Virus record (IMG/VR): IMGVR_UViG_3300027804_001810
Span: 10,771 to 74,770 of that record
DNA: 64,000 nt
Origin: a virus
Lineage: Duplodnaviria > Caudoviricetes
Direction: 5' to 3' (one strand)
Shown piece by piece: positions 1-64,000 of this stretch. Each line of letters begins with the position of its first letter. Within the stretch, counting starts at the first letter, position 1. The notes under the pieces are model-generated. The model was given only the letters and a program-made list of their open reading frames with translations. It was not told where the DNA came from and searched no databases. Both the position numbers and the translations under genes were made by a program.

Positions 1-337
1 AAATTACAATCGCATCAAAATCTTCTTTTGGAAGATCATAACTCATCGGTTTTACTAAATTTTCAGTATCAACTCTTAAGATTTGATGGTTATACTTTTC
101 ATCAATATATCTGGTCTTAATAATTTTTTCATCATTTGTAAGAATGTAAACTTCCATACCGAAAGATTTAAGATTTTCTCTTACATTCCAAGCCATTCCA
201 TGTCGCACTTCTTTCCTCTGATATTTGAGAATGGGGACAGGTGCTTCTGGATTTAACCTTTCACAAATTCCATAGACATACTCGTCTATGCAACTATCTC
301 CGATCAATAATACTTTGTATTGTTTTTGTTGTTGCAT
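1..337 (-). CDS. HldE/RfaE-type sugar (heptose-7-phosphate) kinase domain, PfkB family; truncated by window edge; not in ORF track
   Basis: Manual translation from ATG at 337: MQQQKQYKVLLIGDSCIDEYVYGICERLNPEAPVPILK...GMAWNVRENL...KTRYIDEKYNHQILRVD. This matches the RfaE domain I motifs (GD.xD.Y..G...R.sPEAPVP; KTR...qQ.lRvD). Confidence 0.85.
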   Translation of the reverse strand, partial: MQQQKQYKVLLIGDSCIDEYVYGICERLNPEAPVPILKYQRKEVRHGMAWNVRENLKSFGMEVYILTNDEKIIKTRYIDEKYNHQILRVDTENLVKPMSYDLPKEDFDAIVI

Positions 338-692
338 AATCGCCTATTCGATCAAAGAATATAAGTTTTGATGCATAGTAAGATCCTATTACAGATTTAT
401 CTTTCCAATCAGATCCTACAACCATTATATCAGGTTTGAATGATTTTATCATCTGCTCCAGTTCATAATCACTTGAAAAAATATCCACAGTATTAACTGC
501 CTTTAAATTTTCTAGAAAAAATTTTCTTTCTTCTTGATTATGTATTGGTCTTGTGGGACCTTTCTTTTCTCTAACTCTATCATCACTATCAATCCCAACC
601 AACAAAAAGTCTCCTAAACTTTTTGCGTAGTTTAGGAGTTCTAAATGACCTCGGTGAAGAATATCAAATGTTCCGTTTACAAAAATATTCAT
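294..692 (-). CDS. HldE/RfaE domain II-like nucleotidyltransferase (cytidylyltransferase family)
   Basis: NGTFDILHRGH (HxGH), GIDSD, KGPTRPI, VGSDW and TTKTI motifs; adjacent to the kinase domain. Confidence 0.9.
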   Translation of the reverse strand: MNIFVNGTFDILHRGHLELLNYAKSLGDFLLVGIDSDDRVREKKGPTRPIHNQEERKFFLENLKAVNTVDIFSSDYELEQMIKSFKPDIMVVGSDWKDKSVIGSYYASKLIFFDRIGDYATTKTIQSIIDRR

Positions 693-1509
693 AACAATCC
701 TTAATTCCCTTTTCTATACCTTCATACTTTATTGGTAGATTATTTGGAGCACCACAATAAGAAAACTCATTATAAGTTCCATGTTTAGAAATAACAACTT
801 TATGATCACTTACATTATTAATCATATCAGCAATTTCACTTAAATAATATTTTTTATCATAAACACAGTTTATATCTCGACAATCAAACTCTTCAACTAA
901 ATTTAAAAAATGACTGATAATCTTGTAAAGATCGTTGGCATAGATAAAATCTATCTTTCTATCTTTTGTTATCTCTATAGATTTTTTATTAATGTAGTTA
1001 TTGATATTGGTATTGAAGAATCTTGTTGGTTCTTCATATGGACCAAAGCATCCAAAAATGCGAAGATTGATAGCATACGGATGTTGCAAAACTCTTTTTG
1101 CAATACAGTATTTTGAAAACCCATATGGATCTACAGGAATAATTTGACCAAAATGTTTTGGCGATGGTTCTTCTACAGGTGCTGGACGACCATATGAAGC
1201 GCCACTGTCTAAATTAATAAACATATTAGATTTACTAATATGTTTAAAAATATTTTCAAAAATTTGCATGTTGGTATAGAAAACTTCTGGTCCGTCTTCT
1301 ATATCCCTACGACCCCCTTTAATTGCCCCATGAATAATAGCGTGATATGTCTGACCTTCAAATAAAGAATCAACTTCACTTTGAACATCCAATCTAACTT
1401 CTCTTGAAGATGGTTTAACAACTTCCCATCCTTCCGATTCTAAAAGAGGGATAATTTGCTTACCAAGAAATCCATTGGCACCTGTAAAAAGAATTTTATT
1501 CTTTGTCAT
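664..1509 (-). CDS. NAD-dependent epimerase/dehydratase/4-ketoreductase (extended SDR)
   Basis: TGANGFLG Rossmann motif, YGFSK (YxxxK) and LRIFGCFGP; likely start MTKNK at 1509. Confidence 0.85.
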   Translation of the reverse strand: MTKNKILFTGANGFLGKQIIPLLESEGWEVVKPSSREVRLDVQSEVDSLFEGQTYHAIIHGAIKGGRRDIEDGPEVFYTNMQIFENIFKHISKSNMFINLDSGASYGRPAPVEEPSPKHFGQIIPVDPYGFSKYCIAKRVLQHPYAINLRIFGCFGPYEEPTRFFNTNINNYINKKSIEITKDRKIDFIYANDLYKIISHFLNLVEEFDCRDINCVYDKKYYLSEIADMINNVSDHKVVISKHGTYNEFSYCGAPNNLPIKYEGIEKGIKDCYEYFCKRNI

Positions 1510-2362
1510 ACTTCCAACTAGAATCACTCAGTAGTTTTTCAAGCTCATCATCTTTAATTTCGTAAAAGTTTTCAGAAGAGGGGAATTGAAGTTCACGAAC
1601 TTCATTCACATAGTCCGTAAGGGCAGATTGAATAAGTTGCCCTGCTTCACAATAACGCTTTACAAATTTAGATTTAAATTCCCAGAACAATCCAATCAAG
1701 TCGTGCATAATTACAAGTTGTCCATCAACCTTATCGCCAGCACCAATTCCATAAACAGGAATCTCCAAAGACTCTGCAATCATTGCAGCAGACTCCCTAG
1801 GCATTGCTTCAAGTAAAAGGAAAGAGCATCCAGCGTCTTGAAGACGAAGTGCCTGGTCAAGAATCACTTTTGCCTGATCTGCAGTTTTTCCTTGAACCCT
1901 ATACCCTCCCAATTTAGCACGAGTATGTGGTGTTAATCCAAGATGACTCATGACCATGATTCCAGCATCGCAGATTGCTTTAATACGTTCAACCATGCAC
2001 CCTTCAACCTTTACAGCATCCATTCCTGCCTGAATAAATGCCCCAGCATTTGTCACCGCATCTTCATTAGAAATTTGATATGACATATATGGCAAATCCC
2101 CCACAGTAAATGCGCGATTTACTCCACGAGATACTGCTCTAGCAGAACGAAGCATATCATCCATGGTCACTGGAATGGTTGTCTTGTATCCCAAGGTAGT
2201 CATACCAAGAGAATCTCCAACCAAAACCCAATCAACTCCAGCATTATCTGCCATAAGAGCTTGAGGATAATCGTAAGCAGTGACTCCAACGGTCTTTATT
2301 TTATTTTGTTTTTGTTTCTGCAACTTTAAAATAGTTACTTTATCTTTATTATCTGCAGGCAT
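1496..2362 (-). CDS. panB: Ketopantoate hydroxymethyltransferase (PanB) family
   Basis: TAYDYP, LVGDSLGM, GDLPYMSY, AVKVEG, HLGLTP, GYRVQGK, LLEAMP and DGQLVIMHDLIG motifs. Confidence 0.92.
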   Translation of the reverse strand: MPADNKDKVTILKLQKQKQNKIKTVGVTAYDYPQALMADNAGVDWVLVGDSLGMTTLGYKTTIPVTMDDMLRSARAVSRGVNRAFTVGDLPYMSYQISNEDAVTNAGAFIQAGMDAVKVEGCMVERIKAICDAGIMVMSHLGLTPHTRAKLGGYRVQGKTADQAKVILDQALRLQDAGCSFLLLEAMPRESAAMIAESLEIPVYGIGAGDKVDGQLVIMHDLIGLFWEFKSKFVKRYCEAGQLIQSALTDYVNEVRELQFPSSENFYEIKDDELEKLLSDSSWKYDKE

Positions 2363-2363
2363 A

Positions 2364-4049
2364 TCAGTCTAGGGGGTTAACTATCATATTACCATAGAAT
2401 TCGTCTCTAGGCAAGAATGGGTACATATCTTCAAGTGGTTTTGCTGTTATTGATCCATCATCGTTTTTCTTACCCATCAAAGTAGGAATAACTTCTTGCC
2501 ATTTTTCACACATAACTTCACATATCACAGGACCATTATAATTCAACGTGTATGTAATTGCGTCTTCCAAATTATTAGAATCTGCATAAACATATTCAAT
2601 GCCAAAACTTTCTACTACCTTACAAATATTTGGGATGGAAACTCCACTTTCGGCATCGGTTCCTATTTCTCTACCTTCAAAAAACTTTTTCTGCGTTGTT
2701 CGGATTGAAAGATATCCTTCATTATTCCAAACAAATAGTTTAACTGGTAGATTATAATGAACTATAGTTTGAAGTTCTTGCAAATTCATCATGAAAGAAC
2801 CATCACCAGTCACACCAATTACATCACTCTTTTTAGCAAAAGCAGCGCCAATGCAAGCAGGAATAGTAAATCCCATTTCAGCTTGAGCACTGGAAGTAAT
2901 ATATCTTTGATTGTCTACAATATCTGTAGCTTGTGAGCAAACATAATATGCAGATCCAGCGTCGGAAATAACAACATCATCAAATCTCTTTAACTTATTA
3001 AGTACATGAGTGAAGTAATAAAGATCTACTTTTTCTGATGGATTTTCAGTTGGACAAATAGGCCACTTTCCTCTCCAACGTAAACAGGTTTCATTCCATT
3101 TAGTTCTCTGTCTAGAAAAAATGTTTTTCTGCAAAAAGTCTTTTGCATCAGAATGAATAAATCTATCAATTTTAACAGTATCTTTTGAATGTTCATCCTT
3201 ATCAACATCCACCACTATTACTTTTGCTTCTCTAGCAAAAGTGGAATAATCATATCCAGTAACTGGCACAGGTAATCTACAACCAATTACAAGAAGAAGA
3301 TCACAGTTTTGCATGGCAAAATTGCCAGCACGAGTTCCTTTAATTCCAACTCTACCTACAAAATTTGAATCATTAGAATGAATTAAATCCACACCATTAT
3401 AAGATGTCACAACTGGAATATTTGTTTTACTTATGAATGCTCTAAATGCATTTTTAGCATTAGAACAGTTAATACCATTTCCAGCTAAAATTAATGGTCT
3501 TTCTGAATTTTCAATTTCATGTTCCAAATCAAAACAAGATGCCCCTTGGACATCCATGGGAACATCAATCCACACTGGACCAGGACGACAAGTTGTGGCA
3601 TGATAAATTGCCTCCCTCATAATATCACCAATGTCTTCTGGATCGTGAACAACTGCAGAATACTTAGTAATTGGTTTCACAATGTCAATAATATTAGCTT
3701 CCTGAACACCAAGATTTCTAACTCCAGCAGGAGCCATATGAGAACGATTTACATTACCAGAAACAAATATTACTGGAACACTATCTTGCCAAGCATCAAG
3801 AAGACCTGTAATTGCATTTGTTCCACCACAACCTGTTGTTAAGCAAACAGCACTTATACTATTTGTATACTTTGAATACGCAACCGCACCCATTGCACAA
3901 GACTGCTCATGATGATTGCATATTGGTTTAATTTTTCCGTGAGCAGCAATAGCATCATTAAGATACATTGCCCCACCGCCAGTCACAAGAAAAATGTGTT
4001 CACATCCTTCTTTATAAATCTGATCGATAATATAATCTGCTACTCTCAT
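2364..4049 (-). CDS. ThDP-dependent acetolactate synthase-like enzyme (YerE-like in this context)
   Basis: HHEQSCAMGA, TTGCGGTNAITG, RPGPVWIDVPMDVQ and ThDP motif GDGSFMMN...NNEGY. Confidence 0.9.
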   Translation of the reverse strand: MRVADYIIDQIYKEGCEHIFLVTGGGAMYLNDAIAAHGKIKPICNHHEQSCAMGAVAYSKYTNSISAVCLTTGCGGTNAITGLLDAWQDSVPVIFVSGNVNRSHMAPAGVRNLGVQEANIIDIVKPITKYSAVVHDPEDIGDIMREAIYHATTCRPGPVWIDVPMDVQGASCFDLEHEIENSERPLILAGNGINCSNAKNAFRAFISKTNIPVVTSYNGVDLIHSNDSNFVGRVGIKGTRAGNFAMQNCDLLLVIGCRLPVPVTGYDYSTFAREAKVIVVDVDKDEHSKDTVKIDRFIHSDAKDFLQKNIFSRQRTKWNETCLRWRGKWPICPTENPSEKVDLYYFTHVLNKLKRFDDVVISDAGSAYYVCSQATDIVDNQRYITSSAQAEMGFTIPACIGAAFAKKSDVIGVTGDGSFMMNLQELQTIVHYNLPVKLFVWNNEGYLSIRTTQKKFFEGREIGTDAESGVSIPNICKVVESFGIEYVYADSNNLEDAITYTLNYNGPVICEVMCEKWQEVIPTLMGKKNDDGSITAKPLEDMYPFLPRDEFYGNMIVNPLD

Positions 4050-5338
4050 TTTTCAAAAGTAGAAGTAATTTTCCCAATGTAATCAATCATTTCTTCAGTG
4101 ATAGTAGGAGAACAACCAACAAAGAATACAAGATCAAGAACCTTACATGCATTAGGATAGTTCTTATAATAATCTAAATGGCTATATCCAGGGTGCATTA
4201 AAATATTTCCAGCAAAATAATTTCTTGTTTGAATTTTATTTGATTCCAAATGATGAGTAAGTTTATTTTTTGTTTGCTTACTATCGCAAATAATGGGAAC
4301 TCCAAACCAACTCGTCTCCGCTTTAGGCAGTTCGTTAACACTCCTAACTCCAGGAATCTTTTCAAAATGTTCTTGGATAAGAACTTTATTCTTTCTACGC
4401 AATTGATGAATTTCATCCTGCTTATCAAGTTGAACAGATCCTATCGCTCCCTGAAAATCCATGGGCTTAAGATTATAACCCATTTGCGTGTAGACATACT
4501 TATGATCGATAATGCCATCATAACGATCAATCCAGTTATCAAATCTTTTACCACAAACTCCGCAAGAAAGGAGGTTCTGAGACCCTACACAATAACAGTC
4601 TCTACCCCACCAAGCAAGACTACGGGCAATATTAATCAACTCACAGTCATCAGTAGAAATCATTCCACCTTCTCCAGTACAAATATGATGTGCTGGATAG
4701 AATGAACATGATGCTGCAATCGCATGATCAGTCAGATACTTACCATCCCACTTACTGCCAAGACTATCACAGTTATCAGCAATTAAATGGATCTTATAAC
4801 GATCGCAAATATCAAGAATAATATCAATGTCATAAGGATTTCCCAGAACTGGTGAAGAAAATATTCCTCTGGTTTTAGTAGAGATCTTATCTTCAATCTC
4901 ACTAATGTCCCAATTCAAATCTGTAAAATCAATATCAACAAAAACTGGTTTCAATCCATTTTGAACAATGGGAGCAATAGTAGTTGGAAATCCCACACAA
5001 GATACAATAATTTCATCACCATCTTCCCACCCAAATCTTTTTTTAAGGGCAGCAATCATGACAAGATTGGCAGAACTACCAGAGTTCACCATTAAAGAAT
5101 TTTGCTTATTAAATCGTTTGGAGAATTTTTTCTCAAACTTACTAACTTCCTCACCAGAAGCTAACCATTTCCCCTGAAGAAAGGATTTAAAAATAGATTC
5201 CAGTTCCCTATTATCCCAATAAGGTCCCGAATAATAAACTGAAGACTCTCCAGGAATAAATTTACCACTATTAGCAAGATATGGAGGAGATACATCTTGT
5301 AAAAGTTTTTCAATTACACTATCCATTAGTAACCTCAT
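4046..5338 (-). CDS. rfbH: CDP-4-keto-6-deoxyglucose 3-dehydrase E1 (RfbH/DdhC), PMP- and 2Fe-2S-dependent
   Basis: VNSGSSANL; SFYPAHHICTGEGG (His in place of the aminotransferase Lys); Cys cluster WGRDCYC...CGVCGKRF; YDHKY-like GYNLK region. Confidence 0.9.
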   Translation of the reverse strand: MRLLMDSVIEKLLQDVSPPYLANSGKFIPGESSVYYSGPYWDNRELESIFKSFLQGKWLASGEEVSKFEKKFSKRFNKQNSLMVNSGSSANLVMIAALKKRFGWEDGDEIIVSCVGFPTTIAPIVQNGLKPVFVDIDFTDLNWDISEIEDKISTKTRGIFSSPVLGNPYDIDIILDICDRYKIHLIADNCDSLGSKWDGKYLTDHAIAASCSFYPAHHICTGEGGMISTDDCELINIARSLAWWGRDCYCVGSQNLLSCGVCGKRFDNWIDRYDGIIDHKYVYTQMGYNLKPMDFQGAIGSVQLDKQDEIHQLRRKNKVLIQEHFEKIPGVRSVNELPKAETSWFGVPIICDSKQTKNKLTHHLESNKIQTRNYFAGNILMHPGYSHLDYYKNYPNACKVLDLVFFVGCSPTITEEMIDYIGKITSTFEK

Positions 5339-6179
5339 TCAGATAATCATTAACTTCAGTTGATACGACAGTTGACAACCAATTTCTAAACCCACCACAA
5401 CGTTTGTTTATTTCTGCTGCCAGTCCTCCACCAGCTTGGTGTAATACTTTTAGGCACATAGGTTCGCCATTAACTGGATCATCAAGGTACAGTCTACCAT
5501 CTTTTAAGTAAATTTGCGACCAACTTTCCCAATGATTATTGGGATCATTGCCCCAACAGCTGGAAAGACCATATGAAACTCCAGATCCCATACAATCTAT
5601 AACTTTAGAATTATATTTTTTCCAGTGAAATAATTGATTTAGAGTATCATTTTCATCACCAACACCATAAGCAGAAGGATCAACCTCTGCTCTAATACGA
5701 ATTGCTTCTTGATTTAGATTGTGCCAATCATACCAAAATTCCTTTCGATTAACTCCAACGAGACCAGCATTAATAAACTTTTGTACTGGTATTGGATTAC
5801 CATTTCCAAAAGGTTCCAAGTGGGGAATAGTAATTCCATTATGAGATCCTGCTTTATTAAAGCTGTTATTATTTCTTACACCTAGAACATCTGCTTCACT
5901 ATTAAAAAGTTCATCCATTGGACCAACTACAACAGCATCGGCGTCCAAATGAATTACCATGTCATAATCTTCAACAAAAGGAAGACAAGTTGGAGCCATC
6001 ATCCAAATAGGTTTCATCCATGGATATTGAGCATAAACCTCATTAGTCATTTTAGTATCAAAAATGACATGCTCAACATCTGGATGAAAATATTTTATAG
6101 AATTTGTTAATTTCTCTACGCCAAGAATCTCAGCATAATCATCAGTACACCAAGTAGAGATAAGAATTTTCTTAGACAT
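5319..6179 (-). CDS. GT-A fold glycosyltransferase-like protein (GT8-like)
   Basis: HLDAD (DxD), FINAGLV and ENDTLN motifs typical of GT8/GT77-like enzymes. Confidence 0.65.
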   Translation of the reverse strand: MSKKILISTWCTDDYAEILGVEKLTNSIKYFHPDVEHVIFDTKMTNEVYAQYPWMKPIWMMAPTCLPFVEDYDMVIHLDADAVVVGPMDELFNSEADVLGVRNNNSFNKAGSHNGITIPHLEPFGNGNPIPVQKFINAGLVGVNRKEFWYDWHNLNQEAIRIRAEVDPSAYGVGDENDTLNQLFHWKKYNSKVIDCMGSGVSYGLSSCWGNDPNNHWESWSQIYLKDGRLYLDDPVNGEPMCLKVLHQAGGGLAAEINKRCGGFRNWLSTVVSTEVNDYLNEVTNG

Positions 6180-6817
6180 TATTCAACAATTCCAACAAGA
6201 AGTTTTTCTGCCTCGTCTGAGATATCTTTATTAACTGGGAAAAGGATAATAAATCCCTGCTTATTATATGATTTAATCACATAATGTGTTTCTTCAAATA
6301 GTTCATCAATGAACTCAATCCCATCAGCACCATATTTTAATCTGTCTCTCCAATTGCCATCTTCAAAAGGACCGTCTTCATAAATTCTGAGATCGTCAAT
6401 AACAAAAACATCATTAGAAACATCTCTGCTATTTACAATGATTTCCAATTCACTCTGCAATGGAAGCCTCTTGCTCAGATCAGGTTCATCACCATAAGAT
6501 GCCATTCCAAAATCTGCACCAGGAAAATGAGCATCCATCCAAAACAAAGTATTTCCAGATAATTCTGGAAGAATTTGTGGGAGAACATCAGAAGACTGCC
6601 CCAAATGCCAATTCACACCTTTCAGATAAGAAAGAGAAACTTTATTTTTCTTATAAATTTCTTCGATAATTTCGATCGTATGAATATTTACTTCAGAATT
6701 AATTCCATAAACAGACCTAACGACCTCTGCTGCGCCAGTGCCAGTCTCAACAAAATTTTCAATGTTATAAAACTCTAGCAAATTCTTAACATGAACTGCT
6801 TCATTTAATTGACCCAT
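6179..6817 (-). CDS. Putative class I SAM-dependent methyltransferase
   Basis: FVETGTG motif I, HTIEI, and LFWMDAH. Confidence 0.55.
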   Translation of the reverse strand: MGQLNEAVHVKNLLEFYNIENFVETGTGAAEVVRSVYGINSEVNIHTIEIIEEIYKKNKVSLSYLKGVNWHLGQSSDVLPQILPELSGNTLFWMDAHFPGADFGMASYGDEPDLSKRLPLQSELEIIVNSRDVSNDVFVIDDLRIYEDGPFEDGNWRDRLKYGADGIEFIDELFEETHYVIKSYNKQGFIILFPVNKDISDEAEKLLVGIVE

Positions 6818-7308
6818 TAGATTTTTTCTCCAACTACAATAAAGGAATGATTTAAATCTCTTTGACTACTAAAGATATTAGTATACCCGTTTTCTTTCAT
6901 AAAATCAACTACCATTTCAGGTAAGAACGCATGTAAGTGTTTTCTGTTATTCCAAGGTCTCCAATATTTTTGATCATAATGTGGTAGGTATAAAAACAAG
7001 GTGCCACCACTACGAATTTTTTCAGTCCAATACAAAAGAGTTCCAGCCCAATCAGGAACATGCTCTAAACAATGACTGGAAAAAATATAGTCAACTTGAT
7101 TATCAGGAAGATTATTAGCATCCCAAGGATCATCAAAATCAAGATCTATAGGGATTGAACCTGGATAAGACCAATCAACTTTCATACACCCAATATCATA
7201 TCCCTTACCCATACAAAAGTATTGTGCAAATGGAATTGCAAACTGGGATGCATTGCCTATGGTTTGAAAGTGAGGATATTTTTCACCTCTATATTCTACT
7301 ACTTGCAT
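6817..7308 (-). CDS. Class I SAM-dependent methyltransferase (Methyltransf_11-like)
   Basis: GYDIGC, VDYIFSSHCLEHV and GGTLFLYLP. Confidence 0.8.
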   Translation of the reverse strand: MQVVEYRGEKYPHFQTIGNASQFAIPFAQYFCMGKGYDIGCMKVDWSYPGSIPIDLDFDDPWDANNLPDNQVDYIFSSHCLEHVPDWAGTLLYWTEKIRSGGTLFLYLPHYDQKYWRPWNNRKHLHAFLPEMVVDFMKENGYTNIFSSQRDLNHSFIVVGEKI

Positions 7309-8006
7309 AACATTACGTGAGGTTTATTAAACAGATAATCAATTTGTTCTTTATTTTTTTCATCATGAGCATAAATGACATACTCATCATAAGAAGTATC
7401 AATAACTTCAATAATATAATTAATAGATGTATTGATTGTATGAATTTTTTTTGCCTTTTCTAGAACTTTAATCCAATCGAACAATGTAAATCCATCGATA
7501 ATTTTCAATTCAACTACAGGAAGATCAAACTGTTCTGGACTAAACAATTTACTATCACGGATATCAGTATTATAAAGATTGTTTATGAAAACGAATTCAG
7601 AGTCATCCTTTAGATTAAGTACATTATAGTACAAATCATTTTCTTTATCAAGGTCTCGTTCAAATTTAAAATACTCACGCCAATCTTCATATTCCATATC
7701 GAGCATAGAATATTTGGATCTCATAGTTTTACCATCATTATGAGTTAGATCAGCAGTCGCAATACTAATGAACGCTACATTTTCTTCAATAACATATCCA
7801 CCAAATTGATCGTAGACATCTTTACCAAGAAAATCATCATCTAAACTAGGAAAGTCAATATCTTTAATGTAATTACCAATCCAAGTAATGTCTGGTCTGA
7901 GTGGCCAAATAACTTGATATCCTTTAGATAGCATTACTCTGGCAATTTTCTGACAAAAAAATACATCGCCAATACCAGCGGGTTGTTTAATTATACAAGG
8001 TTTCAT
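7299..8006 (-). CDS. Hypothetical glycan-cluster protein, GT-B-like N-terminus
   Basis: QPAGIGDVFF N-terminal motif resembles GT9/GT11-type starts; cluster context. Confidence 0.45.
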   Translation of the reverse strand: MKPCIIKQPAGIGDVFFCQKIARVMLSKGYQVIWPLRPDITWIGNYIKDIDFPSLDDDFLGKDVYDQFGGYVIEENVAFISIATADLTHNDGKTMRSKYSMLDMEYEDWREYFKFERDLDKENDLYYNVLNLKDDSEFVFINNLYNTDIRDSKLFSPEQFDLPVVELKIIDGFTLFDWIKVLEKAKKIHTINTSINYIIEVIDTSYDEYVIYAHDEKNKEQIDYLFNKPHVMLCK

Positions 8007-8377
8007 TACTGATATTGAGGAAGTATTTTTTGTTCGTTTATTTGACTGTTGGTATACTTATTAATTTTTGATTTCACATGAAACCTTTCATCATTGTTAT
8101 AGTAAACGTCTCTAGCAAGTTGAATAAAAGTCTCATCAAATTGCTTGTTCTTTTCACATAAACGAATACTATCTTCAGTATCCCAAATCTTTTGATTAAC
8201 TGCTTGAAGTTCGTCAATCATTTCTTGAGGAACATCTAGACTTTCAACAATTGGAACAAGATACTCAAGTTCTTTTAGAATTTGTTGGGTCTTTGCCTCA
8301 CTATCAGAATTTTCTAATTTAATTTTAAGAATGGTAAGTTTATCAACAATCTCACCATTAGCTACTTCGATTTTCAT
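8006..8377 (-). CDS. DUF6165-like protein
   Basis: IEVANGEIVDKLTILKIK...LWDxEDxIR...ARxVY..ND.R...K..IN pattern. Confidence 0.7.
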   Translation of the reverse strand: MKIEVANGEIVDKLTILKIKLENSDSEAKTQQILKELEYLVPIVESLDVPQEMIDELQAVNQKIWDTEDSIRLCEKNKQFDETFIQLARDVYYNNDERFHVKSKINKYTNSQINEQKILPQYQ

Positions 8378-8392
8378 TTGATTAAATGTAAA

Positions 8393-9175
8393 TTACTTCC
8401 ATTTGTTCCAGGGATATACATCCCAATTGTCCTTAAGATAACCTTCACCATAAAGAACATTACCAGCATTCCCATCCTGAAATGGAGTATGTTGTCTATC
8501 TCTACGAACAAAAAGAGAATCACCCTGCCCCTCATTTTTATATTGGGGGGACATTTCAGTAAGATCAAATCCCTTCTCATCCAACCATTCAACAATTTGC
8601 TGATGTGCAGCACCAGCACCATGACGATCATCAAATGTTGTTTCAAGATCGACCACATTAATATGATCAAGATACTTTTCAAATCCCATCAACACATCAA
8701 GTTCAGCACCTTCAACATCAATGTTCAAAAAATCATATTCATTCATGTCAATGTTATTCTCCTCAATTATTGTTGAGAGAGTTTTTGTTTTAACTTTAAT
8801 TGAATGAACTTTACCCCACTCTGGTTTGCCTGGATAAAAACTAGATCCTAACCCATGAGGACATATCCAGAAGTCTTTTTCAACACCATCTTCCTTATAG
8901 GTAAATTCATTGAAAATTTTAAACCCCCATTTATCAGCAACAGGTTTTGCCATGTGCTGATAAATATCTGGATTTGCTTCTATACCAATAACCTTGTTGC
9001 CAAATAATTTAGTATAACAACCATACTCAATAAAGTCATACAACCCTACATGTATAACCCCTTTTGGTTGAATATTAATTCTTTCAAAAATACCAACCCA
9101 TTCCCGCATTTCGGGATCCCAAACTGCGCTTCCAGTTTCTTTATTCCATGAAGCATATGGACCAAGCATACTCAT
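8393..9175 (-). CDS. FkbM-family methyltransferase
   Basis: GVIHVG, GIEANP, and DFLNIDVEGAELDVLMG. Confidence 0.85.
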   Translation of the reverse strand: MSMLGPYASWNKETGSAVWDPEMREWVGIFERINIQPKGVIHVGLYDFIEYGCYTKLFGNKVIGIEANPDIYQHMAKPVADKWGFKIFNEFTYKEDGVEKDFWICPHGLGSSFYPGKPEWGKVHSIKVKTKTLSTIIEENNIDMNEYDFLNIDVEGAELDVLMGFEKYLDHINVVDLETTFDDRHGAGAAHQQIVEWLDEKGFDLTEMSPQYKNEGQGDSLFVRRDRQHTPFQDGNAGNVLYGEGYLKDNWDVYPWNKWK

Positions 9176-9186
9176 AACAATACTCC

Positions 9187-11010
9187 TTAAGGCACAATTA
9201 GATCTAGTTGTCTCACATCAAATTCTGATGTCTTAATATCTATATGATTTTTAGTGAAGGGAGTTTCGTGCAGATGTGCGTTCTGATATCCAGCTCTGGT
9301 TGGATCTGGCATACTAGGATCAGATCCATCAGTACCAGCAAACACCATAAGTTTTAAACAACCAAGATATTTAAACAGATCAAAAATACCACATGCTTGA
9401 CCAATGATAACCATGTTCTTATGTCTAACAATATAGTCCATTAGATCTTGCAATTCATATTTGTTTAGAGGTTCAGTTCCATCAAAAGTTTTTTGATTTT
9501 TAAACACACCAGTTTTATTAGTCATATTAACAAAAACTCTATAACCCTTCTCTTTCATCTTATCAACAACACTTTGCCAGAAAGTATCTTCCATTTGCCA
9601 ACTATCACCTCTTTCTGGAAATAAAATACAGGTCTTTTCCTCAATATCTTTTTTTGCCTTTAGGTCATAGTCATATGCCTTTTGAAGGACTCCAGTATTT
9701 TGAATGTTGCTACAAAAATCCCAATAATTAAATGGCATGTGCGCCACTTTAAGTTTGCCATAACGATGAGCTTCTGCCATACAACGTGAATCTTGAGGGA
9801 AGAATCCATTACAAGACATCATGATTTCATTTTGATCAAATGGATATCCTGTATTATTCCATATATCTCCATCAGGATACACAACAACTTCCAGACACTT
9901 GTGAGGATATGGGGTATAATTATCTAGAACAAATTTAATTCCATTAAAAACTCTCTTTTGGCAAAGAATCTTATAAGGAACAGGTGAACGAGATTCTAAA
10001 AACATAGTAGCTGCAGTAGCATCTCCCATGCCCCAAGCCATTAGATACCAATTTTCTTTTTCGAAAATTGATCGATCAATGTTCGCAACTTCTTCTTTTG
10101 TTATCTCTCTAACATGTACTGACATTGGTTTTAAAATCTCCTCTAATTTTAGAAATGTTTCTGTTGTTGTTTGCGTATGATAATTAGTTGCATTATATAA
10201 TGTGCGATTATAAAAACACTCTAAATCAGAAACATGAACATTATCTTTTGTTTGGCAAATAAGAATTTTATCCTCATCCAAAACATTTCTGTTTTGCATT
10301 GATATTGCCTGAAAAGCGCCAGAATTCTTAGCTACAATTATATCACAAAAAAGACTAAAATATGCGTTATGAATAATGTCAGACTCATGATTTCCAAAAA
10401 TATTTGGAGTATGAATTACATTATTGTTTAATGGATTAGTACCTTCATTGTTTGTATAGTAAAAATCATATTCTGGAAGTAAACCAGCAATCCTATCAAT
10501 TTTGGGTATCCAGTCTTCATTATCAGTTTGCCCAGATCTTCCTTTAATATTCACAAAAAGAACTTTTTTACGTGAATTATTTTTAAGGATATCAATTGAA
10601 TTTAGAGAATGTTTATCTAAAATTGATTCAAAATCAAAATTCAATCCAAGATCGTCAGGAATTTTTATATCAAAATTATTTTTTTCAAAAACATACTTCC
10701 AGAAATATTTTTGATTGGATACCATATCATATGGATATAGAATCTTAAGAGCTTCTGCACCATCAACATATAAATGATGATAAGATCGATCCCCAAACCA
10801 AGTAGGGATATTAATATCCCCACATAAAGTATTGGTTGGATTTAAATTTGGTACTGTCTTTAAAAATATTTCTGGAATAATAGTTCCATCTCCACCACGA
10901 ACATATTGATAATATTCATTGTCTGGATATTTTTCTATTAATAGATTAAGAAATGGAATCGTTAAAATAAAATCACCAAGATGACCTTCAGTATAAAAAC
11001 ATACTTTCAT
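9187..11010 (-). CDS. Two-domain glycosyltransferase-like hypothetical protein (607 aa)
   Basis: Two GT9-like starts, GHLGDFILTIPFL and WGMGDATAATMFL; internal Met at the apparent junction. Confidence 0.5.
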   Translation of the reverse strand: MKVCFYTEGHLGDFILTIPFLNLLIEKYPDNEYYQYVRGGDGTIIPEIFLKTVPNLNPTNTLCGDINIPTWFGDRSYHHLYVDGAEALKILYPYDMVSNQKYFWKYVFEKNNFDIKIPDDLGLNFDFESILDKHSLNSIDILKNNSRKKVLFVNIKGRSGQTDNEDWIPKIDRIAGLLPEYDFYYTNNEGTNPLNNNVIHTPNIFGNHESDIIHNAYFSLFCDIIVAKNSGAFQAISMQNRNVLDEDKILICQTKDNVHVSDLECFYNRTLYNATNYHTQTTTETFLKLEEILKPMSVHVREITKEEVANIDRSIFEKENWYLMAWGMGDATAATMFLESRSPVPYKILCQKRVFNGIKFVLDNYTPYPHKCLEVVVYPDGDIWNNTGYPFDQNEIMMSCNGFFPQDSRCMAEAHRYGKLKVAHMPFNYWDFCSNIQNTGVLQKAYDYDLKAKKDIEEKTCILFPERGDSWQMEDTFWQSVVDKMKEKGYRVFVNMTNKTGVFKNQKTFDGTEPLNKYELQDLMDYIVRHKNMVIIGQACGIFDLFKYLGCLKLMVFAGTDGSDPSMPDPTRAGYQNAHLHETPFTKNHIDIKTSEFDVRQLDLIVP

Positions 11011-11011
11011 A

Positions 11012-12100
11012 TCAAACAGGATGATACATTACAGTATCCTTATAGACTTGAGCGTTAATCCACTCATATGTTTTACGAATTCCTTCTTCAAGAGTTTGAG
11101 AATAATCCCAACCTAGTTTCTCACGAATAAGATCGTTGTTTGAATTACGACCACGAACTCCAAGAGGACCATTAATGTGCTTCTTAGTGATTTCTTTTCC
11201 TGCAACTTTAGCAGCAGTATCTGCAAGAGTATTAATCGTAACCATTTCTTCAGATCCAATATTAACAGGACCGATAAACTCAGATTCCATTAAACGTCGA
11301 GTCGCTTCAATACATTCATCAATGTAAAGGAATGAACGTGTTTGCTCACCATCACCCCAGATTTCAACTTCACCACCACCAGGAGGAAGTTCAGCAACCT
11401 TACGACACATAGCAGCAGGAGACTTTTCTCTGCCGCCAGTCCAAGTGCCTTCTGGACCAAAAATATTGTGGTAGCGAGCAATTCTTACAGGAATTTTGTG
11501 ATTTCGGTTGTAAGCGAGGAACATACGCTCAGAGAACAACTTCTCCCAACCATATTCAGAATCAGGTCCAGCAGGATAAGCATCGCTCTCTTTTAGTCCT
11601 GGATTGTTTACATCCATCTGTGCATACTCTGGATACATGCAAGCAGAAGAAGAATAGAAGATTTGAGTTTTATTTTGATCTTTAAGTTGATTCAGTTCTT
11701 TTTGACATTCAAGAACATTCAGATTAATTTGAATAGAATTGTGCATAATTTCTGCATCATTCTCACCACTGAAAACAAATCCAGCACCACCCATATCAGC
11801 AGCGAACTGATAAATCTCATCAAAAGGTTCTACAAATTTATCAATAACTGAATGATAATAATTTCCCTGATATCCAGCAAAACGAACACAGCGTTTAACA
11901 GTATCAAGATCTCTCAAATCACCTTGAATGAATTCATCTGCTGCCGTTTCAGAATATTCGGGGCGTTTAAGATCTACACCACGCACCCAATATCCTTCGC
12001 TTTTAAGTCTACGCACCATATGACTTCCGATAAAGCCACCAGCGCCACACACAAGAGCAGTTTTTTGTCTTGTTGTCATATTAGTTAACCTCTGTTGCAA
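11012..12100 (-). CDS. GDP-mannose 3,5-epimerase-like NAD-dependent epimerase
   Basis: GAGGFIG, FAADMGGAGF, YSSSACMYP, YGWEK, RYHNIFGPEG and WGDGEQTRSF. Confidence 0.85.
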   Translation of the reverse strand: MQQRLTNMTTRQKTALVCGAGGFIGSHMVRRLKSEGYWVRGVDLKRPEYSETAADEFIQGDLRDLDTVKRCVRFAGYQGNYYHSVIDKFVEPFDEIYQFAADMGGAGFVFSGENDAEIMHNSIQINLNVLECQKELNQLKDQNKTQIFYSSSACMYPEYAQMDVNNPGLKESDAYPAGPDSEYGWEKLFSERMFLAYNRNHKIPVRIARYHNIFGPEGTWTGGREKSPAAMCRKVAELPPGGGEVEIWGDGEQTRSFLYIDECIEATRRLMESEFIGPVNIGSEEMVTINTLADTAAKVAGKEITKKHINGPLGVRGRNSNNDLIREKLGWDYSQTLEEGIRKTYEWINAQVYKDTVMYHPV

Positions 12101-12115
12101 ATTAATCTATGTATA

Positions 12116-13273
12116 TTATACACCCATAAGGGTAATAAGTCTATTGATCTGGCGCTTCGTCACAAACTGACTGTTGCCAACATATAGTCCATTGTTATGA
12201 AGAATAGAAACATTTGAAACTTCTTTATTAGTGCAAAGTTTATACTTCTTAAACGCAGGATGTAAAAGTAGATTCCCACTAATAATAGGACGATACTCGA
12301 TGCCATTCGACTTTAATTTTTCTTTAAGTTCTGCACATGCAGATTGACTTTTAGAAATAATTGGGAAAGAAAAGCTACTATTACCTTTTTGATATTCAGG
12401 AATCAAATAGTCTTCGGATTTATAAATTTCATCCCACCAGTATTTAAAGTTTTCTCTACGAATACTAATATTTTTATCTAACTTTTTGATTTGAGATAAT
12501 CCAAGGACAGCGCAGACTTCATGATTCCTAAAATTATACCCATCCGTCATAAACAAAAATGCAGGATCAATATTAGGATTTTGTTTTCTGTAAACTTCAA
12601 AAACTTCTTTAGATGCTTCACGCGCCATACCATGACTACGCTTCATACGCATTAGTTCATAAAGTTCAGTATTGTTTGTGCAAACAACACCACCTTCAAT
12701 CGTTGTAATATGATGCCCAAAATAAAAGCTAAAGGTAGATCCAATAGAATCAACTCCACGCTTTTTCCCATTACGATCTTCAACTCCATGAGATTCGCAA
12801 ACATCTTCTAGGATAAGAGCATTTGGAAAAATCTCACGAACTTTTTCTACATTTGAAGAAAGACCAATCAAATGAGTGATAAAAACTGCCTTAATATCTG
12901 GATGTTGAGTTGCAATATATTTTAACTCATCAATATCAAAAGAAAAATTCTTTAAGTTAATATCACAAAAAATTGGTTTCAATCCAGCCTGAATGATAGG
13001 GGCAACATTAGTCATCCAAGTAGTGGCAGGAACTAATACCTTATCATTGTTCTTCAACTTATAAAGTTCCTTTACTGCAGAAACTAAAAGTGAATTTGCA
13101 GTAGATCCACTAGAAACGTAGAGAGAGTGTTTAACACCTAACCACTCCGACCATTCCTTCTCAAATTGACGAACCTTTGGTCCGTTAGTTAACCTGCTAC
13201 TTGTCAAAATAAAAGCAGCCATTTTAATACGATCACTTAAGGTAATCGTATCTTTCATTAAAGGCCAATACAT
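12116..13273 (-). CDS. colD: GDP-4-keto-6-deoxymannose 3-dehydratase (ColD-like, DegT family)
   Basis: VSSGSTAN and EDVCESHG; SFYFGHHITTIEGG with His at the catalytic position; no Fe-S Cys cluster; next to gmd. Confidence 0.75.
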   Translation of the reverse strand: MYWPLMKDTITLSDRIKMAAFILTSSRLTNGPKVRQFEKEWSEWLGVKHSLYVSSGSTANSLLVSAVKELYKLKNNDKVLVPATTWMTNVAPIIQAGLKPIFCDINLKNFSFDIDELKYIATQHPDIKAVFITHLIGLSSNVEKVREIFPNALILEDVCESHGVEDRNGKKRGVDSIGSTFSFYFGHHITTIEGGVVCTNNTELYELMRMKRSHGMAREASKEVFEVYRKQNPNIDPAFLFMTDGYNFRNHEVCAVLGLSQIKKLDKNISIRRENFKYWWDEIYKSEDYLIPEYQKGNSSFSFPIISKSQSACAELKEKLKSNGIEYRPIISGNLLLHPAFKKYKLCTNKEVSNVSILHNNGLYVGNSQFVTKRQINRLITLMGV

Positions 13274-13290
13274 TTAAGTTCCTCCAAACA

Positions 13291-14298
13291 TCAAAATTTT
13301 ATCTCATTGAGACACATATCTCTCACCAGTTCATCAAATGAAATCTTTGGCTCCCAACCAAGTTTATTTCTAGCTTTAGATGAATCACCAACAAGAGTAT
13401 CAACTTCAGAAGGTCTGAAGTACTTATCACTTACACGAATTACAACCTGATCGCTATTAGTATCGATACCAATCTCATCAAGACCTTCACCTTCCCACAC
13501 AATATTCATGCCAAAGTATGGGGCACATTTTTCAACAAATTCACGAACAGAATGTTGCTCTTCAGTTGCGATTACATAATCATCAGGTTCATCTTGCTGA
13601 AGCATTAACCACATTGCCTCAACAAAATCCTTTGCATGTCCCCAATCACGCTTTGCATTCAGATTTCCTAGAGGTAGATACTCAAGCAAACCAGATTTAA
13701 CTTTGGATAATCCAATTGAAATCTTACGTGTTACAAAAGTTTCTCCACGACGAGGAGATTCATGGTTGAAAAGAATTCCAGAACTAGCATGAATCCCCAT
13801 GGATTCCCTATAGTTTTTTGTAATCCAGTGCCCATAAAGTTTTGCCACACCATAAGGTGAGCGAGGATAAAATGGTGTCGTTTCTCTCTGAGGAATTTCC
13901 TGAACCATACCAAACATCTCAGAAGTAGACGCTTGATAGAAGCGCACATTCTTATCCATTCCAAGAATACAAAGACTATGGAGAATACGAACAGCACCTA
14001 GGGCATCTACTTCTGCAGTATAAGCAGGCATTTGAAAAGACACTTTTACATGACTTTGTGCTGCAAGATTATAAATCTCTGTTGGTTCAACTTCCTGAAC
14101 TACATGAAGAATATTTGTAGAATCTGTTAGATCAGCATGATGAAGAATCACATCTTGAGACAAATGATCAATTCTAGTATTGTTAATTGTTGAACTCCTT
14201 CTTATAGTCCCATGGACTTCATATCCCTTTTGAAGGAGGAGTTCAGCAAGATAAGATCCGTCTTGCCCAGTTATTCCAGTTATTAAAGCTCTTTTCAT
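13291..14298 (-). CDS. gmd: GDP-mannose 4,6-dehydratase
   Basis: [39 protein letters not shown] and [19 protein letters not shown]. Confidence 0.97.
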
Positions 14299-14344
14299 AT
14301 AGAATGATTACTATAGGTATTAATTGTACCACATTTATACTTGT

Positions 14345-15211
14345 TTAGTCAATAGCAATTGATTTCAAATACTTTCCATATCCACTTTTTGCAAAAGTAT
14401 CAGCGAGTTCTAAAAGTTGATCCTTTGTAATCCACTTTTTTCTATATGCAATTTCTTCTGGGCATGATATTTTTTTACCTTGAATTTTTTCAACTGTTGA
14501 AATAAAATTCGATGCCATCAGCAGAGAATCAAAAGTACCAGCATCAATCCATGCCATTCCTCTACAAAGTGGAATTACATTAAGATCATTGTTATTAAGA
14601 TATATTTTATTCAAATCAGTAATTTCTAATTCTCCTCTTGGAGACTCAACGATTTCTTTAGCATAATTAACAACTCTATTATCATAGAAATAAATTCCAA
14701 CTACCGCCCTGTTTGATTTTGGATCTTTTGGTTTTTCTTCTATAGAAATAACTTTATTATCCCTATCCGATTCTATAACACCAAATCTATGAGGATCTTG
14801 AACTTCGTATGAAAGAATTGTTGCTCCACTATTTTCTTGGCACAATTTTAAAACTTTAGTTAATTCATTGCCATACAAAATATTATCACCAAGAATCAAA
14901 CAAACATTATCATTTCCAATAAATTCTTCCGCAATTAAGAATGCTTCTGATATACCTTTTGGCTCAAACTGAACATCATAGACAATATGAATTCCCCATT
15001 GAGATCCATCACCTAAAAGTTCCATAAACTGATTGATATATTCTGGGGTAGAGATGATTAAGATCTCTTTGATTCCCGCAAGCATTAAAGTACTAATAGG
15101 ATAGTAAATAAGAGGTTTATCATATACATTTAAAAGTTGTTTAGATACAACTAATGAAGATGGATATAATCTTGTTCCTTGACCACCAGCCAATATAATT
15201 CCTTTGTACAT
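14345..15211 (-). CDS. rmlA: Glucose-1-phosphate thymidylyltransferase
   Basis: KGIILAGGQGTRLYP, SKQLL.VYDKP, SPRGELEITD and WIDAGT. Confidence 0.95.
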   Translation of the reverse strand: MYKGIILAGGQGTRLYPSSLVVSKQLLNVYDKPLIYYPISTLMLAGIKEILIISTPEYINQFMELLGDGSQWGIHIVYDVQFEPKGISEAFLIAEEFIGNDNVCLILGDNILYGNELTKVLKLCQENSGATILSYEVQDPHRFGVIESDRDNKVISIEEKPKDPKSNRAVVGIYFYDNRVVNYAKEIVESPRGELEITDLNKIYLNNNDLNVIPLCRGMAWIDAGTFDSLLMASNFISTVEKIQGKKISCPEEIAYRKKWITKDQLLELADTFAKSGYGKYLKSIAID

Positions 15212-15234
15212 ATAATCTGGTAAGTGTATTTTTA

Positions 15235-15263
15235 ATTATACTAAAAAAGGAGAGTTTATGCAA
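15235..15263 (-). promoter_or_regulatory. Sigma70-type (early) promoter for the glycan cluster
   Basis: TTGCAT(15263-15258)-N17-TATAAT(15240-15235), 24 nt upstream of the rmlA ATG. Confidence 0.65.
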
Positions 15264-15269
15264 CTCTCC
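15243..15269 (-). terminator. Rho-independent terminator
   Basis: GGAGAGTT-GCATA-AACTCTCC followed by T6. Confidence 0.85.
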
Positions 15270-15425
15270 CATTAGGTCTTTCATGCACGCCACCAATTCT
15301 TTGACTGGAAATTGGAAACCAGGCGGGAGAGAGTCCCATCCGCACCACTTGCTTTTGAGAAAAGCAAGAAAACAATAGGGTCATATTGACTCCACCACTT
15401 GGTTTTAGGAAACCAAGAAAAGTTG
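15270..15425 (-). ncRNA. manA-like structured RNA (3-prime part)
   Basis: Three tandem modules: CTTGGTTTCCTAAAACCAAGTGGTGGAGTC, CTTGCTTTTCTCAAAAGCAAGTGGTGCGGATGGG and GGTTTCCAATTTCCAGTCAAAGAATTGGTGGCG. They resemble my recollection of the cyanophage manA motif and lie upstream of sugar-nucleotide genes. Confidence 0.6.
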
Positions 15426-15632
15426 GGTTAACTTTGATATCTCGGTAATACCAAAGAATGCGATTAAAAATAACACATCCCAAAGTTTGAGTTTGATGGC
15501 AAAAGGAATACCGAGCAGTCCCCCGATAAACTTGATTGCCAAACCACTTTTAAAATCTCCCCACAACATGATTTGATAACCAAGTAAAAGGAGAAAGTTC
15601 CCGATGTATCTCAGGATACTTGTTTTAGACAT
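15405..15632 (-). CDS. Small hydrophobic (membrane) cyanophage hypothetical protein
   Basis: 75 aa, two to three hydrophobic segments. Confidence 0.7.
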   Translation of the reverse strand: MSKTSILRYIGNFLLLLGYQIMLWGDFKSGLAIKFIGGLLGIPFAIKLKLWDVLFLIAFFGITEISKLTQLFLVS

Positions 15633-15658
15633 AAGGGGTTTGCTCCCGACCAGTGCTG

Positions 15659-15913
15659 TTATAGACCATCCGTGTCTTCTTCATCGCCTCTCACATAACA
15701 AGGTACTCTATCTGGATCTAACCATTTCGCATACTCAATATCCTCCATTGCAGTAGAACATTGTAAAACATTATCAAAAAGATAAATGTCATTCCAGCGT
15801 TTGGTATAGTAATTTTGCTTTTGTAAGCGATAATCGGGTTTGCCGTTTATCTCAAGGATACCTGCCTCAACGAAACGGTATCCTTCACGTTCCAGAAGAA
15901 CTTTGGTTTTCAT
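15659..15913 (-). CDS. Conserved cyanophage hypothetical protein
   Basis: ORF coupled to the upstream gene (ATGA overlap). Confidence 0.75.
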   Translation of the reverse strand: MKTKVLLEREGYRFVEAGILEINGKPDYRLQKQNYYTKRWNDIYLFDNVLQCSTAMEDIEYAKWLDPDRVPCYVRGDEEDTDGL

Positions 15914-16125
15914 GCAACCTCAATAGTTTCAAGATCACTTGCGATATACTCCATAAGCATTTCGTAATCGTCAAGGGGGTCACCAGAAAATACGACACCT
16001 TCATTTTCATAAAAGCGACGAACCTTTTTATAAAGTTTCGGATTCTTTACATCAAGGTAGATTTCCCCGTTAGCAGCAAGACGAAGAGTGCTAACATCTT
16101 TCTTGAATTTTTGGATCAGAGACAT
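15910..16125 (-). CDS. Conserved cyanophage hypothetical protein (early)
   Basis: Start MSLIQKFKK at 16125, just downstream of a consensus sigma70 promoter. Confidence 0.75.
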   Translation of the reverse strand: MSLIQKFKKDVSTLRLAANGEIYLDVKNPKLYKKVRRFYENEGVVFSGDPLDDYEMLMEYIASDLETIEVA

Positions 16126-16147
16126 TGTTTTGTTTGTTGACCTAGTT

Positions 16148-16176
16148 ATTATAAGTGGTTTAGACTTGTGTGTCAA
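16148..16176 (-). promoter_or_regulatory. Consensus sigma70 early promoter
   Basis: TTGACA(16176-16171)-N17-TATAAT(16153-16148). Confidence 0.85.
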
Positions 16177-16200
16177 GTGTGCCAGTGAAGTAACTGGCAA

Positions 16201-16274
16201 TCGGGGTGAAAGGATTCGAACCTTCGACCTCCCGCTCCCAAAGCGGATGCGCTACCAAACTGCGCTACACCCCG
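16201..16274 (-). tRNA. trnP: tRNA-Pro(UGG)
   Basis: Cloverleaf CGGGGTG acceptor, anticodon loop TTTGGGA, T-loop TTCGAAT. Confidence 0.95.
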
Positions 16275-16285
16275 TTATGATAAAT

Positions 16286-16597
16286 TTACTTATCACTAAT
16301 TGATGCAATCTCGTAAGAACCAGATTCCTCAATATCTGTTAATTCTACCACAGGTCCATCACCTTTGGCAACCATGTCTTCCAAAAAATATTTTTTCAAT
16401 TCTCCAATGGACTTTACTACACGCGAATCATTCTCAAACTCCACCCACCATCCAAGTTGCTCATCATAATTAGCATCAAATACAGGTTCAATAACCATAT
16501 GAACTTTATATCCGTGCTTTTTTTCTGCTTCAAAAATTAAATTTGATATTTCAGATTCTATACCAAGATCTGCACTCAATGCTTCAGGATTTAACAT
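16286..16597 (-). CDS. Hypothetical protein, acidic
   Basis: 103-aa ORF in a co-oriented gene string. Confidence 0.6.
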   Translation of the reverse strand: MLNPEALSADLGIESEISNLIFEAEKKHGYKVHMVIEPVFDANYDEQLGWWVEFENDSRVVKSIGELKKYFLEDMVAKGDGPVVELTDIEESGSYEIASISDK

Positions 16598-16600
16598 ATT

Positions 16601-16726
16601 TCAACTTTGTTTTTTTTCTTTATTATGTATAAAAGCAATTCCCATGATTGGAAGAACTATTATACCGAATCCACAAGCTCCTATCCATATTGGACTTGCA
16701 GCAAGCACCTCTACCAAGTGAAACAT
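16601..16726 (-). CDS. Small single-TM peptide (41 aa), not in ORF track
   Basis: MFHLVEVLAASPIWIGACGFGIIVLPIMGIAFIHNKEKKQS; the ATG overlaps the upstream stop. Confidence 0.6.
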   Translation of the reverse strand: MFHLVEVLAASPIWIGACGFGIIVLPIMGIAFIHNKEKKQS

Positions 16727-16947
16727 TAGTACCCCCTCCAAGTCTTAAATTCATAATAAAAATATTGGTCCACTACTCTATCATCTAATGGAGCATTTTC
16801 AGTTCTATGTGCCCACACTTCACAGAATTCTACAATACGGCGATCGTGTAATGAACTATGCCCCCACATTCTTACAAATGCTGATGCTGCGAAATGATAT
16901 CGCTGTCTAATGTGCGGTTCCGTTTCCTTTATACTTCTCGGTATCAT
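16726..16947 (-). CDS. Cyanophage hypothetical protein
   Basis: ORF track; true start may lie downstream of the ndhP overlap. Confidence 0.6.
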   Translation of the reverse strand: MIPRSIKETEPHIRQRYHFAASAFVRMWGHSSLHDRRIVEFCEVWAHRTENAPLDDRVVDQYFYYEFKTWRGY

Positions 16948-17029
16948 AATACCCTCCTTTTGTTCCGAAATAAAGAGTTGTTAATATGAAAGGAATTGAA
17001 ACAAATAAAAGTGCTTTTGCTAATAACAT
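16907..17029 (-). CDS. ndhP: NDH-1L small subunit NdhP homolog (40 aa), not in ORF track
   Basis: MLLAKALLFVSIPFILTTLYFGTKGGYYDTEKYKGNGTAH: a TM helix plus the C-terminal FGT.nG.YDT..Y.GNG.AH signature of cyanobacterial NdhP. The ATG overlaps the PTOX stop (TGATG). Confidence 0.88.
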   Translation of the reverse strand: MLLAKALLFVSIPFILTTLYFGTKGGYYDTEKYKGNGTAH

Positions 17030-17529
17030 CAGACCATCTCCATTGCTCTTGAGAGTTCAATATAGTGATTAATTTCATCCACTGCGATTTCACCTATTCT
17101 GGCGTCTTCTGGATGATCCCAGAAGTAGTTTAGATAGGTCTCAGTGGCGTGATACTCAATACCTGCGTTCAGGTGATAAGCAGAGACAGGAGCAATAAAG
17201 TAATAACCCACCAGAATCCAATAATAGATGAGAACCAAGTGATAAGCAATAAAGCGGTCATACCAACGGTCGGCACCACCACGCCTTTCCATTTCGATGA
17301 GATGTTCGGTTTCATTGAGTGTTTGTGCAAAGTGTTCTTTCATTAAGTAGTAGTGTGATAGATCTCTGAGTCCTAGTGATTCTTTGAGATGTAGCACACT
17401 TACAAAAGCAAAGTATGGTGCTCTGGCAATTGTTTCCAGAACCCAGAATCTTTGTATGGGTAAATCACGATACAGAAAGTCAATGATTGATATCGTGACT
17501 AATAGAATTGTACCGTTGATTTTTTTCAT
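17029..17529 (-). CDS. ptox: Plastoquinol terminal oxidase (AOX family)
   Basis: Di-iron ligands in ETIARAPY, NETEHL, EYHATETY and DEINH. Confidence 0.92.
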   Translation of the reverse strand: MKKINGTILLVTISIIDFLYRDLPIQRFWVLETIARAPYFAFVSVLHLKESLGLRDLSHYYLMKEHFAQTLNETEHLIEMERRGGADRWYDRFIAYHLVLIYYWILVGYYFIAPVSAYHLNAGIEYHATETYLNYFWDHPEDARIGEIAVDEINHYIELSRAMEMV

Positions 17530-17741
17530 AAAAATACACCTGGTTTGTAATCTACTAACTTTTGAATCTCATCCAGAAGTGCTCCATACTCCCTGAATCT
17601 TCTATCTCCAGCAATAAAATGCCTTTGTCTTGTCCAGACTGCATCTGCTAAGAGTTTGAGTTCATATTCTGATAATCCGTTAAATCTTTCCATATCATCC
17701 CCTATTGTGGATATGCGTGTGTAAGACCCCACCAAATCCAC
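17526..17741 (-). CDS. Cyanophage hypothetical protein
   Basis: ORF track; probable start MERFNG. Confidence 0.6.
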   Translation of the reverse strand: MDLVGSYTRISTIGDDMERFNGLSEYELKLLADAVWTRQRHFIAGDRRFREYGALLDEIQKLVDYKPGVFL

Positions 17742-17786
17742 AGCCCCATAATTGAACTATAGAGAAGTGTTGTAAAGAAAAGCGTT

Positions 17787-18077
17787 TTAAACATCTTCCT
17801 CATCCTCGTAAGTTGAAGGTTCTTCAAATAATTCGTCTATCTTCTGCTGTAAAACTCTTTTTTGGAGTTCTTCTAAATCTTCTTCCGTAATTCTAAGCAC
17901 AAGTAATGGATCTCCTGCCTTAACGTCGTTCATTTCTGGATGCTTCACTTTTGGACTTTTTGAATATCCGTGATGAGCATTCATAATCATCCAACCTTGT
18001 ACAAACATTGATATGGCAATCCCTACAAGAACAAACCAAGGAACCAAAAAGATTAGTTCAGAGTGATTTTGAGCCAT
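17787..18077 (-). CDS. DUF2973-like membrane protein
   Basis: N-terminal TM followed by KHPEMND..G.PLLV. Confidence 0.6.
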   Translation of the reverse strand: MAQNHSELIFLVPWFVLVGIAISMFVQGWMIMNAHHGYSKSPKVKHPEMNDVKAGDPLLVLRITEEDLEELQKRVLQQKIDELFEEPSTYEDEEDV

Positions 18078-18256
18078 GGTAGAAGTGGCGGAATAACTCC
18101 AACCAACCTTAAAAGTCCCTCAGCAAATAAAGCAAGAACCACCCAACCGACGCACATGCTAATGATAGAAGCATTACGGTTGTGTCGTCGTATAGCAGCA
18201 TCAATCATCTCCTGAACTTCAGAACGAGTTACCAATTCTTCTTGTTCGTGCATCAT
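18053..18256 (-). CDS. Conserved cyanophage small membrane protein
   Basis: EVQEMIDAAIRRHNRNA plus a TM segment. Confidence 0.7.
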   Translation of the reverse strand: MMHEQEELVTRSEVQEMIDAAIRRHNRNASIISMCVGWVVLALFAEGLLRLVGVIPPLLPWLKITLN

Positions 18257-18402
18257 TTTTCATCACCAAGAAACTTTGCCAGAGGGTCCTTTCTGGTCTT
18301 TACAATTTCAACTGATCTTTTGTAGAACATATTGTCTGTATTGCCAGACTGTTCGAAGGTCTCCTTGATCTTCACCCAGTTCTCATAGGTGTGTTGATCC
18401 AT
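18253..18402 (-). CDS. Small cyanophage hypothetical protein (49 aa), not in ORF track
   Basis: MDQHTYENWVKIKETFEQSGNTDNMFYKRSVEIVKTRKDPLAKFLGDEK; stop overlaps the next ATG. Confidence 0.7.
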   Translation of the reverse strand: MDQHTYENWVKIKETFEQSGNTDNMFYKRSVEIVKTRKDPLAKFLGDEK

Positions 18403-18514
18403 AGGGCTTAGGTTGAATACTACTAGTTATGCTAGTCAGTAGTTTCAACATGTCAAGTTTGTGTTGATACAAAAATATATATTAAGAAAATCTAAAATCT
18501 TGTAATAATTGTAA

Positions 18515-18601
18515 CGGAAGCGACTGGATTCGAACCAGTGGAGGTCTTACCCTCATTTGTTTTCAAGACAAACGCAATAAACCGGACTCTGCCACGCTTC
18601 C
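18515..18601 (-). tRNA. trnS: tRNA-Ser(UGA)
   Basis: GGAAGCG acceptor, anticodon loop CTTGAAA, long variable arm. Confidence 0.95.
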
Positions 18602-18612
18602 AATAAAAGTCC

Positions 18613-18870
18613 TCAACGGACTTCAAAATCTAAACGTCTAACTTTACGTTGACGCCTTGCTTCCTGAAAGGCAAGGTCTTCACTAGTTAGAACACCAGAT
18701 TTTGATTTATGACTATAAGAGTTTAGCATAACAACAGAAGATAAGTCAACTGCTGAAATCTTATCTCCACGAATGGTTGCCATATTTGGACAACCACAAG
18801 TCACAGTTTTCGTAGGATGCCCTTCTAACTCCTTTCCACAGGAGCGGCATCTGATTCTTAAATTTTCCAT
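18613..18870 (-). CDS. Zn-ribbon-like cyanophage protein
   Basis: CRSC...CGC Cys pairs. Confidence 0.7.
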   Translation of the reverse strand: MENLRIRCRSCGKELEGHPTKTVTCGCPNMATIRGDKISAVDLSSVVMLNSYSHKSKSGVLTSEDLAFQEARRQRKVRRLDFEVR

Positions 18871-18886
18871 CTCTATAATAAGTTAA

Positions 18887-19324
18887 TTATTTTTCAGTAA
18901 ATGAACGAAGCATCCAAACGAACTTACCGTGTGCTTCATTTAAATCATCAAGAAGGTTAACTGTTCCTCTTGACTTCTGTTCGTCTGCTTCAACAGCAGC
19001 ATCAGAAAGCATTGTAATTATTTTTTGATGTCCATCAATCAAGTCACGAATCATTTCCATTTCGGAAATATTAGACTTTGCTTCACCAATGCCAGAAACT
19101 TCTACTACTCGGGATAAAGAACTAACTGGTTTAATTTCCAGGAATCTCATATGCTCAGCAATACGATCAACTTCTTCTTGAAGGGCAAGATACTGCTCAC
19201 CAAATAAATCGTGAATCTGCTTAAAGTCAGGTCCAACAATATGCCAGTGATAAACCCAAGTCTTTTGAAAGAGAACAAAAAGACTTGCCTGAGTATCAGA
19301 AAGTAATTTATATAACTTTTCCAT
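18887..19324 (-). CDS. dps: Dps / DNA-binding ferritin-like protein
   Basis: HWHIVGPDFKQIHDLFGEQY and DRIAEHMR ferroxidase motifs; C-terminal KFVWML. Confidence 0.92.
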   Translation of the reverse strand: MEKLYKLLSDTQASLFVLFQKTWVYHWHIVGPDFKQIHDLFGEQYLALQEEVDRIAEHMRFLEIKPVSSLSRVVEVSGIGEAKSNISEMEMIRDLIDGHQKIITMLSDAAVEADEQKSRGTVNLLDDLNEAHGKFVWMLRSFTEK

Positions 19325-19341
19325 TATACCAGTTTTTTAGG

Positions 19342-19349
19342 TATTTATA
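19342..19349 (-). promoter_or_regulatory. T4 gp55-type late promoter upstream of dps
   Basis: TATAAATA, 17 nt upstream of the ATG. Confidence 0.75.
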
Positions 19350-19350
19350 A

Positions 19351-19422
19351 TGGGCGATGACGGATTCGAACCGCCGACCAATTGCGTGTAAAGCAACTGC
19401 GCTACCGCTGCGCTAATCGCCC
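19351..19422 (-). tRNA. trnV: tRNA-Val(UAC)
   Basis: GGGCGAT acceptor, anticodon loop TTTACAC. Confidence 0.95.
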
Positions 19423-19429
19423 AATTAAA

Positions 19430-19594
19430 TCAATGCTTATCCATAAGATATTCCACAGTATTTGCTACATCATTCATAGCATCCCGTAGATGAGTTTGTT
19501 GTCCAGATTCTTGCTTTACGATTGGACGATGATCATCAGTCAAGGTCCAACGCCAGAGATTCATATCCTTACAGAACCAAAGATTAATTTTCAT
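19430..19594 (-). CDS. Small conserved cyanophage protein (54 aa), not in ORF track
   Basis: MKINLWFCKDMNLWRWTLTDD...AMNDVANTVEYLMDKH. Confidence 0.7.
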   Translation of the reverse strand: MKINLWFCKDMNLWRWTLTDDHRPIVKQESGQQTHLRDAMNDVANTVEYLMDKH

Positions 19595-19742
19595 TCTTGA
19601 AATACTCCAGTTCTATCCATTTAAGAAGGGTATTATAAGAATAGATTGCTGCTTCATTGCAGTTATTCTTTTGCATGTCTTGGATATAAAATTCAAGTGC
19701 CTCAATGACCATTTGGCGGTCCATCTGGGAAATAAGAGACAT
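19584..19742 (-). CDS. Small conserved cyanophage protein
   Basis: Start MSLISQMDRQ at 19742 with a GGAGG RBS. Confidence 0.7.
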   Translation of the reverse strand: MSLISQMDRQMVIEALEFYIQDMQKNNCNEAAIYSYNTLLKWIELEYFKNEN

Positions 19743-19763
19743 AAACCTCCTAACTCGTTTCTT

Positions 19764-19797
19764 ATAATACATTAAAAAGGGGGTTTTGTCAACCCCC
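19764..19797 (-). promoter_or_regulatory. Terminator hairpin with embedded sigma70 promoter
   Basis: AGGGGG-TTGACAAAA-CCCCCT-TTTT; TTGACA(19792-19787)-N17-TATTAT(19769-19764). Confidence 0.7.
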
Positions 19798-19804
19798 TTA
19801 TGTA

Positions 19805-20782
19805 TCACTTCTCACCCATACCGATTTGTTGGACTTTCAAACGGGCACGATTCAGGACCGAGCCAGCAAGGGGAACATAACCCAGATCATCAGCAATTGA
19901 CTGTGCCTTGGAACTCAAAGCATAGTTGATAGCGTCACGAACTGCCTGTGCCTTACCAGGAGCATAACCACTCTTATAGGCAAGAATCCAGGTCAGAGTG
20001 GAGATAGGATAGGCACGGGCACCTGCTGGGTTGGGATCTTCACCAGCAAGCGTCACAGGGTCCAGTTTGATGCCATTCAGGGCAGCAGCACCAGTCACAG
20101 CAGAAGGACCGACAAACTTACCTGCCTTGTTCTGGAGCACAGCAGCTTGGAGTTTGTTAGCACGGACGAATCCAGTATTCAGATAACCGATACCACCAGG
20201 AGTGTTGGAAAGAGTTCCAGCAACACCCTCATTACCTTTAGCACCAATACCAGTAGGCCAGTTGATTGACTTACCTACGCCAGCAGTCCAACCACCAAAA
20301 GCATCCAGAGAATTAGTGAATGCATAAGTGGTTCCAGAACCGTCCGAACGATGAACAACCCTGATAGAACCAGCAGCACAACCAACTTGCTTCCAGTCCT
20401 TAATACGACCAGCAAAGATATCGACAGTTTGCTTCTGAGTCAGTTTCAGTTTGCATCCAGGTTTGTTATAAGCAACAGCAATCGTTCCACCCACCATAGG
20501 AATCTGAACGACACCACGCTTGACCTTTGCTGCTTCTTTTGCCTTGATAGGTTCATCAGAAGCACCGAAGTCTACGGTTCCAGCAACGAACTGACGAATG
20601 CCAGCACCAGAACCAACGGACTGATAGTTTACTTTTTCACCAGTAGCACCAGCATAATCTTGGAACCAACGTTGGTAGATAGGTGCGGGGAAGGTAGCAC
20701 CAGCGCCATTAATAGCAGGTCCAGCAAATGCAGCGGCAGGAGCAAGAGCGAGACCAAGTGTAGCAATGTGTTTGAGTTTCAT
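19805..20782 (-). CDS. pstS: Phosphate ABC transporter substrate-binding protein PstS
   Basis: GAGATFPAPIY, YQSVGSGAG, DFGASD, RSDGSGTT, GAKGNEGV and AYPISTLTW; signal peptide. Confidence 0.97.
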   Translation of the reverse strand: MKLKHIATLGLALAPAAAFAGPAINGAGATFPAPIYQRWFQDYAGATGEKVNYQSVGSGAGIRQFVAGTVDFGASDEPIKAKEAAKVKRGVVQIPMVGGTIAVAYNKPGCKLKLTQKQTVDIFAGRIKDWKQVGCAAGSIRVVHRSDGSGTTYAFTNSLDAFGGWTAGVGKSINWPTGIGAKGNEGVAGTLSNTPGGIGYLNTGFVRANKLQAAVLQNKAGKFVGPSAVTGAAALNGIKLDPVTLAGEDPNPAGARAYPISTLTWILAYKSGYAPGKAQAVRDAINYALSSKAQSIADDLGYVPLAGSVLNRARLKVQQIGMGEK

Positions 20783-20804
20783 GAGAATTAAAAACTTCTT
20801 TGTA

Positions 20805-20837
20805 ATTGTACTTGATTAAGTTTAAGAAAAAGTTAAA
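20805..20837 (-). promoter_or_regulatory. Pho box (PhoB/SphR) promoter of pstS
   Basis: TTTAACTT-ttt-CTTAAACT (11-bp period, 20837-20819) in place of the -35, then -10 TACAAT (20810-20805); matches cyanobacterial PyTTAAPyPy(T/A) repeats. Confidence 0.75.
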
Positions 20838-20851
20838 TGTTATCAAACACC

Positions 20852-20877
20852 AAAAAAACCTCCCCGAAAGGAGGTTT
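20852..20877 (-). terminator. Rho-independent terminator with UUCG loop between porin and pstS
   Basis: AAACCTCCT-TTCG-GGGAGGTTT-TTTT. Confidence 0.85.
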
Positions 20878-20896
20878 AGAGGTATCGTAGATATTA

Positions 20897-22399
20897 TCAG
20901 AAACGGAAGGTCGTCTGAATCACACCACCATAGTTGTCGGAAGCTTGCTTCAGACCTTGGTTGTTGGACACATAGAAGACCGCAGGAGTCACACTGATAG
21001 CATCACTAACTTTATAACGATAGAATGCTTCCCACATAATTGCCTTCTGATCAGCAGCAAGAGAAGCAGCATTACCAGGAGCACCGATGGCAAAACCAGC
21101 AGCATTACCCTTGGCAAACACATCGCTCCATTGAAGACCTGCCATCCAAGTTTGTGAATCGGTGGCACCAGTAGGAGTCGTGCGGTTGTTAGACAGACTT
21201 ACGGTGTTCCAACCATAAGCACCACTCACAGAAGGAATGATACCCGACTTCTTGGGTTGCCAGTAAGCATTCAGAGCATAACCATTGGAGGTTTGGTTAG
21301 CGCCAAGAGCACCAGATCCACCACCGATAGCATTGAAGTTACGAACACGAGTACCTTCAGTACCATAGCGATAACCGAATGCGATACCGTACTGAGGAGC
21401 ACGATAACCAACTTGAGCAAGAGTGTTCAGAGAACCATCTTCATCAAACTGACCTTTGGTAGAATCGTTTCCGTTCTGGGCAACATAGTTCACACCAGCA
21501 ACGAAACCGCCTTTACCCTTCTTACCAGGTTGTACCCACTGAGCACCGAAACCAGAACCAGTTGCCTTGTTGTAAACACCAGGAGCACCAGCAACTGAGA
21601 AGAAGTCCAGAATATCAGACTTGTATGCAGTAGGAACCCATGCCATTTCCGTGTTACGAACCAGAGCACCAGCAGTCAGGGTTACACCCTTAGCAAGTCC
21701 AGGAAAGCTGTAGTACAGACGATCAAGAGTAACTTGGTTTGCATAGGTTTCTGCCTTGTCCAGTTTGAACAGAGAAGATGAAGAACCGAAAGGTTGTGAA
21801 GAGAAGTTGCCAGAACGCAGACGGGTCTTGAGTAGATCCTTACCAGTGAAGGAAGTATCAAAACTCAGGCGGAGGTCATAGTTAAAAGCAGTGTTGCCGA
21901 CGTTGCTGCTGTTAGCAAGACGAGCACCATCTACACCACCCAGAACAAAGGTTGCTTCACCTTTCAGTTTGGTGGTAGTGGAGAACTGCTGTGCCTGAAG
22001 GGCAGCAGACTGCTTCTCCAGTTTAGCAACGCGACCACGAAGAACTTGAAGTTCATTGGCGAACTCATTCGCAAGACGATTGAGTTCATCAGTAACTTCA
22101 GTCACACGATCAAGACAAGCATTCAGAAGTGCTGCTGCTTCAAAACGGGTCATTGCCTTACCACCAAGGTAAGTTCCGTTTTCATAACCAGCAACACAAC
22201 CATAACGTTCTACGAGGTTGCTGAGTGCCTGATATGCCCAATCCGTAGGACGGACATCAGACAGTTGTGTGACGCTAGAAACCTGTTCTGTGGAAGTGTA
22301 TTGGTTGACTGCTGCCATATTAAGATCTGCGGCATTCGCAGCAACAGGAGCAACCATTCCCAAAGCAACAGGTGCAAGCATCAGTTGTTTGATTTTCAT
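20897..22399 (-). CDS. som: Som-type cyanobacterial outer-membrane porin (SLH + OprB-like barrel)
   Basis: Signal peptide; SLH (SDVRPTDWAYQALSNLVERYGCVAGY...MTRFEAAALL); coiled coil; FSTTTKLKGE; terminal TTFRF. Confidence 0.93.
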   Translation of the reverse strand: MKIKQLMLAPVALGMVAPVAANAADLNMAAVNQYTSTEQVSSVTQLSDVRPTDWAYQALSNLVERYGCVAGYENGTYLGGKAMTRFEAAALLNACLDRVTEVTDELNRLANEFANELQVLRGRVAKLEKQSAALQAQQFSTTTKLKGEATFVLGGVDGARLANSSNVGNTAFNYDLRLSFDTSFTGKDLLKTRLRSGNFSSQPFGSSSSLFKLDKAETYANQVTLDRLYYSFPGLAKGVTLTAGALVRNTEMAWVPTAYKSDILDFFSVAGAPGVYNKATGSGFGAQWVQPGKKGKGGFVAGVNYVAQNGNDSTKGQFDEDGSLNTLAQVGYRAPQYGIAFGYRYGTEGTRVRNFNAIGGGSGALGANQTSNGYALNAYWQPKKSGIIPSVSGAYGWNTVSLSNNRTTPTGATDSQTWMAGLQWSDVFAKGNAAGFAIGAPGNAASLAADQKAIMWEAFYRYKVSDAISVTPAVFYVSNNQGLKQASDNYGGVIQTTFRF

Positions 22400-22556
22400 A
22401 AAAAGTTTGTTTTAGTACTAAACGGCATTATACACCAGGGCATACAAACCCTATGTGTTATGGGTCACATAATTGACGCGAGTAGTTGGGGCGTCTCTTA
22501 TGCGGTTTTATTTAGAGAGACTTAACCAATTCTTAAAAGATGATTAAGTTAACGGT

Positions 22557-22612
22557 ATCATAGCATAACCGTATCAGATGTGTCAATTAAGATACGGTTA
22601 AGGTTTTTTAAG
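22557..22612 (-). promoter_or_regulatory. Porin promoter with Pho-box-like repeats and a 10-bp inverted repeat
   Basis: TTGACA(22586-22581)-N18-TGcTATGAT; CTTAA repeats at 22612, 22602 and 22591; TAACCGTATC-N15-GATACGGTTA at 22566-22600. Confidence 0.55.
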
Positions 22613-22684
22613 AGCGGAGTATCGGAATCGAACCGACGACATCTAACTTGGAAGGATAGCGTTCTACCGCTGAACTAACTCCGC
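22613..22684 (-). tRNA. trnG: tRNA-Gly(UCC)
   Basis: GCGGAGT acceptor, anticodon loop CTTCCAA. Confidence 0.95.
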
Positions 22685-22760
22685 AATGGTGGGGATTTAC
22701 CCAGCCTCAGGTTTCCCTTCACAGGCACGGAACCCCACGCACATTCCTTCACACGGACGA
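22685..22760 (-). ncRNA. Candidate kink-turn-containing small RNA / structured leader of the tRNA-Gly precursor
   Basis: Outer stem GTGGGG/CCCCAC; inner GCC-TGT-GA-AGG-GAAA-CCT-GA-GGC is a standard k-turn capped by a GNRA loop. Confidence 0.6.
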
Positions 22761-22764
22761 AAGA

Positions 22765-22793
22765 AGTATATGACATAACGAGTATTATGTCAA
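22765..22793 (-). promoter_or_regulatory. Sigma70 promoter with perfect palindrome
   Basis: TTGACA-N17-TATACT; TGACATAA-N6-TTATGTCA at 22771-22792. Confidence 0.75.
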
Positions 22794-22794
22794 G

Positions 22795-22867
22795 AGCCCC
22801 CGACAAGACTTGAACTTGCGACATCGGCTTTACAAAAGCCGCGCTCTACCAGCTGAGCTACAAGGGC
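22795..22867 (-). tRNA. trnT: tRNA-Thr(UGU)
   Basis: GCCCTTG acceptor, anticodon loop TTTGTAA. Confidence 0.95.
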
Positions 22868-23157
22868 AAAACAGAAGGTTTATGATAAGAAGTAAGACCA
22901 GCGTGTAATTCTCTATGGCAATTAGCACAAAGCATATAACACTTGTCTGCTTCTTTTTTCTGTTTTTCTAAAGATTTTGTAGAACCAGAAATTTGAAACT
23001 CTTTTGTGTTTTCATTAATGTGATGAAACTCTAATGCTTCAATACATTTATCATAACCACAAAATTCACACTTCCCGCCTTTATATTCAACAAGAAGTTC
23101 TTTTGTTTTTTTTCTCCAATTACCTACATTTTTCTTTAGTTTTTCTTGGTCTCTCAT
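22858..23157 (-). mobile_element. Free-standing HNH endonuclease inside the tRNA cluster
   Basis: CEFCG...LEFHH...KC..LCANCHRELH; the stop codon overlaps the tRNA-Thr 5-prime end. Confidence 0.85.
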
Positions 23158-23160
23158 AGT

Positions 23161-23190
23161 GATTAACTTAATATGTTAATCTTATTTATA
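23161..23190 (-). promoter_or_regulatory. Late promoter plus translation-blocking hairpin of the HNH gene
   Basis: TATAAATA-A-GATTAAC-ATATTAA-GTTAATC-ACT-ATG. Confidence 0.7.
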
Positions 23191-23197
23191 AGACCAA

Positions 23198-23270
23198 CTC
23201 CCCGAGTAGGGCACGATCCTACAACCTCAGTGTTAACAGCACTTTGCTCTACCAATTGAGCTATCGGGGA
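23198..23270 (-). tRNA. trnN: tRNA-Asn(GUU)
   Basis: TCCCCGA acceptor, anticodon loop CTGTTAA; atypical T-loop ATCGTGC. Confidence 0.88.
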
Positions 23271-23295
23271 ATATAAGGAAACATAAAGTTTCCAA

Positions 23296-23369
23296 CAGGC
23301 ACGGAGGGACTTGAACCCCCGACAAACCGATTAGAAGTCGGATACTCTATCCATCTGAGTTACGTGCCC
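23296..23369 (-). tRNA. trnR: tRNA-Arg(UCU)
   Basis: GGGCACG acceptor, anticodon loop CTTCTAA. Confidence 0.95.
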
Positions 23370-23389
23370 CTGAAGACTTTCTTATTATA

Positions 23390-23794
23390 CTACTGCTTGG
23401 GGCAGTCGTCAACCCATACAGCACAGATTCTCATTTCTCCACCAAGCAGTTTTTGTGCCTCACTGCCGTCTGATGGTTTCTCAACATATCTTGGTTTATA
23501 ACGCTTATTTGATTCTTCAATGATACGGTCATACTCTGGAGTTACTTCATCAATTGCCCGATCAACATCACGCTTGACTCTGCGTTCTACTGCGTGAGGA
23601 TCTTGTAAAATAAGTTCATTAAGAATACCTTGTGGAAAATACTTTCTTTGAATCTCATCCAGTAAGTCCCAAAGTCCATTTTCAGATACTCCAGTACATT
23701 GTGAGAGTGCTGCGATAATAGTTGATAGTACAATACTGACTATTATAAGTTGCTTTTTATCTGGTTTTTTCTTACCAAAATTAAAGTTGATCAT
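23390..23794 (-). CDS. Membrane-anchored cyanophage hypothetical protein
   Basis: N-terminal TM ending ALSQC; C-terminal ICAVWVDDC. Confidence 0.7.
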   Translation of the reverse strand: MINFNFGKKKPDKKQLIIVSIVLSTIIAALSQCTGVSENGLWDLLDEIQRKYFPQGILNELILQDPHAVERRVKRDVDRAIDEVTPEYDRIIEESNKRYKPRYVEKPSDGSEAQKLLGGEMRICAVWVDDCPKQ

Positions 23795-23819
23795 AAGAGC
23801 ACAGCACTCTTACTATGTA

Positions 23820-24029
23820 TCACTCCTCAACAGATTCTTCAGTAAATTCTGGTTTTGATTCTTCTGCCACTTCTGGTTCAGGAAGTGTTACTCCAATTTG
23901 AGTTAAGTATTCAATTGCACCCTGAACTTTCAAAAGAAGCTCTCTACTTTGAAGCAGTTGCTGTTCAATTGAAGATTTTTGTTGTAAAAGATTTTGGAGA
24001 TGTTGTTGTTGTTCGGTCATAAGTTTCAA
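23820..24029 (-). CDS. Small coiled-coil hypothetical protein
   Basis: Q/L heptads with an acidic tail. Confidence 0.6.
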   Translation of the reverse strand: MKLMTEQQQHLQNLLQQKSSIEQQLLQSRELLLKVQGAIEYLTQIGVTLPEPEVAEESKPEFTEESVEE

Positions 24030-24085
24030 TTAATCTCTTTTATTTAGAAGGGAGAGATATTCACTCTCCCCATTATTCTATTGTA

Positions 24086-24718
24086 TCAAACTTCTACCGT
24101 GATCAGACGAGAAGCATAATCATGAGCATACGAAGTGCGAGCACCATGATGCCCCCATCCAATCCAACTATACGCATAGTCCATGTAGCGGTTAATTGAT
24201 TTACCAGGAGTCTTCATACGCTCCTCAATCTCTTTCCACTGGACTTCATTCGTCAGATAACGAAGTTGCGTGTGAAGATTTGATGGAGAACCACCAAACT
24301 TCTTAGCAAAATCACCCAATCCATAATAACGATTGGCAGATGTCCATTGAATCAGTCCATAACCACGCCAGCAGTTATGATAACTGGTTCTGCTACCACC
24401 TTCGCAAATATTAGGAACAAAAGTTGATTCTTGTCTAATATTGCCCATGATAGTAGCAAGGGCGTTTCTGTCTTTAATTCCAATGTCCTGAAAATAATTC
24501 AGGGCAACATTTTCATTTTCATTACACCCTTTACAAATAAGCCTTTTTTCTTTTGGCTTTTCGGGAGCAACCTCTTTGGTCGCTGTCGGTGTTTCAAACT
24601 CCTTAATAACAGAAAACGGCGCTGGTGGCGTCGTCAAAGGAGGAAATATCGGCAGTGTTGCCACGTTGGTCGTAACCGATGCCAGAAGAGGCAGGGCTAC
24701 TGTAAAGAAATTTTGCAC
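24086..24718 (-). CDS. Lysozyme-like cell-wall hydrolase (phage tail lysozyme-type domain) with N-terminal signal/anchor
   Basis: LATIMGNIRQES (catalytic Glu) and GYGLIQWT; GTG start. Confidence 0.75.
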   Translation of the reverse strand: MQNFFTVALPLLASVTTNVATLPIFPPLTTPPAPFSVIKEFETPTATKEVAPEKPKEKRLICKGCNENENVALNYFQDIGIKDRNALATIMGNIRQESTFVPNICEGGSRTSYHNCWRGYGLIQWTSANRYYGLGDFAKKFGGSPSNLHTQLRYLTNEVQWKEIEERMKTPGKSINRYMDYAYSWIGWGHHGARTSYAHDYASRLITVEV

Positions 24719-24841
24719 TAAACTTAATTGAACTCTACATCCGTATAGGGAAAGCGCACTTCCCTCTTCTCAGAGGGCAGACCCCACGGCTCTAATATCA
24801 CATCAAATTCTCATGATGTAATCCCTGTTATGGGATTTTTC

Positions 24842-24870
24842 ATAATAAGTTAATATTTAGGATTTGTCAA
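24842..24870 (-). promoter_or_regulatory. Sigma70 promoter
   Basis: TTGACA(24870-24865)-N17-TATTAT(24847-24842). Confidence 0.75.
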
Positions 24871-24927
24871 GTGTGCCAATTGAAAAACTGTCTCGCTAAA
24901 TACAAATAGTTCATCATCACTAGAACA

Positions 24928-25389
24928 ATGAAAAGATTAGCACTTATCTTTTCGTTATTCCTTACCACTCCTGCTTTTGCTGGCGAAATCACATCAAAAA
25001 TCACTGACTCAATTCAATTAAGCGTTCAGGGTGCAGCGGTTCAAACAGAAAGAGTAGGAGGATCCTACGCTGTCTCTGGCACAAACATTAATGTAACAAC
25101 TCTTGGAGGAGTTGGTGGAGCGGGTTCTTATGCGGTCAACACAAACGGGCAAGCATTTACTTTCTCTGAAACATCAATCACTGCAGATACTGTGGTCACC
25201 AATCAGTCGGCAGCTTCTGGAACAATTGCTTCTCCCAACCTTTATGGCAACTCTACTACTCAGTTAGGTGGAGATAAAGGTTCTCTTGCTGGTACTTTAA
25301 GTGGAACTGGCGTCCCTACAGTCACTGCTGGCGGATCTGGAACGAGTGCAACAGCACAAAGAACCATCGAATTAAGCGTATTCAAGTGA
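24928..25389 (+). CDS. Secreted Gly/Ser/Thr-rich beta-type protein
   Basis: Signal peptide ending PAFA; Thr/Gly/Ser-rich. Confidence 0.8.
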   Translation: MKRLALIFSLFLTTPAFAGEITSKITDSIQLSVQGAAVQTERVGGSYAVSGTNINVTTLGGVGGAGSYAVNTNGQAFTFSETSITADTVVTNQSAASGTIASPNLYGNSTTQLGGDKGSLAGTLSGTGVPTVTAGGSGTSATAQRTIELSVFK

Positions 25390-25748
25390 GACACATAACT
25401 CCCGTTTTGCTGGTAGCAGCGGGATTTATATCTCCCTGCTATGCTGGACCAGTCACTCCTAACTTTACGAGTGGCACAATTACTTCTGAGACTAAAACTC
25501 GCACTGAAGTGATTGAAGTTATCAAACAAATAGAATATACCACTGGGACATCTTATACAGTCACTGGTACTAACATCAACATCCCTGGAACACCTGCTCC
25601 AGGAGCGAACTATACGATCATCAATCAAGGTGCTCCGTTCCAGTTTAGTGAGACTTATCTGACTCCTGGAATTGCGAAAGAAACATGGATAGATCGCAAA
25701 ACGGTAGAAGAATCTACCACAAATTCTATATCTGTCTTTACACAATAA
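25386..25748 (+). CDS. Secreted protein, paralog of the upstream gene
   Basis: Signal peptide; shares SYxVxGTNIN...GxxFxFSET with 24928..25389. Confidence 0.8.
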   Translation: MRHITPVLLVAAGFISPCYAGPVTPNFTSGTITSETKTRTEVIEVIKQIEYTTGTSYTVTGTNINIPGTPAPGANYTIINQGAPFQFSETYLTPGIAKETWIDRKTVEESTTNSISVFTQ

Positions 25749-26272
25749 TCGGTTTAGCGTCTCCTGTATTTGCAGAAGCACCATCTAATACGAATATTGC
25801 AGGACCCTCGGCATCTGCGACTGGCAATGTAACCAATCAGGCAGTACAGGTGCTTCAGGGTCCTTTTGCTGTGAATACTTATGGTGGTGGTGTTTCATGT
25901 CAAGGTCCAACATTAAACGTTCAGACTTTTGGATACAATAGTTTATCTGGTAGCACTGACCCAACTTCATATCAACAAAATTCTCTAAACACTGGTTTGT
26001 CGGCAGGTTTCTCTATTCCTCTTGATGGTTCATTTCAAGAACTTTGTAAGACAAGAGTTCGTACAGAGATTACAAGACAACAAGCAGAAGCAGATAAAGC
26101 AAGATTAGATTTTGAATTAGTCAGGCTATTGAAGTGTGGTGAAGCAATGAAGAATGGAATTTCATTTCACCCAGAGAGTCCTTATGCAAAAATCTGTGCT
26201 GATGTTGTTGTGAAGTATCCAAGAGTACAGGATGTAGCAAATGGAAATCAAACCAATCCAAATAAGAAGTGA
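25685..26272 (+). CDS. Secreted/outer-membrane-associated hypothetical protein with four Cys
   Basis: Signal-like LASPVFA; beta-strand segment GLSAGFSIPL followed by a coiled coil. Confidence 0.75.
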   Translation: MDRSQNGRRIYHKFYICLYTIIGLASPVFAEAPSNTNIAGPSASATGNVTNQAVQVLQGPFAVNTYGGGVSCQGPTLNVQTFGYNSLSGSTDPTSYQQNSLNTGLSAGFSIPLDGSFQELCKTRVRTEITRQQAEADKARLDFELVRLLKCGEAMKNGISFHPESPYAKICADVVVKYPRVQDVANGNQTNPNKK

Positions 26273-26915
26273 ACCCCCACCTATCATTCCAACGATAGAA
26301 CCTCCTGTAACTCGCAGAACAGGTAGAACTATTATACCTGAAATTGATATGCCCATCATTCATATGCCAGATACAACTATTAAGTATCCCGTGATTGATG
26401 TACCGACTCAAGAAGAGTTTGATGCTGCTGTCAGAGCAGAGCAGAGAAAACAACAGGAAGAGAAAGAAGAAAAGACAAGAGGACTTCCTGATGCTCAACC
26501 AGTTTTACCACAGGTTCAAGTTCCTCAAGAATCTGTACAAGACAAAATAATCAAAGAAACTAATACCACAAACACTAATTTAGGAGTGCCCGTCATTGAA
26601 GTACCAATCGTCGGGGAAGTTCCCATCCCACCTAAAGAACAAGTTATTCTTGCTGGCACCACTGCTACTGCTTCTGTCGCTGCGGCTCTTGTTGGCAAAT
26701 CTTTGGTGGAATGGATGGTAAATAAAATGAAACCGATTGTTCAACAGATATTTGTAAGGGGCAAGAAACTCTTAAGTAGAGACCTTACCCCTTATGAACT
26801 TCAGATATTCTTTGCGTTTGAGAAAAGTCAATCTCTCAAGAAAGTCAATAAGTTGCTGAAAAAAGAACAGAAGAATCAAAAGAAAGAACAATACAAAAGA
26901 TTTCACTCAAAGTGA
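26241..26915 (+). CDS. Pro-rich membrane-anchored hypothetical protein
   Basis: Pro/Ile-rich N-terminus, hydrophobic TATASVAAALVG segment, basic C-terminus. Confidence 0.75.
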   Translation: MEIKPIQIRSEPPPIIPTIEPPVTRRTGRTIIPEIDMPIIHMPDTTIKYPVIDVPTQEEFDAAVRAEQRKQQEEKEEKTRGLPDAQPVLPQVQVPQESVQDKIIKETNTTNTNLGVPVIEVPIVGEVPIPPKEQVILAGTTATASVAAALVGKSLVEWMVNKMKPIVQQIFVRGKKLLSRDLTPYELQIFFAFEKSQSLKKVNKLLKKEQKNQKKEQYKRFHSK

Positions 26916-27329
26916 TTACTTCTTACGCTTCGCATCCAGTTCAGCAAAGTTCTTGACCTTTGTTCCACCATCATAATTCCAAGCATAACCTTCAGCAATC
27001 ATTTGATTATTCAATGAGGTCTCTTGCCCATTAATAAACAAATGCCCGATGATTCTTCCATACTTCTCTGTACTGTCTGGAAGTTCGGTCTTGATAATAA
27101 TATCTTTAGCACCTTCAAGTTTTTTTTTCAACCATTCTTTTGATTCAAGACCCATTGCCTTCTCTTTGAGATCCGTTGTTCTACTTTCGGGAGTATCAAC
27201 CCCAGCAAGGCGAATTCTTTTTTCTAAACTTATAGAAAACCCCAAATCAATATCAGCATCAATCGTATCACCATCAACAACTTTATGAATCTCACGAATT
27301 CTGTAAATATATGGATCTTTATTTTCCAT
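26916..27329 (-). CDS. Thermonuclease (SNase-fold) family nuclease
   Basis: VVDGDTID, IRLAGVDTPES and KYGRIIG. Confidence 0.9.
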   Translation of the reverse strand: MENKDPYIYRIREIHKVVDGDTIDADIDLGFSISLEKRIRLAGVDTPESRTTDLKEKAMGLESKEWLKKKLEGAKDIIIKTELPDSTEKYGRIIGHLFINGQETSLNNQMIAEGYAWNYDGGTKVKNFAELDAKRKK

Positions 27330-27541
27330 CAGAAAGGTAATTTAAACTTCTCTGTATTTATCTTGGGGATAGGAAGTTTCTCAAATGCCTTGTTGACTTG
27401 TTTCTCTACAACAGCACCGACGAACTCTTCTGGGTTGTCCAGAATCTTTTGTGCTTTTTGATAAGTTACATAAGCACCATAACAAAGTGCTCCACTCACC
27501 GCCAGACTTGCCGCTGATAAAATAAGTGCTAGGTTCTTCAT
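27329..27541 (-). CDS. Small membrane-anchored hypothetical protein
   Basis: N-terminal TM. Confidence 0.7.
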   Translation of the reverse strand: MKNLALILSAASLAVSGALCYGAYVTYQKAQKILDNPEEFVGAVVEKQVNKAFEKLPIPKINTEKFKLPF

Positions 27542-28134
27542 TTCAGTAACTTCTCAATTGCGTTGTAGTAATAAACAGCATTATGGTCTTCTACACCATC
27601 AAATCTCTTATCATCAGCATCTTCTAAATGAATCTCTGGATGAGTATGAACATATCCAGTCAAGAAAGGTGGAGTTTTGGGAACAACATCATCACCGTGA
27701 ACAAAACGAAGATGCTCTACATTCTTCAGTCTTTCTTTCAAACCTCTACCACCTGGACGGGGAGAACCAATTGTGATGATTGCTAGGTCTGGTGCGGACT
27801 TAAGCATTAAATCAGCAACAACAGTCGCAGTCGCACCACCAAGAGAGTGTCCCGCAAGAATCAGTTTTCTACCCTTCTCAAGTGACTCAAAGTTTAATAC
27901 TAGTTCTGTAATCGTTCTGGTAGCATTATCCTTAAATCCTCTGTGAGTATCTTCACTACGGAATAAGAATTTTAGATTAGTTGCCCAGTCTGATGTTTCG
28001 TTGGTTCCCTCAATTGCGAGAATACAATATCCAGGAATACTTTTATCTACAATGAAATCATTCTTATCAGCATAAACATCAACACAGTTTTTAACTGCCT
28101 TTAGAATGACTTCTGTGGGTAGTGTCGTGTTCAT
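27538..28134 (-). CDS. Lipase class 3 (alpha/beta hydrolase)
   Basis: AIEGT, HRGF, GHSLGG nucleophile elbow, GSPRPG, DVVP and terminal His. Confidence 0.88.
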   Translation of the reverse strand: MNTTLPTEVILKAVKNCVDVYADKNDFIVDKSIPGYCILAIEGTNETSDWATNLKFLFRSEDTHRGFKDNATRTITELVLNFESLEKGRKLILAGHSLGGATATVVADLMLKSAPDLAIITIGSPRPGGRGLKERLKNVEHLRFVHGDDVVPKTPPFLTGYVHTHPEIHLEDADDKRFDGVEDHNAVYYYNAIEKLLK

Positions 28135-28243
28135 CTTTCATCTCCTCGTTTGCTAACCGTAGTATATAGTAAATGATATACGCAACAAAGATAAGTCCTG
28201 GACCAAGAATCGCCATCACTCCCCAAGGAAATTCTTGAGGCAT
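28091..28243 (-). CDS. Small single-TM peptide (50 aa), not in ORF track
   Basis: MPQEFPWGVMAILGPGLIFVAYIIYYILRLANEEMK...; the ATG overlaps the upstream stop. Confidence 0.55.
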   Translation of the reverse strand: MPQEFPWGVMAILGPGLIFVAYIIYYILRLANEEMKDEHDTTHRSHSKGS

Positions 28244-28989
28244 TAGAACTTACCTTCTACACAATAATCTGCTTTTTTATTTGGCGTATATTCCTTATGT
28301 CCTTCTTGTGGTTTCATCCAACCACATCCAATCAACCATTCCATCGTCATCGGAGTGGGTCTTACCTGCTCCCAGAGTGGTCCTTTCGCACACATTTCTA
28401 GGTGCTTTGCCGTTTGACCTAACTGTTCTTCTGCCCAGTTAGCATCTGCTTCCCATGGCACAGCACGACTCTGACCCATACTCTCATAAGATAGTTTAGT
28501 CATCTTCATTACCCAAGCAGGAATCTCAGAATCTTGATGGACTTGTGCCATAAAGGAAGTTTTAATTCCACCACCCATACAATCCTGAACGACGTGCCAT
28601 CCTTCGTGTCGAAGTGTTCCCAAAAACTCTCTAGGATCTTTCAGAAGTTCTTCATTGATGAAAAAACGATTGTATTCTGGTTTGTATAAACCTATCGTTC
28701 TTGGTGTAAAGTATCTACTAGGACCAATATAAACTGGAACGTTCAGTTTATTAAGTGCTACCAAAATAGATTTAATTTCTGTTCTGAAGTTATCGAACTC
28801 TTTGCCAGATAAAAATGCAGAGTCTGGTGTAAGTTGTTCGACTCCTTGTGTGCATTCTCTGAGTATCATACAACCCATTGCTGCAAGGCTGTATGCTGGA
28901 ACTGTTGGTTGTTTCTTTTCTATAGAATTAGCAAATGTTGGAAATGCTAAAGTTAATGATAGACCGAATGCTGTAAGGAGTTTTTTCAT
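28243..28989 (-). CDS. Secreted zincin-like (HExxH) hypothetical protein
   Basis: Signal peptide; TLRHEGWHVVQDCMGG; downstream E in WEADA. Confidence 0.65.
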   Translation of the reverse strand: MKKLLTAFGLSLTLAFPTFANSIEKKQPTVPAYSLAAMGCMILRECTQGVEQLTPDSAFLSGKEFDNFRTEIKSILVALNKLNVPVYIGPSRYFTPRTIGLYKPEYNRFFINEELLKDPREFLGTLRHEGWHVVQDCMGGGIKTSFMAQVHQDSEIPAWVMKMTKLSYESMGQSRAVPWEADANWAEEQLGQTAKHLEMCAKGPLWEQVRPTPMTMEWLIGCGWMKPQEGHKEYTPNKKADYCVEGKF

Positions 28990-29180
28990 TCTCGCCCCTC
29001 TTGTTTATGAATCCAGACCTTCAAATCTTTTACATACTTTCTTAATATTTCTGCTTGTGATAAGTGCCAGTCATCTCCCGTTTTAATATGTGCCTTGATG
29101 TGTTCGTCAATCGCATCAAGGCACTTTTTAATTACAGGATTCCAGGGTTCCCGAATTGGAGTATTCCATTCGCGTGGCAT
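28986..29180 (-). CDS. Conserved cyanophage hypothetical protein
   Basis: ORF coupled to its neighbours. Confidence 0.7.
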   Translation of the reverse strand: MPREWNTPIREPWNPVIKKCLDAIDEHIKAHIKTGDDWHLSQAEILRKYVKDLKVWIHKQEGRE

Positions 29181-29189
29181 AATACCTCA

Positions 29190-29303
29190 TTATTTTTTCT
29201 TACCACCGTTCTTAGCCTTTTTAGCAGTAGCATTGCCCTGGTTCTGCTTGGATTGTTTTCCTCCAGCAGAACCTTTCTTACCTTTATTAGCAGACTTGGA
29301 CAT
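29190..29303 (-). CDS. Lys/Gly-rich basic micro-protein (37 aa), not in ORF track
   Basis: MSKSANKGKKGSAGGKQSKQNQGNATAKKAKNGGKKK; the ATG overlaps the upstream stop. Confidence 0.6.
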   Translation of the reverse strand: MSKSANKGKKGSAGGKQSKQNQGNATAKKAKNGGKKK

Positions 29304-29641
29304 TATGCTCCTGTAGTGCGTGGTTGAACTTGACCTTCTTCAAGAGCTTCAACTCTTGCTTCAAGAGTTTGTGCTGCTACTTCAGGAGCAGGTGGTTCAG
29401 GCGGTGCTTCAACCACTACTTCTTCCCTTTTAGGTTCTTCTCTTTTTTCTTCTTCATCACCACCTTTCTTCATGGTATTAATACCAAAAGTAGCAGCAGA
29501 AGCAGTGAAGACGGTTGCAATGAAAGTTGGGTCCATCTTCGATAGAGCCCCAGCATAACTTGCGGTAAGAAGAGCAGCAGACCAACTCAGAATAGCAATA
29601 CGAATTAACATACCAACACGATTTTCTTTGTGTTTATCCAT
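29303..29641 (-). CDS. Two-TM membrane protein (holin-like topology possible)
   Basis: Two hydrophobic helices with a charged/Pro-rich tail; CTAAATA late-type motif upstream. Confidence 0.6.
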   Translation of the reverse strand: MDKHKENRVGMLIRIAILSWSAALLTASYAGALSKMDPTFIATVFTASAATFGINTMKKGGDEEEKREEPKREEVVVEAPPEPPAPEVAAQTLEARVEALEEGQVQPRTTGA

Positions 29642-29668
29642 CAGTCCGTGTGATGAAGTCTGTCTTAT

Positions 29669-30148
29669 TTAGTTAAAAATGTATTTAATTCCCATCCCAA
29701 AACGACCATTTGAGAAATCATCAGCAGCAGTGATATATTCTCCAAATAATTTCACATCTCTACCACCAGTCTCTCCACCAAGTATTACAATCGGATTATT
29801 CATATTTGTTCGGTCTTTATCTAAACCTAAATGATGAACAGAAAGTCCTGCATACACATTACTATGCTTTTCAATTGGTAAAAGAAACTTAACACCTGCA
29901 TGATTAAATCCCAATCCATCATCTTTTTCAGGAACACTACTTTGATGTTCTACAAATAATCTAACATTCTTATGAATGTCGTGCTGAATACCAAATACAC
30001 CTATAGGCTCTTTAAGATTAATTTGTTTTTTAGTTGTAGGTGTTGGACTTGCAGTGAATCCTATGTAAGTTTTAATCGGAGTTACTACACCAATTAATAT
30101 TGTAGATAAAACTAAGGCAACCGCATTTGCAGTGATTCCGATTTCCAT
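29669..30148 (-). CDS. Small outer-membrane beta-barrel-like protein
   Basis: Signal-like N-terminus, alternating beta-strands, C-terminal GMGIKYIFN. Confidence 0.5.
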   Translation of the reverse strand: MEIGITANAVALVLSTILIGVVTPIKTYIGFTASPTPTTKKQINLKEPIGVFGIQHDIHKNVRLFVEHQSSVPEKDDGLGFNHAGVKFLLPIEKHSNVYAGLSVHHLGLDKDRTNMNNPIVILGGETGGRDVKLFGEYITAADDFSNGRFGMGIKYIFN

Positions 30149-30151
30149 AAA

Positions 30152-32005
30152 TTAGAATCTGAATTTAATTTTGCCAGCAACAGAGTTGTTCGTGACTCCA
30201 TTATTTAACCCGTGAGACGCTTCAACAATTAACAATTCTTTATAATCGACAGCAGCAGTAACTCCATAAGAACTATCAGTTCCATAAGCACCTTCTACAC
30301 TTACACCAAACAGGTTATTTTTCTTACCACCAAAACGAGTTTCAAGTTTGAGACCTGCTTCACCAACGTGTGTGGTTTGGTTAAATTCATCAACACTTCT
30401 TGCAGACTGAACAGAACCACTTTCATTGTAAGCATTTCTTTTCACATTTTGAATAGTATAACCAACAAATGGTTTTACTGACTTATGAAGATGCCAGTAT
30501 AAACGATTAGAAACCCACCACTCATTTCCAGTCGTAGTGCCTTCGTTATAGAAAACTCCCCCAACATTTCTTCCATATCTATAATTACTATCTGCAATCG
30601 CAGCGTTTGTATTCAAAGTAAGAGTGTTACCGTGAAGAGTATTGAAAATACCATAATGATTTTTCTTCTGATGTGACTTTGAATCAACACCATCAAGAAC
30701 TATGTTAACTTGATTATACTGGAATCCAACTGTCCAACCTTTCGTAAGGTCCACTTCAATTCCACCACCAAAGATTTTAGAATCAGCAGTATATCCATCA
30801 GCATTATAAGATTGAACAAATCTGTTATTTTCAAATACTCTTACTTTTTCTTTTGTTCTTGATGGTTCGTGATTTAGAAGTCCATTGATACCATCATTGA
30901 TTCCATCAAGAACTTCTAACTGATCAATGCGTCCAAAATAATCTCTGGAAGCATATGCAACATTAACAGTTGCAGCACCAGATGTAACTACGGTAGGAGT
31001 GCCATCAGTATAGACTTTTGTATAAATTGGAGTGGTTGTAGTTGTAGTTGTTCTATAAGCATTAACTTTTTGTGTCCCACCATTTTCAGATTTTGTATGC
31101 TGAACTGAAGAAACTGCAGAAACATTATAAGTTCTGGTCTTAACCCAGTCAATTACATTTGTTTGAGTAATAACAGTTGTTCCAGCGTTATCATCTGTTG
31201 TGACTGTTGTTATAACTGGTGTCCCATTTGTTGTGGTGGTAGAACCATCAGACCAAGTTATAACAGTGACTGGCGTTGTTGTGGTCGTAACTGTGGTTGT
31301 TGGAATGGTTGTTACTGCACTATCAGTATAGTGAGTCTCAGTTTGATTACCGTCTGCATCAGTTCCCATCACATGTCTGTGTGGAGTTCCAGACGTAGTT
31401 CTTGTTCCATAAGTGGTTGATGTAGTAACAATACTATTACCAGGAGCACTAGAAACTTGAGTTGGTGGTGGAGGTGTTCCACCAGTTTCATAAATGTCAA
31501 GAATACCGTTTTGGTTAGCATCACCAGAAAGAGCAGATGCTGAAAGACTAACTGTGCTGGAAAGAATCACATTATCCATAGGCATCCAGTTTACTGTTGG
31601 AGCACCTGCAGCATTATAAGTAAACTGATAATCACCAGCGGAAAGTCCAGTAAAACTTACACCCTGCCAAGAATATGAAGTTTGAATACTTGGATCATAA
31701 GGGACTAATTGAGTTCCATTAGATGTAAAGTAGTTTGTTCCTGGAATCAAACCACTTGGCATAGTCTGCTGAATCAAAGTCCAGTTGACTGTTGTTGGGG
31801 AAAAACTAGTCCCGTTGATACCTTGTAAAGTTAAAGTACCTTCATTAAAAGTAGTTCCAGGATGCCAGTTACCATACCAGAAGGTAACGGATCCGTTACC
31901 TCCACCAACATATCCTATAGAGTTGGTGTGAGATAATGCTGCTGTTGGCACTCCAAGAAGAAGCGCAGACACTGCAGCCAGCGCCTTTTGCGTGTTGGTA
32001 GACAT
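30152..32005 (-). CDS. Autotransporter-like protein (passenger + Thr-rich linker + C-terminal beta-barrel)
   Basis: Signal peptide, Thr-rich stalk, amphipathic strands (IFGGGIEVDLTKGWTVGFQY, VKPFVGYT) and terminal KIKFRF. Confidence 0.65.
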   Translation of the reverse strand: MSTNTQKALAAVSALLLGVPTAALSHTNSIGYVGGGNGSVTFWYGNWHPGTTFNEGTLTLQGINGTSFSPTTVNWTLIQQTMPSGLIPGTNYFTSNGTQLVPYDPSIQTSYSWQGVSFTGLSAGDYQFTYNAAGAPTVNWMPMDNVILSSTVSLSASALSGDANQNGILDIYETGGTPPPPTQVSSAPGNSIVTTSTTYGTRTTSGTPHRHVMGTDADGNQTETHYTDSAVTTIPTTTVTTTTTPVTVITWSDGSTTTTNGTPVITTVTTDDNAGTTVITQTNVIDWVKTRTYNVSAVSSVQHTKSENGGTQKVNAYRTTTTTTTPIYTKVYTDGTPTVVTSGAATVNVAYASRDYFGRIDQLEVLDGINDGINGLLNHEPSRTKEKVRVFENNRFVQSYNADGYTADSKIFGGGIEVDLTKGWTVGFQYNQVNIVLDGVDSKSHQKKNHYGIFNTLHGNTLTLNTNAAIADSNYRYGRNVGGVFYNEGTTTGNEWWVSNRLYWHLHKSVKPFVGYTIQNVKRNAYNESGSVQSARSVDEFNQTTHVGEAGLKLETRFGGKKNNLFGVSVEGAYGTDSSYGVTAAVDYKELLIVEASHGLNNGVTNNSVAGKIKFRF

Positions 32006-32114
32006 AAAAATAAGGTAAGTTGGTGTGGTAGAAAATTCCTATGAACTACCAAACACAACTCACCTTGGTGTGGGTCTGAGCTGCAGTTTCAACTCAATGG
32101 TTGAAACTATTTAG

Positions 32115-32780
32115 TTATCCTTTCTTCCAGGCTTCACCTTCTGCCTTTCTTCTACGAGCAAGACCTGCTTCTACATTAGAACCAGGATTGCGATAGAGAT
32201 AAAGAGCATCAGGAACTAGGTCCCACTCTTTATTCTTCAGGCGTTTAGTAATAGTATTAAAGTTAGCACCGTTGTAAAAACCGGCACCAAGATTATAAGC
32301 AAAGCTGAGCAGAGCGCCTCTTTTTCCATCTGACATTTCACTCCAATGTGGAATTTTTCTTAAAGCAGGGAGAAACTCTTTCTTACACTGCTCAATGAGA
32401 AGTGAATCTGCTTCTGCCTGTGTGAGAGTATCACCAAGTTTAAATGCTGATCCATCCTTCTTGCGGGTAGATCCCCAACCAATTGTGATTGGCAGACCAC
32501 CAGTTAGAGGATCAGGATATGCCTTCAGATGACATCCTTCAAACTCTTTAATTAACTTGATGCCCATTTGTGGAACATCATCACCACCTGTTACTGGAGC
32601 TGCGGCAGCAGGGGCTGGCGCAGCACTAGTCTTTTTTCCTCTATAAATCTCCGCCCAGTCTACATTGTCCTCAAGGAACTTGACGGGTAGATTATCTTCT
32701 AACCACTGAACTGCTTTGACGTGGTTGGGGTTTCTTTCATCATAGAACTGAAAGAAATTGTGTAAGTCAACTCTTGCCAT
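32115..32780 (-). CDS. GH24 phage lysozyme (endolysin) with extra N-terminal domain
   Basis: IKEFEGCHLKAYPDP...TIGWGST, ALLSFAYNLG and GLARRRKAE. Confidence 0.93.
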   Translation of the reverse strand: MARVDLHNFFQFYDERNPNHVKAVQWLEDNLPVKFLEDNVDWAEIYRGKKTSAAPAPAAAAPVTGGDDVPQMGIKLIKEFEGCHLKAYPDPLTGGLPITIGWGSTRKKDGSAFKLGDTLTQAEADSLLIEQCKKEFLPALRKIPHWSEMSDGKRGALLSFAYNLGAGFYNGANFNTITKRLKNKEWDLVPDALYLYRNPGSNVEAGLARRRKAEGEAWKKG

Positions 32781-32905
32781 TGTTGCCTCCGAAGTATTTT
32801 TGATAAAGTTGATTTGCTTCTACGTGTTTACCGTGATTCGTCAGATCTTTGATACGTTGTAAGATCTTTCTCTTAAAATTAATCGAAGATTCTTCCCCAG
32901 CCATC
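32767..32905 (-). CDS. Small cyanophage hypothetical protein (start uncertain)
   Basis: FKRKILQRIKDLTNHGKHVEANQLYQKYF between the two lytic genes. Confidence 0.5.
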
Positions 32906-33550
32906 GTTGCCTCCTGGACACCAACGGTGCTTAAGAACTGCTTTGGTGTAGATGGTTTTTTTACCATTCGTCACAGGTCCAGTGTAGTTATCGTTGAGAG
33001 AACCATATGGATCATTTACAAAGTATCCTTTACCATCGGGAGTCTTACCGATTACAACACACATGTGCCCACCAGTAGGTGCAGAAAGAGAACCGCGATG
33101 CAGAATACCAATAACGACAGGTTTCCCAGCATCAAGACTTTTATCAATATCAGCAAAAGACAGATTGTAACTAAAGTGTGACTTAACTCCATAACCTGCC
33201 AAAACTTTTGTTTGGACAGCATGATCCGTCGTGTCACCAATCGCAAATACTTTCGTGACATATTCATCATCACCTTTGATGCTACCTGGCTTGAGGAAAG
33301 CAAGACACATAGCACACGATGAACTGTTACAAGTTCTATGTGCATCTCTATAGTTGTCTACTTGATTGAAATAAGGAACTGCGAGAACCTCTGGCGTAGG
33401 TGGTTTGGTTCTGAACATTCCAATCCAATCAGTTTCTGCATCATCCAGAAATTCAGCAGGTAGGTTATCCTCTAACCATTGAACTGCTGCTACATGATTT
33501 GAATTCTTTTCGTCGTAAAATTTAAAAAAATTGTGAAGGTCTAGTGTCAT
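32879..33550 (-). CDS. Peptidase C39-like protein with the N-terminal domain shared with the lysozyme
   Basis: PYFNQ, TCNSSSCAM (Cys), GGHMCVV (His) and NDPYG (Asp). Confidence 0.85.
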   Translation of the reverse strand: MTLDLHNFFKFYDEKNSNHVAAVQWLEDNLPAEFLDDAETDWIGMFRTKPPTPEVLAVPYFNQVDNYRDAHRTCNSSSCAMCLAFLKPGSIKGDDEYVTKVFAIGDTTDHAVQTKVLAGYGVKSHFSYNLSFADIDKSLDAGKPVVIGILHRGSLSAPTGGHMCVVIGKTPDGKGYFVNDPYGSLNDNYTGPVTNGKKTIYTKAVLKHRWCPGGNDGWGRIFD

Positions 33551-33728
33551 CTTCCTCTCCTATGAACTCTAATGAGAAAATATCATGATCTGGAATTTCG
33601 GGATTCAACCATTCACTAAATTCAGATTGAATCGCATGGGCATCTTCAATGTTCCTGTCACAGAGAGTATGAATGCGGTCAACTGCCCAATCATGAGTTG
33701 TCTGAAGGGTCTCTTCCAAAGTTACCAT
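33522..33728 (-). CDS. Conserved cyanophage hypothetical protein
   Basis: ORF track; overlaps with neighbours. Confidence 0.7.
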   Translation of the reverse strand: MVTLEETLQTTHDWAVDRIHTLCDRNIEDAHAIQSEFSEWLNPEIPDHDIFSLEFIGEEDDTRPSQFF

Positions 33729-34140
33729 AATCTTTTCGCATATAGCGTCCTAGAATATTGCTATTATAGTACGCGGGCGAACCATCGTCAAGAGACTCAA
33801 TCAACACATTATTTAGGAAAAGCTGTTTGGTTTCTTCGTAGTTGCATTGTCCTTTTGTTTTATGGAGGCTAAGTATTGTTCTGTCGCAGGATGATTTTCC
33901 CCAAATGTCAATATCGGATTTGAGTTCAGGACAGGAGCCGTAATATCTTTTCCAATCGGACTCTGACTTAACTTTTCTAGATTTTCCTCTTGGTGTGCGG
34001 AAAGACCAGAAATACTTTCGACCAATATAACTACGACCAGTTTTATTGCAATGAATATGATATACAAAACCAAAATTATCTTGAATATCAGAAGACTCAA
34101 AAATTTCCCCATTGAATCTCCAAGGGTTTTCATAACTCAT
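33691..34140 (-). CDS. GIY-YIG family nuclease (T4-like core)
   Basis: GFVYHI...TGRSYIGRK and YYGSC. Confidence 0.75.
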   Translation of the reverse strand: MSYENPWRFNGEIFESSDIQDNFGFVYHIHCNKTGRSYIGRKYFWSFRTPRGKSRKVKSESDWKRYYGSCPELKSDIDIWGKSSCDRTILSLHKTKGQCNYEETKQLFLNNVLIESLDDGSPAYYNSNILGRYMRKDYGNFGRDPSDNS

Positions 34141-34188
34141 ACTATGAATCTTTATGAGCTATTATTTATCTTCAACCCTAGCAAAGCG

Positions 34189-34230
34189 ATTCTAGCAATA
34201 AAAAAGCACCCCTGTCAAGAGGTGCTTTAA
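34189..34230 (-). promoter_or_regulatory. Terminator hairpin with embedded sigma70 promoter
   Basis: AAAGCACC...GGTGCTTTTT containing TTGACA(34218-34213)-N18-TGcTAGAAT. Confidence 0.65.
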
Positions 34231-34247
34231 GTTATGTTAGGATTTTA

Positions 34248-35354
34248 TTATAAAGGCATTCTTGAACCTGGTTTTACTTTCGATCCACTGGGTCTAGCAG
34301 GAGGTACTGGAGTAGTTCTCTTTGCGCCGTATTTGAGCTCGTCTGCTCTTCTTTGCTCTGGTGTGATAAGAGTATTAGATTGCTCAGAAACAATGTTCTG
34401 AATGGTCTCCGAACCCATTTCAAGCATCACATAATGAGCCTCATCTACACTATCTACGTGCCCATTGGCGAGGAGATACTCAAGAACTACATCATAAGCA
34501 TCCATTCCCTCTCCAAAGGGTTTCTTAGCGCCCTGATAACCTGGTGCTACTGGAGGTTGTGTTGTCTTTTTAGCGATATCTGCAGTTTGCTTAATTTCAG
34601 GTGCGGTTGAAAGTGGTTTAGCAAGTGCTGGAGTGCTGCTAGAGAATGCTGTTTTTGTTTGATTTGTTAATGGTTTTGATGCAGCAGATGCTCCAGCTCC
34701 AGCCATTTTTGCTGATTGAAGTGCTTTTTCTGGACCAGCACCAGAAGCTCTTGCTGCTTGAGCTGCCTTAAGTTCTGTAGAAGTTGGTGTTCTTCTTTCA
34801 AATGAGGTTGAACCAAGAGTTCCAGTTGCTGGTGGTTTTGGTGCAGAAGGAGCAGCACTACCACCACGAGCAGTATAACGTGCCTTCTCAGCACCTGTAA
34901 AGGCACCTGCAGTGAATTTACCAGTAGCCTTGTCTAACTTACCTTCAACACCACCTTTTTTTGCCAAAACTACTGAAGAAGGAGCTGGTTTTGCAGCTGC
35001 AGGTGCAGCAGGTCTTGCGGGAGCACCAGGAGAAGCAGGTCTTGCAGGAGCGGCAGGTTTTGATACACCAGATTTTTGTCTGGCAGCTTCCCAAGATTTA
35101 TCAGTTTGAGCACCAGGTTTTGTAAAAAACTTTGTTGCACCTGCATTCGCAGCTGTTTGTAAATAATTTGGTTGTTGTTTTGGTGGTTTTTGTCCTGTAA
35201 AAACTGGGGATGGAGTATTTCTAATAGCAGAAAATACATCCATTTTTTCATCAATCTTCTCAACTTCTTCCGAAAGATTTTCTTGTTGAGGAGCACACAT
35301 TGATGTATATACTTCCATCAATTTACGTGCTTCACTGGTTGAAAGTTCCGACAT
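34248..35354 (-). CDS. Late Ala/Pro/Lys-rich protein, putative internal head protein
   Basis: TATAAATA at 35389-35382; low-complexity core; DAYDVVLEYLLANGH motif shared with 63290..63826. Confidence 0.6.
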   Translation of the reverse strand: MSELSTSEARKLMEVYTSMCAPQQENLSEEVEKIDEKMDVFSAIRNTPSPVFTGQKPPKQQPNYLQTAANAGATKFFTKPGAQTDKSWEAARQKSGVSKPAAPARPASPGAPARPAAPAAAKPAPSSVVLAKKGGVEGKLDKATGKFTAGAFTGAEKARYTARGGSAAPSAPKPPATGTLGSTSFERRTPTSTELKAAQAARASGAGPEKALQSAKMAGAGASAASKPLTNQTKTAFSSSTPALAKPLSTAPEIKQTADIAKKTTQPPVAPGYQGAKKPFGEGMDAYDVVLEYLLANGHVDSVDEAHYVMLEMGSETIQNIVSEQSNTLITPEQRRADELKYGAKRTTPVPPARPSGSKVKPGSRMPL

Positions 35355-35381
35355 TTTTTTCTTTTATTTCTTTTATAATTT

Positions 35382-35415
35382 TATTTATAAAAAAAGAGGG
35401 TCCCGAAGACTCTCA
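35382..35415 (-). terminator. UUCG terminator followed by late promoter
   Basis: GAGAGTC-TTCG-GGACCCTC-T6, then TATAAATA. Confidence 0.75.
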
Positions 35416-35574
35416 ATATACATCATTAGATTTACCATTCATCCAGATATAAGAATAATCACAATCACCAAACAAGAAATCATCGTATTCGGCTGCCCGT
35501 CTATAGGCATTCATTATTTCTTGTTCACACCATTCATCATAATTGGAATCCTGAGAAAGTATCTTTGGTAACAT
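35413..35574 (-). CDS. Small acidic conserved cyanophage protein
   Basis: Start MLPKILSQD at 35574, overlapping the nrdB end. Confidence 0.6.
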   Translation of the reverse strand: MLPKILSQDSNYDEWCEQEIMNAYRRAAEYDDFLFGDCDYSYIWMNGKSNDVY

Positions 35575-36721
35575 CTTGTTTGATTCCTCCGACAATATAC
35601 GATTCGACTTCTGTTTCTTGTGGGGCAACTTGAAGACCCTTAGAACTAATCCAATGCTCAGTCCAAGGAAGTGGATTATTCTTTGCAGAAATATCATAAA
35701 GTGGTTTGAGTCCAATTGCTTTCATTCTACGGTTCGCAATCCATTCGACATACTGTTGTAGCAATTTGTCATTCAAACCAATCATAGATCCATCCTTGAA
35801 CAGATACTCTGCCCAAAGTTTTTCCTGATTCACGGCGTTCTCAAATGTATTATAAACCCACTGCTCTTCTTCTTTAGAGATACGTGCCATTTCTGGATCA
35901 TCACCCTCCTTCCATTTATTCAGAATGTTCTGAGTAATAACCAGATGCTGATTTTCATCACGAGCAATCAGTGAGATGATTTTTGCACTTCCTTCCATAA
36001 GTTTGAGCTCGCCAAACGCAAAACTACAAGCGAAGCTGACGTAAAAGCGAATACCTTCAAGAATATTAACGTTTGCAACTGCTCTGAATAGTTTTCTCTT
36101 GAGTTCATACCTTGCCTCTTGTGCGTATGGTACTTGTTCCAAAGCATGGACCCACTCATGAGATGTGCCATAATGCTGAGCACTATTGATAAAATCATTA
36201 TATGCCTGAGTTACACTCACAGCACGTTCCATAATACGATCCTCTTTCAGAATCGTATCGAACACTTCAGATGGGTCTGAATAAACATTCTTGATGATAT
36301 AAGTGTATGAACGGGAGTGGATCATCTCCATAAACTCCCATACCTTCATACACGCTTCCAGTTCAGGGAGAGAACAGTATGGAGCAAATGCCATACCAGG
36401 TCCACGACCCTGAACGGAATCCAGCATTACCTGATATTTCAGGTTGCTAGTAAAAATATGCTTTTGTTCTGGGCGAAGAGATTGATAATCTCCACGATCT
36501 TTCTGTAAGGAGACCTCTTCTGGTCTCCAAAAATAACCCAGTTGTTGTGTTGTTAGTTTGTCGAAAATTGGATACTTGTAAGAATCATATCTTTGAATTC
36601 CTAGTGGTTGTCCAAAAAACATTGGTTGTTTCTTGGTGTCTACTTCATTGGAGTTAAAAACGGTCATTGACTCGACCACTTGCTTATCCTCCAAACCTGT
36701 TTTAAATCTTACAAGACTCAC
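35537..36721 (-). CDS. nrdB: Ribonucleotide reductase class Ia beta subunit
   Basis: FWRPEEVSL, LDSVQG, EMIHSRSY, LEGIRFYVSFAC, RDENQH and VAPQE. Confidence 0.98.
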   Translation of the reverse strand: MSLVRFKTGLEDKQVVESMTVFNSNEVDTKKQPMFFGQPLGIQRYDSYKYPIFDKLTTQQLGYFWRPEEVSLQKDRGDYQSLRPEQKHIFTSNLKYQVMLDSVQGRGPGMAFAPYCSLPELEACMKVWEFMEMIHSRSYTYIIKNVYSDPSEVFDTILKEDRIMERAVSVTQAYNDFINSAQHYGTSHEWVHALEQVPYAQEARYELKRKLFRAVANVNILEGIRFYVSFACSFAFGELKLMEGSAKIISLIARDENQHLVITQNILNKWKEGDDPEMARISKEEEQWVYNTFENAVNQEKLWAEYLFKDGSMIGLNDKLLQQYVEWIANRRMKAIGLKPLYDISAKNNPLPWTEHWISSKGLQVAPQETEVESYIVGGIKQDVTKDTFSGFQL

Positions 36722-36824
36722 AATCTTCCTCCTCTGTTTAAATTAACTTTTGGAAAAATTCTACACATTCTATTTACCTCCAAAAAATATTTGGGTTTCA
36801 TAATACATTTCTTCTTCATATTCG

Positions 36825-39122
36825 TCAAATTTTACAACTCTCACAATCGTCTTCTTCGGCATTAGAAAGTTCCATAAGAAGTGATTGGAGGTCTTGTTTT
36901 TCTTCAACTACTTCATCAGTTTTATGGTCGTAAGTATTTTGATAATATGCTGTTTTCCAACCATAACGATAGCAAGTCAGAAGGTCCTGTGCCATTACTG
37001 AAGTAGGAACTTCATTATCTGGGTAATTTTCTGGATTATATGACCAGTTTCCAGAAATCGCCTGATCAAAGAACTTTTGCATAACAGCAACAATATGAAT
37101 ATACCCGCGATTGCTAGGCATATCCCACAGAAGCGTATAATTGTTCTTAAGTGTTTGATACTGGGGAACAATTTGCTTGAGTGGTCCCTTCTTCGACTTC
37201 TTAATGGACAAGTATCCGCGAGGTGGTTCGATTCCGTTGGTTGCATTTGACACAACGGAACTGCTCTCCGATGGCATCTGTGCGGACAACGTGCTGTTCC
37301 GTACTCCGTACTGCTTGACCCGCTCACGAAGCGATTCCCAATCATACTTAAGTTCGTTAGGTACAATTTCGTCTACATCTCTCTTGTAAGTATCTATAGG
37401 GAGAATGCCATTGCCATACTTGGTTCGTTGTGAATATTCACACGCACCTTTTTCTTTGGCAAGATCAACAGTTGCCTGAATTAGATAATATTGGAATGCT
37501 TCAGTAAGATCGTGGACCAGTTTCCAAGCACCAGGATCGTCATAATGCTCGCCGTGCTTGGCGAGATAGTGGGCAAGACCAATAAATCCTACCCCAAGCG
37601 AACGACGTGCCCTTGTGGCGATTTCTGCTGCTCTGACGGGGTATCCTTGAAAATCAATGAGTTCATCAAGACTCCTAACAGCAAGATCGCAAAGAACTTC
37701 AAGATCTTCGTTATCCCTAATTTTTCCAACGTTAATAGCACTAAGAATACAGAGAGCAATTTCACCATCGGGATCATCAATATGCTGAATGGGTTTAGTA
37801 GGAAGAGTAATCTCCTGACACAAGTTGCTCATCTCAACCTTATCCATAAAGGATGAGTGAGAGTTGCAGTGATCAATGTTCATAATATAAACACGACCAG
37901 TTTCTGCACGTTCTTTTAGGAGGTCCAAAAAGAGTTCTTGAGCAGCGATAGTTTTTCTTGGAATAGACTCATCTCGTTCATAACGAACATACAACTCGTC
38001 AAATCCATCAGTACCAAAAGCATCATACAGACCAGGAACTGCGTGGGGAGAAAAGAGTGAAACTTCTTCATTGCGGATGAATCGTTCATAGAACAGTTTG
38101 GAGATTTGGATACTGTAGTCTAACTTACGAACTCGATTATCTTCAGTTCCTTTGTTATTTTTTAATACTAGGATATCCTCTATTTCTTGGTGCCAGATTG
38201 GAAAGTGGACAGTTGCTGATCCACCTCTGATGCCATTTTGAGTACAGCATCGGACAGTTGCTTCAAACTTTTTGAGGAAAGGGACAACGCCTGTGTGCTG
38301 AACTTCTCCGCCTCTGATTTTAGCGTTGATGCCCCTGATACGACCTGCGTTGATACCAATTCCTGCTCTTTGAGCAACATAGCGACCAATTGCCATATCA
38401 GAGCTGAAGATGCTATCAAGGGTGTCATCAACATCAACAAGAACACAACTTGCATATTGGCGAAGTGGGGTTCTAACACCTGCCATGATTGGCGTAGGAA
38501 TGTTGATTTTGTGCTTGGAGATTGCATCGTAGTACTTCCTCACGTAATCTAAACGTGTTTCTTTAGGATACTTGGAAAAGATAGTCGCCGCAATCAAAAG
38601 ATACATAAACTGTGGCGTTTCATAAAGTTCGCCAGAACTTCTGTCCTGCACGAGGTACTTATCAACGACTTGACGTAGACCTGCGTAAGTAAACAGATAG
38701 TCACGACTATGATCAATGAACGACTCAAGTTTATCAAACTCTTCATCGGTATACAGGGTAAGAATTTCTGGGTCATAGACGCCTCTACCAACGGCACGAA
38801 GCACGTGCTGCTTGACCGTAGGGCATTCGTGCATACGACCAAACAACTGCTTGCGGAGAGCGAACAGAAGCAGGCGAGCAGCGACGAACTGATAGTTGGG
38901 GTGATCCAGATCAATCAGGTCAGAAGCAGAACGAATCAGAATCTCCTGAATCTCTGCGGTGGTGATGCCATCATAGAATTGAATGCCTGACTGCATCTCT
39001 ACCTGAGATGCTGATACACCTGCTAGGTCTTTGCAGGCTTCTTCCACCATAACGTGGAGTTTATTTAGATCAAGGGGTTCAGTTTTACCATTTCTCTTAA
39101 CGACTTTCGTTCCGTTGCTCAT
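36825..39122 (-). CDS. nrdA: Ribonucleotide reductase class Ia alpha subunit with ATP cone
   Basis: VVKRNG ATP cone, SNLCQEI catalytic motif, QMPSESSS and C-terminal CESCKI. Confidence 0.98.
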   Translation of the reverse strand: MSNGTKVVKRNGKTEPLDLNKLHVMVEEACKDLAGVSASQVEMQSGIQFYDGITTAEIQEILIRSASDLIDLDHPNYQFVAARLLLFALRKQLFGRMHECPTVKQHVLRAVGRGVYDPEILTLYTDEEFDKLESFIDHSRDYLFTYAGLRQVVDKYLVQDRSSGELYETPQFMYLLIAATIFSKYPKETRLDYVRKYYDAISKHKINIPTPIMAGVRTPLRQYASCVLVDVDDTLDSIFSSDMAIGRYVAQRAGIGINAGRIRGINAKIRGGEVQHTGVVPFLKKFEATVRCCTQNGIRGGSATVHFPIWHQEIEDILVLKNNKGTEDNRVRKLDYSIQISKLFYERFIRNEEVSLFSPHAVPGLYDAFGTDGFDELYVRYERDESIPRKTIAAQELFLDLLKERAETGRVYIMNIDHCNSHSSFMDKVEMSNLCQEITLPTKPIQHIDDPDGEIALCILSAINVGKIRDNEDLEVLCDLAVRSLDELIDFQGYPVRAAEIATRARRSLGVGFIGLAHYLAKHGEHYDDPGAWKLVHDLTEAFQYYLIQATVDLAKEKGACEYSQRTKYGNGILPIDTYKRDVDEIVPNELKYDWESLRERVKQYGVRNSTLSAQMPSESSSVVSNATNGIEPPRGYLSIKKSKKGPLKQIVPQYQTLKNNYTLLWDMPSNRGYIHIVAVMQKFFDQAISGNWSYNPENYPDNEVPTSVMAQDLLTCYRYGWKTAYYQNTYDHKTDEVVEEKQDLQSLLMELSNAEEDDCESCKI

Positions 39123-40090
39123 ATTTTCTTCCAGTTGTTAAACTTAATTTTTGCTTCTAGACCTGTGTATGTATTTGATTTTAACACATCCATAACGTTA
39201 AGTCCAGCCAAAACCATATCATTAATATCTTTTTGCTGGATTGATGTTGGCCAAATAATCACCTTGTCTCCTCTGTTGATGGTTTTTGATATTCGGTTGA
39301 CGATTTCTCGATTACGTGGTTCGTTATCAAAAACGTAAATATAATCGCTCCAATTAAACGACCCAATATCAACGTCGGACCCACACATAGCAACAGCGTT
39401 TTGTACAAACGTGGAGTCGAAGGGTCCTTCAACAATGTAAATGGGTTCCGAAGAATCCACTTGGTCCAGTCCATAAAGTTTGGGCGAATCATCAGAGAGC
39501 ATCACGGTAATGTATTTAACAGGGTTAGGACCCAGTGCTCTTCCCTGAAACCCAATCAAGTTAGAGTCTGTATCATACATTGGTATAATAATGCGACTCT
39601 CATCCCTACCGATAGTGTCAAATGTAAGTTTTTGAGTGTTCGTCCACTCCTTAAATTTGTCAGCAAAATAAAACTTTTCTGGGTTGAGTTTCCTCTTTTC
39701 CAGATATTCTCTAGCGATTGAAACCTCTGATGCTTTGGGTAAATCCAGTTTCTTTTTAAAGACTGGTTTCGCAAACTCAAACTTGGGTTCCTCAACCACA
39801 AAGTTTCTACCCGTATGCCCTTCTTTAAACTTCTCAAGAGTATATTGCTTATGAAGCGTAGGATCTAACTCCTTGAGAAAATTATTGAAGGATAAACTTG
39901 CTCCACAGTTATGACACTTAAAGTTCGTGTTATTCTTGACGGGGTATAAGTATCCTCGTGCCTTTGTTTTGTTACGTTGAGAGTCACCACATATAGGGCA
40001 GCGGAAATTGTAGAGATCTGCTTTGACCCTCTTGAATTTTTGAAGACGCGAAGATACGAGTCCAATATACTTGGAGTCAATCAGATCCAT
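39119..40090 (-). CDS. 61: DNA primase gp61
   Basis: Zn finger CPICGDS...CHNC; TOPRIM VEGPFDS, DNEPRN and KDINDM. Confidence 0.95.
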   Translation of the reverse strand: MDLIDSKYIGLVSSRLQKFKRVKADLYNFRCPICGDSQRNKTKARGYLYPVKNNTNFKCHNCGASLSFNNFLKELDPTLHKQYTLEKFKEGHTGRNFVVEEPKFEFAKPVFKKKLDLPKASEVSIAREYLEKRKLNPEKFYFADKFKEWTNTQKLTFDTIGRDESRIIIPMYDTDSNLIGFQGRALGPNPVKYITVMLSDDSPKLYGLDQVDSSEPIYIVEGPFDSTFVQNAVAMCGSDVDIGSFNWSDYIYVFDNEPRNREIVNRISKTINRGDKVIIWPTSIQQKDINDMVLAGLNVMDVLKSNTYTGLEAKIKFNNWKKI

Positions 40091-40103
40091 TATAAAAAGG
40101 TTA

Positions 40104-40517
40104 TTACTTCGTGCGTTCTATTGTAGCAGGAGTTGGCGTAGGGGTCAAGAAAGTTCTAACGACTGGAATGATATTAATAACTATTAAAGCAGAGGCAATA
40201 ATCGCTCCAAATTGCCATCTAAATTTTTTAAGTTCTTCTACTACTTTTTCTAAAGTTTCTATTCTTAATACAACTGCTTTATGATCTTCTTTATTTTCTG
40301 TCTTTAGATCTTCAATCATTTTAACAAGAAGTTCATCAGTCTTTATACTTTGCTCAATCCTCTCATCATGCTTTGCAAGAATTGTAGCAATACGTGAATT
40401 GCCTTCTGATATTTTATCTACCGCTGCCTCTAATTTGGCAAGCATTTCGCGGGATAAGTCTTCATAAATGCCGAGTTTAGATTCAAGAACCGCTAATTTT
40501 GATTCTTGGGAAAACAT
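40104..40517 (-). CDS. Coiled-coil protein with C-terminal TM
   Basis: Heptad repeats followed by WQFGAIIASALIVINII. Confidence 0.7.
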   Translation of the reverse strand: MFSQESKLAVLESKLGIYEDLSREMLAKLEAAVDKISEGNSRIATILAKHDERIEQSIKTDELLVKMIEDLKTENKEDHKAVVLRIETLEKVVEELKKFRWQFGAIIASALIVINIIPVVRTFLTPTPTPATIERTK

Positions 40518-40518
40518 T

Positions 40519-40791
40519 TTACTTTAGTCCTTTTCTCCAACGTGTTCTTGCGCCAGGATATGTACCTTTACCGATTATTTGTGGTGCCTTTCTTCTAGTT
40601 AATCCCATCACAGAATTTTTTTTATCTTTAAAGACTGGTGGAGTTTCCGTATTTGGATTGAATCCAAGACCAGCGGTGTTTGCAGAATTTGTTGGCACTG
40701 CTGCAGCACCAGCATCTTCTTTCAATTCACGAATAATTTGAATTAATTTATCTACCTTATCCATTAAATTTCTTGCAATTGAGAAAGACAC
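40519..40791 (-). CDS. Cyanophage hypothetical (late, VPTNS/IREDA-type) protein
   Basis: ORF track. Confidence 0.65.
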   Translation of the reverse strand: MSFSIARNLMDKVDKLIQIIRELKEDAGAAAVPTNSANTAGLGFNPNTETPPVFKDKKNSVMGLTRRKAPQIIGKGTYPGARTRWRKGLK

Positions 40792-41135
40792 TCATTATCT
40801 TCTAGAATATCATGAATTTGAGTTCTAGGATATTCCGGAAAACGATTTAAAAATAAAAGAAAACTTTTAATTGATGGCCATAATTCCTTTTCTAAATTAT
40901 AGAAAAGTAAAGGAACTGCAGCGTCATTAAAAACATTAAACAGTATAATCAAATGATTTAAAATTAAATGAGTTTTTAATTCACCAGTGTTCTTATATTT
41001 TTTCAATAATCTTTTTATATAACGAATTCTTTTCAAATCAGTTTCAAAATCCTCCATCGTCACCGCTTGAGGATTATCATAGAATTTTATAGCAAATAAC
41101 ATGTAATTGTCTTCATTCAATTCATCAAATCTCAT
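40764..41135 (-). CDS. Conserved T4-like core hypothetical protein
   Basis: FAIKFYDNP...EDF..DLKRI.YIKRLL...LILNHLIIL.NVF. Confidence 0.8.
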   Translation of the reverse strand: MRFDELNEDNYMLFAIKFYDNPQAVTMEDFETDLKRIRYIKRLLKKYKNTGELKTHLILNHLIILFNVFNDAAVPLLFYNLEKELWPSIKSFLLFLNRFPEYPRTQIHDILEDNECLSQLQEI

Positions 41136-41142
41136 AAATTAA

Positions 41143-41910
41143 TTATCTTGGTGTAGGATACAGAATGCTATCAACTCCTGTGGAAATTCCAGATCCAGCT
41201 ACTAAAACTTCACTCTTAACTCTTAGATTTCCATGAGTATCACGATAGGTTAGAATACCAACCCAACCCTGGTGTGTAAATCCACTATATCCAACAGCGA
41301 CGGAAGACGTGCTGGTAGAAATACCATAAACTTGCTTATCATATCCACCAGTATATCTCTTAAATGTAAGAGTAGCACCAGTAGCAATTCCAGCACCAAT
41401 GGTTGAGGCTAAGGTTACTTGTGTAGAACTGACGCTTGAAATTAAAACATCAACACCATTATTTAATAGTGTATCTCCAGCAAGAACATCAACACCGACA
41501 GTATTAAGTCTTACAATATTTGTTCCAATTCCAGAATTTGTAGATGCCGTTCCCGTTACACCAAAATTATTAAGAGTCTGTGCCCTATCAAGTTTATTAC
41601 TGTATCTGTAGTCAAGAACTGTATACTTAGGAAGTTCACTAATATAAAAACTTGTTGCAGCGATTGCAGCCCCGCTTAAACCAGCGGTAGATCCGATGGT
41701 AAGTTGAGTAGTGCTTGCGATTCCAACAATTACAGCATCTCCAAAATATGTTCCACCACTACCTCTAAATCCAAAACGAATAACATCGCCAGTCTTAGCA
41801 GCTCCGACATTGCCGAATGTTGTTCCAGTTCCAGTAACGATTCCAGTTGCATAGTTCAGAGTTACCGTTCCACCTGAACCTTTATTATCATTATTTCCCC
41901 AGAGAGACAT
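41143..41910 (-). CDS. Virion structural protein (MSLWG...HxGWV family)
   Basis: MSLWGNND start, HQGWVG, RVKSEVLVA; late promoter TATAAATA at 41952-41945. Confidence 0.65.
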   Translation of the reverse strand: MSLWGNNDNKGSGGTVTLNYATGIVTGTGTTFGNVGAAKTGDVIRFGFRGSGGTYFGDAVIVGIASTTQLTIGSTAGLSGAAIAATSFYISELPKYTVLDYRYSNKLDRAQTLNNFGVTGTASTNSGIGTNIVRLNTVGVDVLAGDTLLNNGVDVLISSVSSTQVTLASTIGAGIATGATLTFKRYTGGYDKQVYGISTSTSSVAVGYSGFTHQGWVGILTYRDTHGNLRVKSEVLVAGSGISTGVDSILYPTPR

Positions 41911-41986
41911 GTGCCTTACCTGTAAATTTCTTTTATTATATTGATATTTATAAAAAAAGGAGACCTTAAGTTTGGTCTCCTTCTAT

Positions 41987-42172
41987 TTAGTTTCCAGGAG
42001 TTAAATCTTTAGCACCCTTATTCTTCAATTGTCCTTGGACTTGTAAAAGAATGAGTGAAAGAATACCGTTTGATTTTACCTTTGGGTTTGCTCCAAGTGC
42101 TTCCGAAACTGCAAAAAGAACAGTTGCGATAAGTGCCTGATTTGCTAAACACCAAGCGACTAATGCCGACAT
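41987..42172 (-). CDS. Small hydrophobic late protein
   Basis: LFAVSEALGANPKVKSNG; CATAAATA upstream. Confidence 0.65.
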   Translation of the reverse strand: MSALVAWCLANQALIATVLFAVSEALGANPKVKSNGILSLILLQVQGQLKNKGAKDLTPGN

Positions 42173-42212
42173 GATGACCTCCGTGTGAAGAGTATCCTCT
42201 CCTATTTATGAA

Positions 42213-43817
42213 TCACATTAATGATCCTTTGCCATGTTTAGCAATAATAGATTGCCTTACAAGGTCTATTGCAGAAGGAGCACTTGATCTTCTTTTTCTC
42301 TTGCGTTGAGTTCCTGGTGCAGGTGCAGGTCTTGCAGGTTTCTGATCCTGATTAGCACTCACACCACCAACTTCTTGTCTTCTATCTCTTGCTCTATCAT
42401 ACTCTTCCTCACCAAGGACTTCACCTTCTGGTTCATAAGAATTATTTTGCGCCTGCCTCAATTGTTGCATATTTCCACCTGTTGCAAGTGGAAGTGTATT
42501 ATTCTTTGTTGCATTATCAAGTGCTTTTTTCACTGGCTTATCAAAAACTCTTTTAGCTATTGCTGGTGCGGCAAGAAGAGCAGCACCTGCGGCAAGTGCT
42601 GGGAGCATTTCATCGATTTGCTCACCTTCTGGTTCATAAGAACACTTAAGACCCATTGCTCTCAATTTGTTTTTGGCAAGATTTACAGCAGTTGGAATTG
42701 AACGAGGATCCATTTCATCCTGCTCTTTCTTTGCTTTTTTATCTGCTTGAGCGACTGTTTCTTCAGCGACTCTTTTTGCTACAGAAGTTGCAATAGCATA
42801 AGTCTTGGCAGTTTTACCATACTTTTTTTTCAAACTTTTAGCAATTTCTTCTTTCTTTGCCGTTTCTGCTGCTGTCAAAGTTTTTTCTTGAATTAACTTA
42901 TTAAGTTTAATCTCAGCTTCTGAAAGAGGATTACCTAGCATATCATAATGAGCGACTTGCATAAATGACGAGGATTTCTTTCCACTACCAGGAACTTCTG
43001 GTGCAATTACAACTTTATTTTGCCCCTTCATTACATCAATTTTTTTGGTATTCGCATCTGGATTATCTTTTTCAGTATTCACTTCACCAAGAAACTCTTC
43101 TTTTTGGGTTCCTCTAGCAGCAATTGCAGCACCACGCGCTTTTCTACGATTTAAAAGATACTTATCAGACTTATCCTTATCACCATCATTATCCACATCA
43201 CCATCTTCTTTTCCTACTGGATCTAAACCTTTACCTGCCTTTACTCTTGCAGTATTTGCACCCTTTGTTTTTTCTTTTTCAGAATCCAACTTGCGCTCAC
43301 TCATTTCAACTGAAGCGATATTTGGATTCGCACGAAGTTCGGCAATCTTTTCACGAGTTGCATCACGCGTATAAGTATTTCCAGTTTTCTTATCAGTTAC
43401 AATAATATGATAGAGTCTTTCTCCTTGTCTATTAACCTTTGAATATGCTTCCTTTAATTCTTTTACTTGCTCCTCAATATTTGGTGTCGATTTCTCTACA
43501 AAAACTTTATACAGTGCATTTGCAACACTTTCTGTTGCCAATTCTGCACCATTATCAAATTCTTCTTTTCTTACAGCAGGTTTAGGAGCTCCCATCAATT
43601 TTTTCTTTGCAAGTGCCTTAACTGGACCTGGAGCGGGAGATTTTGCCAATTGAGCAAGGTATGCTTTGGAAACCTGAGCAGGATTCATGTGGGTTGCACC
43701 ACTCATGCTTTTTTTAACCTTATACTTCACATCAGAAGCAAGTTGAGATGCTTGCTTTTCAACATCAGTATCACCAGCGGCGTGTCCACGATGAGGTCCA
43801 CCTGTAATTTTAGCCAT
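42213..43817 (-). CDS. Late, charged modular protein (putative prohead core/internal protein)
   Basis: GKEDGDVDNDGDKDKSDKYL motif; two YEPEGE motifs; CATAAATA at 43856-43849. Confidence 0.6.
   Translation of the reverse strand: MAKITGGPHRGHAAGDTDVEKQASQLASDVKYKVKKSMSGATHMNPAQVSKAYLAQLAKSPAPGPVKALAKKKLMGAPKPAVRKEEFDNGAELATESVANALYKVFVEKSTPNIEEQVKELKEAYSKVNRQGERLYHIIVTDKKTGNTYTRDATREKIAELRANPNIASVEMSERKLDSEKEKTKGANTARVKAGKGLDPVGKEDGDVDNDGDKDKSDKYLLNRRKARGAAIAARGTQKEEFLGEVNTEKDNPDANTKKIDVMKGQNKVVIAPEVPGSGKKSSSFMQVAHYDMLGNPLSEAEIKLNKLIQEKTLTAAETAKKEEIAKSLKKKYGKTAKTYAIATSVAKRVAEETVAQADKKAKKEQDEMDPRSIPTAVNLAKNKLRAMGLKCSYEPEGEQIDEMLPALAAGAALLAAPAIAKRVFDKPVKKALDNATKNNTLPLATGGNMQQLRQAQNNSYEPEGEVLGEEEYDRARDRRQEVGGVSANQDQKPARPAPAPGTQRKRKRRSSAPSAIDLVRQSIIAKHGKGSLM
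42421..42642. repeat. 21-bp direct repeat encoding SYEPEGE
   Basis: TCACCTTCTGGTTCATAAGAA at 42421-42441 and 42622-42642. Confidence 0.8.
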
Positions 43818-43831
43818 GGAAATTTTTTACT

Positions 43832-45151
43832 TTACTTTTTTCTATACTTATTTATGAATTCTTTTATATTAGAACCTTTATATGCCTTTCCACCTGGTTG
43901 AAGATTTTCCTTTCCAGTTCCAATTGCACCAGGAGTCATGTCAGAAAAATGTCTAAAGGCACCTAAAGTTCCCATGAGAGTATTAGGATGAATCTTATCT
44001 CTCATTTTACGATCCATTCTAACTTCAGTGTATTCAGTTAAATCTTTAATCCAAGATTTAAACATTTGACCAGATTCGGTGACACAAATTAGATAATTGG
44101 TGCCTCTACGAATAATACGTCCAACTAATCCAGTATTTAAATTTTCAACTTTTTCACCCAGTTTAAAGATAGACTCTGTAAGATAATTTTCACGAAGAGT
44201 CTGAAAATCAAACTTAGGTGCAATCTGCCAGATATCCCATCCTTCTTTGACACTCATAGCGCCACGAAGAATGTTAAAAAGTTCTTTTGCTTCTGCTGGT
44301 TTAACTTCAGGAGGAAGACCTGAACGGAAAGTTTTAAAATCTCCTTCTGCTGCAGCAAGTCTCATTCTTGATGCGGACATGCCCTCAACTCCTTGTGCAT
44401 CAGGATCTCTATCACCAGCAGAGACAACTTCAATATTATCAAAATTATAAAGTTGTCCATTATATTGACCAGAAAGTTTTTCAAATTCTTTAACTCTATC
44501 AGCACCACCTATAATTCTTACACCAGCATATCCATTATTATGTGCCATTTTTAAAACATCAAAAATGGTTTTAGTATTAGCATCGTTTACAATATTGCCA
44601 GCATGATTTGGATAAAACTTCTGCATATAAGCAATCTTTGTATCAGGATCAAGAGGATTCTTTTTCTTATCTTGACTTCTTGATGGGAAGATTAAATATT
44701 GTCCATCTTTATCTTGAGATGCTGCCTGTGCTGCAACATCCATTAATTGTTGGTGCCCAATTGTTGGAGGATTAAAACGACCAAAAGCAATAGTAAGAGT
44801 TCCTTTTGTTTTGGGAACTGGAAGATATTGTGCAGGTGGTTGTTCTTGTGCTGCTGCTTGTTGCTCTGGAGCAGGTGGTTGCTCTGCAGGTGCCTGTTGT
44901 TGTGGTTGTTGGGCAATTGCAGGATCCTGATATCCAGGAGACGCAATTGTTTTTTCCTTTTCAGTTTGTGGTCCGTCTTTTTGTCCTACTTTTTGACGCT
45001 TATTATAAAACTTTAATTGTCCACCAACAGTTTTTGCTACAAACTCTCCTTGCTTATCGTACCATCCACCATGGTTATCTCCAACAAGTCCAAGACGTGC
45101 TGCTTGTTGAGATGCTGTTGCTTCTGTTATGAACTGGAAAAAACTTTTCAT
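43832..45151 (-). CDS. Cyanophage cytidyltransferase-like (HIGH nucleotidyltransferase) protein
   Basis: FGRFNPPTIGH, GADRV and MSASRMR; N-terminus MKSFFQFITE. Confidence 0.85.
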   Translation of the reverse strand: MKSFFQFITEATASQQAARLGLVGDNHGGWYDKQGEFVAKTVGGQLKFYNKRQKVGQKDGPQTEKEKTIASPGYQDPAIAQQPQQQAPAEQPPAPEQQAAAQEQPPAQYLPVPKTKGTLTIAFGRFNPPTIGHQQLMDVAAQAASQDKDGQYLIFPSRSQDKKKNPLDPDTKIAYMQKFYPNHAGNIVNDANTKTIFDVLKMAHNNGYAGVRIIGGADRVKEFEKLSGQYNGQLYNFDNIEVVSAGDRDPDAQGVEGMSASRMRLAAAEGDFKTFRSGLPPEVKPAEAKELFNILRGAMSVKEGWDIWQIAPKFDFQTLRENYLTESIFKLGEKVENLNTGLVGRIIRRGTNYLICVTESGQMFKSWIKDLTEYTEVRMDRKMRDKIHPNTLMGTLGAFRHFSDMTPGAIGTGKENLQPGGKAYKGSNIKEFINKYRKK

Positions 45152-45204
45152 TATCTACTTTATATTATGTGTATTCTAATACTCTCTTATAATTATTATT
45201 TATT

Positions 45205-46128
45205 TCATACGAATCTTGAAATACTCCTTCCAGCAATTGGTTGTATAATGACTCTAGCACCTTTTATTCCATGGTCGCTACGATCTCCCTTGTAAACGCC
45301 TAAAAACACAGGTTCATAACCACCATTTATTCTATCGCCATTATTTAACTTATGACCAGAACAAGTTAACTCATAATATCTTCCCCTATTTTGCACATTC
45401 AATATTCCTTGCATAGTAACATCCACATTATTCTCACCCTTTACACCACCATATCCACTTCCATACACTGCCATTTTTTTCAGATTTTCATCTTGAATTT
45501 TTCTACCAACGGTTGTAGCTGCTGGCATTCCATTAGGAAACATTTCTTTTAAAGTGTTTATAAATGCTTGGGTTTCTGGATGATTATAAATCAAAGGTTC
45601 TACTCGTTGAGATGTCCCAGACCATTGTTGAAATGCTTTTGGTCCATCACCAGCTTTATGAGAAACATGCCCAACATATCCAGAAATTCCTCTAAAATGG
45701 AAATCACACTTGGGTGTTCCAGGAGTACTTTCACATAGACCAACTTGATACGTTGTTGCTCCAACCTTTAGAGGTATAAGTTCAGAACCTAATTTATCAA
45801 AGACTGCATTTAATTGCTGGTTTATCCTTACAATTTGAGCATCTTCTTGTGCAGTAGTCGCCTGTGTTCTTCCAGAAAATTCAGAATCTTTATATATTTG
45901 AGTTAAACTTACATATTGCCCAGAAACAGTTGGAAGCATTATAGATCTTCCACTCTTAAATCTTTCAAAATGACTAATACTAGTTAATTCTTTTAAGATA
46001 GATTTATCTAGTTTTACTTTTGAACCATTTGATTCCGATAAAATAAAATCCTTACCCGTTCTTATCCTAGTCAAAAAAATATTAAAATTATTTCTTTTTG
46101 CAAGTTCACTTGGACTTAGACTGGCCAT
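45205..46128 (-). CDS. Putative PD-(D/E)xK-type nuclease
   Basis: TPKCDFHF...HVSHK arrangement; next to tRNAs; CTAAATA upstream. Confidence 0.4.
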   Translation of the reverse strand: MASLSPSELAKRNNFNIFLTRIRTGKDFILSESNGSKVKLDKSILKELTSISHFERFKSGRSIMLPTVSGQYVSLTQIYKDSEFSGRTQATTAQEDAQIVRINQQLNAVFDKLGSELIPLKVGATTYQVGLCESTPGTPKCDFHFRGISGYVGHVSHKAGDGPKAFQQWSGTSQRVEPLIYNHPETQAFINTLKEMFPNGMPAATTVGRKIQDENLKKMAVYGSGYGGVKGENNVDVTMQGILNVQNRGRYYELTCSGHKLNNGDRINGGYEPVFLGVYKGDRSDHGIKGARVIIQPIAGRSISRFV

Positions 46129-46147
46129 TTTTATTTTTATTTAGAAG

Positions 46148-46227
46148 TGCCCAAGAGAGGACTCGAACCTCCACGCCGAAGCACATGATCCTAAGTCATG
46201 CGTGTATACCAGTTTCACCACTTGGGC
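46148..46227 (-). tRNA. trnL: tRNA-Leu(UAG)
   Basis: GCCCAAG acceptor, anticodon loop CTTAGGA, variable arm GC-TTCG-GC. Confidence 0.95.
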
Positions 46228-46229
46228 AA

Positions 46230-46302
46230 TGGAGAATAGGGGACTCGAACCCCTCACCCCTGCCGTGCAAAGGCAGTGCTCTACCAAATGAGCTAATTCC
46301 CC
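46230..46302 (-). tRNA. trnA: tRNA-Ala(UGC)
   Basis: GGGGAAT acceptor with G3:U70, anticodon loop TTTGCAC. Confidence 0.95.
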
Positions 46303-46317
46303 AATGAGACCATTATA

Positions 46318-46746
46318 TCACCGAAGTGGCATAAGGTCAAATAGTTCTGGATGAAGTTGACCATACTTTCTCATTAATTCGCCTGCTTTTGCATTTGCTT
46401 GATTTTCAGTTGGACTTCCAGCATGAGAACTTTTACGGTCTAAACCTTTTTCAATATGCTGCTTATAATGAACATATTCATGAGCAAGAGTTCTCAATAT
46501 ATCAATAGGATGACGATTGATAATACTTAAGTGAATAGTATTATCTTTTGTTATTTCCCCGAATGCTGCAATTCTTTTTGCAAAGTCAGCATCATCTATA
46601 AGAATTACTGGAATATCATAAGTAAGACGCAACTCTCTTTTTAAAAAGACAACGAATCTCTTTAGAATTGCGTCAAACTGAATTTGAGTCGTTGGTCTTC
46701 CTTTTCTTTTGCCAAGAAGAGACATATTTTTTGAAATATTTATCAA
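46318..46746 (-). CDS. Small zincin-like (HExxH) protein
   Basis: TLAHEYVHYKQ...ENQANAKAG. Confidence 0.65.
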   Translation of the reverse strand: MINISKNMSLLGKRKGRPTTQIQFDAILKRFVVFLKRELRLTYDIPVILIDDADFAKRIAAFGEITKDNTIHLSIINRHPIDILRTLAHEYVHYKQHIEKGLDRKSSHAGSPTENQANAKAGELMRKYGQLHPELFDLMPLR

Positions 46747-46928
46747 ACGCCAAGCACGGCACCAATGCTCTCATCAATGTCTTGGATGACTGTACGAATA
46801 TCAGAGATGCGGGGAGGAACACTTACTTCATCATAAGTATATCCTTTTTGTGCTTCAAAAAGGATTTGACGAACTGCAGCGGCAGAACGGGCATCCATTT
46901 TAATTGTTACTTTTTTATCTTTAGTCAT
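46743..46928 (-). CDS. Conserved cyanophage hypothetical protein
   Basis: Coupled ORF downstream of mazG. Confidence 0.7.
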   Translation of the reverse strand: MTKDKKVTIKMDARSAAAVRQILFEAQKGYTYDEVSVPPRISDIRTVIQDIDESIGAVLGV

Positions 46929-47341
46929 CGGTCGTCAGCAGCACGGTTTTCAGAGAAATAAACATCAAAAGCACCTTCAGGATAACGCTTGAGAAGTTTT
47001 TGAACATTACGAGCAACTACTTCGTCAAGAGTTACTTCAAGTGCCATACAAGCCTGGGCAACATACCACATAATGTCACCCAGTTCGATAATCATATGCT
47101 CTCGATTATCTTCATTGAAAGGTTTGCCTTGGAAGATCATTTTCTTTACGATTTCCATAAACTCACCGCCTTCAGCATTGATACCAACAGCAGCAGTCAA
47201 GAGACGCTCAATATTGGCGCCCTTCTCATCAAGGGCAACAAGACGGTCAGACAGAGAAAGAAAGTCTTTGGATGCATCGGAAGTTACAGCATCCACAAAC
47301 TCGGCATACTTATCAAAATTAACGTGTTTAGCAGTTTCCAT
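46925..47341 (-). CDS. mazG: MazG nucleotide pyrophosphohydrolase
   Basis: EGGEFMEIVKK, ELGDIMWY and N..KL.KRYP. Confidence 0.93.
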   Translation of the reverse strand: METAKHVNFDKYAEFVDAVTSDASKDFLSLSDRLVALDEKGANIERLLTAAVGINAEGGEFMEIVKKMIFQGKPFNEDNREHMIIELGDIMWYVAQACMALEVTLDEVVARNVQKLLKRYPEGAFDVYFSENRAADDR

Positions 47342-48720
47342 TAAAATTTAAATCCTTCAAACGACTTTTTAGGTTTCTTGTCTTCGTAATCATTATACTC
47401 GTCTTCGTTTCCAGAGTCAAGTATGTCTTTTTGTGCTGACTGTTCACAATCGTACAGTCTCATTTTAGCACGATCAATACCCACAATGAAACGCTTAAAG
47501 ATTGTGGGATCATTGTATCTGTTCTTCAACTGCTTCACCATAATCTGTCCCAACCCCTCCAACTCTTCAGTGCTAATAAGGGCAAACATAAGATCAGCAG
47601 TAGCAGGGAGACCAAAGGACTCACTAGTATCAGTAAGTTCAACATCAGAGTTCCCATAACCACTGCGGGTAGTCTGGGTAGCAGAGACAATGGGAACATT
47701 GAATTCCACCGCCAAACCGCGAAGTTCTTCTGCAATTGACTTGATATATGAATAAGAATTGATAGAGCTGTTTGCCTTATGCCTAGAGGAAGCACAAATA
47801 TTAAGGTAATCAATGAAAATAATATCAGGTCTAAATGATTTCTTAAGAGCAAGTTCATTGAGAAGTGCCTTGAAATGTCCTGAATGTGCAGAAGCAGTGG
47901 GGTATTCTTTGATTACCAAAGAACCTTGTGTCTTCTTTGCAATACTATTTACTTTCGTTTCAAACATTTGGCGCGGTAAATCAACCAGTTGTTGAATCGG
48001 GACATTGAGAAGGTTTGCGTCAATTCTTTCTGCAATTCGCTCTTCCGCCATTTCAAGAGTGATATAGAGTACATTCCTACCCTGTAACAAGGCGGCGCTA
48101 GCCACATGACACATAAACAGTGATTTCCCAACACCCGTTCCAGCGAGAGCAATATTGAGAGTCTTGTTAGGTAAACCACCTTTAGTGATTTTGTTGAAAT
48201 ATTCCAGGTCAAACTCGATTTTATCTTCTTTACGGTGGTAAAATTCATAACGCTCCTCATAATTCTGAAGATAATCGTGTCCGATATTGTTATCAAATGA
48301 TACTGCTAAAGCATCAGAAAGAATGCTTGGAATCGCATCACGATTTTTCTTCCCATCATTACCATCAGCAATATGAATTGATTCCATCAAAGCAAGATAA
48401 ATTGCTCTATCTCGACACCACTTTTCAGTCGTATCAAGCAACCACTGCTGTTCCACAACACCATTATGAAATCCAGAATTGAGTTCCCGAATCTCTTTAA
48501 TTTCAGACTCATTAAGGTCTGTGCGATTTTCTATCTCAATCGCAAGTGCTTCTGTTGTAATTGCTGATCCATATTTAACAATGAACTTAACAATTTCCTC
48601 AAATACGACCTTTTCGGATCTTTGCTCAAAATAATCTGGTTGTATAAAAGGTATGACTTTTCTGGAGTAATCTTCATTGAATATCAGGTTTCTTAAAATT
48701 GTAAGTTCAAGTCGTTCCAT
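47341..48720 (-). CDS. 41: Replicative helicase gp41
   Basis: AGTGVGKS Walker A, ITLEMAEE, FIDYLN, SATQTTR and KQLKNRY. Confidence 0.97.
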   Translation of the reverse strand: MERLELTILRNLIFNEDYSRKVIPFIQPDYFEQRSEKVVFEEIVKFIVKYGSAITTEALAIEIENRTDLNESEIKEIRELNSGFHNGVVEQQWLLDTTEKWCRDRAIYLALMESIHIADGNDGKKNRDAIPSILSDALAVSFDNNIGHDYLQNYEERYEFYHRKEDKIEFDLEYFNKITKGGLPNKTLNIALAGTGVGKSLFMCHVASAALLQGRNVLYITLEMAEERIAERIDANLLNVPIQQLVDLPRQMFETKVNSIAKKTQGSLVIKEYPTASAHSGHFKALLNELALKKSFRPDIIFIDYLNICASSRHKANSSINSYSYIKSIAEELRGLAVEFNVPIVSATQTTRSGYGNSDVELTDTSESFGLPATADLMFALISTEELEGLGQIMVKQLKNRYNDPTIFKRFIVGIDRAKMRLYDCEQSAQKDILDSGNEDEYNDYEDKKPKKSFEGFKF

Positions 48721-49298
48721 TACTTATAATGCAAATAGGCACTCATAATATACTTTGGACCACTGATAGGAGGTTCCCCCTTATGAGGAAACATCCAAAG
48801 TGGAGGAAACATAATTAAAGTTCCCTGTTTTGGTTGAATTTGAACATCCTTGAAAATAGTTTGACCACCACTTTCAACGTCATTCAAATACCACATAAAC
48901 GATAAAAATCTACGGGCGGTCCCATAGTCTACCACATCTACGTGCGTATCAAACTGATCAACACCGTTTGGTTCGTATTTTTTAATACGAAATTGTTCTA
49001 AAGCGTGATCTTCTGGAAATACACGCTTATCTACAAACTCATAATACTTATCACGATATTCAAAAATCTTTTTGATGATATGATTATGAACCTGACTAAC
49101 TTCTGGGGTTAATTCACGATTTTCTGTAATATTAAACTGAGTAAAGTTAGGTTTTCCTTCGTTATCAAGGCGCTCGTGTTGATCAGGAACCTGATCAAAT
49201 AAACTAATTAAAAAATTACATACATCAGGTTCAAGAGCATTCTCGTAGATATGAATGAGATCTTGAAGTTCATCCATAGGAGAATTCGCCTTTAGCAA
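48720..49298 (-). CDS. 2OG-Fe(II) oxygenase
   Basis: HVD (HxD), YLND..GG.T.F, HKG and KY. Confidence 0.9.
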
Positions 49299-50271
49299 TC
49301 ACATCCAGTTTCTGCATTACTTCTTCAGTAAAGTATTCTTCTGGATTTGCCAAAATCTGTTTGGCATAAATTTTCTTACCATCCATTTCATAACGCCCCG
49401 CAACATTCTTCCAGAGTCCGCCGAGTTCCCCGAGTTCCAGAAGACCATAATAGCGATCAAGACCACGCTCATCATAAAATAAACGGACTTCAACGTCTTG
49501 GTTCTCCTTACTTAAACGCGACTTAGCAGTCTTTGCCTTGATAATGTTTCCAACGACTTCTGTTCCATCTTTTTCTTTTTTCTTTGAGAGATATATGATA
49601 GTAGAAGCGGCATACTTAAGACCACTACCACCCCCCATCTCCTTAGTAGGAACATAAGCACCGATGACATCGTAGGTATGGTTGGTTACAATCATTGGAA
49701 TATTCGCCTGCCCCAACTTAAGGGTAAGCATACGGAAAGCACCTTTGACAAGTTGTGATTTGGTCATGTCACGAACCTGCTTATCATTCAGTGCATCAGT
49801 AATCTCTTTCTCGGTTGAGAGCATACCCAAAGAGTCTAATACAAACATACAAGGTTTGCGTTCTCCTTCAGGTTTTTTTAAGTAAATATCTACTGCCTTG
49901 AGTGCCTTTCCACGAAACTCTTCAACAGTAACAACATTGACAACCACAAGACGAGAAGTATCAATTCCACGTGATTCTAATAGGGATTTGGTAATAGCGG
50001 CTTCAGTATCAAAGTAGAGACAATAACCATCGGTATTATTGTCAAGGAAATTCTTAACCACAGCGAGAGAAAAGAAAGTCTTTCCAGTACTAGACTCTCC
50101 AGCAATAGCAGTAATCTTATTGCCAGATACACCGCCAAATATACTACCTGAAACCAGTGCATTAAAAATGTACGAACCCGTGTCAACATAAGTCTCAGTC
50201 TCATCAATATCAGAAGCGAGTTTCGTATACTCGCCACCAACTTCTTTTACAATTTCTTTTAGAAAATCCAT
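49270..50271 (-). CDS. uvsX: UvsX RecA-like recombinase
   Basis: [21 protein letters not shown] and GGGSGLKY. Confidence 0.95.
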
Positions 50272-50435
50272 CAGCACACCATCCCGTATTCTTCACGAAG
50301 TATTTTTTTATAAGGTAAACCTTGTTCTTTAAGTTCTTTAACCAGTTTCAGTTTATGATACAAAGCGGCATCTCCACCAAAACCAAGTGCCTTTACAATC
50401 GTATCCAGTTCGTTATCATTAATAGGCAAGTCCAT
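50271..50435 (-). CDS. Small conserved cyanophage protein (54 aa), not in ORF track
   Basis: [32 protein letters not shown]...; overlaps both the gp43 stop and the uvsX start. Confidence 0.7.
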
Positions 50436-52936
50436 TAAGCAAAAAATAGTTCAAGGTTTACGGTTTTTTCCACGTTCCATCCAATAGAATCAAGGATGGA
50501 TTTCAGTGGTTCTACAAAACTCTTTTCAAATTGTAGTTCATAGTCGATGTATTTGTCAAGACCAAGTTCTTTGGGAAAATCTTGAATAAAAGAAATAATA
50601 TTTTCTTGAATGATATTTGGTTTTTTTAGATAAACAAACTTGATCTTTTCACCATTTGCAATGAGTGAATACTTGTTTGTCAGTTTTTTTTCTTTTATGT
50701 AATGATTAAAAAGAAGTGCTCCACGAATATGAATGGGAGTTCCTTTGTTGTAAATATCGGAAGATGAATAATACTTACGAACATCAGAAGCAGTTCGTGG
50801 AAAAGCAATCTGTTCTGGTGGTAAAGATTTAAACTCTTCGCGGCACTTATCAATAAAGTTGATCACATCTTCTTCAGTTCCACTCATCATTAGTTTCAGA
50901 CCATCCTTAATCATCTGACGGCAAGGAGCAGGAGTAGAAGACTTAACTGCCTCAATGCCCATCATCTTCAGTTTAGGTTCTTCATAACGAACACCTTCGC
51001 TATCCCAGACGTTCAGAATGTATCGTTTCTTGGCAGTCCAGATTCCACGTTCAGCAATGTTCTCACGCTTCATCTGCATCTTCTGGTCATATGCGTTCAC
51101 ATAGGTCGCCAGTTCTTGGTAGCAACCTTCAATATACTTTTCAAATTCCACCTGACAGACCTTATCAAGGAACGAAACAACGCTTTGAGTAGTTTTCTCT
51201 CTTCCCTTGTATACACTTTCAACCAAAGGACCCATATTAAGATAGATAGAGTCAGTATCTGAAGCAATAACATAATCCACTCCGTCAGTTTTTAGAATCT
51301 TATTGAGATAGGCATTCATCTTGTTCTCAATCCAACGGATAGAAACCTGACCAGACAAGGTGATTGCCTCAGCATTTGCTAGTTTGTAGTAACGGAAATA
51401 CTGATTGCCGATAGCACCATAAGCAGAGTTAAGTTGAATCTTCCTCGCCATTTGGATGTTGTTGCACCTTGCAATCTCTTTTTCCAACTCTTTCGTCTTT
51501 TTCTTTTCATATTCTTGTTTAGCAGCAAGCATCTTCTTTTTGTAAATGGTGCGATCTTTGTAGATCTTTTCCATCAGTTCTGGAAGAAATCCACGAACAT
51601 CCTTGCGGAACATTGCACCGTTCGCGCAAACCGCGTAGTCTTTATACAACTCAAAGTTAGTCTGTTGATTGAGAATTTTATCAACAGTTACATTTGGATG
51701 CCTCTCTTCCAGAAGAGTTTCTGGCGAGATGTTGTATTGCATAATGAGGTGAGGGTATAGCGAGTTGAGGTCAAAAGACACAACCCAGTCATACTTTCCA
51801 GGAATAGGTTCCTTAACATACGCACCAGCATACTTGGAATCTTTATCAGAACGTTCTTTAGGAGGAATCACAATGTTCCTCTTTTTCAGATAGTTGTAGA
51901 TGATGGTATCCCACATTCGGACTTGTGAAAACACATCTGTATAGTTTGCTTTGGCGTCATATGCCATCGTCAAAGCAAGTTCAATCAGTTTCATCTTGTC
52001 TTCCAAACGGTCAACAAGTTCTACGTCGATGATGTTATATTCTACAAACTTCTGCCAACCTTTGGTATAAAAGTCTTTGAAAGTATCAAACTCAGAGTGG
52101 TCAAGTTTTTTCTGACCAAGTTCTACACTTGCAATATAATCAAGACGATAAGATTCCTGTGCTTTGTAAGTAAACTTCTTATAAAGATTCAGATAATCAA
52201 GTTGACTAATACCACCAACATCATATGAAATATGCTTACGACCAGCAATATAAATCTCACTTTCAGTCACAAGACCCCAAGGAGACATGCGCTTCATGAG
52301 TTTTTCACCAAGAACACGATCAAGACGGCGAACCAAATATGGAATATCATACAGTTCAGTATTCCAACCAGTCACAACCTCTGGAGTATTATCCTCAACC
52401 ATCCACCAATTGATGAAATCCATAAGAAGATCACGCTCATTATCAAATGAACGGTAAATTACATTATTCTGCTGATTCTTAAATGGACCCATACCCCAAG
52501 TACGAATCTGTTTAGATGAATAGTCCTGAATCGTAATCAAGAGAACTTCCTCGGCAGCAGACTCTACATCAGGAAATCCATTCTCTGATGCAACCTCAAT
52601 ATCAAGAGTGGTAACCTTAACTTTACTAATGTCAAACTTCAACTCTTCCTCTGGATACATTTCAGAAATGTACTGATAAATGTATTGACTGTTTCCGTAG
52701 ATCTTAAAGTTTTCTACACCCTCATACTTTTTAATAAACTCACGACAATCACGAACGGAACCAGGATGAACTGCTTCCACATACTCACCATTTAGAGTCT
52801 GATATTTAGTTTTCTTTTGAGAAGGGACAAAAAGAGTCGGGTTAAACTTCTCACGGGTCATAAAGTGTTTACCATCTTCATAACCACGGACCAAGAAGTG
52901 ATCCCCGACCATTTGAACGTTTGTATAAAAGCGCAT
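50435..52936 (-). CDS. 43: Family B DNA polymerase gp43
   Basis: LDIEV, FDLNSLYP, KIQLNSAYG and ASDTDS; uninterrupted. Confidence 0.98.
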   Translation of the reverse strand: MRFYTNVQMVGDHFLVRGYEDGKHFMTREKFNPTLFVPSQKKTKYQTLNGEYVEAVHPGSVRDCREFIKKYEGVENFKIYGNSQYIYQYISEMYPEEELKFDISKVKVTTLDIEVASENGFPDVESAAEEVLLITIQDYSSKQIRTWGMGPFKNQQNNVIYRSFDNERDLLMDFINWWMVEDNTPEVVTGWNTELYDIPYLVRRLDRVLGEKLMKRMSPWGLVTESEIYIAGRKHISYDVGGISQLDYLNLYKKFTYKAQESYRLDYIASVELGQKKLDHSEFDTFKDFYTKGWQKFVEYNIIDVELVDRLEDKMKLIELALTMAYDAKANYTDVFSQVRMWDTIIYNYLKKRNIVIPPKERSDKDSKYAGAYVKEPIPGKYDWVVSFDLNSLYPHLIMQYNISPETLLEERHPNVTVDKILNQQTNFELYKDYAVCANGAMFRKDVRGFLPELMEKIYKDRTIYKKKMLAAKQEYEKKKTKELEKEIARCNNIQMARKIQLNSAYGAIGNQYFRYYKLANAEAITLSGQVSIRWIENKMNAYLNKILKTDGVDYVIASDTDSIYLNMGPLVESVYKGREKTTQSVVSFLDKVCQVEFEKYIEGCYQELATYVNAYDQKMQMKRENIAERGIWTAKKRYILNVWDSEGVRYEEPKLKMMGIEAVKSSTPAPCRQMIKDGLKLMMSGTEEDVINFIDKCREEFKSLPPEQIAFPRTASDVRKYYSSSDIYNKGTPIHIRGALLFNHYIKEKKLTNKYSLIANGEKIKFVYLKKPNIIQENIISFIQDFPKELGLDKYIDYELQFEKSFVEPLKSILDSIGWNVEKTVNLELFFA

Positions 52937-53190
52937 TATGCAGTCAATTCAAGATACTTTTCAATAATTTCTTCTTTTGGATCAACAATAGTAAGAATAC
53001 TATCAGAGTGAATCATCATTTCTCTTTGGTCCGTTATGTCTGGCCAAGGAGTTAAATTTCCTTCAGCATCAATGCGGAACGGATTAATTAATTTACAATC
53101 TGGTTCTCCAAGTTCGGAACCGATTTCGATAATTTCAGTAACAATTACGTTATCAACTTTCAGTAAAAGACACTTGACTGTCTTGCTCAT
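52936..53190 (-). CDS. Small conserved T4-like hypothetical protein
   Basis: Resembles its upstream neighbour (L.PW motif). Confidence 0.7.
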   Translation of the reverse strand: MSKTVKCLLLKVDNVIVTEIIEIGSELGEPDCKLINPFRIDAEGNLTPWPDITDQREMMIHSDSILTIVDPKEEIIEKYLELTA

Positions 53191-53485
53191 TTACTTTCTC
53201 CTCATACATTTCTTTAATGGTTTTAATTGGTTCCACAATTGTAACAATCCAATCTGGTGGAACTGGAATTTGTTCATCATTTGTTAAAATGATCCAAGGA
53301 GACAAGGATACTTCTAAATCTCCTTTTTGACTATCAGTTTCTTCTGCTAATAGAATAGTTTTTCTAGTTTCAACTTTTTGTGGTTTTGTAAATAGATATC
53401 CACAAACCTTATCATCAGAAATCAGTTCTTTGGCATCAGAAATGATTGTTTCTCCAGATTTTAATAATGCTAACTTGATTGACAT
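53153..53485 (-). CDS. Small conserved T4-like hypothetical protein
   Basis: IKLALLKSGETIIS...LSPW...IVTIVEP. Confidence 0.75.
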   Translation of the reverse strand: MSIKLALLKSGETIISDAKELISDDKVCGYLFTKPQKVETRKTILLAEETDSQKGDLEVSLSPWIILTNDEQIPVPPDWIVTIVEPIKTIKEMYEEKVNEQDSQVSFTES

Positions 53486-53506
53486 TTTTTAATTTATCCT
53501 CCAGTC

Positions 53507-53558
53507 ATTATAGGACAAAAAAAGGGGGAAGTCAACCTGGATTTTGCCAGGGACTTCC
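53507..53558 (-). promoter_or_regulatory. Terminator hairpin with embedded sigma70 promoter
   Basis: GGGAAGTC...GACTTCCC hairpin plus T7; TTGACT(53535-53530)-N17-TATAAT(53512-53507). Confidence 0.7.
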
Positions 53559-53582
53559 CGCGCCGACGATATTCAGAATTAT

Positions 53583-53744
53583 TTATTCTTCTTCACACCC
53601 TCTTCCACCACCACCAGGATTAAATGGAACCGCTTTGCCAGCAGGAACTTTTTGGGATTTACCTTTTAAATAAACCGTATGTGCCTTTGCCATAGGATAT
53701 TTAATGGTTTTTATTTCATTCAAAAACTGGGTGAAGGTCTTCAT
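53583..53744 (-). CDS. Small late protein with T4 internal-protein-like N-terminus (53 aa), not in ORF track
   Basis: MKTFTQFLNEIKTIKYP...; CTAAATA at 53765-53759. Confidence 0.65.
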   Translation of the reverse strand: MKTFTQFLNEIKTIKYPMAKAHTVYLKGKSQKVPAGKAVPFNPGGGGRGCEEE

Positions 53745-53761
53745 TTAAGTTTTTCTTTTAT

Positions 53762-54196
53762 TTAGAGATAGTCTTTTCTTGCATGATGCTCTGGAACGAT
53801 CTTGCCAAGTTTAACAGTTAGCAATCCATCCTCAAATAAGACTTCCCGAACTTCCGTGTCATCGGATAATGTCCACGCTCTCTTGAAAGATCGTTGAGCC
53901 AGTCCCTTATGGACGTAGTTGGTGTCAGATTCCCGATCTTCCTTTTGCCCTTCGACAAAAAGTTTTCCATACTCTGTGTATACATGTACTTCCTCCTTTT
54001 TAAATCCAGCAAGTGCAATTTCTAATCTTGATTCAACATTACTCAATTGAACAAGATTATAAGGTGGGTAATTAGAAGTTGTTTCATGAAGATTAAATAG
54101 ACGATCAAAATATTCGTCCATTCCAATACTGTTGCGTGCGATTCTTTCCATTAATGCAGGAAGATCCGACGCAGTATAGCGCATGAGGTTAGTCAT
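53762..54196 (-). CDS. hsp20: Small heat-shock protein Hsp20
   Basis: YPPYNL, LEIALAGF, GLAQRSF and DGLL alpha-crystallin motifs. Confidence 0.95.
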   Translation of the reverse strand: MTNLMRYTASDLPALMERIARNSIGMDEYFDRLFNLHETTSNYPPYNLVQLSNVESRLEIALAGFKKEEVHVYTEYGKLFVEGQKEDRESDTNYVHKGLAQRSFKRAWTLSDDTEVREVLFEDGLLTVKLGKIVPEHHARKDYL

Positions 54197-54272
54197 TATG
54201 GTAGCTCCTTTAAAAGCGAGTTTGTATTTTGTGGATCCTTACGGCATCCATATCTAATTATAATAGTTTTAT

Positions 54273-54298
54273 AAAAAAAGCGGGTCGTGAGACCCGCT
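54273..54298 (-). terminator. Rho-independent terminator after regA
   Basis: AGCGGGTC-TCAC-GACCCGCT followed by T-run. Confidence 0.8.
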
Positions 54299-54303
54299 CT
54301 TTA

Positions 54304-54744
54304 TCATTCGGCATCCTCTACCTTTTTCTTTTTAGCACCAATATTATACTTGGTTTCCAGAATCCAGTCTCCCTTATCCTTATAAGCAAGGACTTTAATT
54401 TGATTCAGAGGAGCAATATCCTGAATCTTTTTAAGATCAACAATCTCAATCAATCCCCAATCTGCAAGAAGTTGGGCAATACGATTGCGACGCTGAACAT
54501 CATTCACAGTCAAGTTTGCGTGTTTGCCATCCAGAGCAAACAGTTCCTTAAAGTGAACGAGATAATACCTACCTTGCTTGTGTAGAATATGGCAAGACTG
54601 ATAGATTTTCTTTTCCTTTCTTGAAGCAACTCCGATTCGGGTCAAAGTCTCACGAACCTTAAGAAAATCATCAGGTTCGTTGAGGATCACTTCCACCATT
54701 TGGTCGGGCGTCCACTTCACTTCAGGTTCTTGAACGACACTCAT
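54304..54744 (-). CDS. regA: Translational repressor RegA
   Basis: DFLKVRETLTRIG...YQSCHILHKQG.YY.VHFKELF. Confidence 0.96.
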   Translation of the reverse strand: MSVVQEPEVKWTPDQMVEVILNEPDDFLKVRETLTRIGVASRKEKKIYQSCHILHKQGRYYLVHFKELFALDGKHANLTVNDVQRRNRIAQLLADWGLIEIVDLKKIQDIAPLNQIKVLAYKDKGDWILETKYNIGAKKKKVEDAE

Positions 54745-55124
54745 TTTGTTCCTCCAGTTTCAAATTTCGATTTAATAAATGTTAGTTGTTCTTTGGTAAG
54801 AATCCTCAAAGCTTGTTTTGCCTTCTCATTACTATATCCATAATAACGTTTGACATAATCAAGGTCTTTGATTTTATCTTGACGGAGCCAGGGAGAAAAC
54901 CTCTTCTTTTTCCTCAGACTATTTATAAAGAAGTCATATTGCATCTTCTTTGGGAGGAAATGATATCGATTCATTTCATTTGCAAACATAATACAATCAA
55001 TGTGCCCAGAAAGGCAGCGATTGATAATATAGGGAGCATATTCCTTCTCAAGTGAAGGATCTTCGTCAATCAGGTGTTGTTTCGTTTGATTGATCGAGTT
55101 TAACCAGTCCTTCAATTCAGTCAT
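54741..55124 (-). CDS. 62: Clamp loader small subunit gp62
   Basis: Y.PYIINR.LS...QYDF..N..RK.KRF..W...YYGYS.EKA. Confidence 0.92.
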   Translation of the reverse strand: MTELKDWLNSINQTKQHLIDEDPSLEKEYAPYIINRCLSGHIDCIMFANEMNRYHFLPKKMQYDFFINSLRKKKRFSPWLRQDKIKDLDYVKRYYGYSNEKAKQALRILTKEQLTFIKSKFETGGTK

Positions 55125-56019
55125 TAATTAAACCTTCTTTTTTTAATTTATCGTATTTGTAGCAACCAGCAAAACTAAACTGAATTTTTGGACCTTCAGT
55201 ATAATTAGATAACAAAAGTTCTTTACGTTGTTTTTGTTCACGCATATATTCACCCACAGAACGCATCGTGTAAGTCAAATCAAACTCAGCAGCGTTCCAG
55301 TTCTTAAACCGATCTTTTACAAGTTGATCGGAGTTATAACTAATCAACTGATCCATATTGTTAGCATCGCAATCAGCAGCAAACTTATCGTGATCAAATC
55401 TTTTGTGCATTGATCCCCTATTCCCGTAGAGATTATCCTTAATGTCATAAGGAGGATCGAGATACATAAAAGCACCTTTGTTTCCATCCATCAGATAATC
55501 ATACGAGTAATTAGTTATACGCCAATTCTCAATCAGTTTAGAATACGCAGGCAACTTTTCGATCCCTCGCAAACTGAAGTTGGAAACGGAGGCTTGTTGA
55601 GAAAATGATGAACTCTCCGTGAGACCACTGAAACTGCACTTATTGACAATATAGAAAGCCACAGCACGATCAATGCTAGGCAAACTTTGGTCATTAATTT
55701 GCTCCTTTGCTTTAAGAAAGAGATCTTTTGCGAGTTCTGGAGTATTGTTTGTTGTCTTAAGATCTACCAGTTTATCCTTAAGATCAATTCCAAAAATCTG
55801 GAGTTGCTGCCAGAAATTTACAAGAGGTTCGTATAAATCATTTACCCAAATATCTAGGTATGGATACTTCTTGGTGATATAAATTGCAACACTTCCACCA
55901 CCAAGAAATGGTTCGCGGAACTCATCATAATTGCGAAGGTCTGGAAAGTAAGGTCCCATCTTTTCACAAGCACGGGACTTACCGCCAGGATATCTTAAAC
56001 AAGTTTTAAGAGACTTCAT
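55117..56019 (-). CDS. dam: DNA adenine methyltransferase (Dam/D12 class)
   Basis: RYPGGKS, EPFLGGGSV, NDL and YLDPPY. Confidence 0.9.
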   Translation of the reverse strand: MKSLKTCLRYPGGKSRACEKMGPYFPDLRNYDEFREPFLGGGSVAIYITKKYPYLDIWVNDLYEPLVNFWQQLQIFGIDLKDKLVDLKTTNNTPELAKDLFLKAKEQINDQSLPSIDRAVAFYIVNKCSFSGLTESSSFSQQASVSNFSLRGIEKLPAYSKLIENWRITNYSYDYLMDGNKGAFMYLDPPYDIKDNLYGNRGSMHKRFDHDKFAADCDANNMDQLISYNSDQLVKDRFKNWNAAEFDLTYTMRSVGEYMREQKQRKELLLSNYTEGPKIQFSFAGCYKYDKLKKEGLIND

Positions 56020-56215
56020 AATCTTTAGGATGATACTTCAAATACTCTCTAAAAGTGAGTTTCATTTCTTTCTGTGTCATACCACAATGCTTTGCGGCAG
56101 CAGGAACAGTCATTTTAGCACGAAAGAGACCTTCATTTGCCTCCTTCACATTTTCAGGAGTTGTTTTTACAGGAACCTCATAAAGAGATGCCTTATTAAT
56201 TTTGAGCAGACCCAT
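56006..56215 (-). CDS. Conserved cyanophage hypothetical protein
   Basis: VKTTPENVKEANEGLF..KM...AA..CGMT. Confidence 0.75.
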   Translation of the reverse strand: MGLLKINKASLYEVPVKTTPENVKEANEGLFRAKMTVPAAAKHCGMTQKEMKLTFREYLKYHPKDYEVS

Positions 56216-56462
56216 TTATACACCTCACAGAAATTTGAACGTCTTTAACTGACTGTGCCATTTCACGATACCCAGTTCCAACATAAAGTTGCCCAGAGAC
56301 AACGGCAACAGCACAAACGCCCCAGAAGATATAATACCACTTGGATTTGACTTGATGTTGCTTTTTCAGTTCATCAAGTTCTTCGTGAATGTCCTGATGG
56401 TGAAACCTTAAAGGTTTTTGTATTAGTGCTTTGAGTTTTTTATTTTTCATTTGAACTCGCAT
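56196..56462 (-). CDS. Hypothetical protein with C-terminal TM
   Basis: ORF track. Confidence 0.65.
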   Translation of the reverse strand: MRVQMKNKKLKALIQKPLRFHHQDIHEELDELKKQHQVKSKWYYIFWGVCAVAVVSGQLYVGTGYREMAQSVKDVQISVRCINGSAQN

Positions 56463-57391
56463 TCTACCATAATTTCCGTCAATGCAGCAAGAAGATTTAT
56501 TTCCTGGTCAACCACGAACGCACATTGGTATTGATACTTAGCAATAATAAGAACGGCAGCGGGGATAGTCGCGGGTGTAAGACAATCATAAGCGGAGTCA
56601 TAAACCCTGCGAAGAAGATGAGAAGCGTCGTTGTCCAAGTTGGCGACCACCCACTTTCGGACTTCAGTAAAGTTCTTATCTTTGAGAGATTTAACCAGTT
56701 CATTTACAGAAACATCAGAAAAACTTGCAAGAATACCAGGATCAATTTCTCCACCAACAGAGTACCTTTGGCACTCATTAAGAACCCTACGCCAATCGGG
56801 GAAGTGCTTGTTAATCAGTTCGGCAAGGACTTTAGGATCGTATCGTACACCTTCCGCATCCAAGATGTCTTGTAGACGCTTGAAGAAGGATCCTGCCAAC
56901 TTGGTTTTTTCTTTTCCTTTGATCCCAAAATCGATGACGGCACATCTGGAGTGGAGAGGTTCAAGGATTTTGTTCTTGTAGTTGCAGGTGAAGATGAATC
57001 TGCAATTTCCAGCAAATTCCTCAATAAACGCCCGTAGTAAGAGTTGTACGTCGTTTCCCGTGTTATCTGCTTCGTCAATGATGACGACTTTGTGTTTAGC
57101 ATCTGACGAAAGCGAAACGGTCGAAGCGAAGTTTTTCGCATTGTTTCGGACAGTATCGAGGAATCTACCCTCGTCGGATCCATTGATGACATAAACATCT
57201 ACTCCCAATTCATTACAGAGTGCTTTTGCAACTGTGGTCTTTCCAATTCCAGGAGGACCAGCAAGAAGCATATTTGGAATTTCACCCTTATTTAGAAAGT
57301 CCTGAAATGTTTTCTTGGTGCTTTCTGGTAAAATACAATCTTCAATAGTTTTGGGACGATACTTTTCAACCCAAATAAAATCACTGTTCAT
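56447..57391 (-). CDS. 44: Clamp loader large subunit gp44
   Basis: WVEKYRP, GPPGIGKT, IIDEAD and SRC. Confidence 0.97.
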   Translation of the reverse strand: MNSDFIWVEKYRPKTIEDCILPESTKKTFQDFLNKGEIPNMLLAGPPGIGKTTVAKALCNELGVDVYVINGSDEGRFLDTVRNNAKNFASTVSLSSDAKHKVVIIDEADNTGNDVQLLLRAFIEEFAGNCRFIFTCNYKNKILEPLHSRCAVIDFGIKGKEKTKLAGSFFKRLQDILDAEGVRYDPKVLAELINKHFPDWRRVLNECQRYSVGGEIDPGILASFSDVSVNELVKSLKDKNFTEVRKWVVANLDNDASHLLRRVYDSAYDCLTPATIPAAVLIIAKYQYQCAFVVDQEINLLAALTEIMVECEFK

Positions 57392-57825
57392 GATATCCTT
57401 TCAATAAATTCAGTTTGTTCAATCAATTCATGTGGAAGATTTTCTGTCCAGATATAGTCTAGATGAGTATCATCAATTTCGGGTATAAACATCTCATCAA
57501 CTTCCACCAAATAAAGTAGAGAAGGAGTATGAGTTGCTTTTGCGTCAGGAACATCTGGAAAAAAATAGTTTGAAAAGGCGATTAATCTACGATTTTCAAA
57601 ATATCTACCAATTTCTCTAGTCTGCACCCGACGAGCAAATTGATCTATGGTTTCTTTAAATCTCAATCTTCCACCAATCACCCAATAAACATCCTTTAAT
57701 GGTTGTTCCGCCCTTTTAATAAAGAGATACTTACTACCACACTTAATCAAAAAATCAATACAAAATAAAGGTACTAATTTTATAATTTTTGCATAGTCTT
57801 CTTCTGGAATAAAATCACTATTCAT
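57388..57825 (-). CDS. Nudix hydrolase, GDP-mannose mannosyl hydrolase (Gmm/WcaH)-like
   Basis: PLFCIDFLI...KR...P....WVIGGRL...ET with a degenerate Nudix box. Confidence 0.65.
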   Translation of the reverse strand: MNSDFIPEEDYAKIIKLVPLFCIDFLIKCGSKYLFIKRAEQPLKDVYWVIGGRLRFKETIDQFARRVQTREIGRYFENRRLIAFSNYFFPDVPDAKATHTPSLLYLVEVDEMFIPEIDDTHLDYIWTENLPHELIEQTEFIERIS

Positions 57826-57828
57826 AAT

Positions 57829-58341
57829 TTAGACCCAATCAGGTTTTCTTTCAGGAATACGAAGATAATTAGATGAAACCCAAGGTTTTGATGCAATATA
57901 CATTTTATATGCAGTAAATGTATCAATGTTTATATCAAGTTTATATTCGTCAGGCATTGCCCGTGCGAATGGAGTCACATCCGTAATTTTTCCCTTTGGA
58001 AACAAGTAGAAGGCATCCACTAGTGTCTTATAGCAGGAATGAGTTTTATTATAGCGCAAAGCATACTCATCGCACAAGTTAAGACCATGTTTGATCAACC
58101 AATAGGCATTGTGGATACTATCCATTGCCCATTTGGTACAGGGATGATTACGAAACGCACCTTTTTCAGTTCTGTAAGGAGTGTTATCAGTCTTGTACAA
58201 AGGACCATAACCATGACCCCATTTTTCAGATGCCACAATGGAAAGCATTTGGCAGCATTCCAACGGCATCTTGACGATGTGTTTATCGGGGAGACAGACA
58301 GCACTTTCCGCAGGCCAAGGAGATGTAACGAATATATTCAT
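57829..58341 (-). CDS. Pyrimidine-dimer DNA glycosylase-like (DenV/Pyr_excise) protein
   Basis: MNIF...A...DKHIVKMPLE..QMLS and NHPCTKW. Confidence 0.75.
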   Translation of the reverse strand: MNIFVTSPWPAESAVCLPDKHIVKMPLECCQMLSIVASEKWGHGYGPLYKTDNTPYRTEKGAFRNHPCTKWAMDSIHNAYWLIKHGLNLCDEYALRYNKTHSCYKTLVDAFYLFPKGKITDVTPFARAMPDEYKLDINIDTFTAYKMYIASKPWVSSNYLRIPERKPDWV

Positions 58342-58766
58342 TAGAAACAATACTTTTGAATTACATACTTAACTTTTTCTGGTTTATCTTCCATCCAATA
58401 CGCTTCATGTTCAATTTGAGCAGAAGCACCAGAAGTTTTCATAGAATTTTTAATATCTTGATATTTAAAAGATGGAAGACTCATATCTTTTTTGGAAATA
58501 CCAAATGGTTTATATCCATTGCAAAGATGTGCTACGTGAGTGCCTTCATGATAAACAGTTTCATTGATATAAAATTTTGCTTCATATCCACTGCTCTTAA
58601 TATTTTTAGTGCAGATTACAAATTTTTTACCAAAATCTGCATATCCAAAAAGATTTACATTACTCCTACAATACCCGACATTTTCACGAACAGAATATTT
58701 TGCTTGATAAATTTGATTGAGAATGTCTTTTGCTTGAGGAGTAAGGTAGAGAAGAAATTCCATCAC
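58341..58766 (-). CDS. Small zincin-like (HExxH) protein
   Basis: ETVYHEGTHVAH...EHEAY. Confidence 0.6.
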   Translation of the reverse strand: MMEFLLYLTPQAKDILNQIYQAKYSVRENVGYCRSNVNLFGYADFGKKFVICTKNIKSSGYEAKFYINETVYHEGTHVAHLCNGYKPFGISKKDMSLPSFKYQDIKNSMKTSGASAQIEHEAYWMEDKPEKVKYVIQKYCF

Positions 58767-59449
58767 CCAAAGGTTGAATCAGGTTCCAGAGCAATATAAT
58801 AGCAGAGATTGTATTTTGGATTCGTGAACTGCGACAGAAGTTTAGAAGACACTACAACGTCATAGGCACCAGGAATAATCTTGATGTTTTCCACCTTGAA
58901 ATTGAAAGTAAACTCCTTATCGGTCTCACCAACCACAATGGCATACTCGTTAGAAGTATCGTTCTTCTTATCACGAACCACCAGTTTGATGACACCGTTC
59001 TCACCAACCGCAGAAAGGTCAGGAAGTTGATACACTGCTGCTGCCTTGACCAGTTTCTCCAAAGAAGTGCTATCCAGTTGGAAGCACACGTCCTGAGAGG
59101 GCAGTTGAATGTCCTTATCGGGGGGAGAGATGATTACATTGGGGTCGGCAAAGAAATACTTCACACGACGCTTACCTTCTTTGATGCTCAGGTGAGAATC
59201 TTCAGTAAAATCAAGATCAGGGTCTTGATGAAGACTCAGACCATTCAGAAACTGATTCAAATCATAAATGGCAAAGTCACGGGGGAACTCTTCAGTAATC
59301 TCTGCTTCTGCCAGAATATTCTTTGCTACAGAAATCGTGCGGAGACGATTACCCTGCTTCACAAGAATAGAGTTGTTAATGCCAGCAAAGTTCTTGAGAA
59401 GAGCGAGAGTGTTATCAGAGAGTTTCATAGTTTTGTTTTGGAGTTTCAT
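58763..59449 (-). CDS. 45: Sliding clamp gp45
   Basis: MKLSDNTL..LKNFA.IN.SI...FAIYDLNQFL...Y.IALE. Confidence 0.95.
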   Translation of the reverse strand: MKLQNKTMKLSDNTLALLKNFAGINNSILVKQGNRLRTISVAKNILAEAEITEEFPRDFAIYDLNQFLNGLSLHQDPDLDFTEDSHLSIKEGKRRVKYFFADPNVIISPPDKDIQLPSQDVCFQLDSTSLEKLVKAAAVYQLPDLSAVGENGVIKLVVRDKKNDTSNEYAIVVGETDKEFTFNFKVENIKIIPGAYDVVVSSKLLSQFTNPKYNLCYYIALEPDSTFG

Positions 59450-59451
59450 AA

Positions 59452-59778
59452 TCAACGGAATTCGGTCAGACCATTATCTTTGCGGGAATAATGCTTATCA
59501 AAATGGAGAAGAAGCATAGCATAGTGAATAACTTTCATCAAGTCACGCTTATTGCGTCCATCTTTATCACCATAGCGACTACCATACTTAAGGATATTCG
59601 CCTGACAAAAACCTGCTGCCAGTTTCTTTGCTGCCATCAGATCAATTGTTTGAATGTCATCATAACCAGATTCATCGCCACAATAATGACCGTGATAAGT
59701 GCTGGTCACATAATCTTCAACATCCTTGAGAATTTTATCTTCGTTGTATTTCCAGAGATGATTTGTGTTTTCAGTCAT
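59452..59778 (-). CDS. DUF3310-like conserved protein
   Basis: TY.GHY...QTID...F...NILKY..RYG.KDG...DL.K..HY. Confidence 0.7.
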   Translation of the reverse strand: MTENTNHLWKYNEDKILKDVEDYVTSTYHGHYCGDESGYDDIQTIDLMAAKKLAAGFCQANILKYGSRYGDKDGRNKRDLMKVIHYAMLLLHFDKHYSRKDNGLTEFR

Positions 59779-59840
59779 AGTAATAGTAAAGGTTGAATCA
59801 CTCATAAAGGGAAGGCACATTTTTACCTTCCCCAATTATA

Positions 59841-60974
59841 TCAGTTCGTTTGTTGAGTGTCAACATAGAATTGCTGTGCATTATTCGCATCAGTAGGCAT
59901 TTTGAAATCTGCATCAACTTTATCATACAGTTCAAGGAATGCTTGCTTGGTTTCCTCATCAAAACGATTCACACAGACTTGAATTGCCTTTGCCTTATCG
60001 TTGAAGATGCTGTAGGCACGAATGATATGCACCAGGCGACGAGTGCTGATGATTTCCTCAATACCACCATCATAGAACGTCTTGCGGATAATGTCACCCC
60101 AATCAACCAAACGCTTGCAGAAGTCACGATCCTCCACCCCAAGGTCCAGAGCAATGCCCTCAAGGATCTTCTGCTCGGTCGCAGGAGCAGGATAGGATTG
60201 CTCCAAAGTCACAGGGAAACGTTCAAGGAATGCTTCGTTGAGAACGTTGGTTCCAATAAACCTGCCGTCGTCGGAACCCTTGCCCTTGGTGTTGGCGGTG
60301 GCAAACACGTTGAAACCAGCAGCAGGTTTCACGAAGCGACCAATCTTTTTCAGGAAGACACCCTTACCTTCAAGGACAGATTGCAGACACAGAATCTTAT
60401 TGGAAGCAAGGTCAATCTCATCCAGAAGCAGAATCGCACCGCGCTCCAGTGCCTCAATCACGGGACCATTGTGCCAAACCGTCTCACCATTCACAAGACG
60501 GAAACCACCAATCAGGTCATCCTCATCAGTCTCGATCGTGATATTGACACGAATCATCTCACGCTTGAGTTGAGCACACGCTTGCTCCACCGAGAACGTT
60601 TTACCGTTACCCGACAGACCCGTAACGAACGTAGGGTAAAAGATACGGGACTGAATAATTTTTTTAATATCGTTAAAGTTACCAAACTTGACGAAGGTAT
60701 CATCTTTATCGGGGATAAGGTTTTGTTCCACAGCAGGGAGAGCAGCAGGTGCTTGATATGCCTGCTCCATTTTACCAACAACACTAGGAGTCACTTCCAA
60801 ATTCCAACGACCACGACCAGTCTTGTAGTCTTCCAGGCGGCGGGTCACGGTTTGATAGTTCAGACCACGAGAAGCACAGAAACCCCTGAGGTCACCAGTG
60901 GTAACTTCAGAACCATACAGTTCTTTAATGGACTCAATCAGTTGAGCATCATTCACGGCAGACTTGCGAGGCAT
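59841..60974 (-). CDS. cobS: CobS-like / MoxR-type AAA+ ATPase
   Basis: GLSGNGKT, LLDEID, ANTKG.G and LNEAFLERF. Confidence 0.9.
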   Translation of the reverse strand: MPRKSAVNDAQLIESIKELYGSEVTTGDLRGFCASRGLNYQTVTRRLEDYKTGRGRWNLEVTPSVVGKMEQAYQAPAALPAVEQNLIPDKDDTFVKFGNFNDIKKIIQSRIFYPTFVTGLSGNGKTFSVEQACAQLKREMIRVNITIETDEDDLIGGFRLVNGETVWHNGPVIEALERGAILLLDEIDLASNKILCLQSVLEGKGVFLKKIGRFVKPAAGFNVFATANTKGKGSDDGRFIGTNVLNEAFLERFPVTLEQSYPAPATEQKILEGIALDLGVEDRDFCKRLVDWGDIIRKTFYDGGIEEIISTRRLVHIIRAYSIFNDKAKAIQVCVNRFDEETKQAFLELYDKVDADFKMPTDANNAQQFYVDTQQTN

Positions 60975-61062
60975 AATGTAGTTAGGTGTGTTTGTTAACT
61001 GAAGTTATTATAACAGCAAAAAGGGGGTCAAAGACCCCCCAGTGGACGGTTTGGAAAGTGGT

Positions 61063-63210
61063 TCAAGCAACGAGTTCCACAAACTCCCCAAGAATCTTTT
61101 TGTTCATTTTCTTGGACTTGAGACTCTTTACGAAAGCAGATTTGATTTGTGCCTTGGAAGCATCTTCAGCAACATCAAACTCCGTGTCTTGAGAAAGGGC
61201 AGTAGCAGAAAGACCAAAGTAAGAATGATAACCAGACTTTTTGATAGTAAATGCTTTTTCTTTTTTCCAAGCACTCATCGTTTTTTCAAGGTCTGGACCA
61301 TACCACCCACAATAACGGCGAATGAAATTGCCAGCATCACGGGATTCAAGGACACGAATACCGATGAAGTTAATATCAGCAAACTTGTCCCGCAGATTGC
61401 GAAGAAAAACATCAGTCATTTGATGCCATTCGCAGTCTAGAGAATAAGTGCTTCCAGTTTTACGGTCACGCAAGAATGACCCAAATCCAATCGTAGCAAC
61501 TCCCATAAAAGGACCATCTTCCCATTGACGCTTCACTTCACGATGATACTTAATACCACACGCTTCACCATCAGTCAGAATGACACACTGAACTTTCTGA
61601 AGTTTATTCTCTTTCTGAAATTTGGGAAGAATCTGATGAAGAGAAATCAGTGCCTCATTCAGTGGAGTTCCTGAAAGAGAAAGCCCCAGAGGAATAGAGT
61701 AACGAGCGTAATAATTGCGACCAAAAGCAGTAGCAAGACGGAAAATATTCTTCATTTGTTCTTCCAGAGTCTTGCCATTCACTTGACTGGTTAGAAGGTT
61801 CATCATAGAGAACCATTCACCAACCTGAATCAGACCATCCTTTTTCTCATAAGAAAGTTCACGAAAACTTGCTTTACCATTCTCATCATAAGAAACCAAA
61901 GGGTAATCTGTGGTAAAAGCATAAACCTCAAACGGAATTGCAACTTTCTTACAGAACCAAACAAGGTTGAAGAGTTGCTTGACCGTATCCAACATCACAT
62001 CACACATAGAACCAGACCAGTCCAGAACGAACACCAGACCGTGATTCTTGCCGTTAGCGAGTGTCGTAACCTTCTTGAACAGGTCTTCGTTGTATTTGTA
62101 GGTATGAAGTTTAGAGCAGTCCAGAACACCAGTGCGGGCAGTTGTAGCACGGGCATAAGAGTCTGCCGCCTTACGACACTCAAATTCTTTGACCAGATAA
62201 TTGACTTCCTTTTGAGCAGAACGCTTGAACTCTACAAACTGTCGGTCAACTTCACCAAAGAGATCTTCATACTTATATCCAGTATTTTCCGAATAAGAGT
62301 CCCAAGATTCTTTACAATTAGAATGAATATCAGCGTTCGGAACAATCACTTTTTTTAGATCAAGTTTAGGCAGTTCCAGATAGACATTTTCAGGACCACT
62401 ATTATTGACGAGTTCTTTCAGTGCCTCTTCCAGAGACTCCATTGTCTTGACTTCAGGTTCTTCATCTTTTTCACCACCTTCATTAGTAGGAGTAGATTGT
62501 TGATCTTGTTCTGCAGTACCACCATAAGAATCAGTTTCACCAGGTTGTTCCTGTTCATTCTCACCTTCTTGTTGATCGGTAAGTTCGTTAGCAGATTGTT
62601 GACTCGAACCGCTATCTTGAGATTCCAGATTATCAATCTGAATTTTAGTTTCTTCCTGTTGTTTCTGCTTACAATACTTGTAGAGTTCTTCTGCGGCAAT
62701 CAAAACATCGGCAAAGGTTTCGGTATCGGCAATCAGATTGATAATTTCAGTTTCTTCACCACGCTCAATGGGAATATCAATATAGTTTCCAATCTTGAAC
62801 CACAGGTTTGCACGGTCGGCAAGATTATAAGTTTCCAGTTTATCATCACCAATCTGGAAGAAATCATCGTCAGCAAGTTCCCGATAACCAGCATAGAAGG
62901 TCTTGGCAAGACCAGCATAACGACGCTTCATCAGTTTCTCAATACGAGCATCCTCAACCACATTCACAAACTGTGGGGGAACTTTTACTTTCTCCAACCA
63001 ATCCTCATCAGGCGTGTAGAGAGCGTGTCCGCACTCATGGGAAACCAAAAGGTCATAAACGGTGTTGCTTGCCTTCTCCCACATTGGCAGGGTCAGCACA
63101 CGAGTATGAACGTTGAAGCAAGCAGTCTCCACCTTCTTGTGCTCAACCACAAGGTCTTCGGTGGCAAGAAGTTTAGCAAGTTGGGACTTGATTTCGTGGC
63201 GGACGGTCAT
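61063..63210 (-). CDS. vWA/MIDAS protein with N-terminal HExxH domain (CobT-like partner)
   Basis: SHECGH, LDWSGSM (DxSxS), GTPL and LTDGE; acidic linker. Confidence 0.85.
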   Translation of the reverse strand: MTVRHEIKSQLAKLLATEDLVVEHKKVETACFNVHTRVLTLPMWEKASNTVYDLLVSHECGHALYTPDEDWLEKVKVPPQFVNVVEDARIEKLMKRRYAGLAKTFYAGYRELADDDFFQIGDDKLETYNLADRANLWFKIGNYIDIPIERGEETEIINLIADTETFADVLIAAEELYKYCKQKQQEETKIQIDNLESQDSGSSQQSANELTDQQEGENEQEQPGETDSYGGTAEQDQQSTPTNEGGEKDEEPEVKTMESLEEALKELVNNSGPENVYLELPKLDLKKVIVPNADIHSNCKESWDSYSENTGYKYEDLFGEVDRQFVEFKRSAQKEVNYLVKEFECRKAADSYARATTARTGVLDCSKLHTYKYNEDLFKKVTTLANGKNHGLVFVLDWSGSMCDVMLDTVKQLFNLVWFCKKVAIPFEVYAFTTDYPLVSYDENGKASFRELSYEKKDGLIQVGEWFSMMNLLTSQVNGKTLEEQMKNIFRLATAFGRNYYARYSIPLGLSLSGTPLNEALISLHQILPKFQKENKLQKVQCVILTDGEACGIKYHREVKRQWEDGPFMGVATIGFGSFLRDRKTGSTYSLDCEWHQMTDVFLRNLRDKFADINFIGIRVLESRDAGNFIRRYCGWYGPDLEKTMSAWKKEKAFTIKKSGYHSYFGLSATALSQDTEFDVAEDASKAQIKSAFVKSLKSKKMNKKILGEFVELVA

Positions 63211-63289
63211 AGGTTTGATTTCTTATGGAACCATCATACAAAAAAAATAGGGTGGTTAGACCCTCTTACGTGCCAGTTTGAGAAGTGGT

Positions 63290-63826
63290 TCAGACTCCCT
63301 TTACAGGCATTCCTGGTTTTGAAAGTATTTTATTATTGAGTTCTATTGCGTTTCTTTTCTGCTTATTTGTTTTTGGACCCTTATTTACAAACTGGTCAAA
63401 GTCATCAAGAGGGTCATCCGCATTATACCCAAAAGTTGAGTGTTTTTCAACAATACTATGCTTCCACTCTTCACTCATATTCGCCATAATAGCAAGTGCT
63501 GCCTTGTTGGTATCAGCATAACCTTCGGCAACTAGGTGCTCAAGGATATAGTCGAAGAGGTCGGTTTCTACTTCTTCTTTGTTGAGTTCTGCAGCTCTCC
63601 TTTTTGCTTTGTTTCCTGCACCCCTATCTCTATTTGCTCCCTGAGTGTCTGCCCAATAATCCTTATTTCTTCTATTCATTTCACCACCAACACTACGTTC
63701 TTCTGGAGGAGCACTTCTTCCACCACGTTTTCTCATTGATCCAAATTTAGGATCTAATGCTTCATCAAGTTCTTGATAAACCTGATTATAAGCTTCTTGA
63801 AGGGCACGAAGTTCTTGCGAGTTCAT
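63290..63826 (-). CDS. Late protein, putative internal head protein
   Basis: TATAAATA at 63853-63846; DLFDYILEHLVAEGYADT motif. Confidence 0.6.
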   Translation of the reverse strand: MNSQELRALQEAYNQVYQELDEALDPKFGSMRKRGGRSAPPEERSVGGEMNRRNKDYWADTQGANRDRGAGNKAKRRAAELNKEEVETDLFDYILEHLVAEGYADTNKAALAIMANMSEEWKHSIVEKHSTFGYNADDPLDDFDQFVNKGPKTNKQKRNAIELNNKILSKPGMPVKGV

Positions 63827-63840
63827 TTTACAACTACTTT

Positions 63841-63987
63841 TTAGTTATTTATAAAATAAGAAGCGTCCCCGTGATGGAGACGCTTCTTGAGTGCTTGGCG
63901 ACGTGCCTTTGCTTGTCGGAGTGCTTGCGGTTTCAGTTTCCGCTTCTGCTCCTTTTTAGAATGGTGATACCTATTTGGTACTAACAT
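63841..63987 (-). CDS. Small basic protein (48 aa), not in ORF track
   Basis: MLVPNRYHHSKKEQKRKLKPQALRQAKARR...; AGGAG RBS. Confidence 0.6.
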   Translation of the reverse strand: MLVPNRYHHSKKEQKRKLKPQALRQAKARRQALKKRLHHGDASYFINN

Positions 63988-64000
63988 AACCTTTCTCCTT

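Follow-up and report, generated by a model that had tools for sequence, protein, structure and literature searches.

A marine cyanophage gene cassette that most likely builds a rare carbon-branched deoxysugar, with PanB as the probable supplier of the side-chain block

The yersiniose A pathway of Yersinia pseudotuberculosis O:6 (DdhA-D, YerE, YerF) combines an E1-type 3-dehydratase, a C4-ketone carboligase and a side-chain reductase, and its genes share a cluster with those for sugar activation and glycosyl transfer. In the erwiniose cluster of Pectobacterium atrosepticum (ErwE, ErwF, ErwI/ErwJ), a dedicated C-C-forming enzyme produces a 4-hydroxy-2-oxoacid donor for a YerE-like enzyme, and reduction comes after. 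ErwE uses aldolase-made 4-hydroxy-2-oxoacids, including 4-hydroxy-2-oxobutanoate, and refuses pyruvate, and a "unifying scheme" for acyl-branched sugars was put forward (Steitz et al. 2022, PMC9306805). A characterised YerE-like carboligase, JanthE of Janthinobacterium sp. HH01 (8rph), accepts ketones and a broad set of 2-oxoacid donors, 4-hydroxy-2-oxovalerate among them (PMC12188165); the Janthinobacterium locus fetched has an RfbH-like gene nearby and no PanB. E. coli PanB/KPHMT (1m3u) is a class II aldolase acting on many 2-oxoacids (PMC7611260, PMC7610986) and is already known to make varied 4-hydroxy-2-oxoacids.

The cassette described here lies on the minus strand at positions 664-5338 of the window (the whole 64,000-nucleotide stretch analysed), inside a glycan cluster of about 26 kb from a marine T4-like cyanophage. 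Open reading frame coordinates and family matches confirmed the four overlapping or abutting genes reported in a first-pass annotation, all four frames lying where it had placed them, in the order E1-type sugar 3-dehydratase (rfbH), ThDP enzyme, PanB and short-chain reductase (SDR). The dehydratase and ThDP genes overlap by 4 nt, a 1-nt gap separates the ThDP gene from PanB, and PanB overlaps the SDR gene by 32 nt, an overlap that shrinks to 14 nt should the SDR begin at Met7, its first ATG. The cassette shares with the yersiniose A pathway the dehydratase, carboligase and reductase as well as the setting among sugar-activation and glycosyltransferase genes, but it carries PanB between carboligase and reductase, the window has neither E3 (DdhD) nor CDP-glucose genes, and the host locus is that of a cyanophage, not an enterobacterial O-antigen locus. 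By analogy with these systems, the cassette is interpreted as a phage version of a YerE/YerF-type pathway to an acyl-branched 3,6-dideoxyhexose with PanB making the donor, to which a probability of roughly 0.6 is assigned. It fits the published scheme if PanB is taken to supply a hydroxymethylated 2-oxoacid as donor, and no paper describing a PanB-containing branched-sugar cassette was found in the literature.

The first gene (5338..4046, minus strand) encodes a 430-aa DegT-family protein (Pfam DegT, 252 bits), assigned as an E1-type PMP/[2Fe-2S] NDP-4-keto-6-deoxyhexose 3-dehydratase of the RfbH/DdhC-like type. Its best NCBIfam model is RfbH at 379 bits, under the equivalog cut-off of 423, while the relative in the related locus L049 reaches 458 bits, and its best PDB match is Yersinia E1 (3bcx, 255 bits). 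The identification as E1 was borne out by both hallmarks of that enzyme. His217 (in FYPAHH) occupies the position of the catalytic Lys and aligns with E1 His220, a site marked by the H220K mutant of PDB entry 3bb8; Cys190, 248, 250 and 262 align with E1 Cys193, 251, 253 and 261, the [2Fe-2S] ligands of that enzyme.

The nucleotidyltransferase of the cluster points to a dTDP-linked precursor. RmlA (glucose-1-phosphate thymidylyltransferase; 14345..15211, minus strand) scores 429 bits against TIGR01207, above the cut-off of 361, and is the sole hexose-1-P nucleotidyltransferase of the cluster, so that dTDP is a more likely carrier than CDP and RmlA is a possible source of the NDP-glucose precursor. 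In L049, a dTDP-glucose 4,6-dehydratase-like gene stands right after the E1 gene. Neither a glucose 4,6-dehydratase, an E3-type reductase (AscD/DdhD) nor a ferredoxin-like partner was found on the 74.8 kb contig, which has no NAD_binding_1 match and no 4Fe-4S motif and covers only about 36% of the genome, so that these absences apply to the fragment and not to the whole phage. On these absences and on the carrier, the first-pass account is corrected.

The second gene (4049..2364, minus strand; 561 aa) encodes a predicted YerE/JanthE-like ThDP-dependent carboligase with all three Pfam domains (N, M and C), the catalytic Glu in HHEQ and the cofactor motif GDGSF...NN. JanthE is its closest solved relative (362 bits), ahead of PpYerE (224), plant acetohydroxyacid synthase (AHAS; 217) and glyoxylate carboligase (130), so that in this respect it departs from the yersiniose A carboligase; the ThDP motif of JanthE is CDG as opposed to GDG here. 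The gene is publicly annotated as an acetolactate synthase large subunit, an annotation that favours a reading, assumed in virome studies, of the ThDP enzyme and PanB as auxiliary metabolic genes of the usual kind, which boost host synthesis of pantothenate/CoA and branched-chain amino acids and just happen to lie in a sugar cluster. Against this, the protein falls below the cut-off of every AHAS model (best 345 bits versus 738; TIGR00118, 330 versus 538), and it carries Thr where the acceptor-site Trp of the AHAS motif LGMVxQW is expected. This Trp, an AHAS hallmark, is present in the two top-scoring of three fetched reference AHAS sequences and is Leu in the third. In trees built with FastTree only and with an AHAS outgroup of three sequences, the enzyme is nested among cellular YerE-like genes and AHAS is split off with a support of 100. 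An E1-type (His-type) dehydratase lies within 10 kb in 38-39 of the 80 closest cellular relatives of the gene. The identity as acetolactate synthase large subunit (IlvB/G/I) was rejected on the failed AHAS models, the Trp-to-Thr replacement and the YerE-like tree placement, and as judged from these comparisons the enzyme is YerE-like and not an AHAS, in agreement with its earlier designation as the YerE equivalent. For the ThDP enzyme, the auxiliary-gene interpretation is largely refuted.

The third gene (2362..1496, minus strand; 288 aa) encodes a PanB-family hydroxymethyltransferase/class II 2-oxoacid aldolase, the proposed donor maker. It passes TIGR00222 with 282 bits (cut-off 207), and the E. 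coli residues D45, S46, D84, K112, E114, H136 and E181 are all conserved, so that the fold, length class and metal-, base- and carboxylate-binding residues are those of the E. coli enzyme. Such a complete active site and equivalog score are what an auxiliary metabolic gene would show, and a marine virome study assigns viral "pantoate transferase" to vitamin B5 synthesis (PMC8940887); since PanB is a normal equivalog by score, it may still form ketopantoate in the ordinary way. However, the viral PanBs form a monophyletic virus-only clade in the tree, at least 64% identical among themselves and about 40-50% identical to cellular PanBs, and the clade has swapped near-invariant residues. Its changes are Q142H, G135S, F87Y, I200Y, L213V and P227S. 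Q142H is found in 38/38 viral sequences, and Q142, G135, P227 and F87 are replaced by H, S, S and Y in 36-38 of the 38; among 149 other PanBs the same positions are Q in 145, G in 122, P in 131 and F in 125. I200Y and L213V adjoin the I202/I212/V214 pocket. Because the clade is monophyletic and near-invariant residues are replaced, it looks retuned. The phylogenetic check proposed in the first-pass annotation sets the ThDP enzyme apart from AHAS and places PanB in its own virus-only clade; because the protein scores as a bona fide PanB, the refutation test given there is only half applicable.

Gene linkage bears further on the role of PanB. All 80 IMG/VR viral loci fetched by similarity to PanB have a YerE-like ThDP gene as its immediate neighbour (80/80), with a median gap of 1-3 nt and frames that overlap or abut; since these loci come from related phages, they do not count as independent events. 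This outcome of the gene-neighbourhood search suggested earlier demonstrates that the grouping is not chance. In the reverse scan, PanB adjoins 42 of the 47 viral ThDP genes with at least 48% identity to that of the window, four of the five exceptions being interrupted by a contig end. A His-type sugar 3-dehydratase occurs within 8 kb in 64/80 viral PanB loci, and an SDR follows PanB in 48/80. Neither panC nor ilvC was found in five large viral records with the PanB-ThDP pair, including one 100% and one 90% complete; the host could provide these functions. Unlike housekeeping PanB, the viral copies form a virus-only group, have no panC, panE or ilv genes with them and always share an operon with a gene of the YerE-like type. 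The viral PanB goes with the ThDP gene and not with pantothenate genes, and with the absence of panC and ilvC from near-complete viral genomes, the vitamin and amino acid interpretation of the pair becomes highly improbable.

Among cassettes that lack PanB, 8 viral and 8 cellular loci have a gene for an HpcH/HpaI-type 2-oxoacid aldolase immediately 3' of the ThDP gene, an erwiniose-like layout; the aldolases tested are all above the Pfam cut-off, with YfaU as best PDB match. In other PanB-less cassettes an SDR homologue comes directly after the ThDP gene. Because HpcH/HpaI aldolases, published donor makers, hold the same gene slot, preference goes to the first of the two options in the first-pass annotation, PanB as the source of a hydroxylated 2-oxoacid donor. 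Alternatively, PanB may act after ligation: the ThDP enzyme would add acetyl from pyruvate as YerE does, PanB would hydroxymethylate the sugar-bound methyl ketone, and the SDR would reduce it. The gene order ThDP, PanB, SDR agrees with such a sequence, a 4-C-acetyl sugar has an alpha-hydroxy-ketone that could act as a metal chelator like a 2-oxoacid, and the clade-specific pocket changes could reflect a new, larger substrate. This order of steps is nevertheless unlikely, as PanB matches PanBs that act on 2-oxoacids in size and in every carboxylate, metal and base residue, its slot is elsewhere held by pyruvate aldolases, 22 viral loci run PanB then ThDP, and the aldol step of the erwiniose route precedes ligation because ErwE rejects pyruvate (PMC9306805). 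The donor-making role for PanB differs from erwiniose in the enzyme employed, here a methylene-tetrahydrofolate or formaldehyde hydroxymethylase, there a pyruvate aldolase paired with an acetaldehyde dehydrogenase; a terminal CH2OH, possibly with methyl groups, is accordingly expected on the branch. To our knowledge, no sugar with such a CH2OH branch has been described. Ketopantoate would be a hindered, quaternary donor, and we know of no ThDP carboligase for a donor of this kind.

The fourth gene (1527..664, minus strand; 287 aa) encodes an extended SDR reductase of the Epimerase family (Pfam, 89 bits) with the glycine-rich loop TGANGFLG and YGFSK (YxxxK), and has no close relative in the PDB (best match E = 2e-4). 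Its designation as YerF equivalent holds by analogy, from family and position in the cassettes, and suggests a side-chain ketoreductase. A GT8-like glycosyltransferase gene (5319..6179, minus strand) runs 20 nt into the start of the dehydratase gene and keeps its place just upstream of it in 24 related loci; with Glyco_transf_8 at E = 0.0034, under the cut-off, it is a weak candidate for the transferase of the product. The SDR is followed directly by genes for a cytidylyltransferase-like protein (692..294) and a PfkB kinase, and a PaaK-like ligase lies further along the cluster. With these neighbours, the ThDP enzyme, PanB and SDR could instead make a free hydroxy-acid or a pantoate/neopentyl-type polyol that would decorate a glycan as a non-sugar group, perhaps after activation by phosphorylation and CDP through the downstream kinase and cytidylyltransferase; PanB and the reductase are formally a ketopantoate-to-pantoate pair. 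However, these two downstream genes match heptose RfaE, the kinase its domain I (144 bits) and the nucleotidyltransferase its domain II (110 bits), and are missing from loci L003-L008, which retain the four-gene cassette. Related loci do not retain the ligase, and the ThDP enzyme falls among ketone-accepting YerE-like carboligases, a clade linked to E1 dehydratases in cells and viruses. A free small molecule is accordingly considered quite unlikely.

In the favoured pathway to a branched sugar, for which we infer the chemical steps, donor, carrier and glycan target, an NDP-4-keto-6-deoxyhexose, most likely dTDP-linked, would arise through RmlA and a 4,6-dehydratase absent from the contig. The E1-type enzyme would then remove the C3 oxygen with electrons from a host or phage ferredoxin system. 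PanB would hydroxymethylate a small 2-oxoacid (2-oxoisovalerate, 2-oxobutanoate or pyruvate) to a 4-hydroxy-2-oxoacid, which the YerE/JanthE-like enzyme would decarboxylate, joining the acyl-anion equivalent to the sugar C4 ketone, so that C4 becomes a tertiary alcohol bearing the hydroxylated acyl group. The SDR would reduce the branch ketone, and a neighbouring glycosyltransferase would transfer the sugar. In its general outline the first-pass interpretation is supported, with observed family identities, active-site features and multi-genome linkage. It may tentatively be extended to the abundant T4-like cyanophages of the sea, which while infecting would make an undescribed 3,6-dideoxyhexose with a PanB-derived hydroxymethyl branch at C4, possibly gem-dimethyl; recruitment into glycan synthesis would have involved no fewer than two lineages of PanB, paired with four or more of the YerE-like type. 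This wider claim is less likely than not. If PanB and the ThDP enzyme do make a branched sugar, ocean-virus "pantothenate" and "acetolactate synthase" genes are probably glycan genes, and virome counts of viral "PanB" and "acetolactate synthase" would reflect remodelling of cell-surface or virion glycans, not vitamin or amino-acid metabolism.

Among cellular genomes, PanB was found near the ThDP gene in 0 of the 80 closest ThDP loci, which therefore offer no cellular model system; SDR homologues stand beside the ThDP gene in 10 of these 80. The closest cellular relative, L086, carries altronate-dehydratase-like and mannitol-dehydrogenase-like genes, which are likewise makers of 2-oxoacids.

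Four overlapping or abutting open reading frames were found on the minus strand of the window exactly where the first-pass annotation had placed them. By profile matches these encode an RfbH-like member of the DegT family (5338..4046), a ThDP enzyme with three ThDP-enzyme domains (4049..2364), PanB (2362..1496), and an extended SDR (1527..664). In gene order, the junctions are a 4-nt overlap, a 1-nt gap and a 14-32 nt overlap, while the start of the dehydratase gene is overlapped by a GT8-like gene and the end of the SDR gene by a cytidylyltransferase-like gene. The cassette had been interpreted as a branched-sugar pathway built around counterparts of YerE, a ketone-accepting ThDP carboligase, and YerF, a side-chain reductase; this is supported by an E1-type dehydratase, a YerE-like ThDP enzyme, and linkage over many loci.

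The best solved relative of the dehydratase is E1 of Yersinia pseudotuberculosis (3bcx, 255 bits), with ColD at 179 bits. A histidine stands at the position of the PLP-binding lysine of aminotransferases, a site marked by the E1 H220K mutant entry, and aligned cysteines match all four of the E1 positions that we take to be the [2Fe-2S] ligands. Because of the E1 match, the histidine and the four cysteines, the enzyme is classed from its sequence as E1-type, not ColD-type, despite a score of 379 bits that lies under the RfbH equivalog cut-off of 423. A second DegT gene upstream of the cassette (13273..12116) encodes a ColD-like, His-type 3-dehydratase. It lies in a row of minus-strand genes (11012-14298) for the GDP-mannose 4,6-dehydratase Gmd, which scores over its model cut-off, the ColD-like 3-dehydratase, and a GDP-fucose-synthase-like SDR. 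By their sequences the three constitute a colitose-type 3,6-dideoxyhexose pathway distinct from the branched-sugar cassette. Gmd and the second DegT protein were considered as a feed for the cassette and set aside, since with the GDP-fucose-synthase-like SDR they form this pathway of their own; the Gmd product may also be used by the E1-like enzyme.

The cassette SDR finds its best PDB match at only E = 2e-4. Its weak heptose-epimerase match raised the possibility that it belongs to a heptose module, and this was rejected, since the gene stays with the ThDP-PanB pair in loci without heptose genes and also directly follows ThDP genes in cassettes without PanB. A heptose-type activation module does lie nearby, spanning window 294-692 and 9705-11107 of L002, the neighboring part of the same contig (both minus strand), with an RfaE-domain-II-like nucleotidyltransferase, an RfaE-domain-I-like PfkB kinase, two small HAD phosphatases and a cupin. 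About 20 related loci carry this module after the cassette, and others (L003-L008) lack it.

Close relatives of the ThDP enzyme are labelled acetolactate synthase (AHAS) in public annotation. In fact, the enzyme falls far under the cut-off of every AHAS model, and among solved structures it matches JanthE (8rph) by a wide margin at 362 bits, followed by PpYerE (224) and plant AHAS (217). The AHAS acceptor-site tryptophan, an aligned position that we take as the hallmark of that family, is replaced by threonine in the window enzyme and in every YerE-like row of the alignment. JanthE, itself YerE-like, has been characterised as joining ketones with 2-oxoacid donors (PMC12188165). A tree of 132 sequences, with three true AHAS of cellular genomes as its root, places the window protein in a viral clade whose sister is a protein from the uncultured bacterium L086 (50% identity), and this clade together with L086 is nested within cellular YerE-like genes, those of Janthinobacterium and Symbiopectobacterium among them. 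In this tree the enzyme is separate from AHAS. An E1-type dehydratase gene lies within 10 kb in 38 of the 80 closest cellular ThDP relatives, and PanB is beside the ThDP gene in none of these 80. Furthermore, a 65%-identical ThDP gene (P0096) was found on a 228 kb NCBI contig. On one related viral contig (L013:1272-2940), the ThDP gene is broken into two reading frames, the result of a frameshift or else of misassembly.

Close relatives of the window PanB occur in at least 106 IMG/VR stretches, and the proposed association with the ThDP enzyme recurs in phages: a YerE-like ThDP gene adjoins PanB in all 80 of the loci kept from these, two seeming exceptions being the split ThDP gene of L013 and a contig end (L021). 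The order is ThDP-PanB-SDR in 48, ThDP-PanB in eight and PanB-ThDP in 22, and PanB linkage mapped on the ThDP tree requires at least four changes. The 38 non-redundant viral PanBs share at least 64% mutual identity and form one clade; among 1.8 billion proteins the nearest other representative is 62% identical and the next about 50%, and a cluster look-up showed the nearest non-viral representatives to be metagenome entries. The clade is virus-only. The window protein scores over the PanB equivalog cut-off, and every catalytic and metal-binding residue of the E. coli enzyme is retained in it. Near-invariant residues are replaced in the viral clade (Q142H in 38/38, G135S, F87Y, P227S), and I200Y and L213V are found in it beside the I202/I212/V214 pocket, which governs the range of substrates taken by E. 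coli KPHMT (PMC7611260, PMC7610986). These pocket changes suggest that the substrate may be other than 2-oxoisovalerate. Another, separate PanB lineage, which shares 43-47% identity with that of the window, lies directly after YerE-like ThDP genes in five viral loci (L213, L214, L217, L218, L245); it keeps Q142, G135 and P227, and in three of the five (L213, L214, L217) carries tyrosine at E. coli position 200 and valine at 213, as in the main clade.

In a marine virome study, viral PanB was read as a pantothenate (vitamin B5) gene (PMC8940887). Neither panC nor ilvC was found in five large viral records with the PanB-ThDP pair, two of which are at least 90% complete, and our literature search returned no paper tying PanB to YerE-type enzymes or describing the pair in viruses. 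If the glycan reading is true, two recurrent marine-virus "auxiliary metabolic genes", PanB and "acetolactate synthase", would be relabelled as parts of a glycan pathway.

The first-pass annotation left two roles for PanB, making a hydroxylated 2-oxoacid donor for the ThDP enzyme or extending the C4 acyl branch. A reverse scan of IMG/VR with the ThDP enzyme as query bears on this choice. Of the 47 viral ThDP genes sharing at least 48% identity with that of the window, 42 have PanB as a neighbor, and four of the five exceptions lie at contig ends; at greater distance, PanB is missing beside 32 of the 33 viral ThDP genes, which retain RfbH-like and SDR genes. These PanB-less cassettes show two layouts. 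In one, the SDR gene directly follows the ThDP gene, as in a plain YerE-YerF arrangement; in the other, an HpcH/HpaI-type class II 2-oxoacid aldolase gene lies directly 3' of the ThDP gene (eight viral and eight cellular loci). All slot aldolases tested exceed the Pfam cut-off, with YfaU as the best PDB match, and a NeuB-like enzyme occupies the slot in one locus. The possibility that the HpaI-like protein is a diverged PanB was ruled out, as the two share no BLAST similarity; by sequence comparison, therefore, the occupation of one slot by PanB or aldolase is a replacement of function, not divergence. In L086, the closest cellular relative, altronate-dehydratase-like and mannitol-dehydrogenase-like genes precede the ThDP gene (L086:5831-8435) and might provide a 2-keto-3-deoxy-sugar-acid as the donor of a long branch. 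These enzymes, like the slot aldolase and NeuB-like protein, are all 2-oxoacid makers. The aldolase in the same slot favors the donor-making role of PanB over branch extension.

A comparable system is that of erwiniose, in which the carboligase ErwE takes aldolase-made 4-hydroxy-2-oxoacids and refuses pyruvate, and the aldolase-then-ErwE route was proposed as a general path to long acyl-branched sugars (Steitz et al., PMC9306805). E. coli PanB is a class II aldolase-like catalyst that converts many 2-oxoacids to 4-hydroxy-2-oxoacids (PMC7611260, PMC7610986). Based on this donor use and this activity, the window cassette would operate as the erwiniose system does, a dedicated donor maker being paired with a YerE-like carboligase and PanB taking the place of the aldolase. 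The branch would end in CH2OH, with methyl groups possible depending on the 2-oxoacid used. A branched-sugar pathway with PanB as donor maker is thus the supported and favored interpretation, its chemistry being predicted. If true, the acyl-branched-sugar scheme gains a new donor-making enzyme, and so a new sugar is predicted; such natural PanB/carboligase pairs, predicted to build tertiary alcohols, may interest biocatalysis.

As to the precursor, no glucose 4,6-dehydratase, E3-type reductase or ferredoxin-like protein, and no 4Fe-4S protein or LdpA-like partner, was found on the contig, whose source record (74,770 bases) is an estimated 36% complete. RmlA is present in the cluster and scores over its cut-off, and the related locus L049 has a dTDP-glucose 4,6-dehydratase-like gene next after an E1 gene that exceeds the RfbH cut-off; the most economical reading is therefore a dTDP-linked precursor, with the host, or genes elsewhere in the phage, providing the remaining steps. 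In viral YerE-type cassettes without PanB, the aldolase gene is followed by one for an LdpA-like protein that bears two [4Fe-4S] motifs (L233:6450-7607, L234:8589-9728, L237:8508-9665, L241:7818-8975). This protein, which has no homologue in the window, may be an electron donor for the E1-type dehydratase, replacing E3.

The window covers bases 10771-74770 of its IMG/VR record. The source virus is a T4-like cyanomyophage whose DNA polymerase shares 90% identity with that of Synechococcus phage S-SRM01, 83% with that of S-SKS1 and 79% with that of P-SSM2; the window also encodes a ribonucleotide reductase, a DnaB-like helicase, CobS, a CobT-like protein, PTOX and PstS. The contig opens with a single glycan cluster of ~26 kb (L002 and window 1-15211), entirely on the minus strand, with a G+C content of 0.32-0.36 against about 0.40 in the rest. 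A near-identity DNA search with window 1-8000 gave no match in cultured phages, and protein searches of these yielded nothing beyond host-contaminated records and a panB of Microcystis phage MaAM05 without a paired ThDP gene. Big cyanomyophages have large "LPS-like" gene clusters, and the cassette reading would assign part of these a concrete function that can be tested. Within the cluster, a 607-aa reading frame (window 9187-11010, minus strand) has no match in Pfam, NCBIfam or PHROG. Three successive genes at L002 4968-8574 (minus strand) encode a PaaK-like adenylating ligase, a nucleotide-sugar dehydrogenase and a HisC-like aminotransferase, which may act in uronic acid amidation; in the related loci examined, none of the three is conserved. 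Outside the cluster, cyanophage auxiliary genes, some of them typical and some less so, were found on the minus strand of the window, encoding a PTOX-like alternative oxidase (17029-17529), a ferritin/Dps-like protein (18887-19324), a PstS-like phosphate-binding protein (19805-20782) and a class 3 lipase (27538-28134). Also encoded on this strand are a 500-aa protein that combines an SLH domain with an OprB-type porin domain, of the cyanobacterial outer-membrane porin type (20897-22399), within a local G+C peak of 0.47, and a phage-encoded 617-aa protein with an autotransporter beta-domain (30152-32005).

Follow-up and report, generated by a model that had tools for sequence, protein, structure and literature searches.

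The window, the 64,000-nucleotide stretch of viral DNA analysed here, is a fragment of a T4-like cyanophage whose full record is 74.8 kb long and ~36% complete. It carries a wcaG RNA, recognised by Rfam, and a host-like porin with its nearest cellular relatives in freshwater Synechococcus/Cyanobium. Every gene of the region described below lies on the minus strand. There, tRNA-Thr(UGU) and tRNA-Gly(UCC) are separated by a spacer of 109 nt with a folding z-score of -3.2, and the porin gene lies downstream of tRNA-Gly, as it also does in the phage S-SRM01. The elements that we recognise in and around the spacer are listed in Table 1.

Table 1. Features of the kink-turn RNA locus, in window coordinates
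Feature	Position	Strand	Basis or remark
tRNA-Thr(UGU), upstream	22867-22794	-	ARAGORN, Rfam
Promoter of the RNA, -35 hexamer TTGACA, adjoining tRNA-Thr	22793-22788	-	kept in 136/205 related loci
Inverted repeat UGACAUAA...UUAUGUCA, overlapping the -35 hexamer and the promoter spacer	22771..22792	-	kept in window-like loci and S-SRM01
-10 hexamer TATACT, 17-nt spacer from -35	22770-22765	-	promoter scan
Putative transcription start G, 7 nt past -10	22758	-	spacing only
Single-stranded 5' segment UCCGUGUGAAGGAAUGUGCG, antisense, with one 1-nt bulge, to nt ~20-41 of host tRNA-Val(CAC)	22738..22757	-	
Kink-turn hairpin, whole module from outer stem to outer stem	22689..22738	-	covariance model score 76.5 bits
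Outer stem P1, 5' strand GUGGGG	22738-22733	-	pairs with 22694-22689
Lower region, 5' strand UU-CCG-U-GCC (C helix, bulged U, internal loop)	22724..22732	-	
Inner part GCC-UGU-GA-AGG-GAAA-CCU-GA-GGC	22726-22704	-	
Kink-turn bulge UGU (L1-L3), then G1b A2b	22719..22723	-	L2 is G or A
NC stem AGG/CCU with GAAA cap	22709..22718	-	covariation
G2n A1n of the tandem sheared pairs, inside D-box-like CUGA	22707..22708	-	
Lower region, 3' strand GGC-UGG-G-UAA-A-U	22695..22706	-	
Outer stem P1, 3' strand CCCCAC	22694-22689	-	covariation
4-nt linker CAUU before the putative RNase P site	22688-22685	-	adjoins tRNA-Gly
tRNA-Gly(UCC); processing at its 5' end would give the RNA its 3' end	22684-22612	-	ARAGORN, Rfam

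The promoter TTGACA-17-TATACT, which the initial annotation had already pointed out, is near-consensus for sigma-70 and matches 11 of 12 consensus positions in a promoter scan. The inverted repeat that overlaps it may serve as an end or processing signal for tRNA-Thr, or as an operator. In related loci GUGUGAAG is preceded either by 6 nt or by 10 nt that end in GUCC; both spacings place a G at +1, and we infer from this that the primary transcript begins with GUGUGAAG or with GUCC-GUGUGAAG. The predicted RNA of the window is ~74 nt long and its structure ends 4 nt before tRNA-Gly; as had been proposed, the linker directly abuts the tRNA. The outer stem and the inner kink-turn described in the initial annotation are likewise present, and the folding score, the number of copies and the covariation reported below all bear them out.

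Pattern scans of IMG/VR and of JGI metagenomes recovered ~205 copies of the hairpin in viral and metagenome contigs, from which we took 77 distinct core-plus-flank sequences and aligned 76. In the alignment 94% of cells are in standard pairs, against 85.5% in shuffles, and sliding the 3' partners drops pairing to 31-57%. Seven pairs change on both sides, and the observed covariation score was reached by 0 of 500 shuffles. Both-sided changes occur at five of seven pairs of the outer stem, while the NC stem covaries at two pairs (GC/AU 39:36 and 30:16) and appears as AGG/CCU, AGAG/CUCU, AGA/UCU, AGGA/UCCU, UGGA/UCCU or GGAGU/ACUCU. It is 3-5 bp long, or 10 bp in one copy (L376), and its loop is not always GNRA, since UUCG, UUUAU, CAUA and AAAA also occur. 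Correlated changes are also seen in the lower region, C/G to U/U (22730 with 22701) and U-A to C-G (22732 with 22696).

The kink-turn core itself hardly varies. The bulge is always 3 nt long, U-G/A-U, in the 76-sequence set, and the C helix GCC/GGC is invariant in 76 of 76 sequences, with C:G at -1b:-1n; this invariance is partly set by the search patterns, yet GCC/GGC is also kept in copies found by constraining the flanks only. The GA...GA core was kept in 64 of the 66 copies from that flank-only pattern, the other two having AA at 1b-2b, and its conservation is no ascertainment artefact, because the pattern that found these copies constrained the flanks alone. The whole C-helix side is nearly invariant (UU-CCG-U-GCC / GGC-UGG-G-UAA-A-U). 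At 3b:3n, 59 of 76 sequences have A-U, the others U.U, A.A, G.U or C.U. The kink-turn hairpin is a real, recurrent RNA module with the full standard kink-turn sequence signature: judged from its sequence, the C helix, the 3-nt bulge, the tandem G.A/A.G pairs and the NC helix are those of the textbook k-turn that had been predicted.

The module belongs to no named family, as the initial annotation had suspected. Nothing in Rfam 15 overlaps positions 22685-22793 at the gathering thresholds or even at E ≤ 10, and the matches are limited to the two flanking tRNAs; in relatives with other hairpin types, too, tRNAs alone were matched. T-box elements, riboswitches, small ribozymes and known cyanobacterial or cyanophage RNAs were considered and gave no covariance-model match in Rfam 15, and inspection of the Rfam alignment revealed no likeness to host RNase P RNA. 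A T-loop or pseudo-tRNA reading of GGGG-UUC...AAAU-CCCC is broken by CACC/CAUC variants, and the tRNA model does not match. Nor is the region a 15-codon micro-ORF (AUG 22744 to UAA 22699-22697), which is excluded because relatives shift by +2 nt in the NC stem-loop, with no AUG, and because the helix changes are compensatory.

The hairpin was seen in phages that are known from metagenomes. Its carriers, ~200 in number, are contigs of uncultured, mostly freshwater phages, with one copy per phage genome where this could be judged. Blastn did not find the hairpin core in 50,697 deposited phage genomes, the core pattern had 0 matches in 185,579 bacterial and archaeal genomes (one per prokaryote species), and a search of 151 host-family genomes with covariance model R1 brought no significant match. 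Among the 191 copies that are not cut by a contig end, ~175 are followed by a tRNA that begins 7-16 nt past the core, that is, 3-5 nt past the outer stem; by kind of tRNA, the counts are 111 for Gly(UCC), 48 for Met(CAU) and 25 for Leu(UAA). A few copies have no tRNA nearby, and in a few a putative homing-endonuclease ORF lies between the hairpin and its tRNA. The remaining neighbours are tail-fibre genes and small ORFs without assigned function, which suggest no candidate partner.

Three contexts recur. In the first the order is that of the window (tRNA-Thr, promoter, leader, hairpin, tRNA-Gly), and in the second an ORF is followed by promoter, leader, hairpin and tRNA-Leu or another tRNA. 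In the third, seen in 43 copies, the hairpin sits between tRNA-Ile(UAU), 4-6 nt upstream, and tRNA-Met, ~4 nt downstream, with neither promoter nor leader. The initial annotation had missed both this bare tRNA-Ile/tRNA-Met form and the wide occurrence of promoter and 5' segment without a kink-turn. Because the hairpin-tRNA geometry is so constant and tRNA processing is well established, we infer that RNase P releases a discrete RNA and so makes the 3' end in the window; RNase P cleavage, which had been put forward as established, is the obvious route to that end. In the third context, release would also need 3' processing of the upstream tRNA. We found no separate anti-tRNA head (see below) in two phage fragments of this type, which are 13-28% complete. 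Because the third context lacks the 5' segment, the role of the kink-turn must be separable from that of the segment.

How might the kink-turn fold? Work of Lilley's group shows that a Watson-Crick 3b:3n pair gives poor or no kink-turn folding in metal ions, whereas good folders have C at 3b or G at 3n, and predicts no folding in Mg2+ alone when 3b:3n is Watson-Crick or U.U (PMC8191799; see also PMC4382518 for the folding rule). From the identity of its 3b:3n pair, the hairpin kink-turn is thus predicted to need a protein or a tertiary contact for folding. The L7Ae family (PF01248) gave nothing over the cut-off in the record of the window and five other phage records (one of them 100% complete), nor in 81 host-family genomes, in searches whose positive controls matched. 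As far as geometry goes, the GAAA loop could dock onto the conserved internal loop, but a tetraloop-receptor contact across the kink is weakened as a candidate by the non-GNRA loops and by the variable length of the NC stem (3-10 bp) next to a C helix that does not vary. A platform for protein is favoured because folding in Mg2+ alone is not predicted and the length of the NC arm is free. Most likely, the kink-turn core and the C-helix side would be recognised by a partner protein that is not of the L7Ae family.

The initial annotation had also noted that the bulged strand of the kink-turn is repeated in the 5' arm, and had proposed strand exchange between the two. The 8-mer UGUGAAGG is indeed present twice (22753-22746 and 22723-22716, minus strand), but the proposed exchange is not supported: the 5' copy does not covary with the NC stem and has no conserved C-stem complement. 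It is instead part of a 16-20-nt segment, hereafter the head, that is antisense to a host tRNA. A search with the reverse complement of GUGUGAAGGAAGUG, the conserved leader core, gave a single perfect match per genome in four freshwater Synechococcus/Cyanobium genomes, where ~0.02 matches per genome are expected by chance, and all four of these perfect 14-mer matches are the anticodon arm of tRNA-Val(CAC). When 91 nt of the window were used as a BLAST query, tRNA-Val(CAC) was again the top match in four of four host-type genomes. The target comprises the anticodon loop, the anticodon stem and the 3' side of the D stem, and exact matches between phage leaders and the tRNA antisense extend up to 18 nt, the full reverse-complemented arm.

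The pairing is predicted to be strong. The 14 commonest leader variants form duplexes of 15-21 bp with tRNA nt ~20-41 at -28 to -36 kcal/mol, energies equalled by 0 of 300 shuffles, and a net -14 to -21 kcal/mol is still gained once the cost of unfolding the tRNA secondary structure is paid. Pairing of the head with the phage's own tRNAs is weaker (-10 to -24 kcal/mol). Leader variants differ mainly by 1-nt bulges between the conserved blocks GUGUGAAG, GAAG and UGCG, and most freshwater variants, that of the window included, have 1-nt insertions relative to perfect antisense. On the host side, 83 of 151 host-family genomes share an identical 19-nt target arm, and these are mainly genomes of at least 2 Mb. 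Most predicted folds leave the 5' tail entirely or mostly unpaired; in a few variants the minimum-free-energy fold pairs it. The head is thus a predicted accessible 5' seed with conserved and specific complementarity to tRNA-Val(CAC). In a crude count on long ORFs, GUG makes up 49% of valine codons in the host and 15% in the phage. The phage encodes a tRNA-Val(UAC) of its own, the anticodon stem of which is not complementary to the head, and in the hosts GUG can probably be read by further tRNA-Val species as well.

Promoter and head extend well beyond the phages that carry the kink-turn. A scan for TTGACA-N29-33-GTGTGAAGGAAGTG matched at least 120 viral contigs, and among the matches listed about a quarter contain the kink-turn. 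What lies 3' of the head takes four forms: a plain GNRA-capped hairpin and a tRNA; the kink-turn hairpin and a tRNA; a larger multi-helix insert in the same hairpin; or directly an intrinsic terminator, which makes a classical small-RNA gene of ~50 nt. Two cultured marine phages, S-SM2 and Bellamy, have the stand-alone, terminator-ended form. In S-SM2 the gene follows directly after tRNA-Thr, so that tRNA-Thr, promoter and small RNA come in the same order as in the window, and the gene downstream of it encodes a tail fibre. S-SRM01, the sole match of the leader by blastn among deposited phage genomes, has the head followed by a plain hairpin and tRNA-Gly.

The head is single-copy in each complete phage genome, and no site complementary to it was found inside phage genomes. 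A general early-promoter start sequence, or any other generic promoter-proximal sequence, is ruled out by the single copy, as is a target within the phage by the lack of a complementary site. A role in tRNA priming is unlikely because none of four phage records contains a reverse transcriptase. The architecture is that of a trans-acting small RNA, with its own consensus promoter and, in copies of the S-SM2 type, a 3' end defined by an intrinsic terminator. By these genomic criteria, promoter and antisense head form a single-copy small-RNA gene that is spread across cyanomyoviruses, and because the head is common without the kink-turn, the latter appears to be an insertion, made in a freshwater lineage, into the hairpin of that RNA. 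The searchable literature yielded no relevant context for the head sequence, and no precedent for a phage small RNA with a tRNA as its best target.

Parts of this arrangement are familiar from other RNAs. Standard kink-turns (Kt-7, box C/D, the U4 5' stem-loop and riboswitches) have the same C helix ending in C:G, 3-nt bulge, tandem G.A/A.G pairs and NC helix, and the protein-dependent ones share A-U or U.U at 3b:3n with the phage hairpin. Unlike known k-turn RNAs, the phage hairpin is ~50 nt long, is fused to a pre-tRNA and has ~20 further invariant nucleotides on the C-helix side (the bulged U and the G-UAA internal loop); and, unlike in standard kink-turn systems, no L7Ae-family protein was found in the phages or the host family searched. 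Archaeal box C/D sRNAs, which guide 2'-O-methylation of tRNA, also join a k-turn to a sequence antisense to a tRNA anticodon arm, and the non-bulged strand of the phage hairpin reads CUGA, as box D does. This is analogy and not membership: CUGA is present, but the C-like strand is GUGAAG where box C has RUGAUGA, a C'/D' pair is lacking, and the antisense stretch is located on the 5' side of the terminal stem, whereas in box C/D sRNAs it lies between the boxes. To our knowledge, fibrillarin and Nop5 are not expected in bacteria. Stem I of T-box riboswitches likewise combines a k-turn with pairing to a specific tRNA, but there the pairing is that of codon and anticodon, whereas that of the phage RNA extends over 16-20 nt and would force the tRNA to unfold. 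Specifier loop, distal platform, antiterminator, T-box sequence and Rfam match are all lacking in the phage RNA, and the gene downstream of it is an unrelated tRNA.

Small RNAs made from tRNA precursors include the E. coli 3'ETS-leuZ sponge, plant tRNA-snoRNA genes and the tRNA-miRNA units of MHV68, and the stable RNAs C and D of T4 are located in its tRNA cluster. The phage RNA resembles these in that it would be produced from a tRNA precursor by tRNA-processing enzymes and lies in the tRNA cluster of a T4-like phage; it differs from them in its structure, in having a promoter of its own and in its proposed target, a host tRNA. With phage trans-acting small RNAs that act through a 5' seed it shares the promoter, the single-stranded seed and the 3' hairpin or terminator (clear in S-SM2), although its best complementary site in the host is a tRNA rather than an mRNA.

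We propose that the locus encodes a two-part phage small RNA of ~74 nt, with an anti-tRNA-Val(CAC) head and a kink-turn tail, that acts on the host tRNA, and we give this reading a probability of about one half. Transcription would start at about G22758, and cleavage by RNase P at the 5' end of tRNA-Gly (22685/22684) would release the RNA. Its free 5' tail would then pair with host tRNA-Val(CAC), nucleating at the fully complementary 7-nt anticodon loop, and the pairing would either sequester the tRNA or lay it open to double-strand-specific cleavage. Mature tRNAs are tightly folded, modified and very abundant, which makes stoichiometric sequestration demanding. Loss of tRNA-Val(CAC) would be more harmful to the host, with its many GUG codons, than to the phage, which has few and encodes a tRNA-Val(UAC). 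The kink-turn, as a lineage-specific insertion in the terminal hairpin, would provide the platform for a protein outside the L7Ae family. The fuller proposition, that a single-copy early RNA of cyanomyoviruses disables host tRNA-Val(CAC), through sequestration or guided cleavage, and that the freshwater kink-turn recruits a non-L7Ae binder, is more tentative, and on present sequence comparisons we would call it possible but rather doubtful.

An RNA embedded between tRNAs might instead act purely in cis, as a leader or spacer of the pre-tRNA that insulates the tRNAs, sets their processing by RNase P and RNase Z or protects the precursor; the excised piece would then be a by-product, and the complementarity to tRNA-Val a relic of tRNA-derived ancestry. 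The strict placement 3-5 nt upstream of a tRNA in three contexts, the bare inter-tRNA form that has no promoter and the lack of a terminator in the RNA of the window are what such a spacer would lead one to expect. A generic processing hairpin, on the other hand, would have no need of a kink-turn core and ~30 invariant nucleotides, no tRNA lies near a few of the kink-turn copies, the head also occurs stand-alone and terminator-ended with no tRNA downstream, and its pairing blocks are kept while variation is limited to 1-nt bulges. We consider a purely cis-acting role unlikely, if by no means negligible. An action in trans on a different host RNA, Yfr1, seems improbable. By pairing with the motif ACUCCUCACAC, the 5' tail could be a sponge for this small RNA that derepresses porin genes, such as the som-like porin; host-type genomes do carry Yfr1 (RF01116, 63-66 bits), a porin gene follows tRNA-Gly in the window and in S-SRM01, and there is partial complementarity at -19 to -25 kcal/mol. 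Every such pairing, though, needs bulges and mismatches and is weaker than that with tRNA-Val, and the canonical head GUGUGAAGGAAGUGCG complements tRNA-Val perfectly but not Yfr1. Yfr1 is also not among the best genome-wide matches, and it is a tail fibre gene, with no porin, that the stand-alone form of S-SM2 precedes.

The 5' segment could also be read as a mimic, either of an arm like that of tRNA-His (CUUCC-GUGUGAA-GGAAG, with U33-G34-U35), acting as decoy or substrate for tRNA-guanine transglycosylase or another anticodon-arm enzyme, or of a Shine-Dalgarno sequence, with AAGGAAGUG titrating 30S subunits. Some variants with the full reverse-complemented arm can form a 5-bp stem with a 7-nt loop (for example L242), cyanomyoviruses often carry genes of the queuosine pathway, and AAGGAAGUG differs from AAGGAGGUG by one base. 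The class with the 6-nt promoter spacing, on the contrary, starts at GUGUGAAG, so that the 5' strand of the stem is missing; conservation reaches GUGCG, which the antisense reading alone explains; and pairing with the 3' end of 16S rRNA is weak (-7 to -11 kcal/mol). The chances of mimicry thus appear slim. Highly improbable, in our judgement, is a feature that functions as DNA, be it the remnant of an inverted fragment of a tRNA-Val gene or an attP-like core through which the phage would integrate into that gene of the host. The identity to the host tRNA gene, 14-18 bp, is centred on the anticodon loop, a classic sublocation of integration; it stops short of both ends of the gene, however, and integration would therefore destroy it. 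T4-like cyanomyoviruses are, moreover, lytic, the segment always lies 6-10 nt past a consensus promoter and before a hairpin with terminator or tRNA, which is the architecture of an RNA gene, and the G-U pairs of the hairpin fit the tRNA-sense strand only. None of these alternatives accounts jointly for the invariant core, the stand-alone form with its terminator and the length of perfect complementarity.

The kink-turn hairpin is a new structured RNA family built on a known motif, and lies outside Rfam and outside deposited phage and cellular genomes. The canonical k-turn binder is apparently missing in this lineage, which points to a different binder or to an unusual folding route. The RNA that carries the hairpin would be a phage small RNA made with the help of tRNA processing, and its class of target would be new if the antisense is functional: it would be the first virus-encoded antisense RNA against a host tRNA. 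Disabling of tRNA-Val(CAC), if true, would skew translation toward the AT-rich phage with its own tRNA-Val(UAC). A functional antisense would add an RNA-based reshaping of the host tRNA pool to the ways in which phages encode or repair tRNAs and counter anticodon nucleases, and would help to explain why cyanophages carry particular tRNAs.

The bulged strand of the kink-turn in the window, UGUGAAGG (22723-22716, minus strand), is identical to 8 nt of the head of the same small RNA (22753-22746, minus strand), the 5′ segment antisense to the anticodon arm of the host tRNA-Val(CAC). Because it repeats the head, UGUGAAGG is therefore also complementary to CCUUCACA of that arm. The match is shorter in relatives whose non-canonical (NC) stem differs. 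The repeat may be either a coincidence or a trace of the origin of the insert.

In six other loci (L397, L379, L394, L407, L411 and L458) the element after the promoter and the anti-tRNA-Val head, both as in the window, is a hairpin, UGAGAGUG...CACUCUCA, with three small hairpins inside it, which may make a four-way junction of about 60 nt. It finds no match in Rfam and is possibly a further unnamed structure inserted in the position taken by the kink-turn. The cultured cyanophages S-SM2 and Bellamy have a stand-alone small-RNA gene (see table), which in the S-SM2 type consists of TTGACA-17-TAATAT, 6 nt, GUGUGAAGGAAGUGCG and then a terminator. An annotated 'hypothetical protein' of S-SM2, SSM2_029, overlaps both the small-RNA promoter and tRNA-Thr, and this ORF call is probably spurious; in Bellamy, too, an annotated hypothetical protein covers the small-RNA match.

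Coordinates of features in the window and in two cultured cyanophages
Feature	Sequence	Position	Strand	Remarks
wcaG RNA (RF01761)	window	15279-15376	-	104 bits, full length
Second near-consensus promoter, TTGACA-18-TATGAT	window	22557-22586	-	extended -10 TG, 11/12
9-bp inverted repeat UGACAUAA...UUAUGUCA	window	22771-22792	-	one arm is the -35 hexamer
99-aa ORF	window	22858-23157		overlaps tRNA-Thr
Stand-alone small-RNA gene, ~50 nt	S-SM2 GU071095	22933-23056 (L467 1201-1324)		directly after tRNA-Thr
Stand-alone small-RNA gene, ~50 nt	Bellamy MF351863	24333-24454

The inverted repeat at the small-RNA promoter is kept in most window-like loci and in cyanophage S-SRM01, whereas loci in which an ORF, promoter and leader precede the kink-turn hairpin and a tRNA have a different one, built on the -10 element instead of the -35. 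In the window the repeat may act as a termination or processing signal for the tRNA-Thr transcript upstream; an operator is another possible role. In a few relatives (L316, from about 3090, L274 and L322) an ORF starting MPHANKEDLKRYQ... or MPRKRKTSADCD... lies between the kink-turn hairpin and the expected tRNA position, which looks like a homing-endonuclease insertion.

The second promoter, surrounded by CTTAA-type repeats, is placed just past tRNA-Gly and ahead of a 500-aa porin ORF (20897-22399); in S-SRM01, too, a porin follows tRNA-Gly. Close relatives of the phage/cyanobacterial porin (49-89% identity) were found on contigs L326 (RGYP01000505.1), L327 (CALGUV010000018.1), L330 and L333, assigned to Gammaproteobacteria, Microbacteriaceae, Sphingobacterium and Acidovorax MAGs. 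These assignments are probably binning errors, the contigs coming from cyanophages or picocyanobacteria.

Of the 151 host-family genomes, 83 carry the perfect form of the tRNA-Val(CAC) anticodon arm. Genomes under about 2 Mb almost always lack it; these are possibly Prochlorococcus-like, or MAGs that are incomplete. This distribution suggests that the target of the phage RNA is confined to the Synechococcus/Cyanobium part of the host family.
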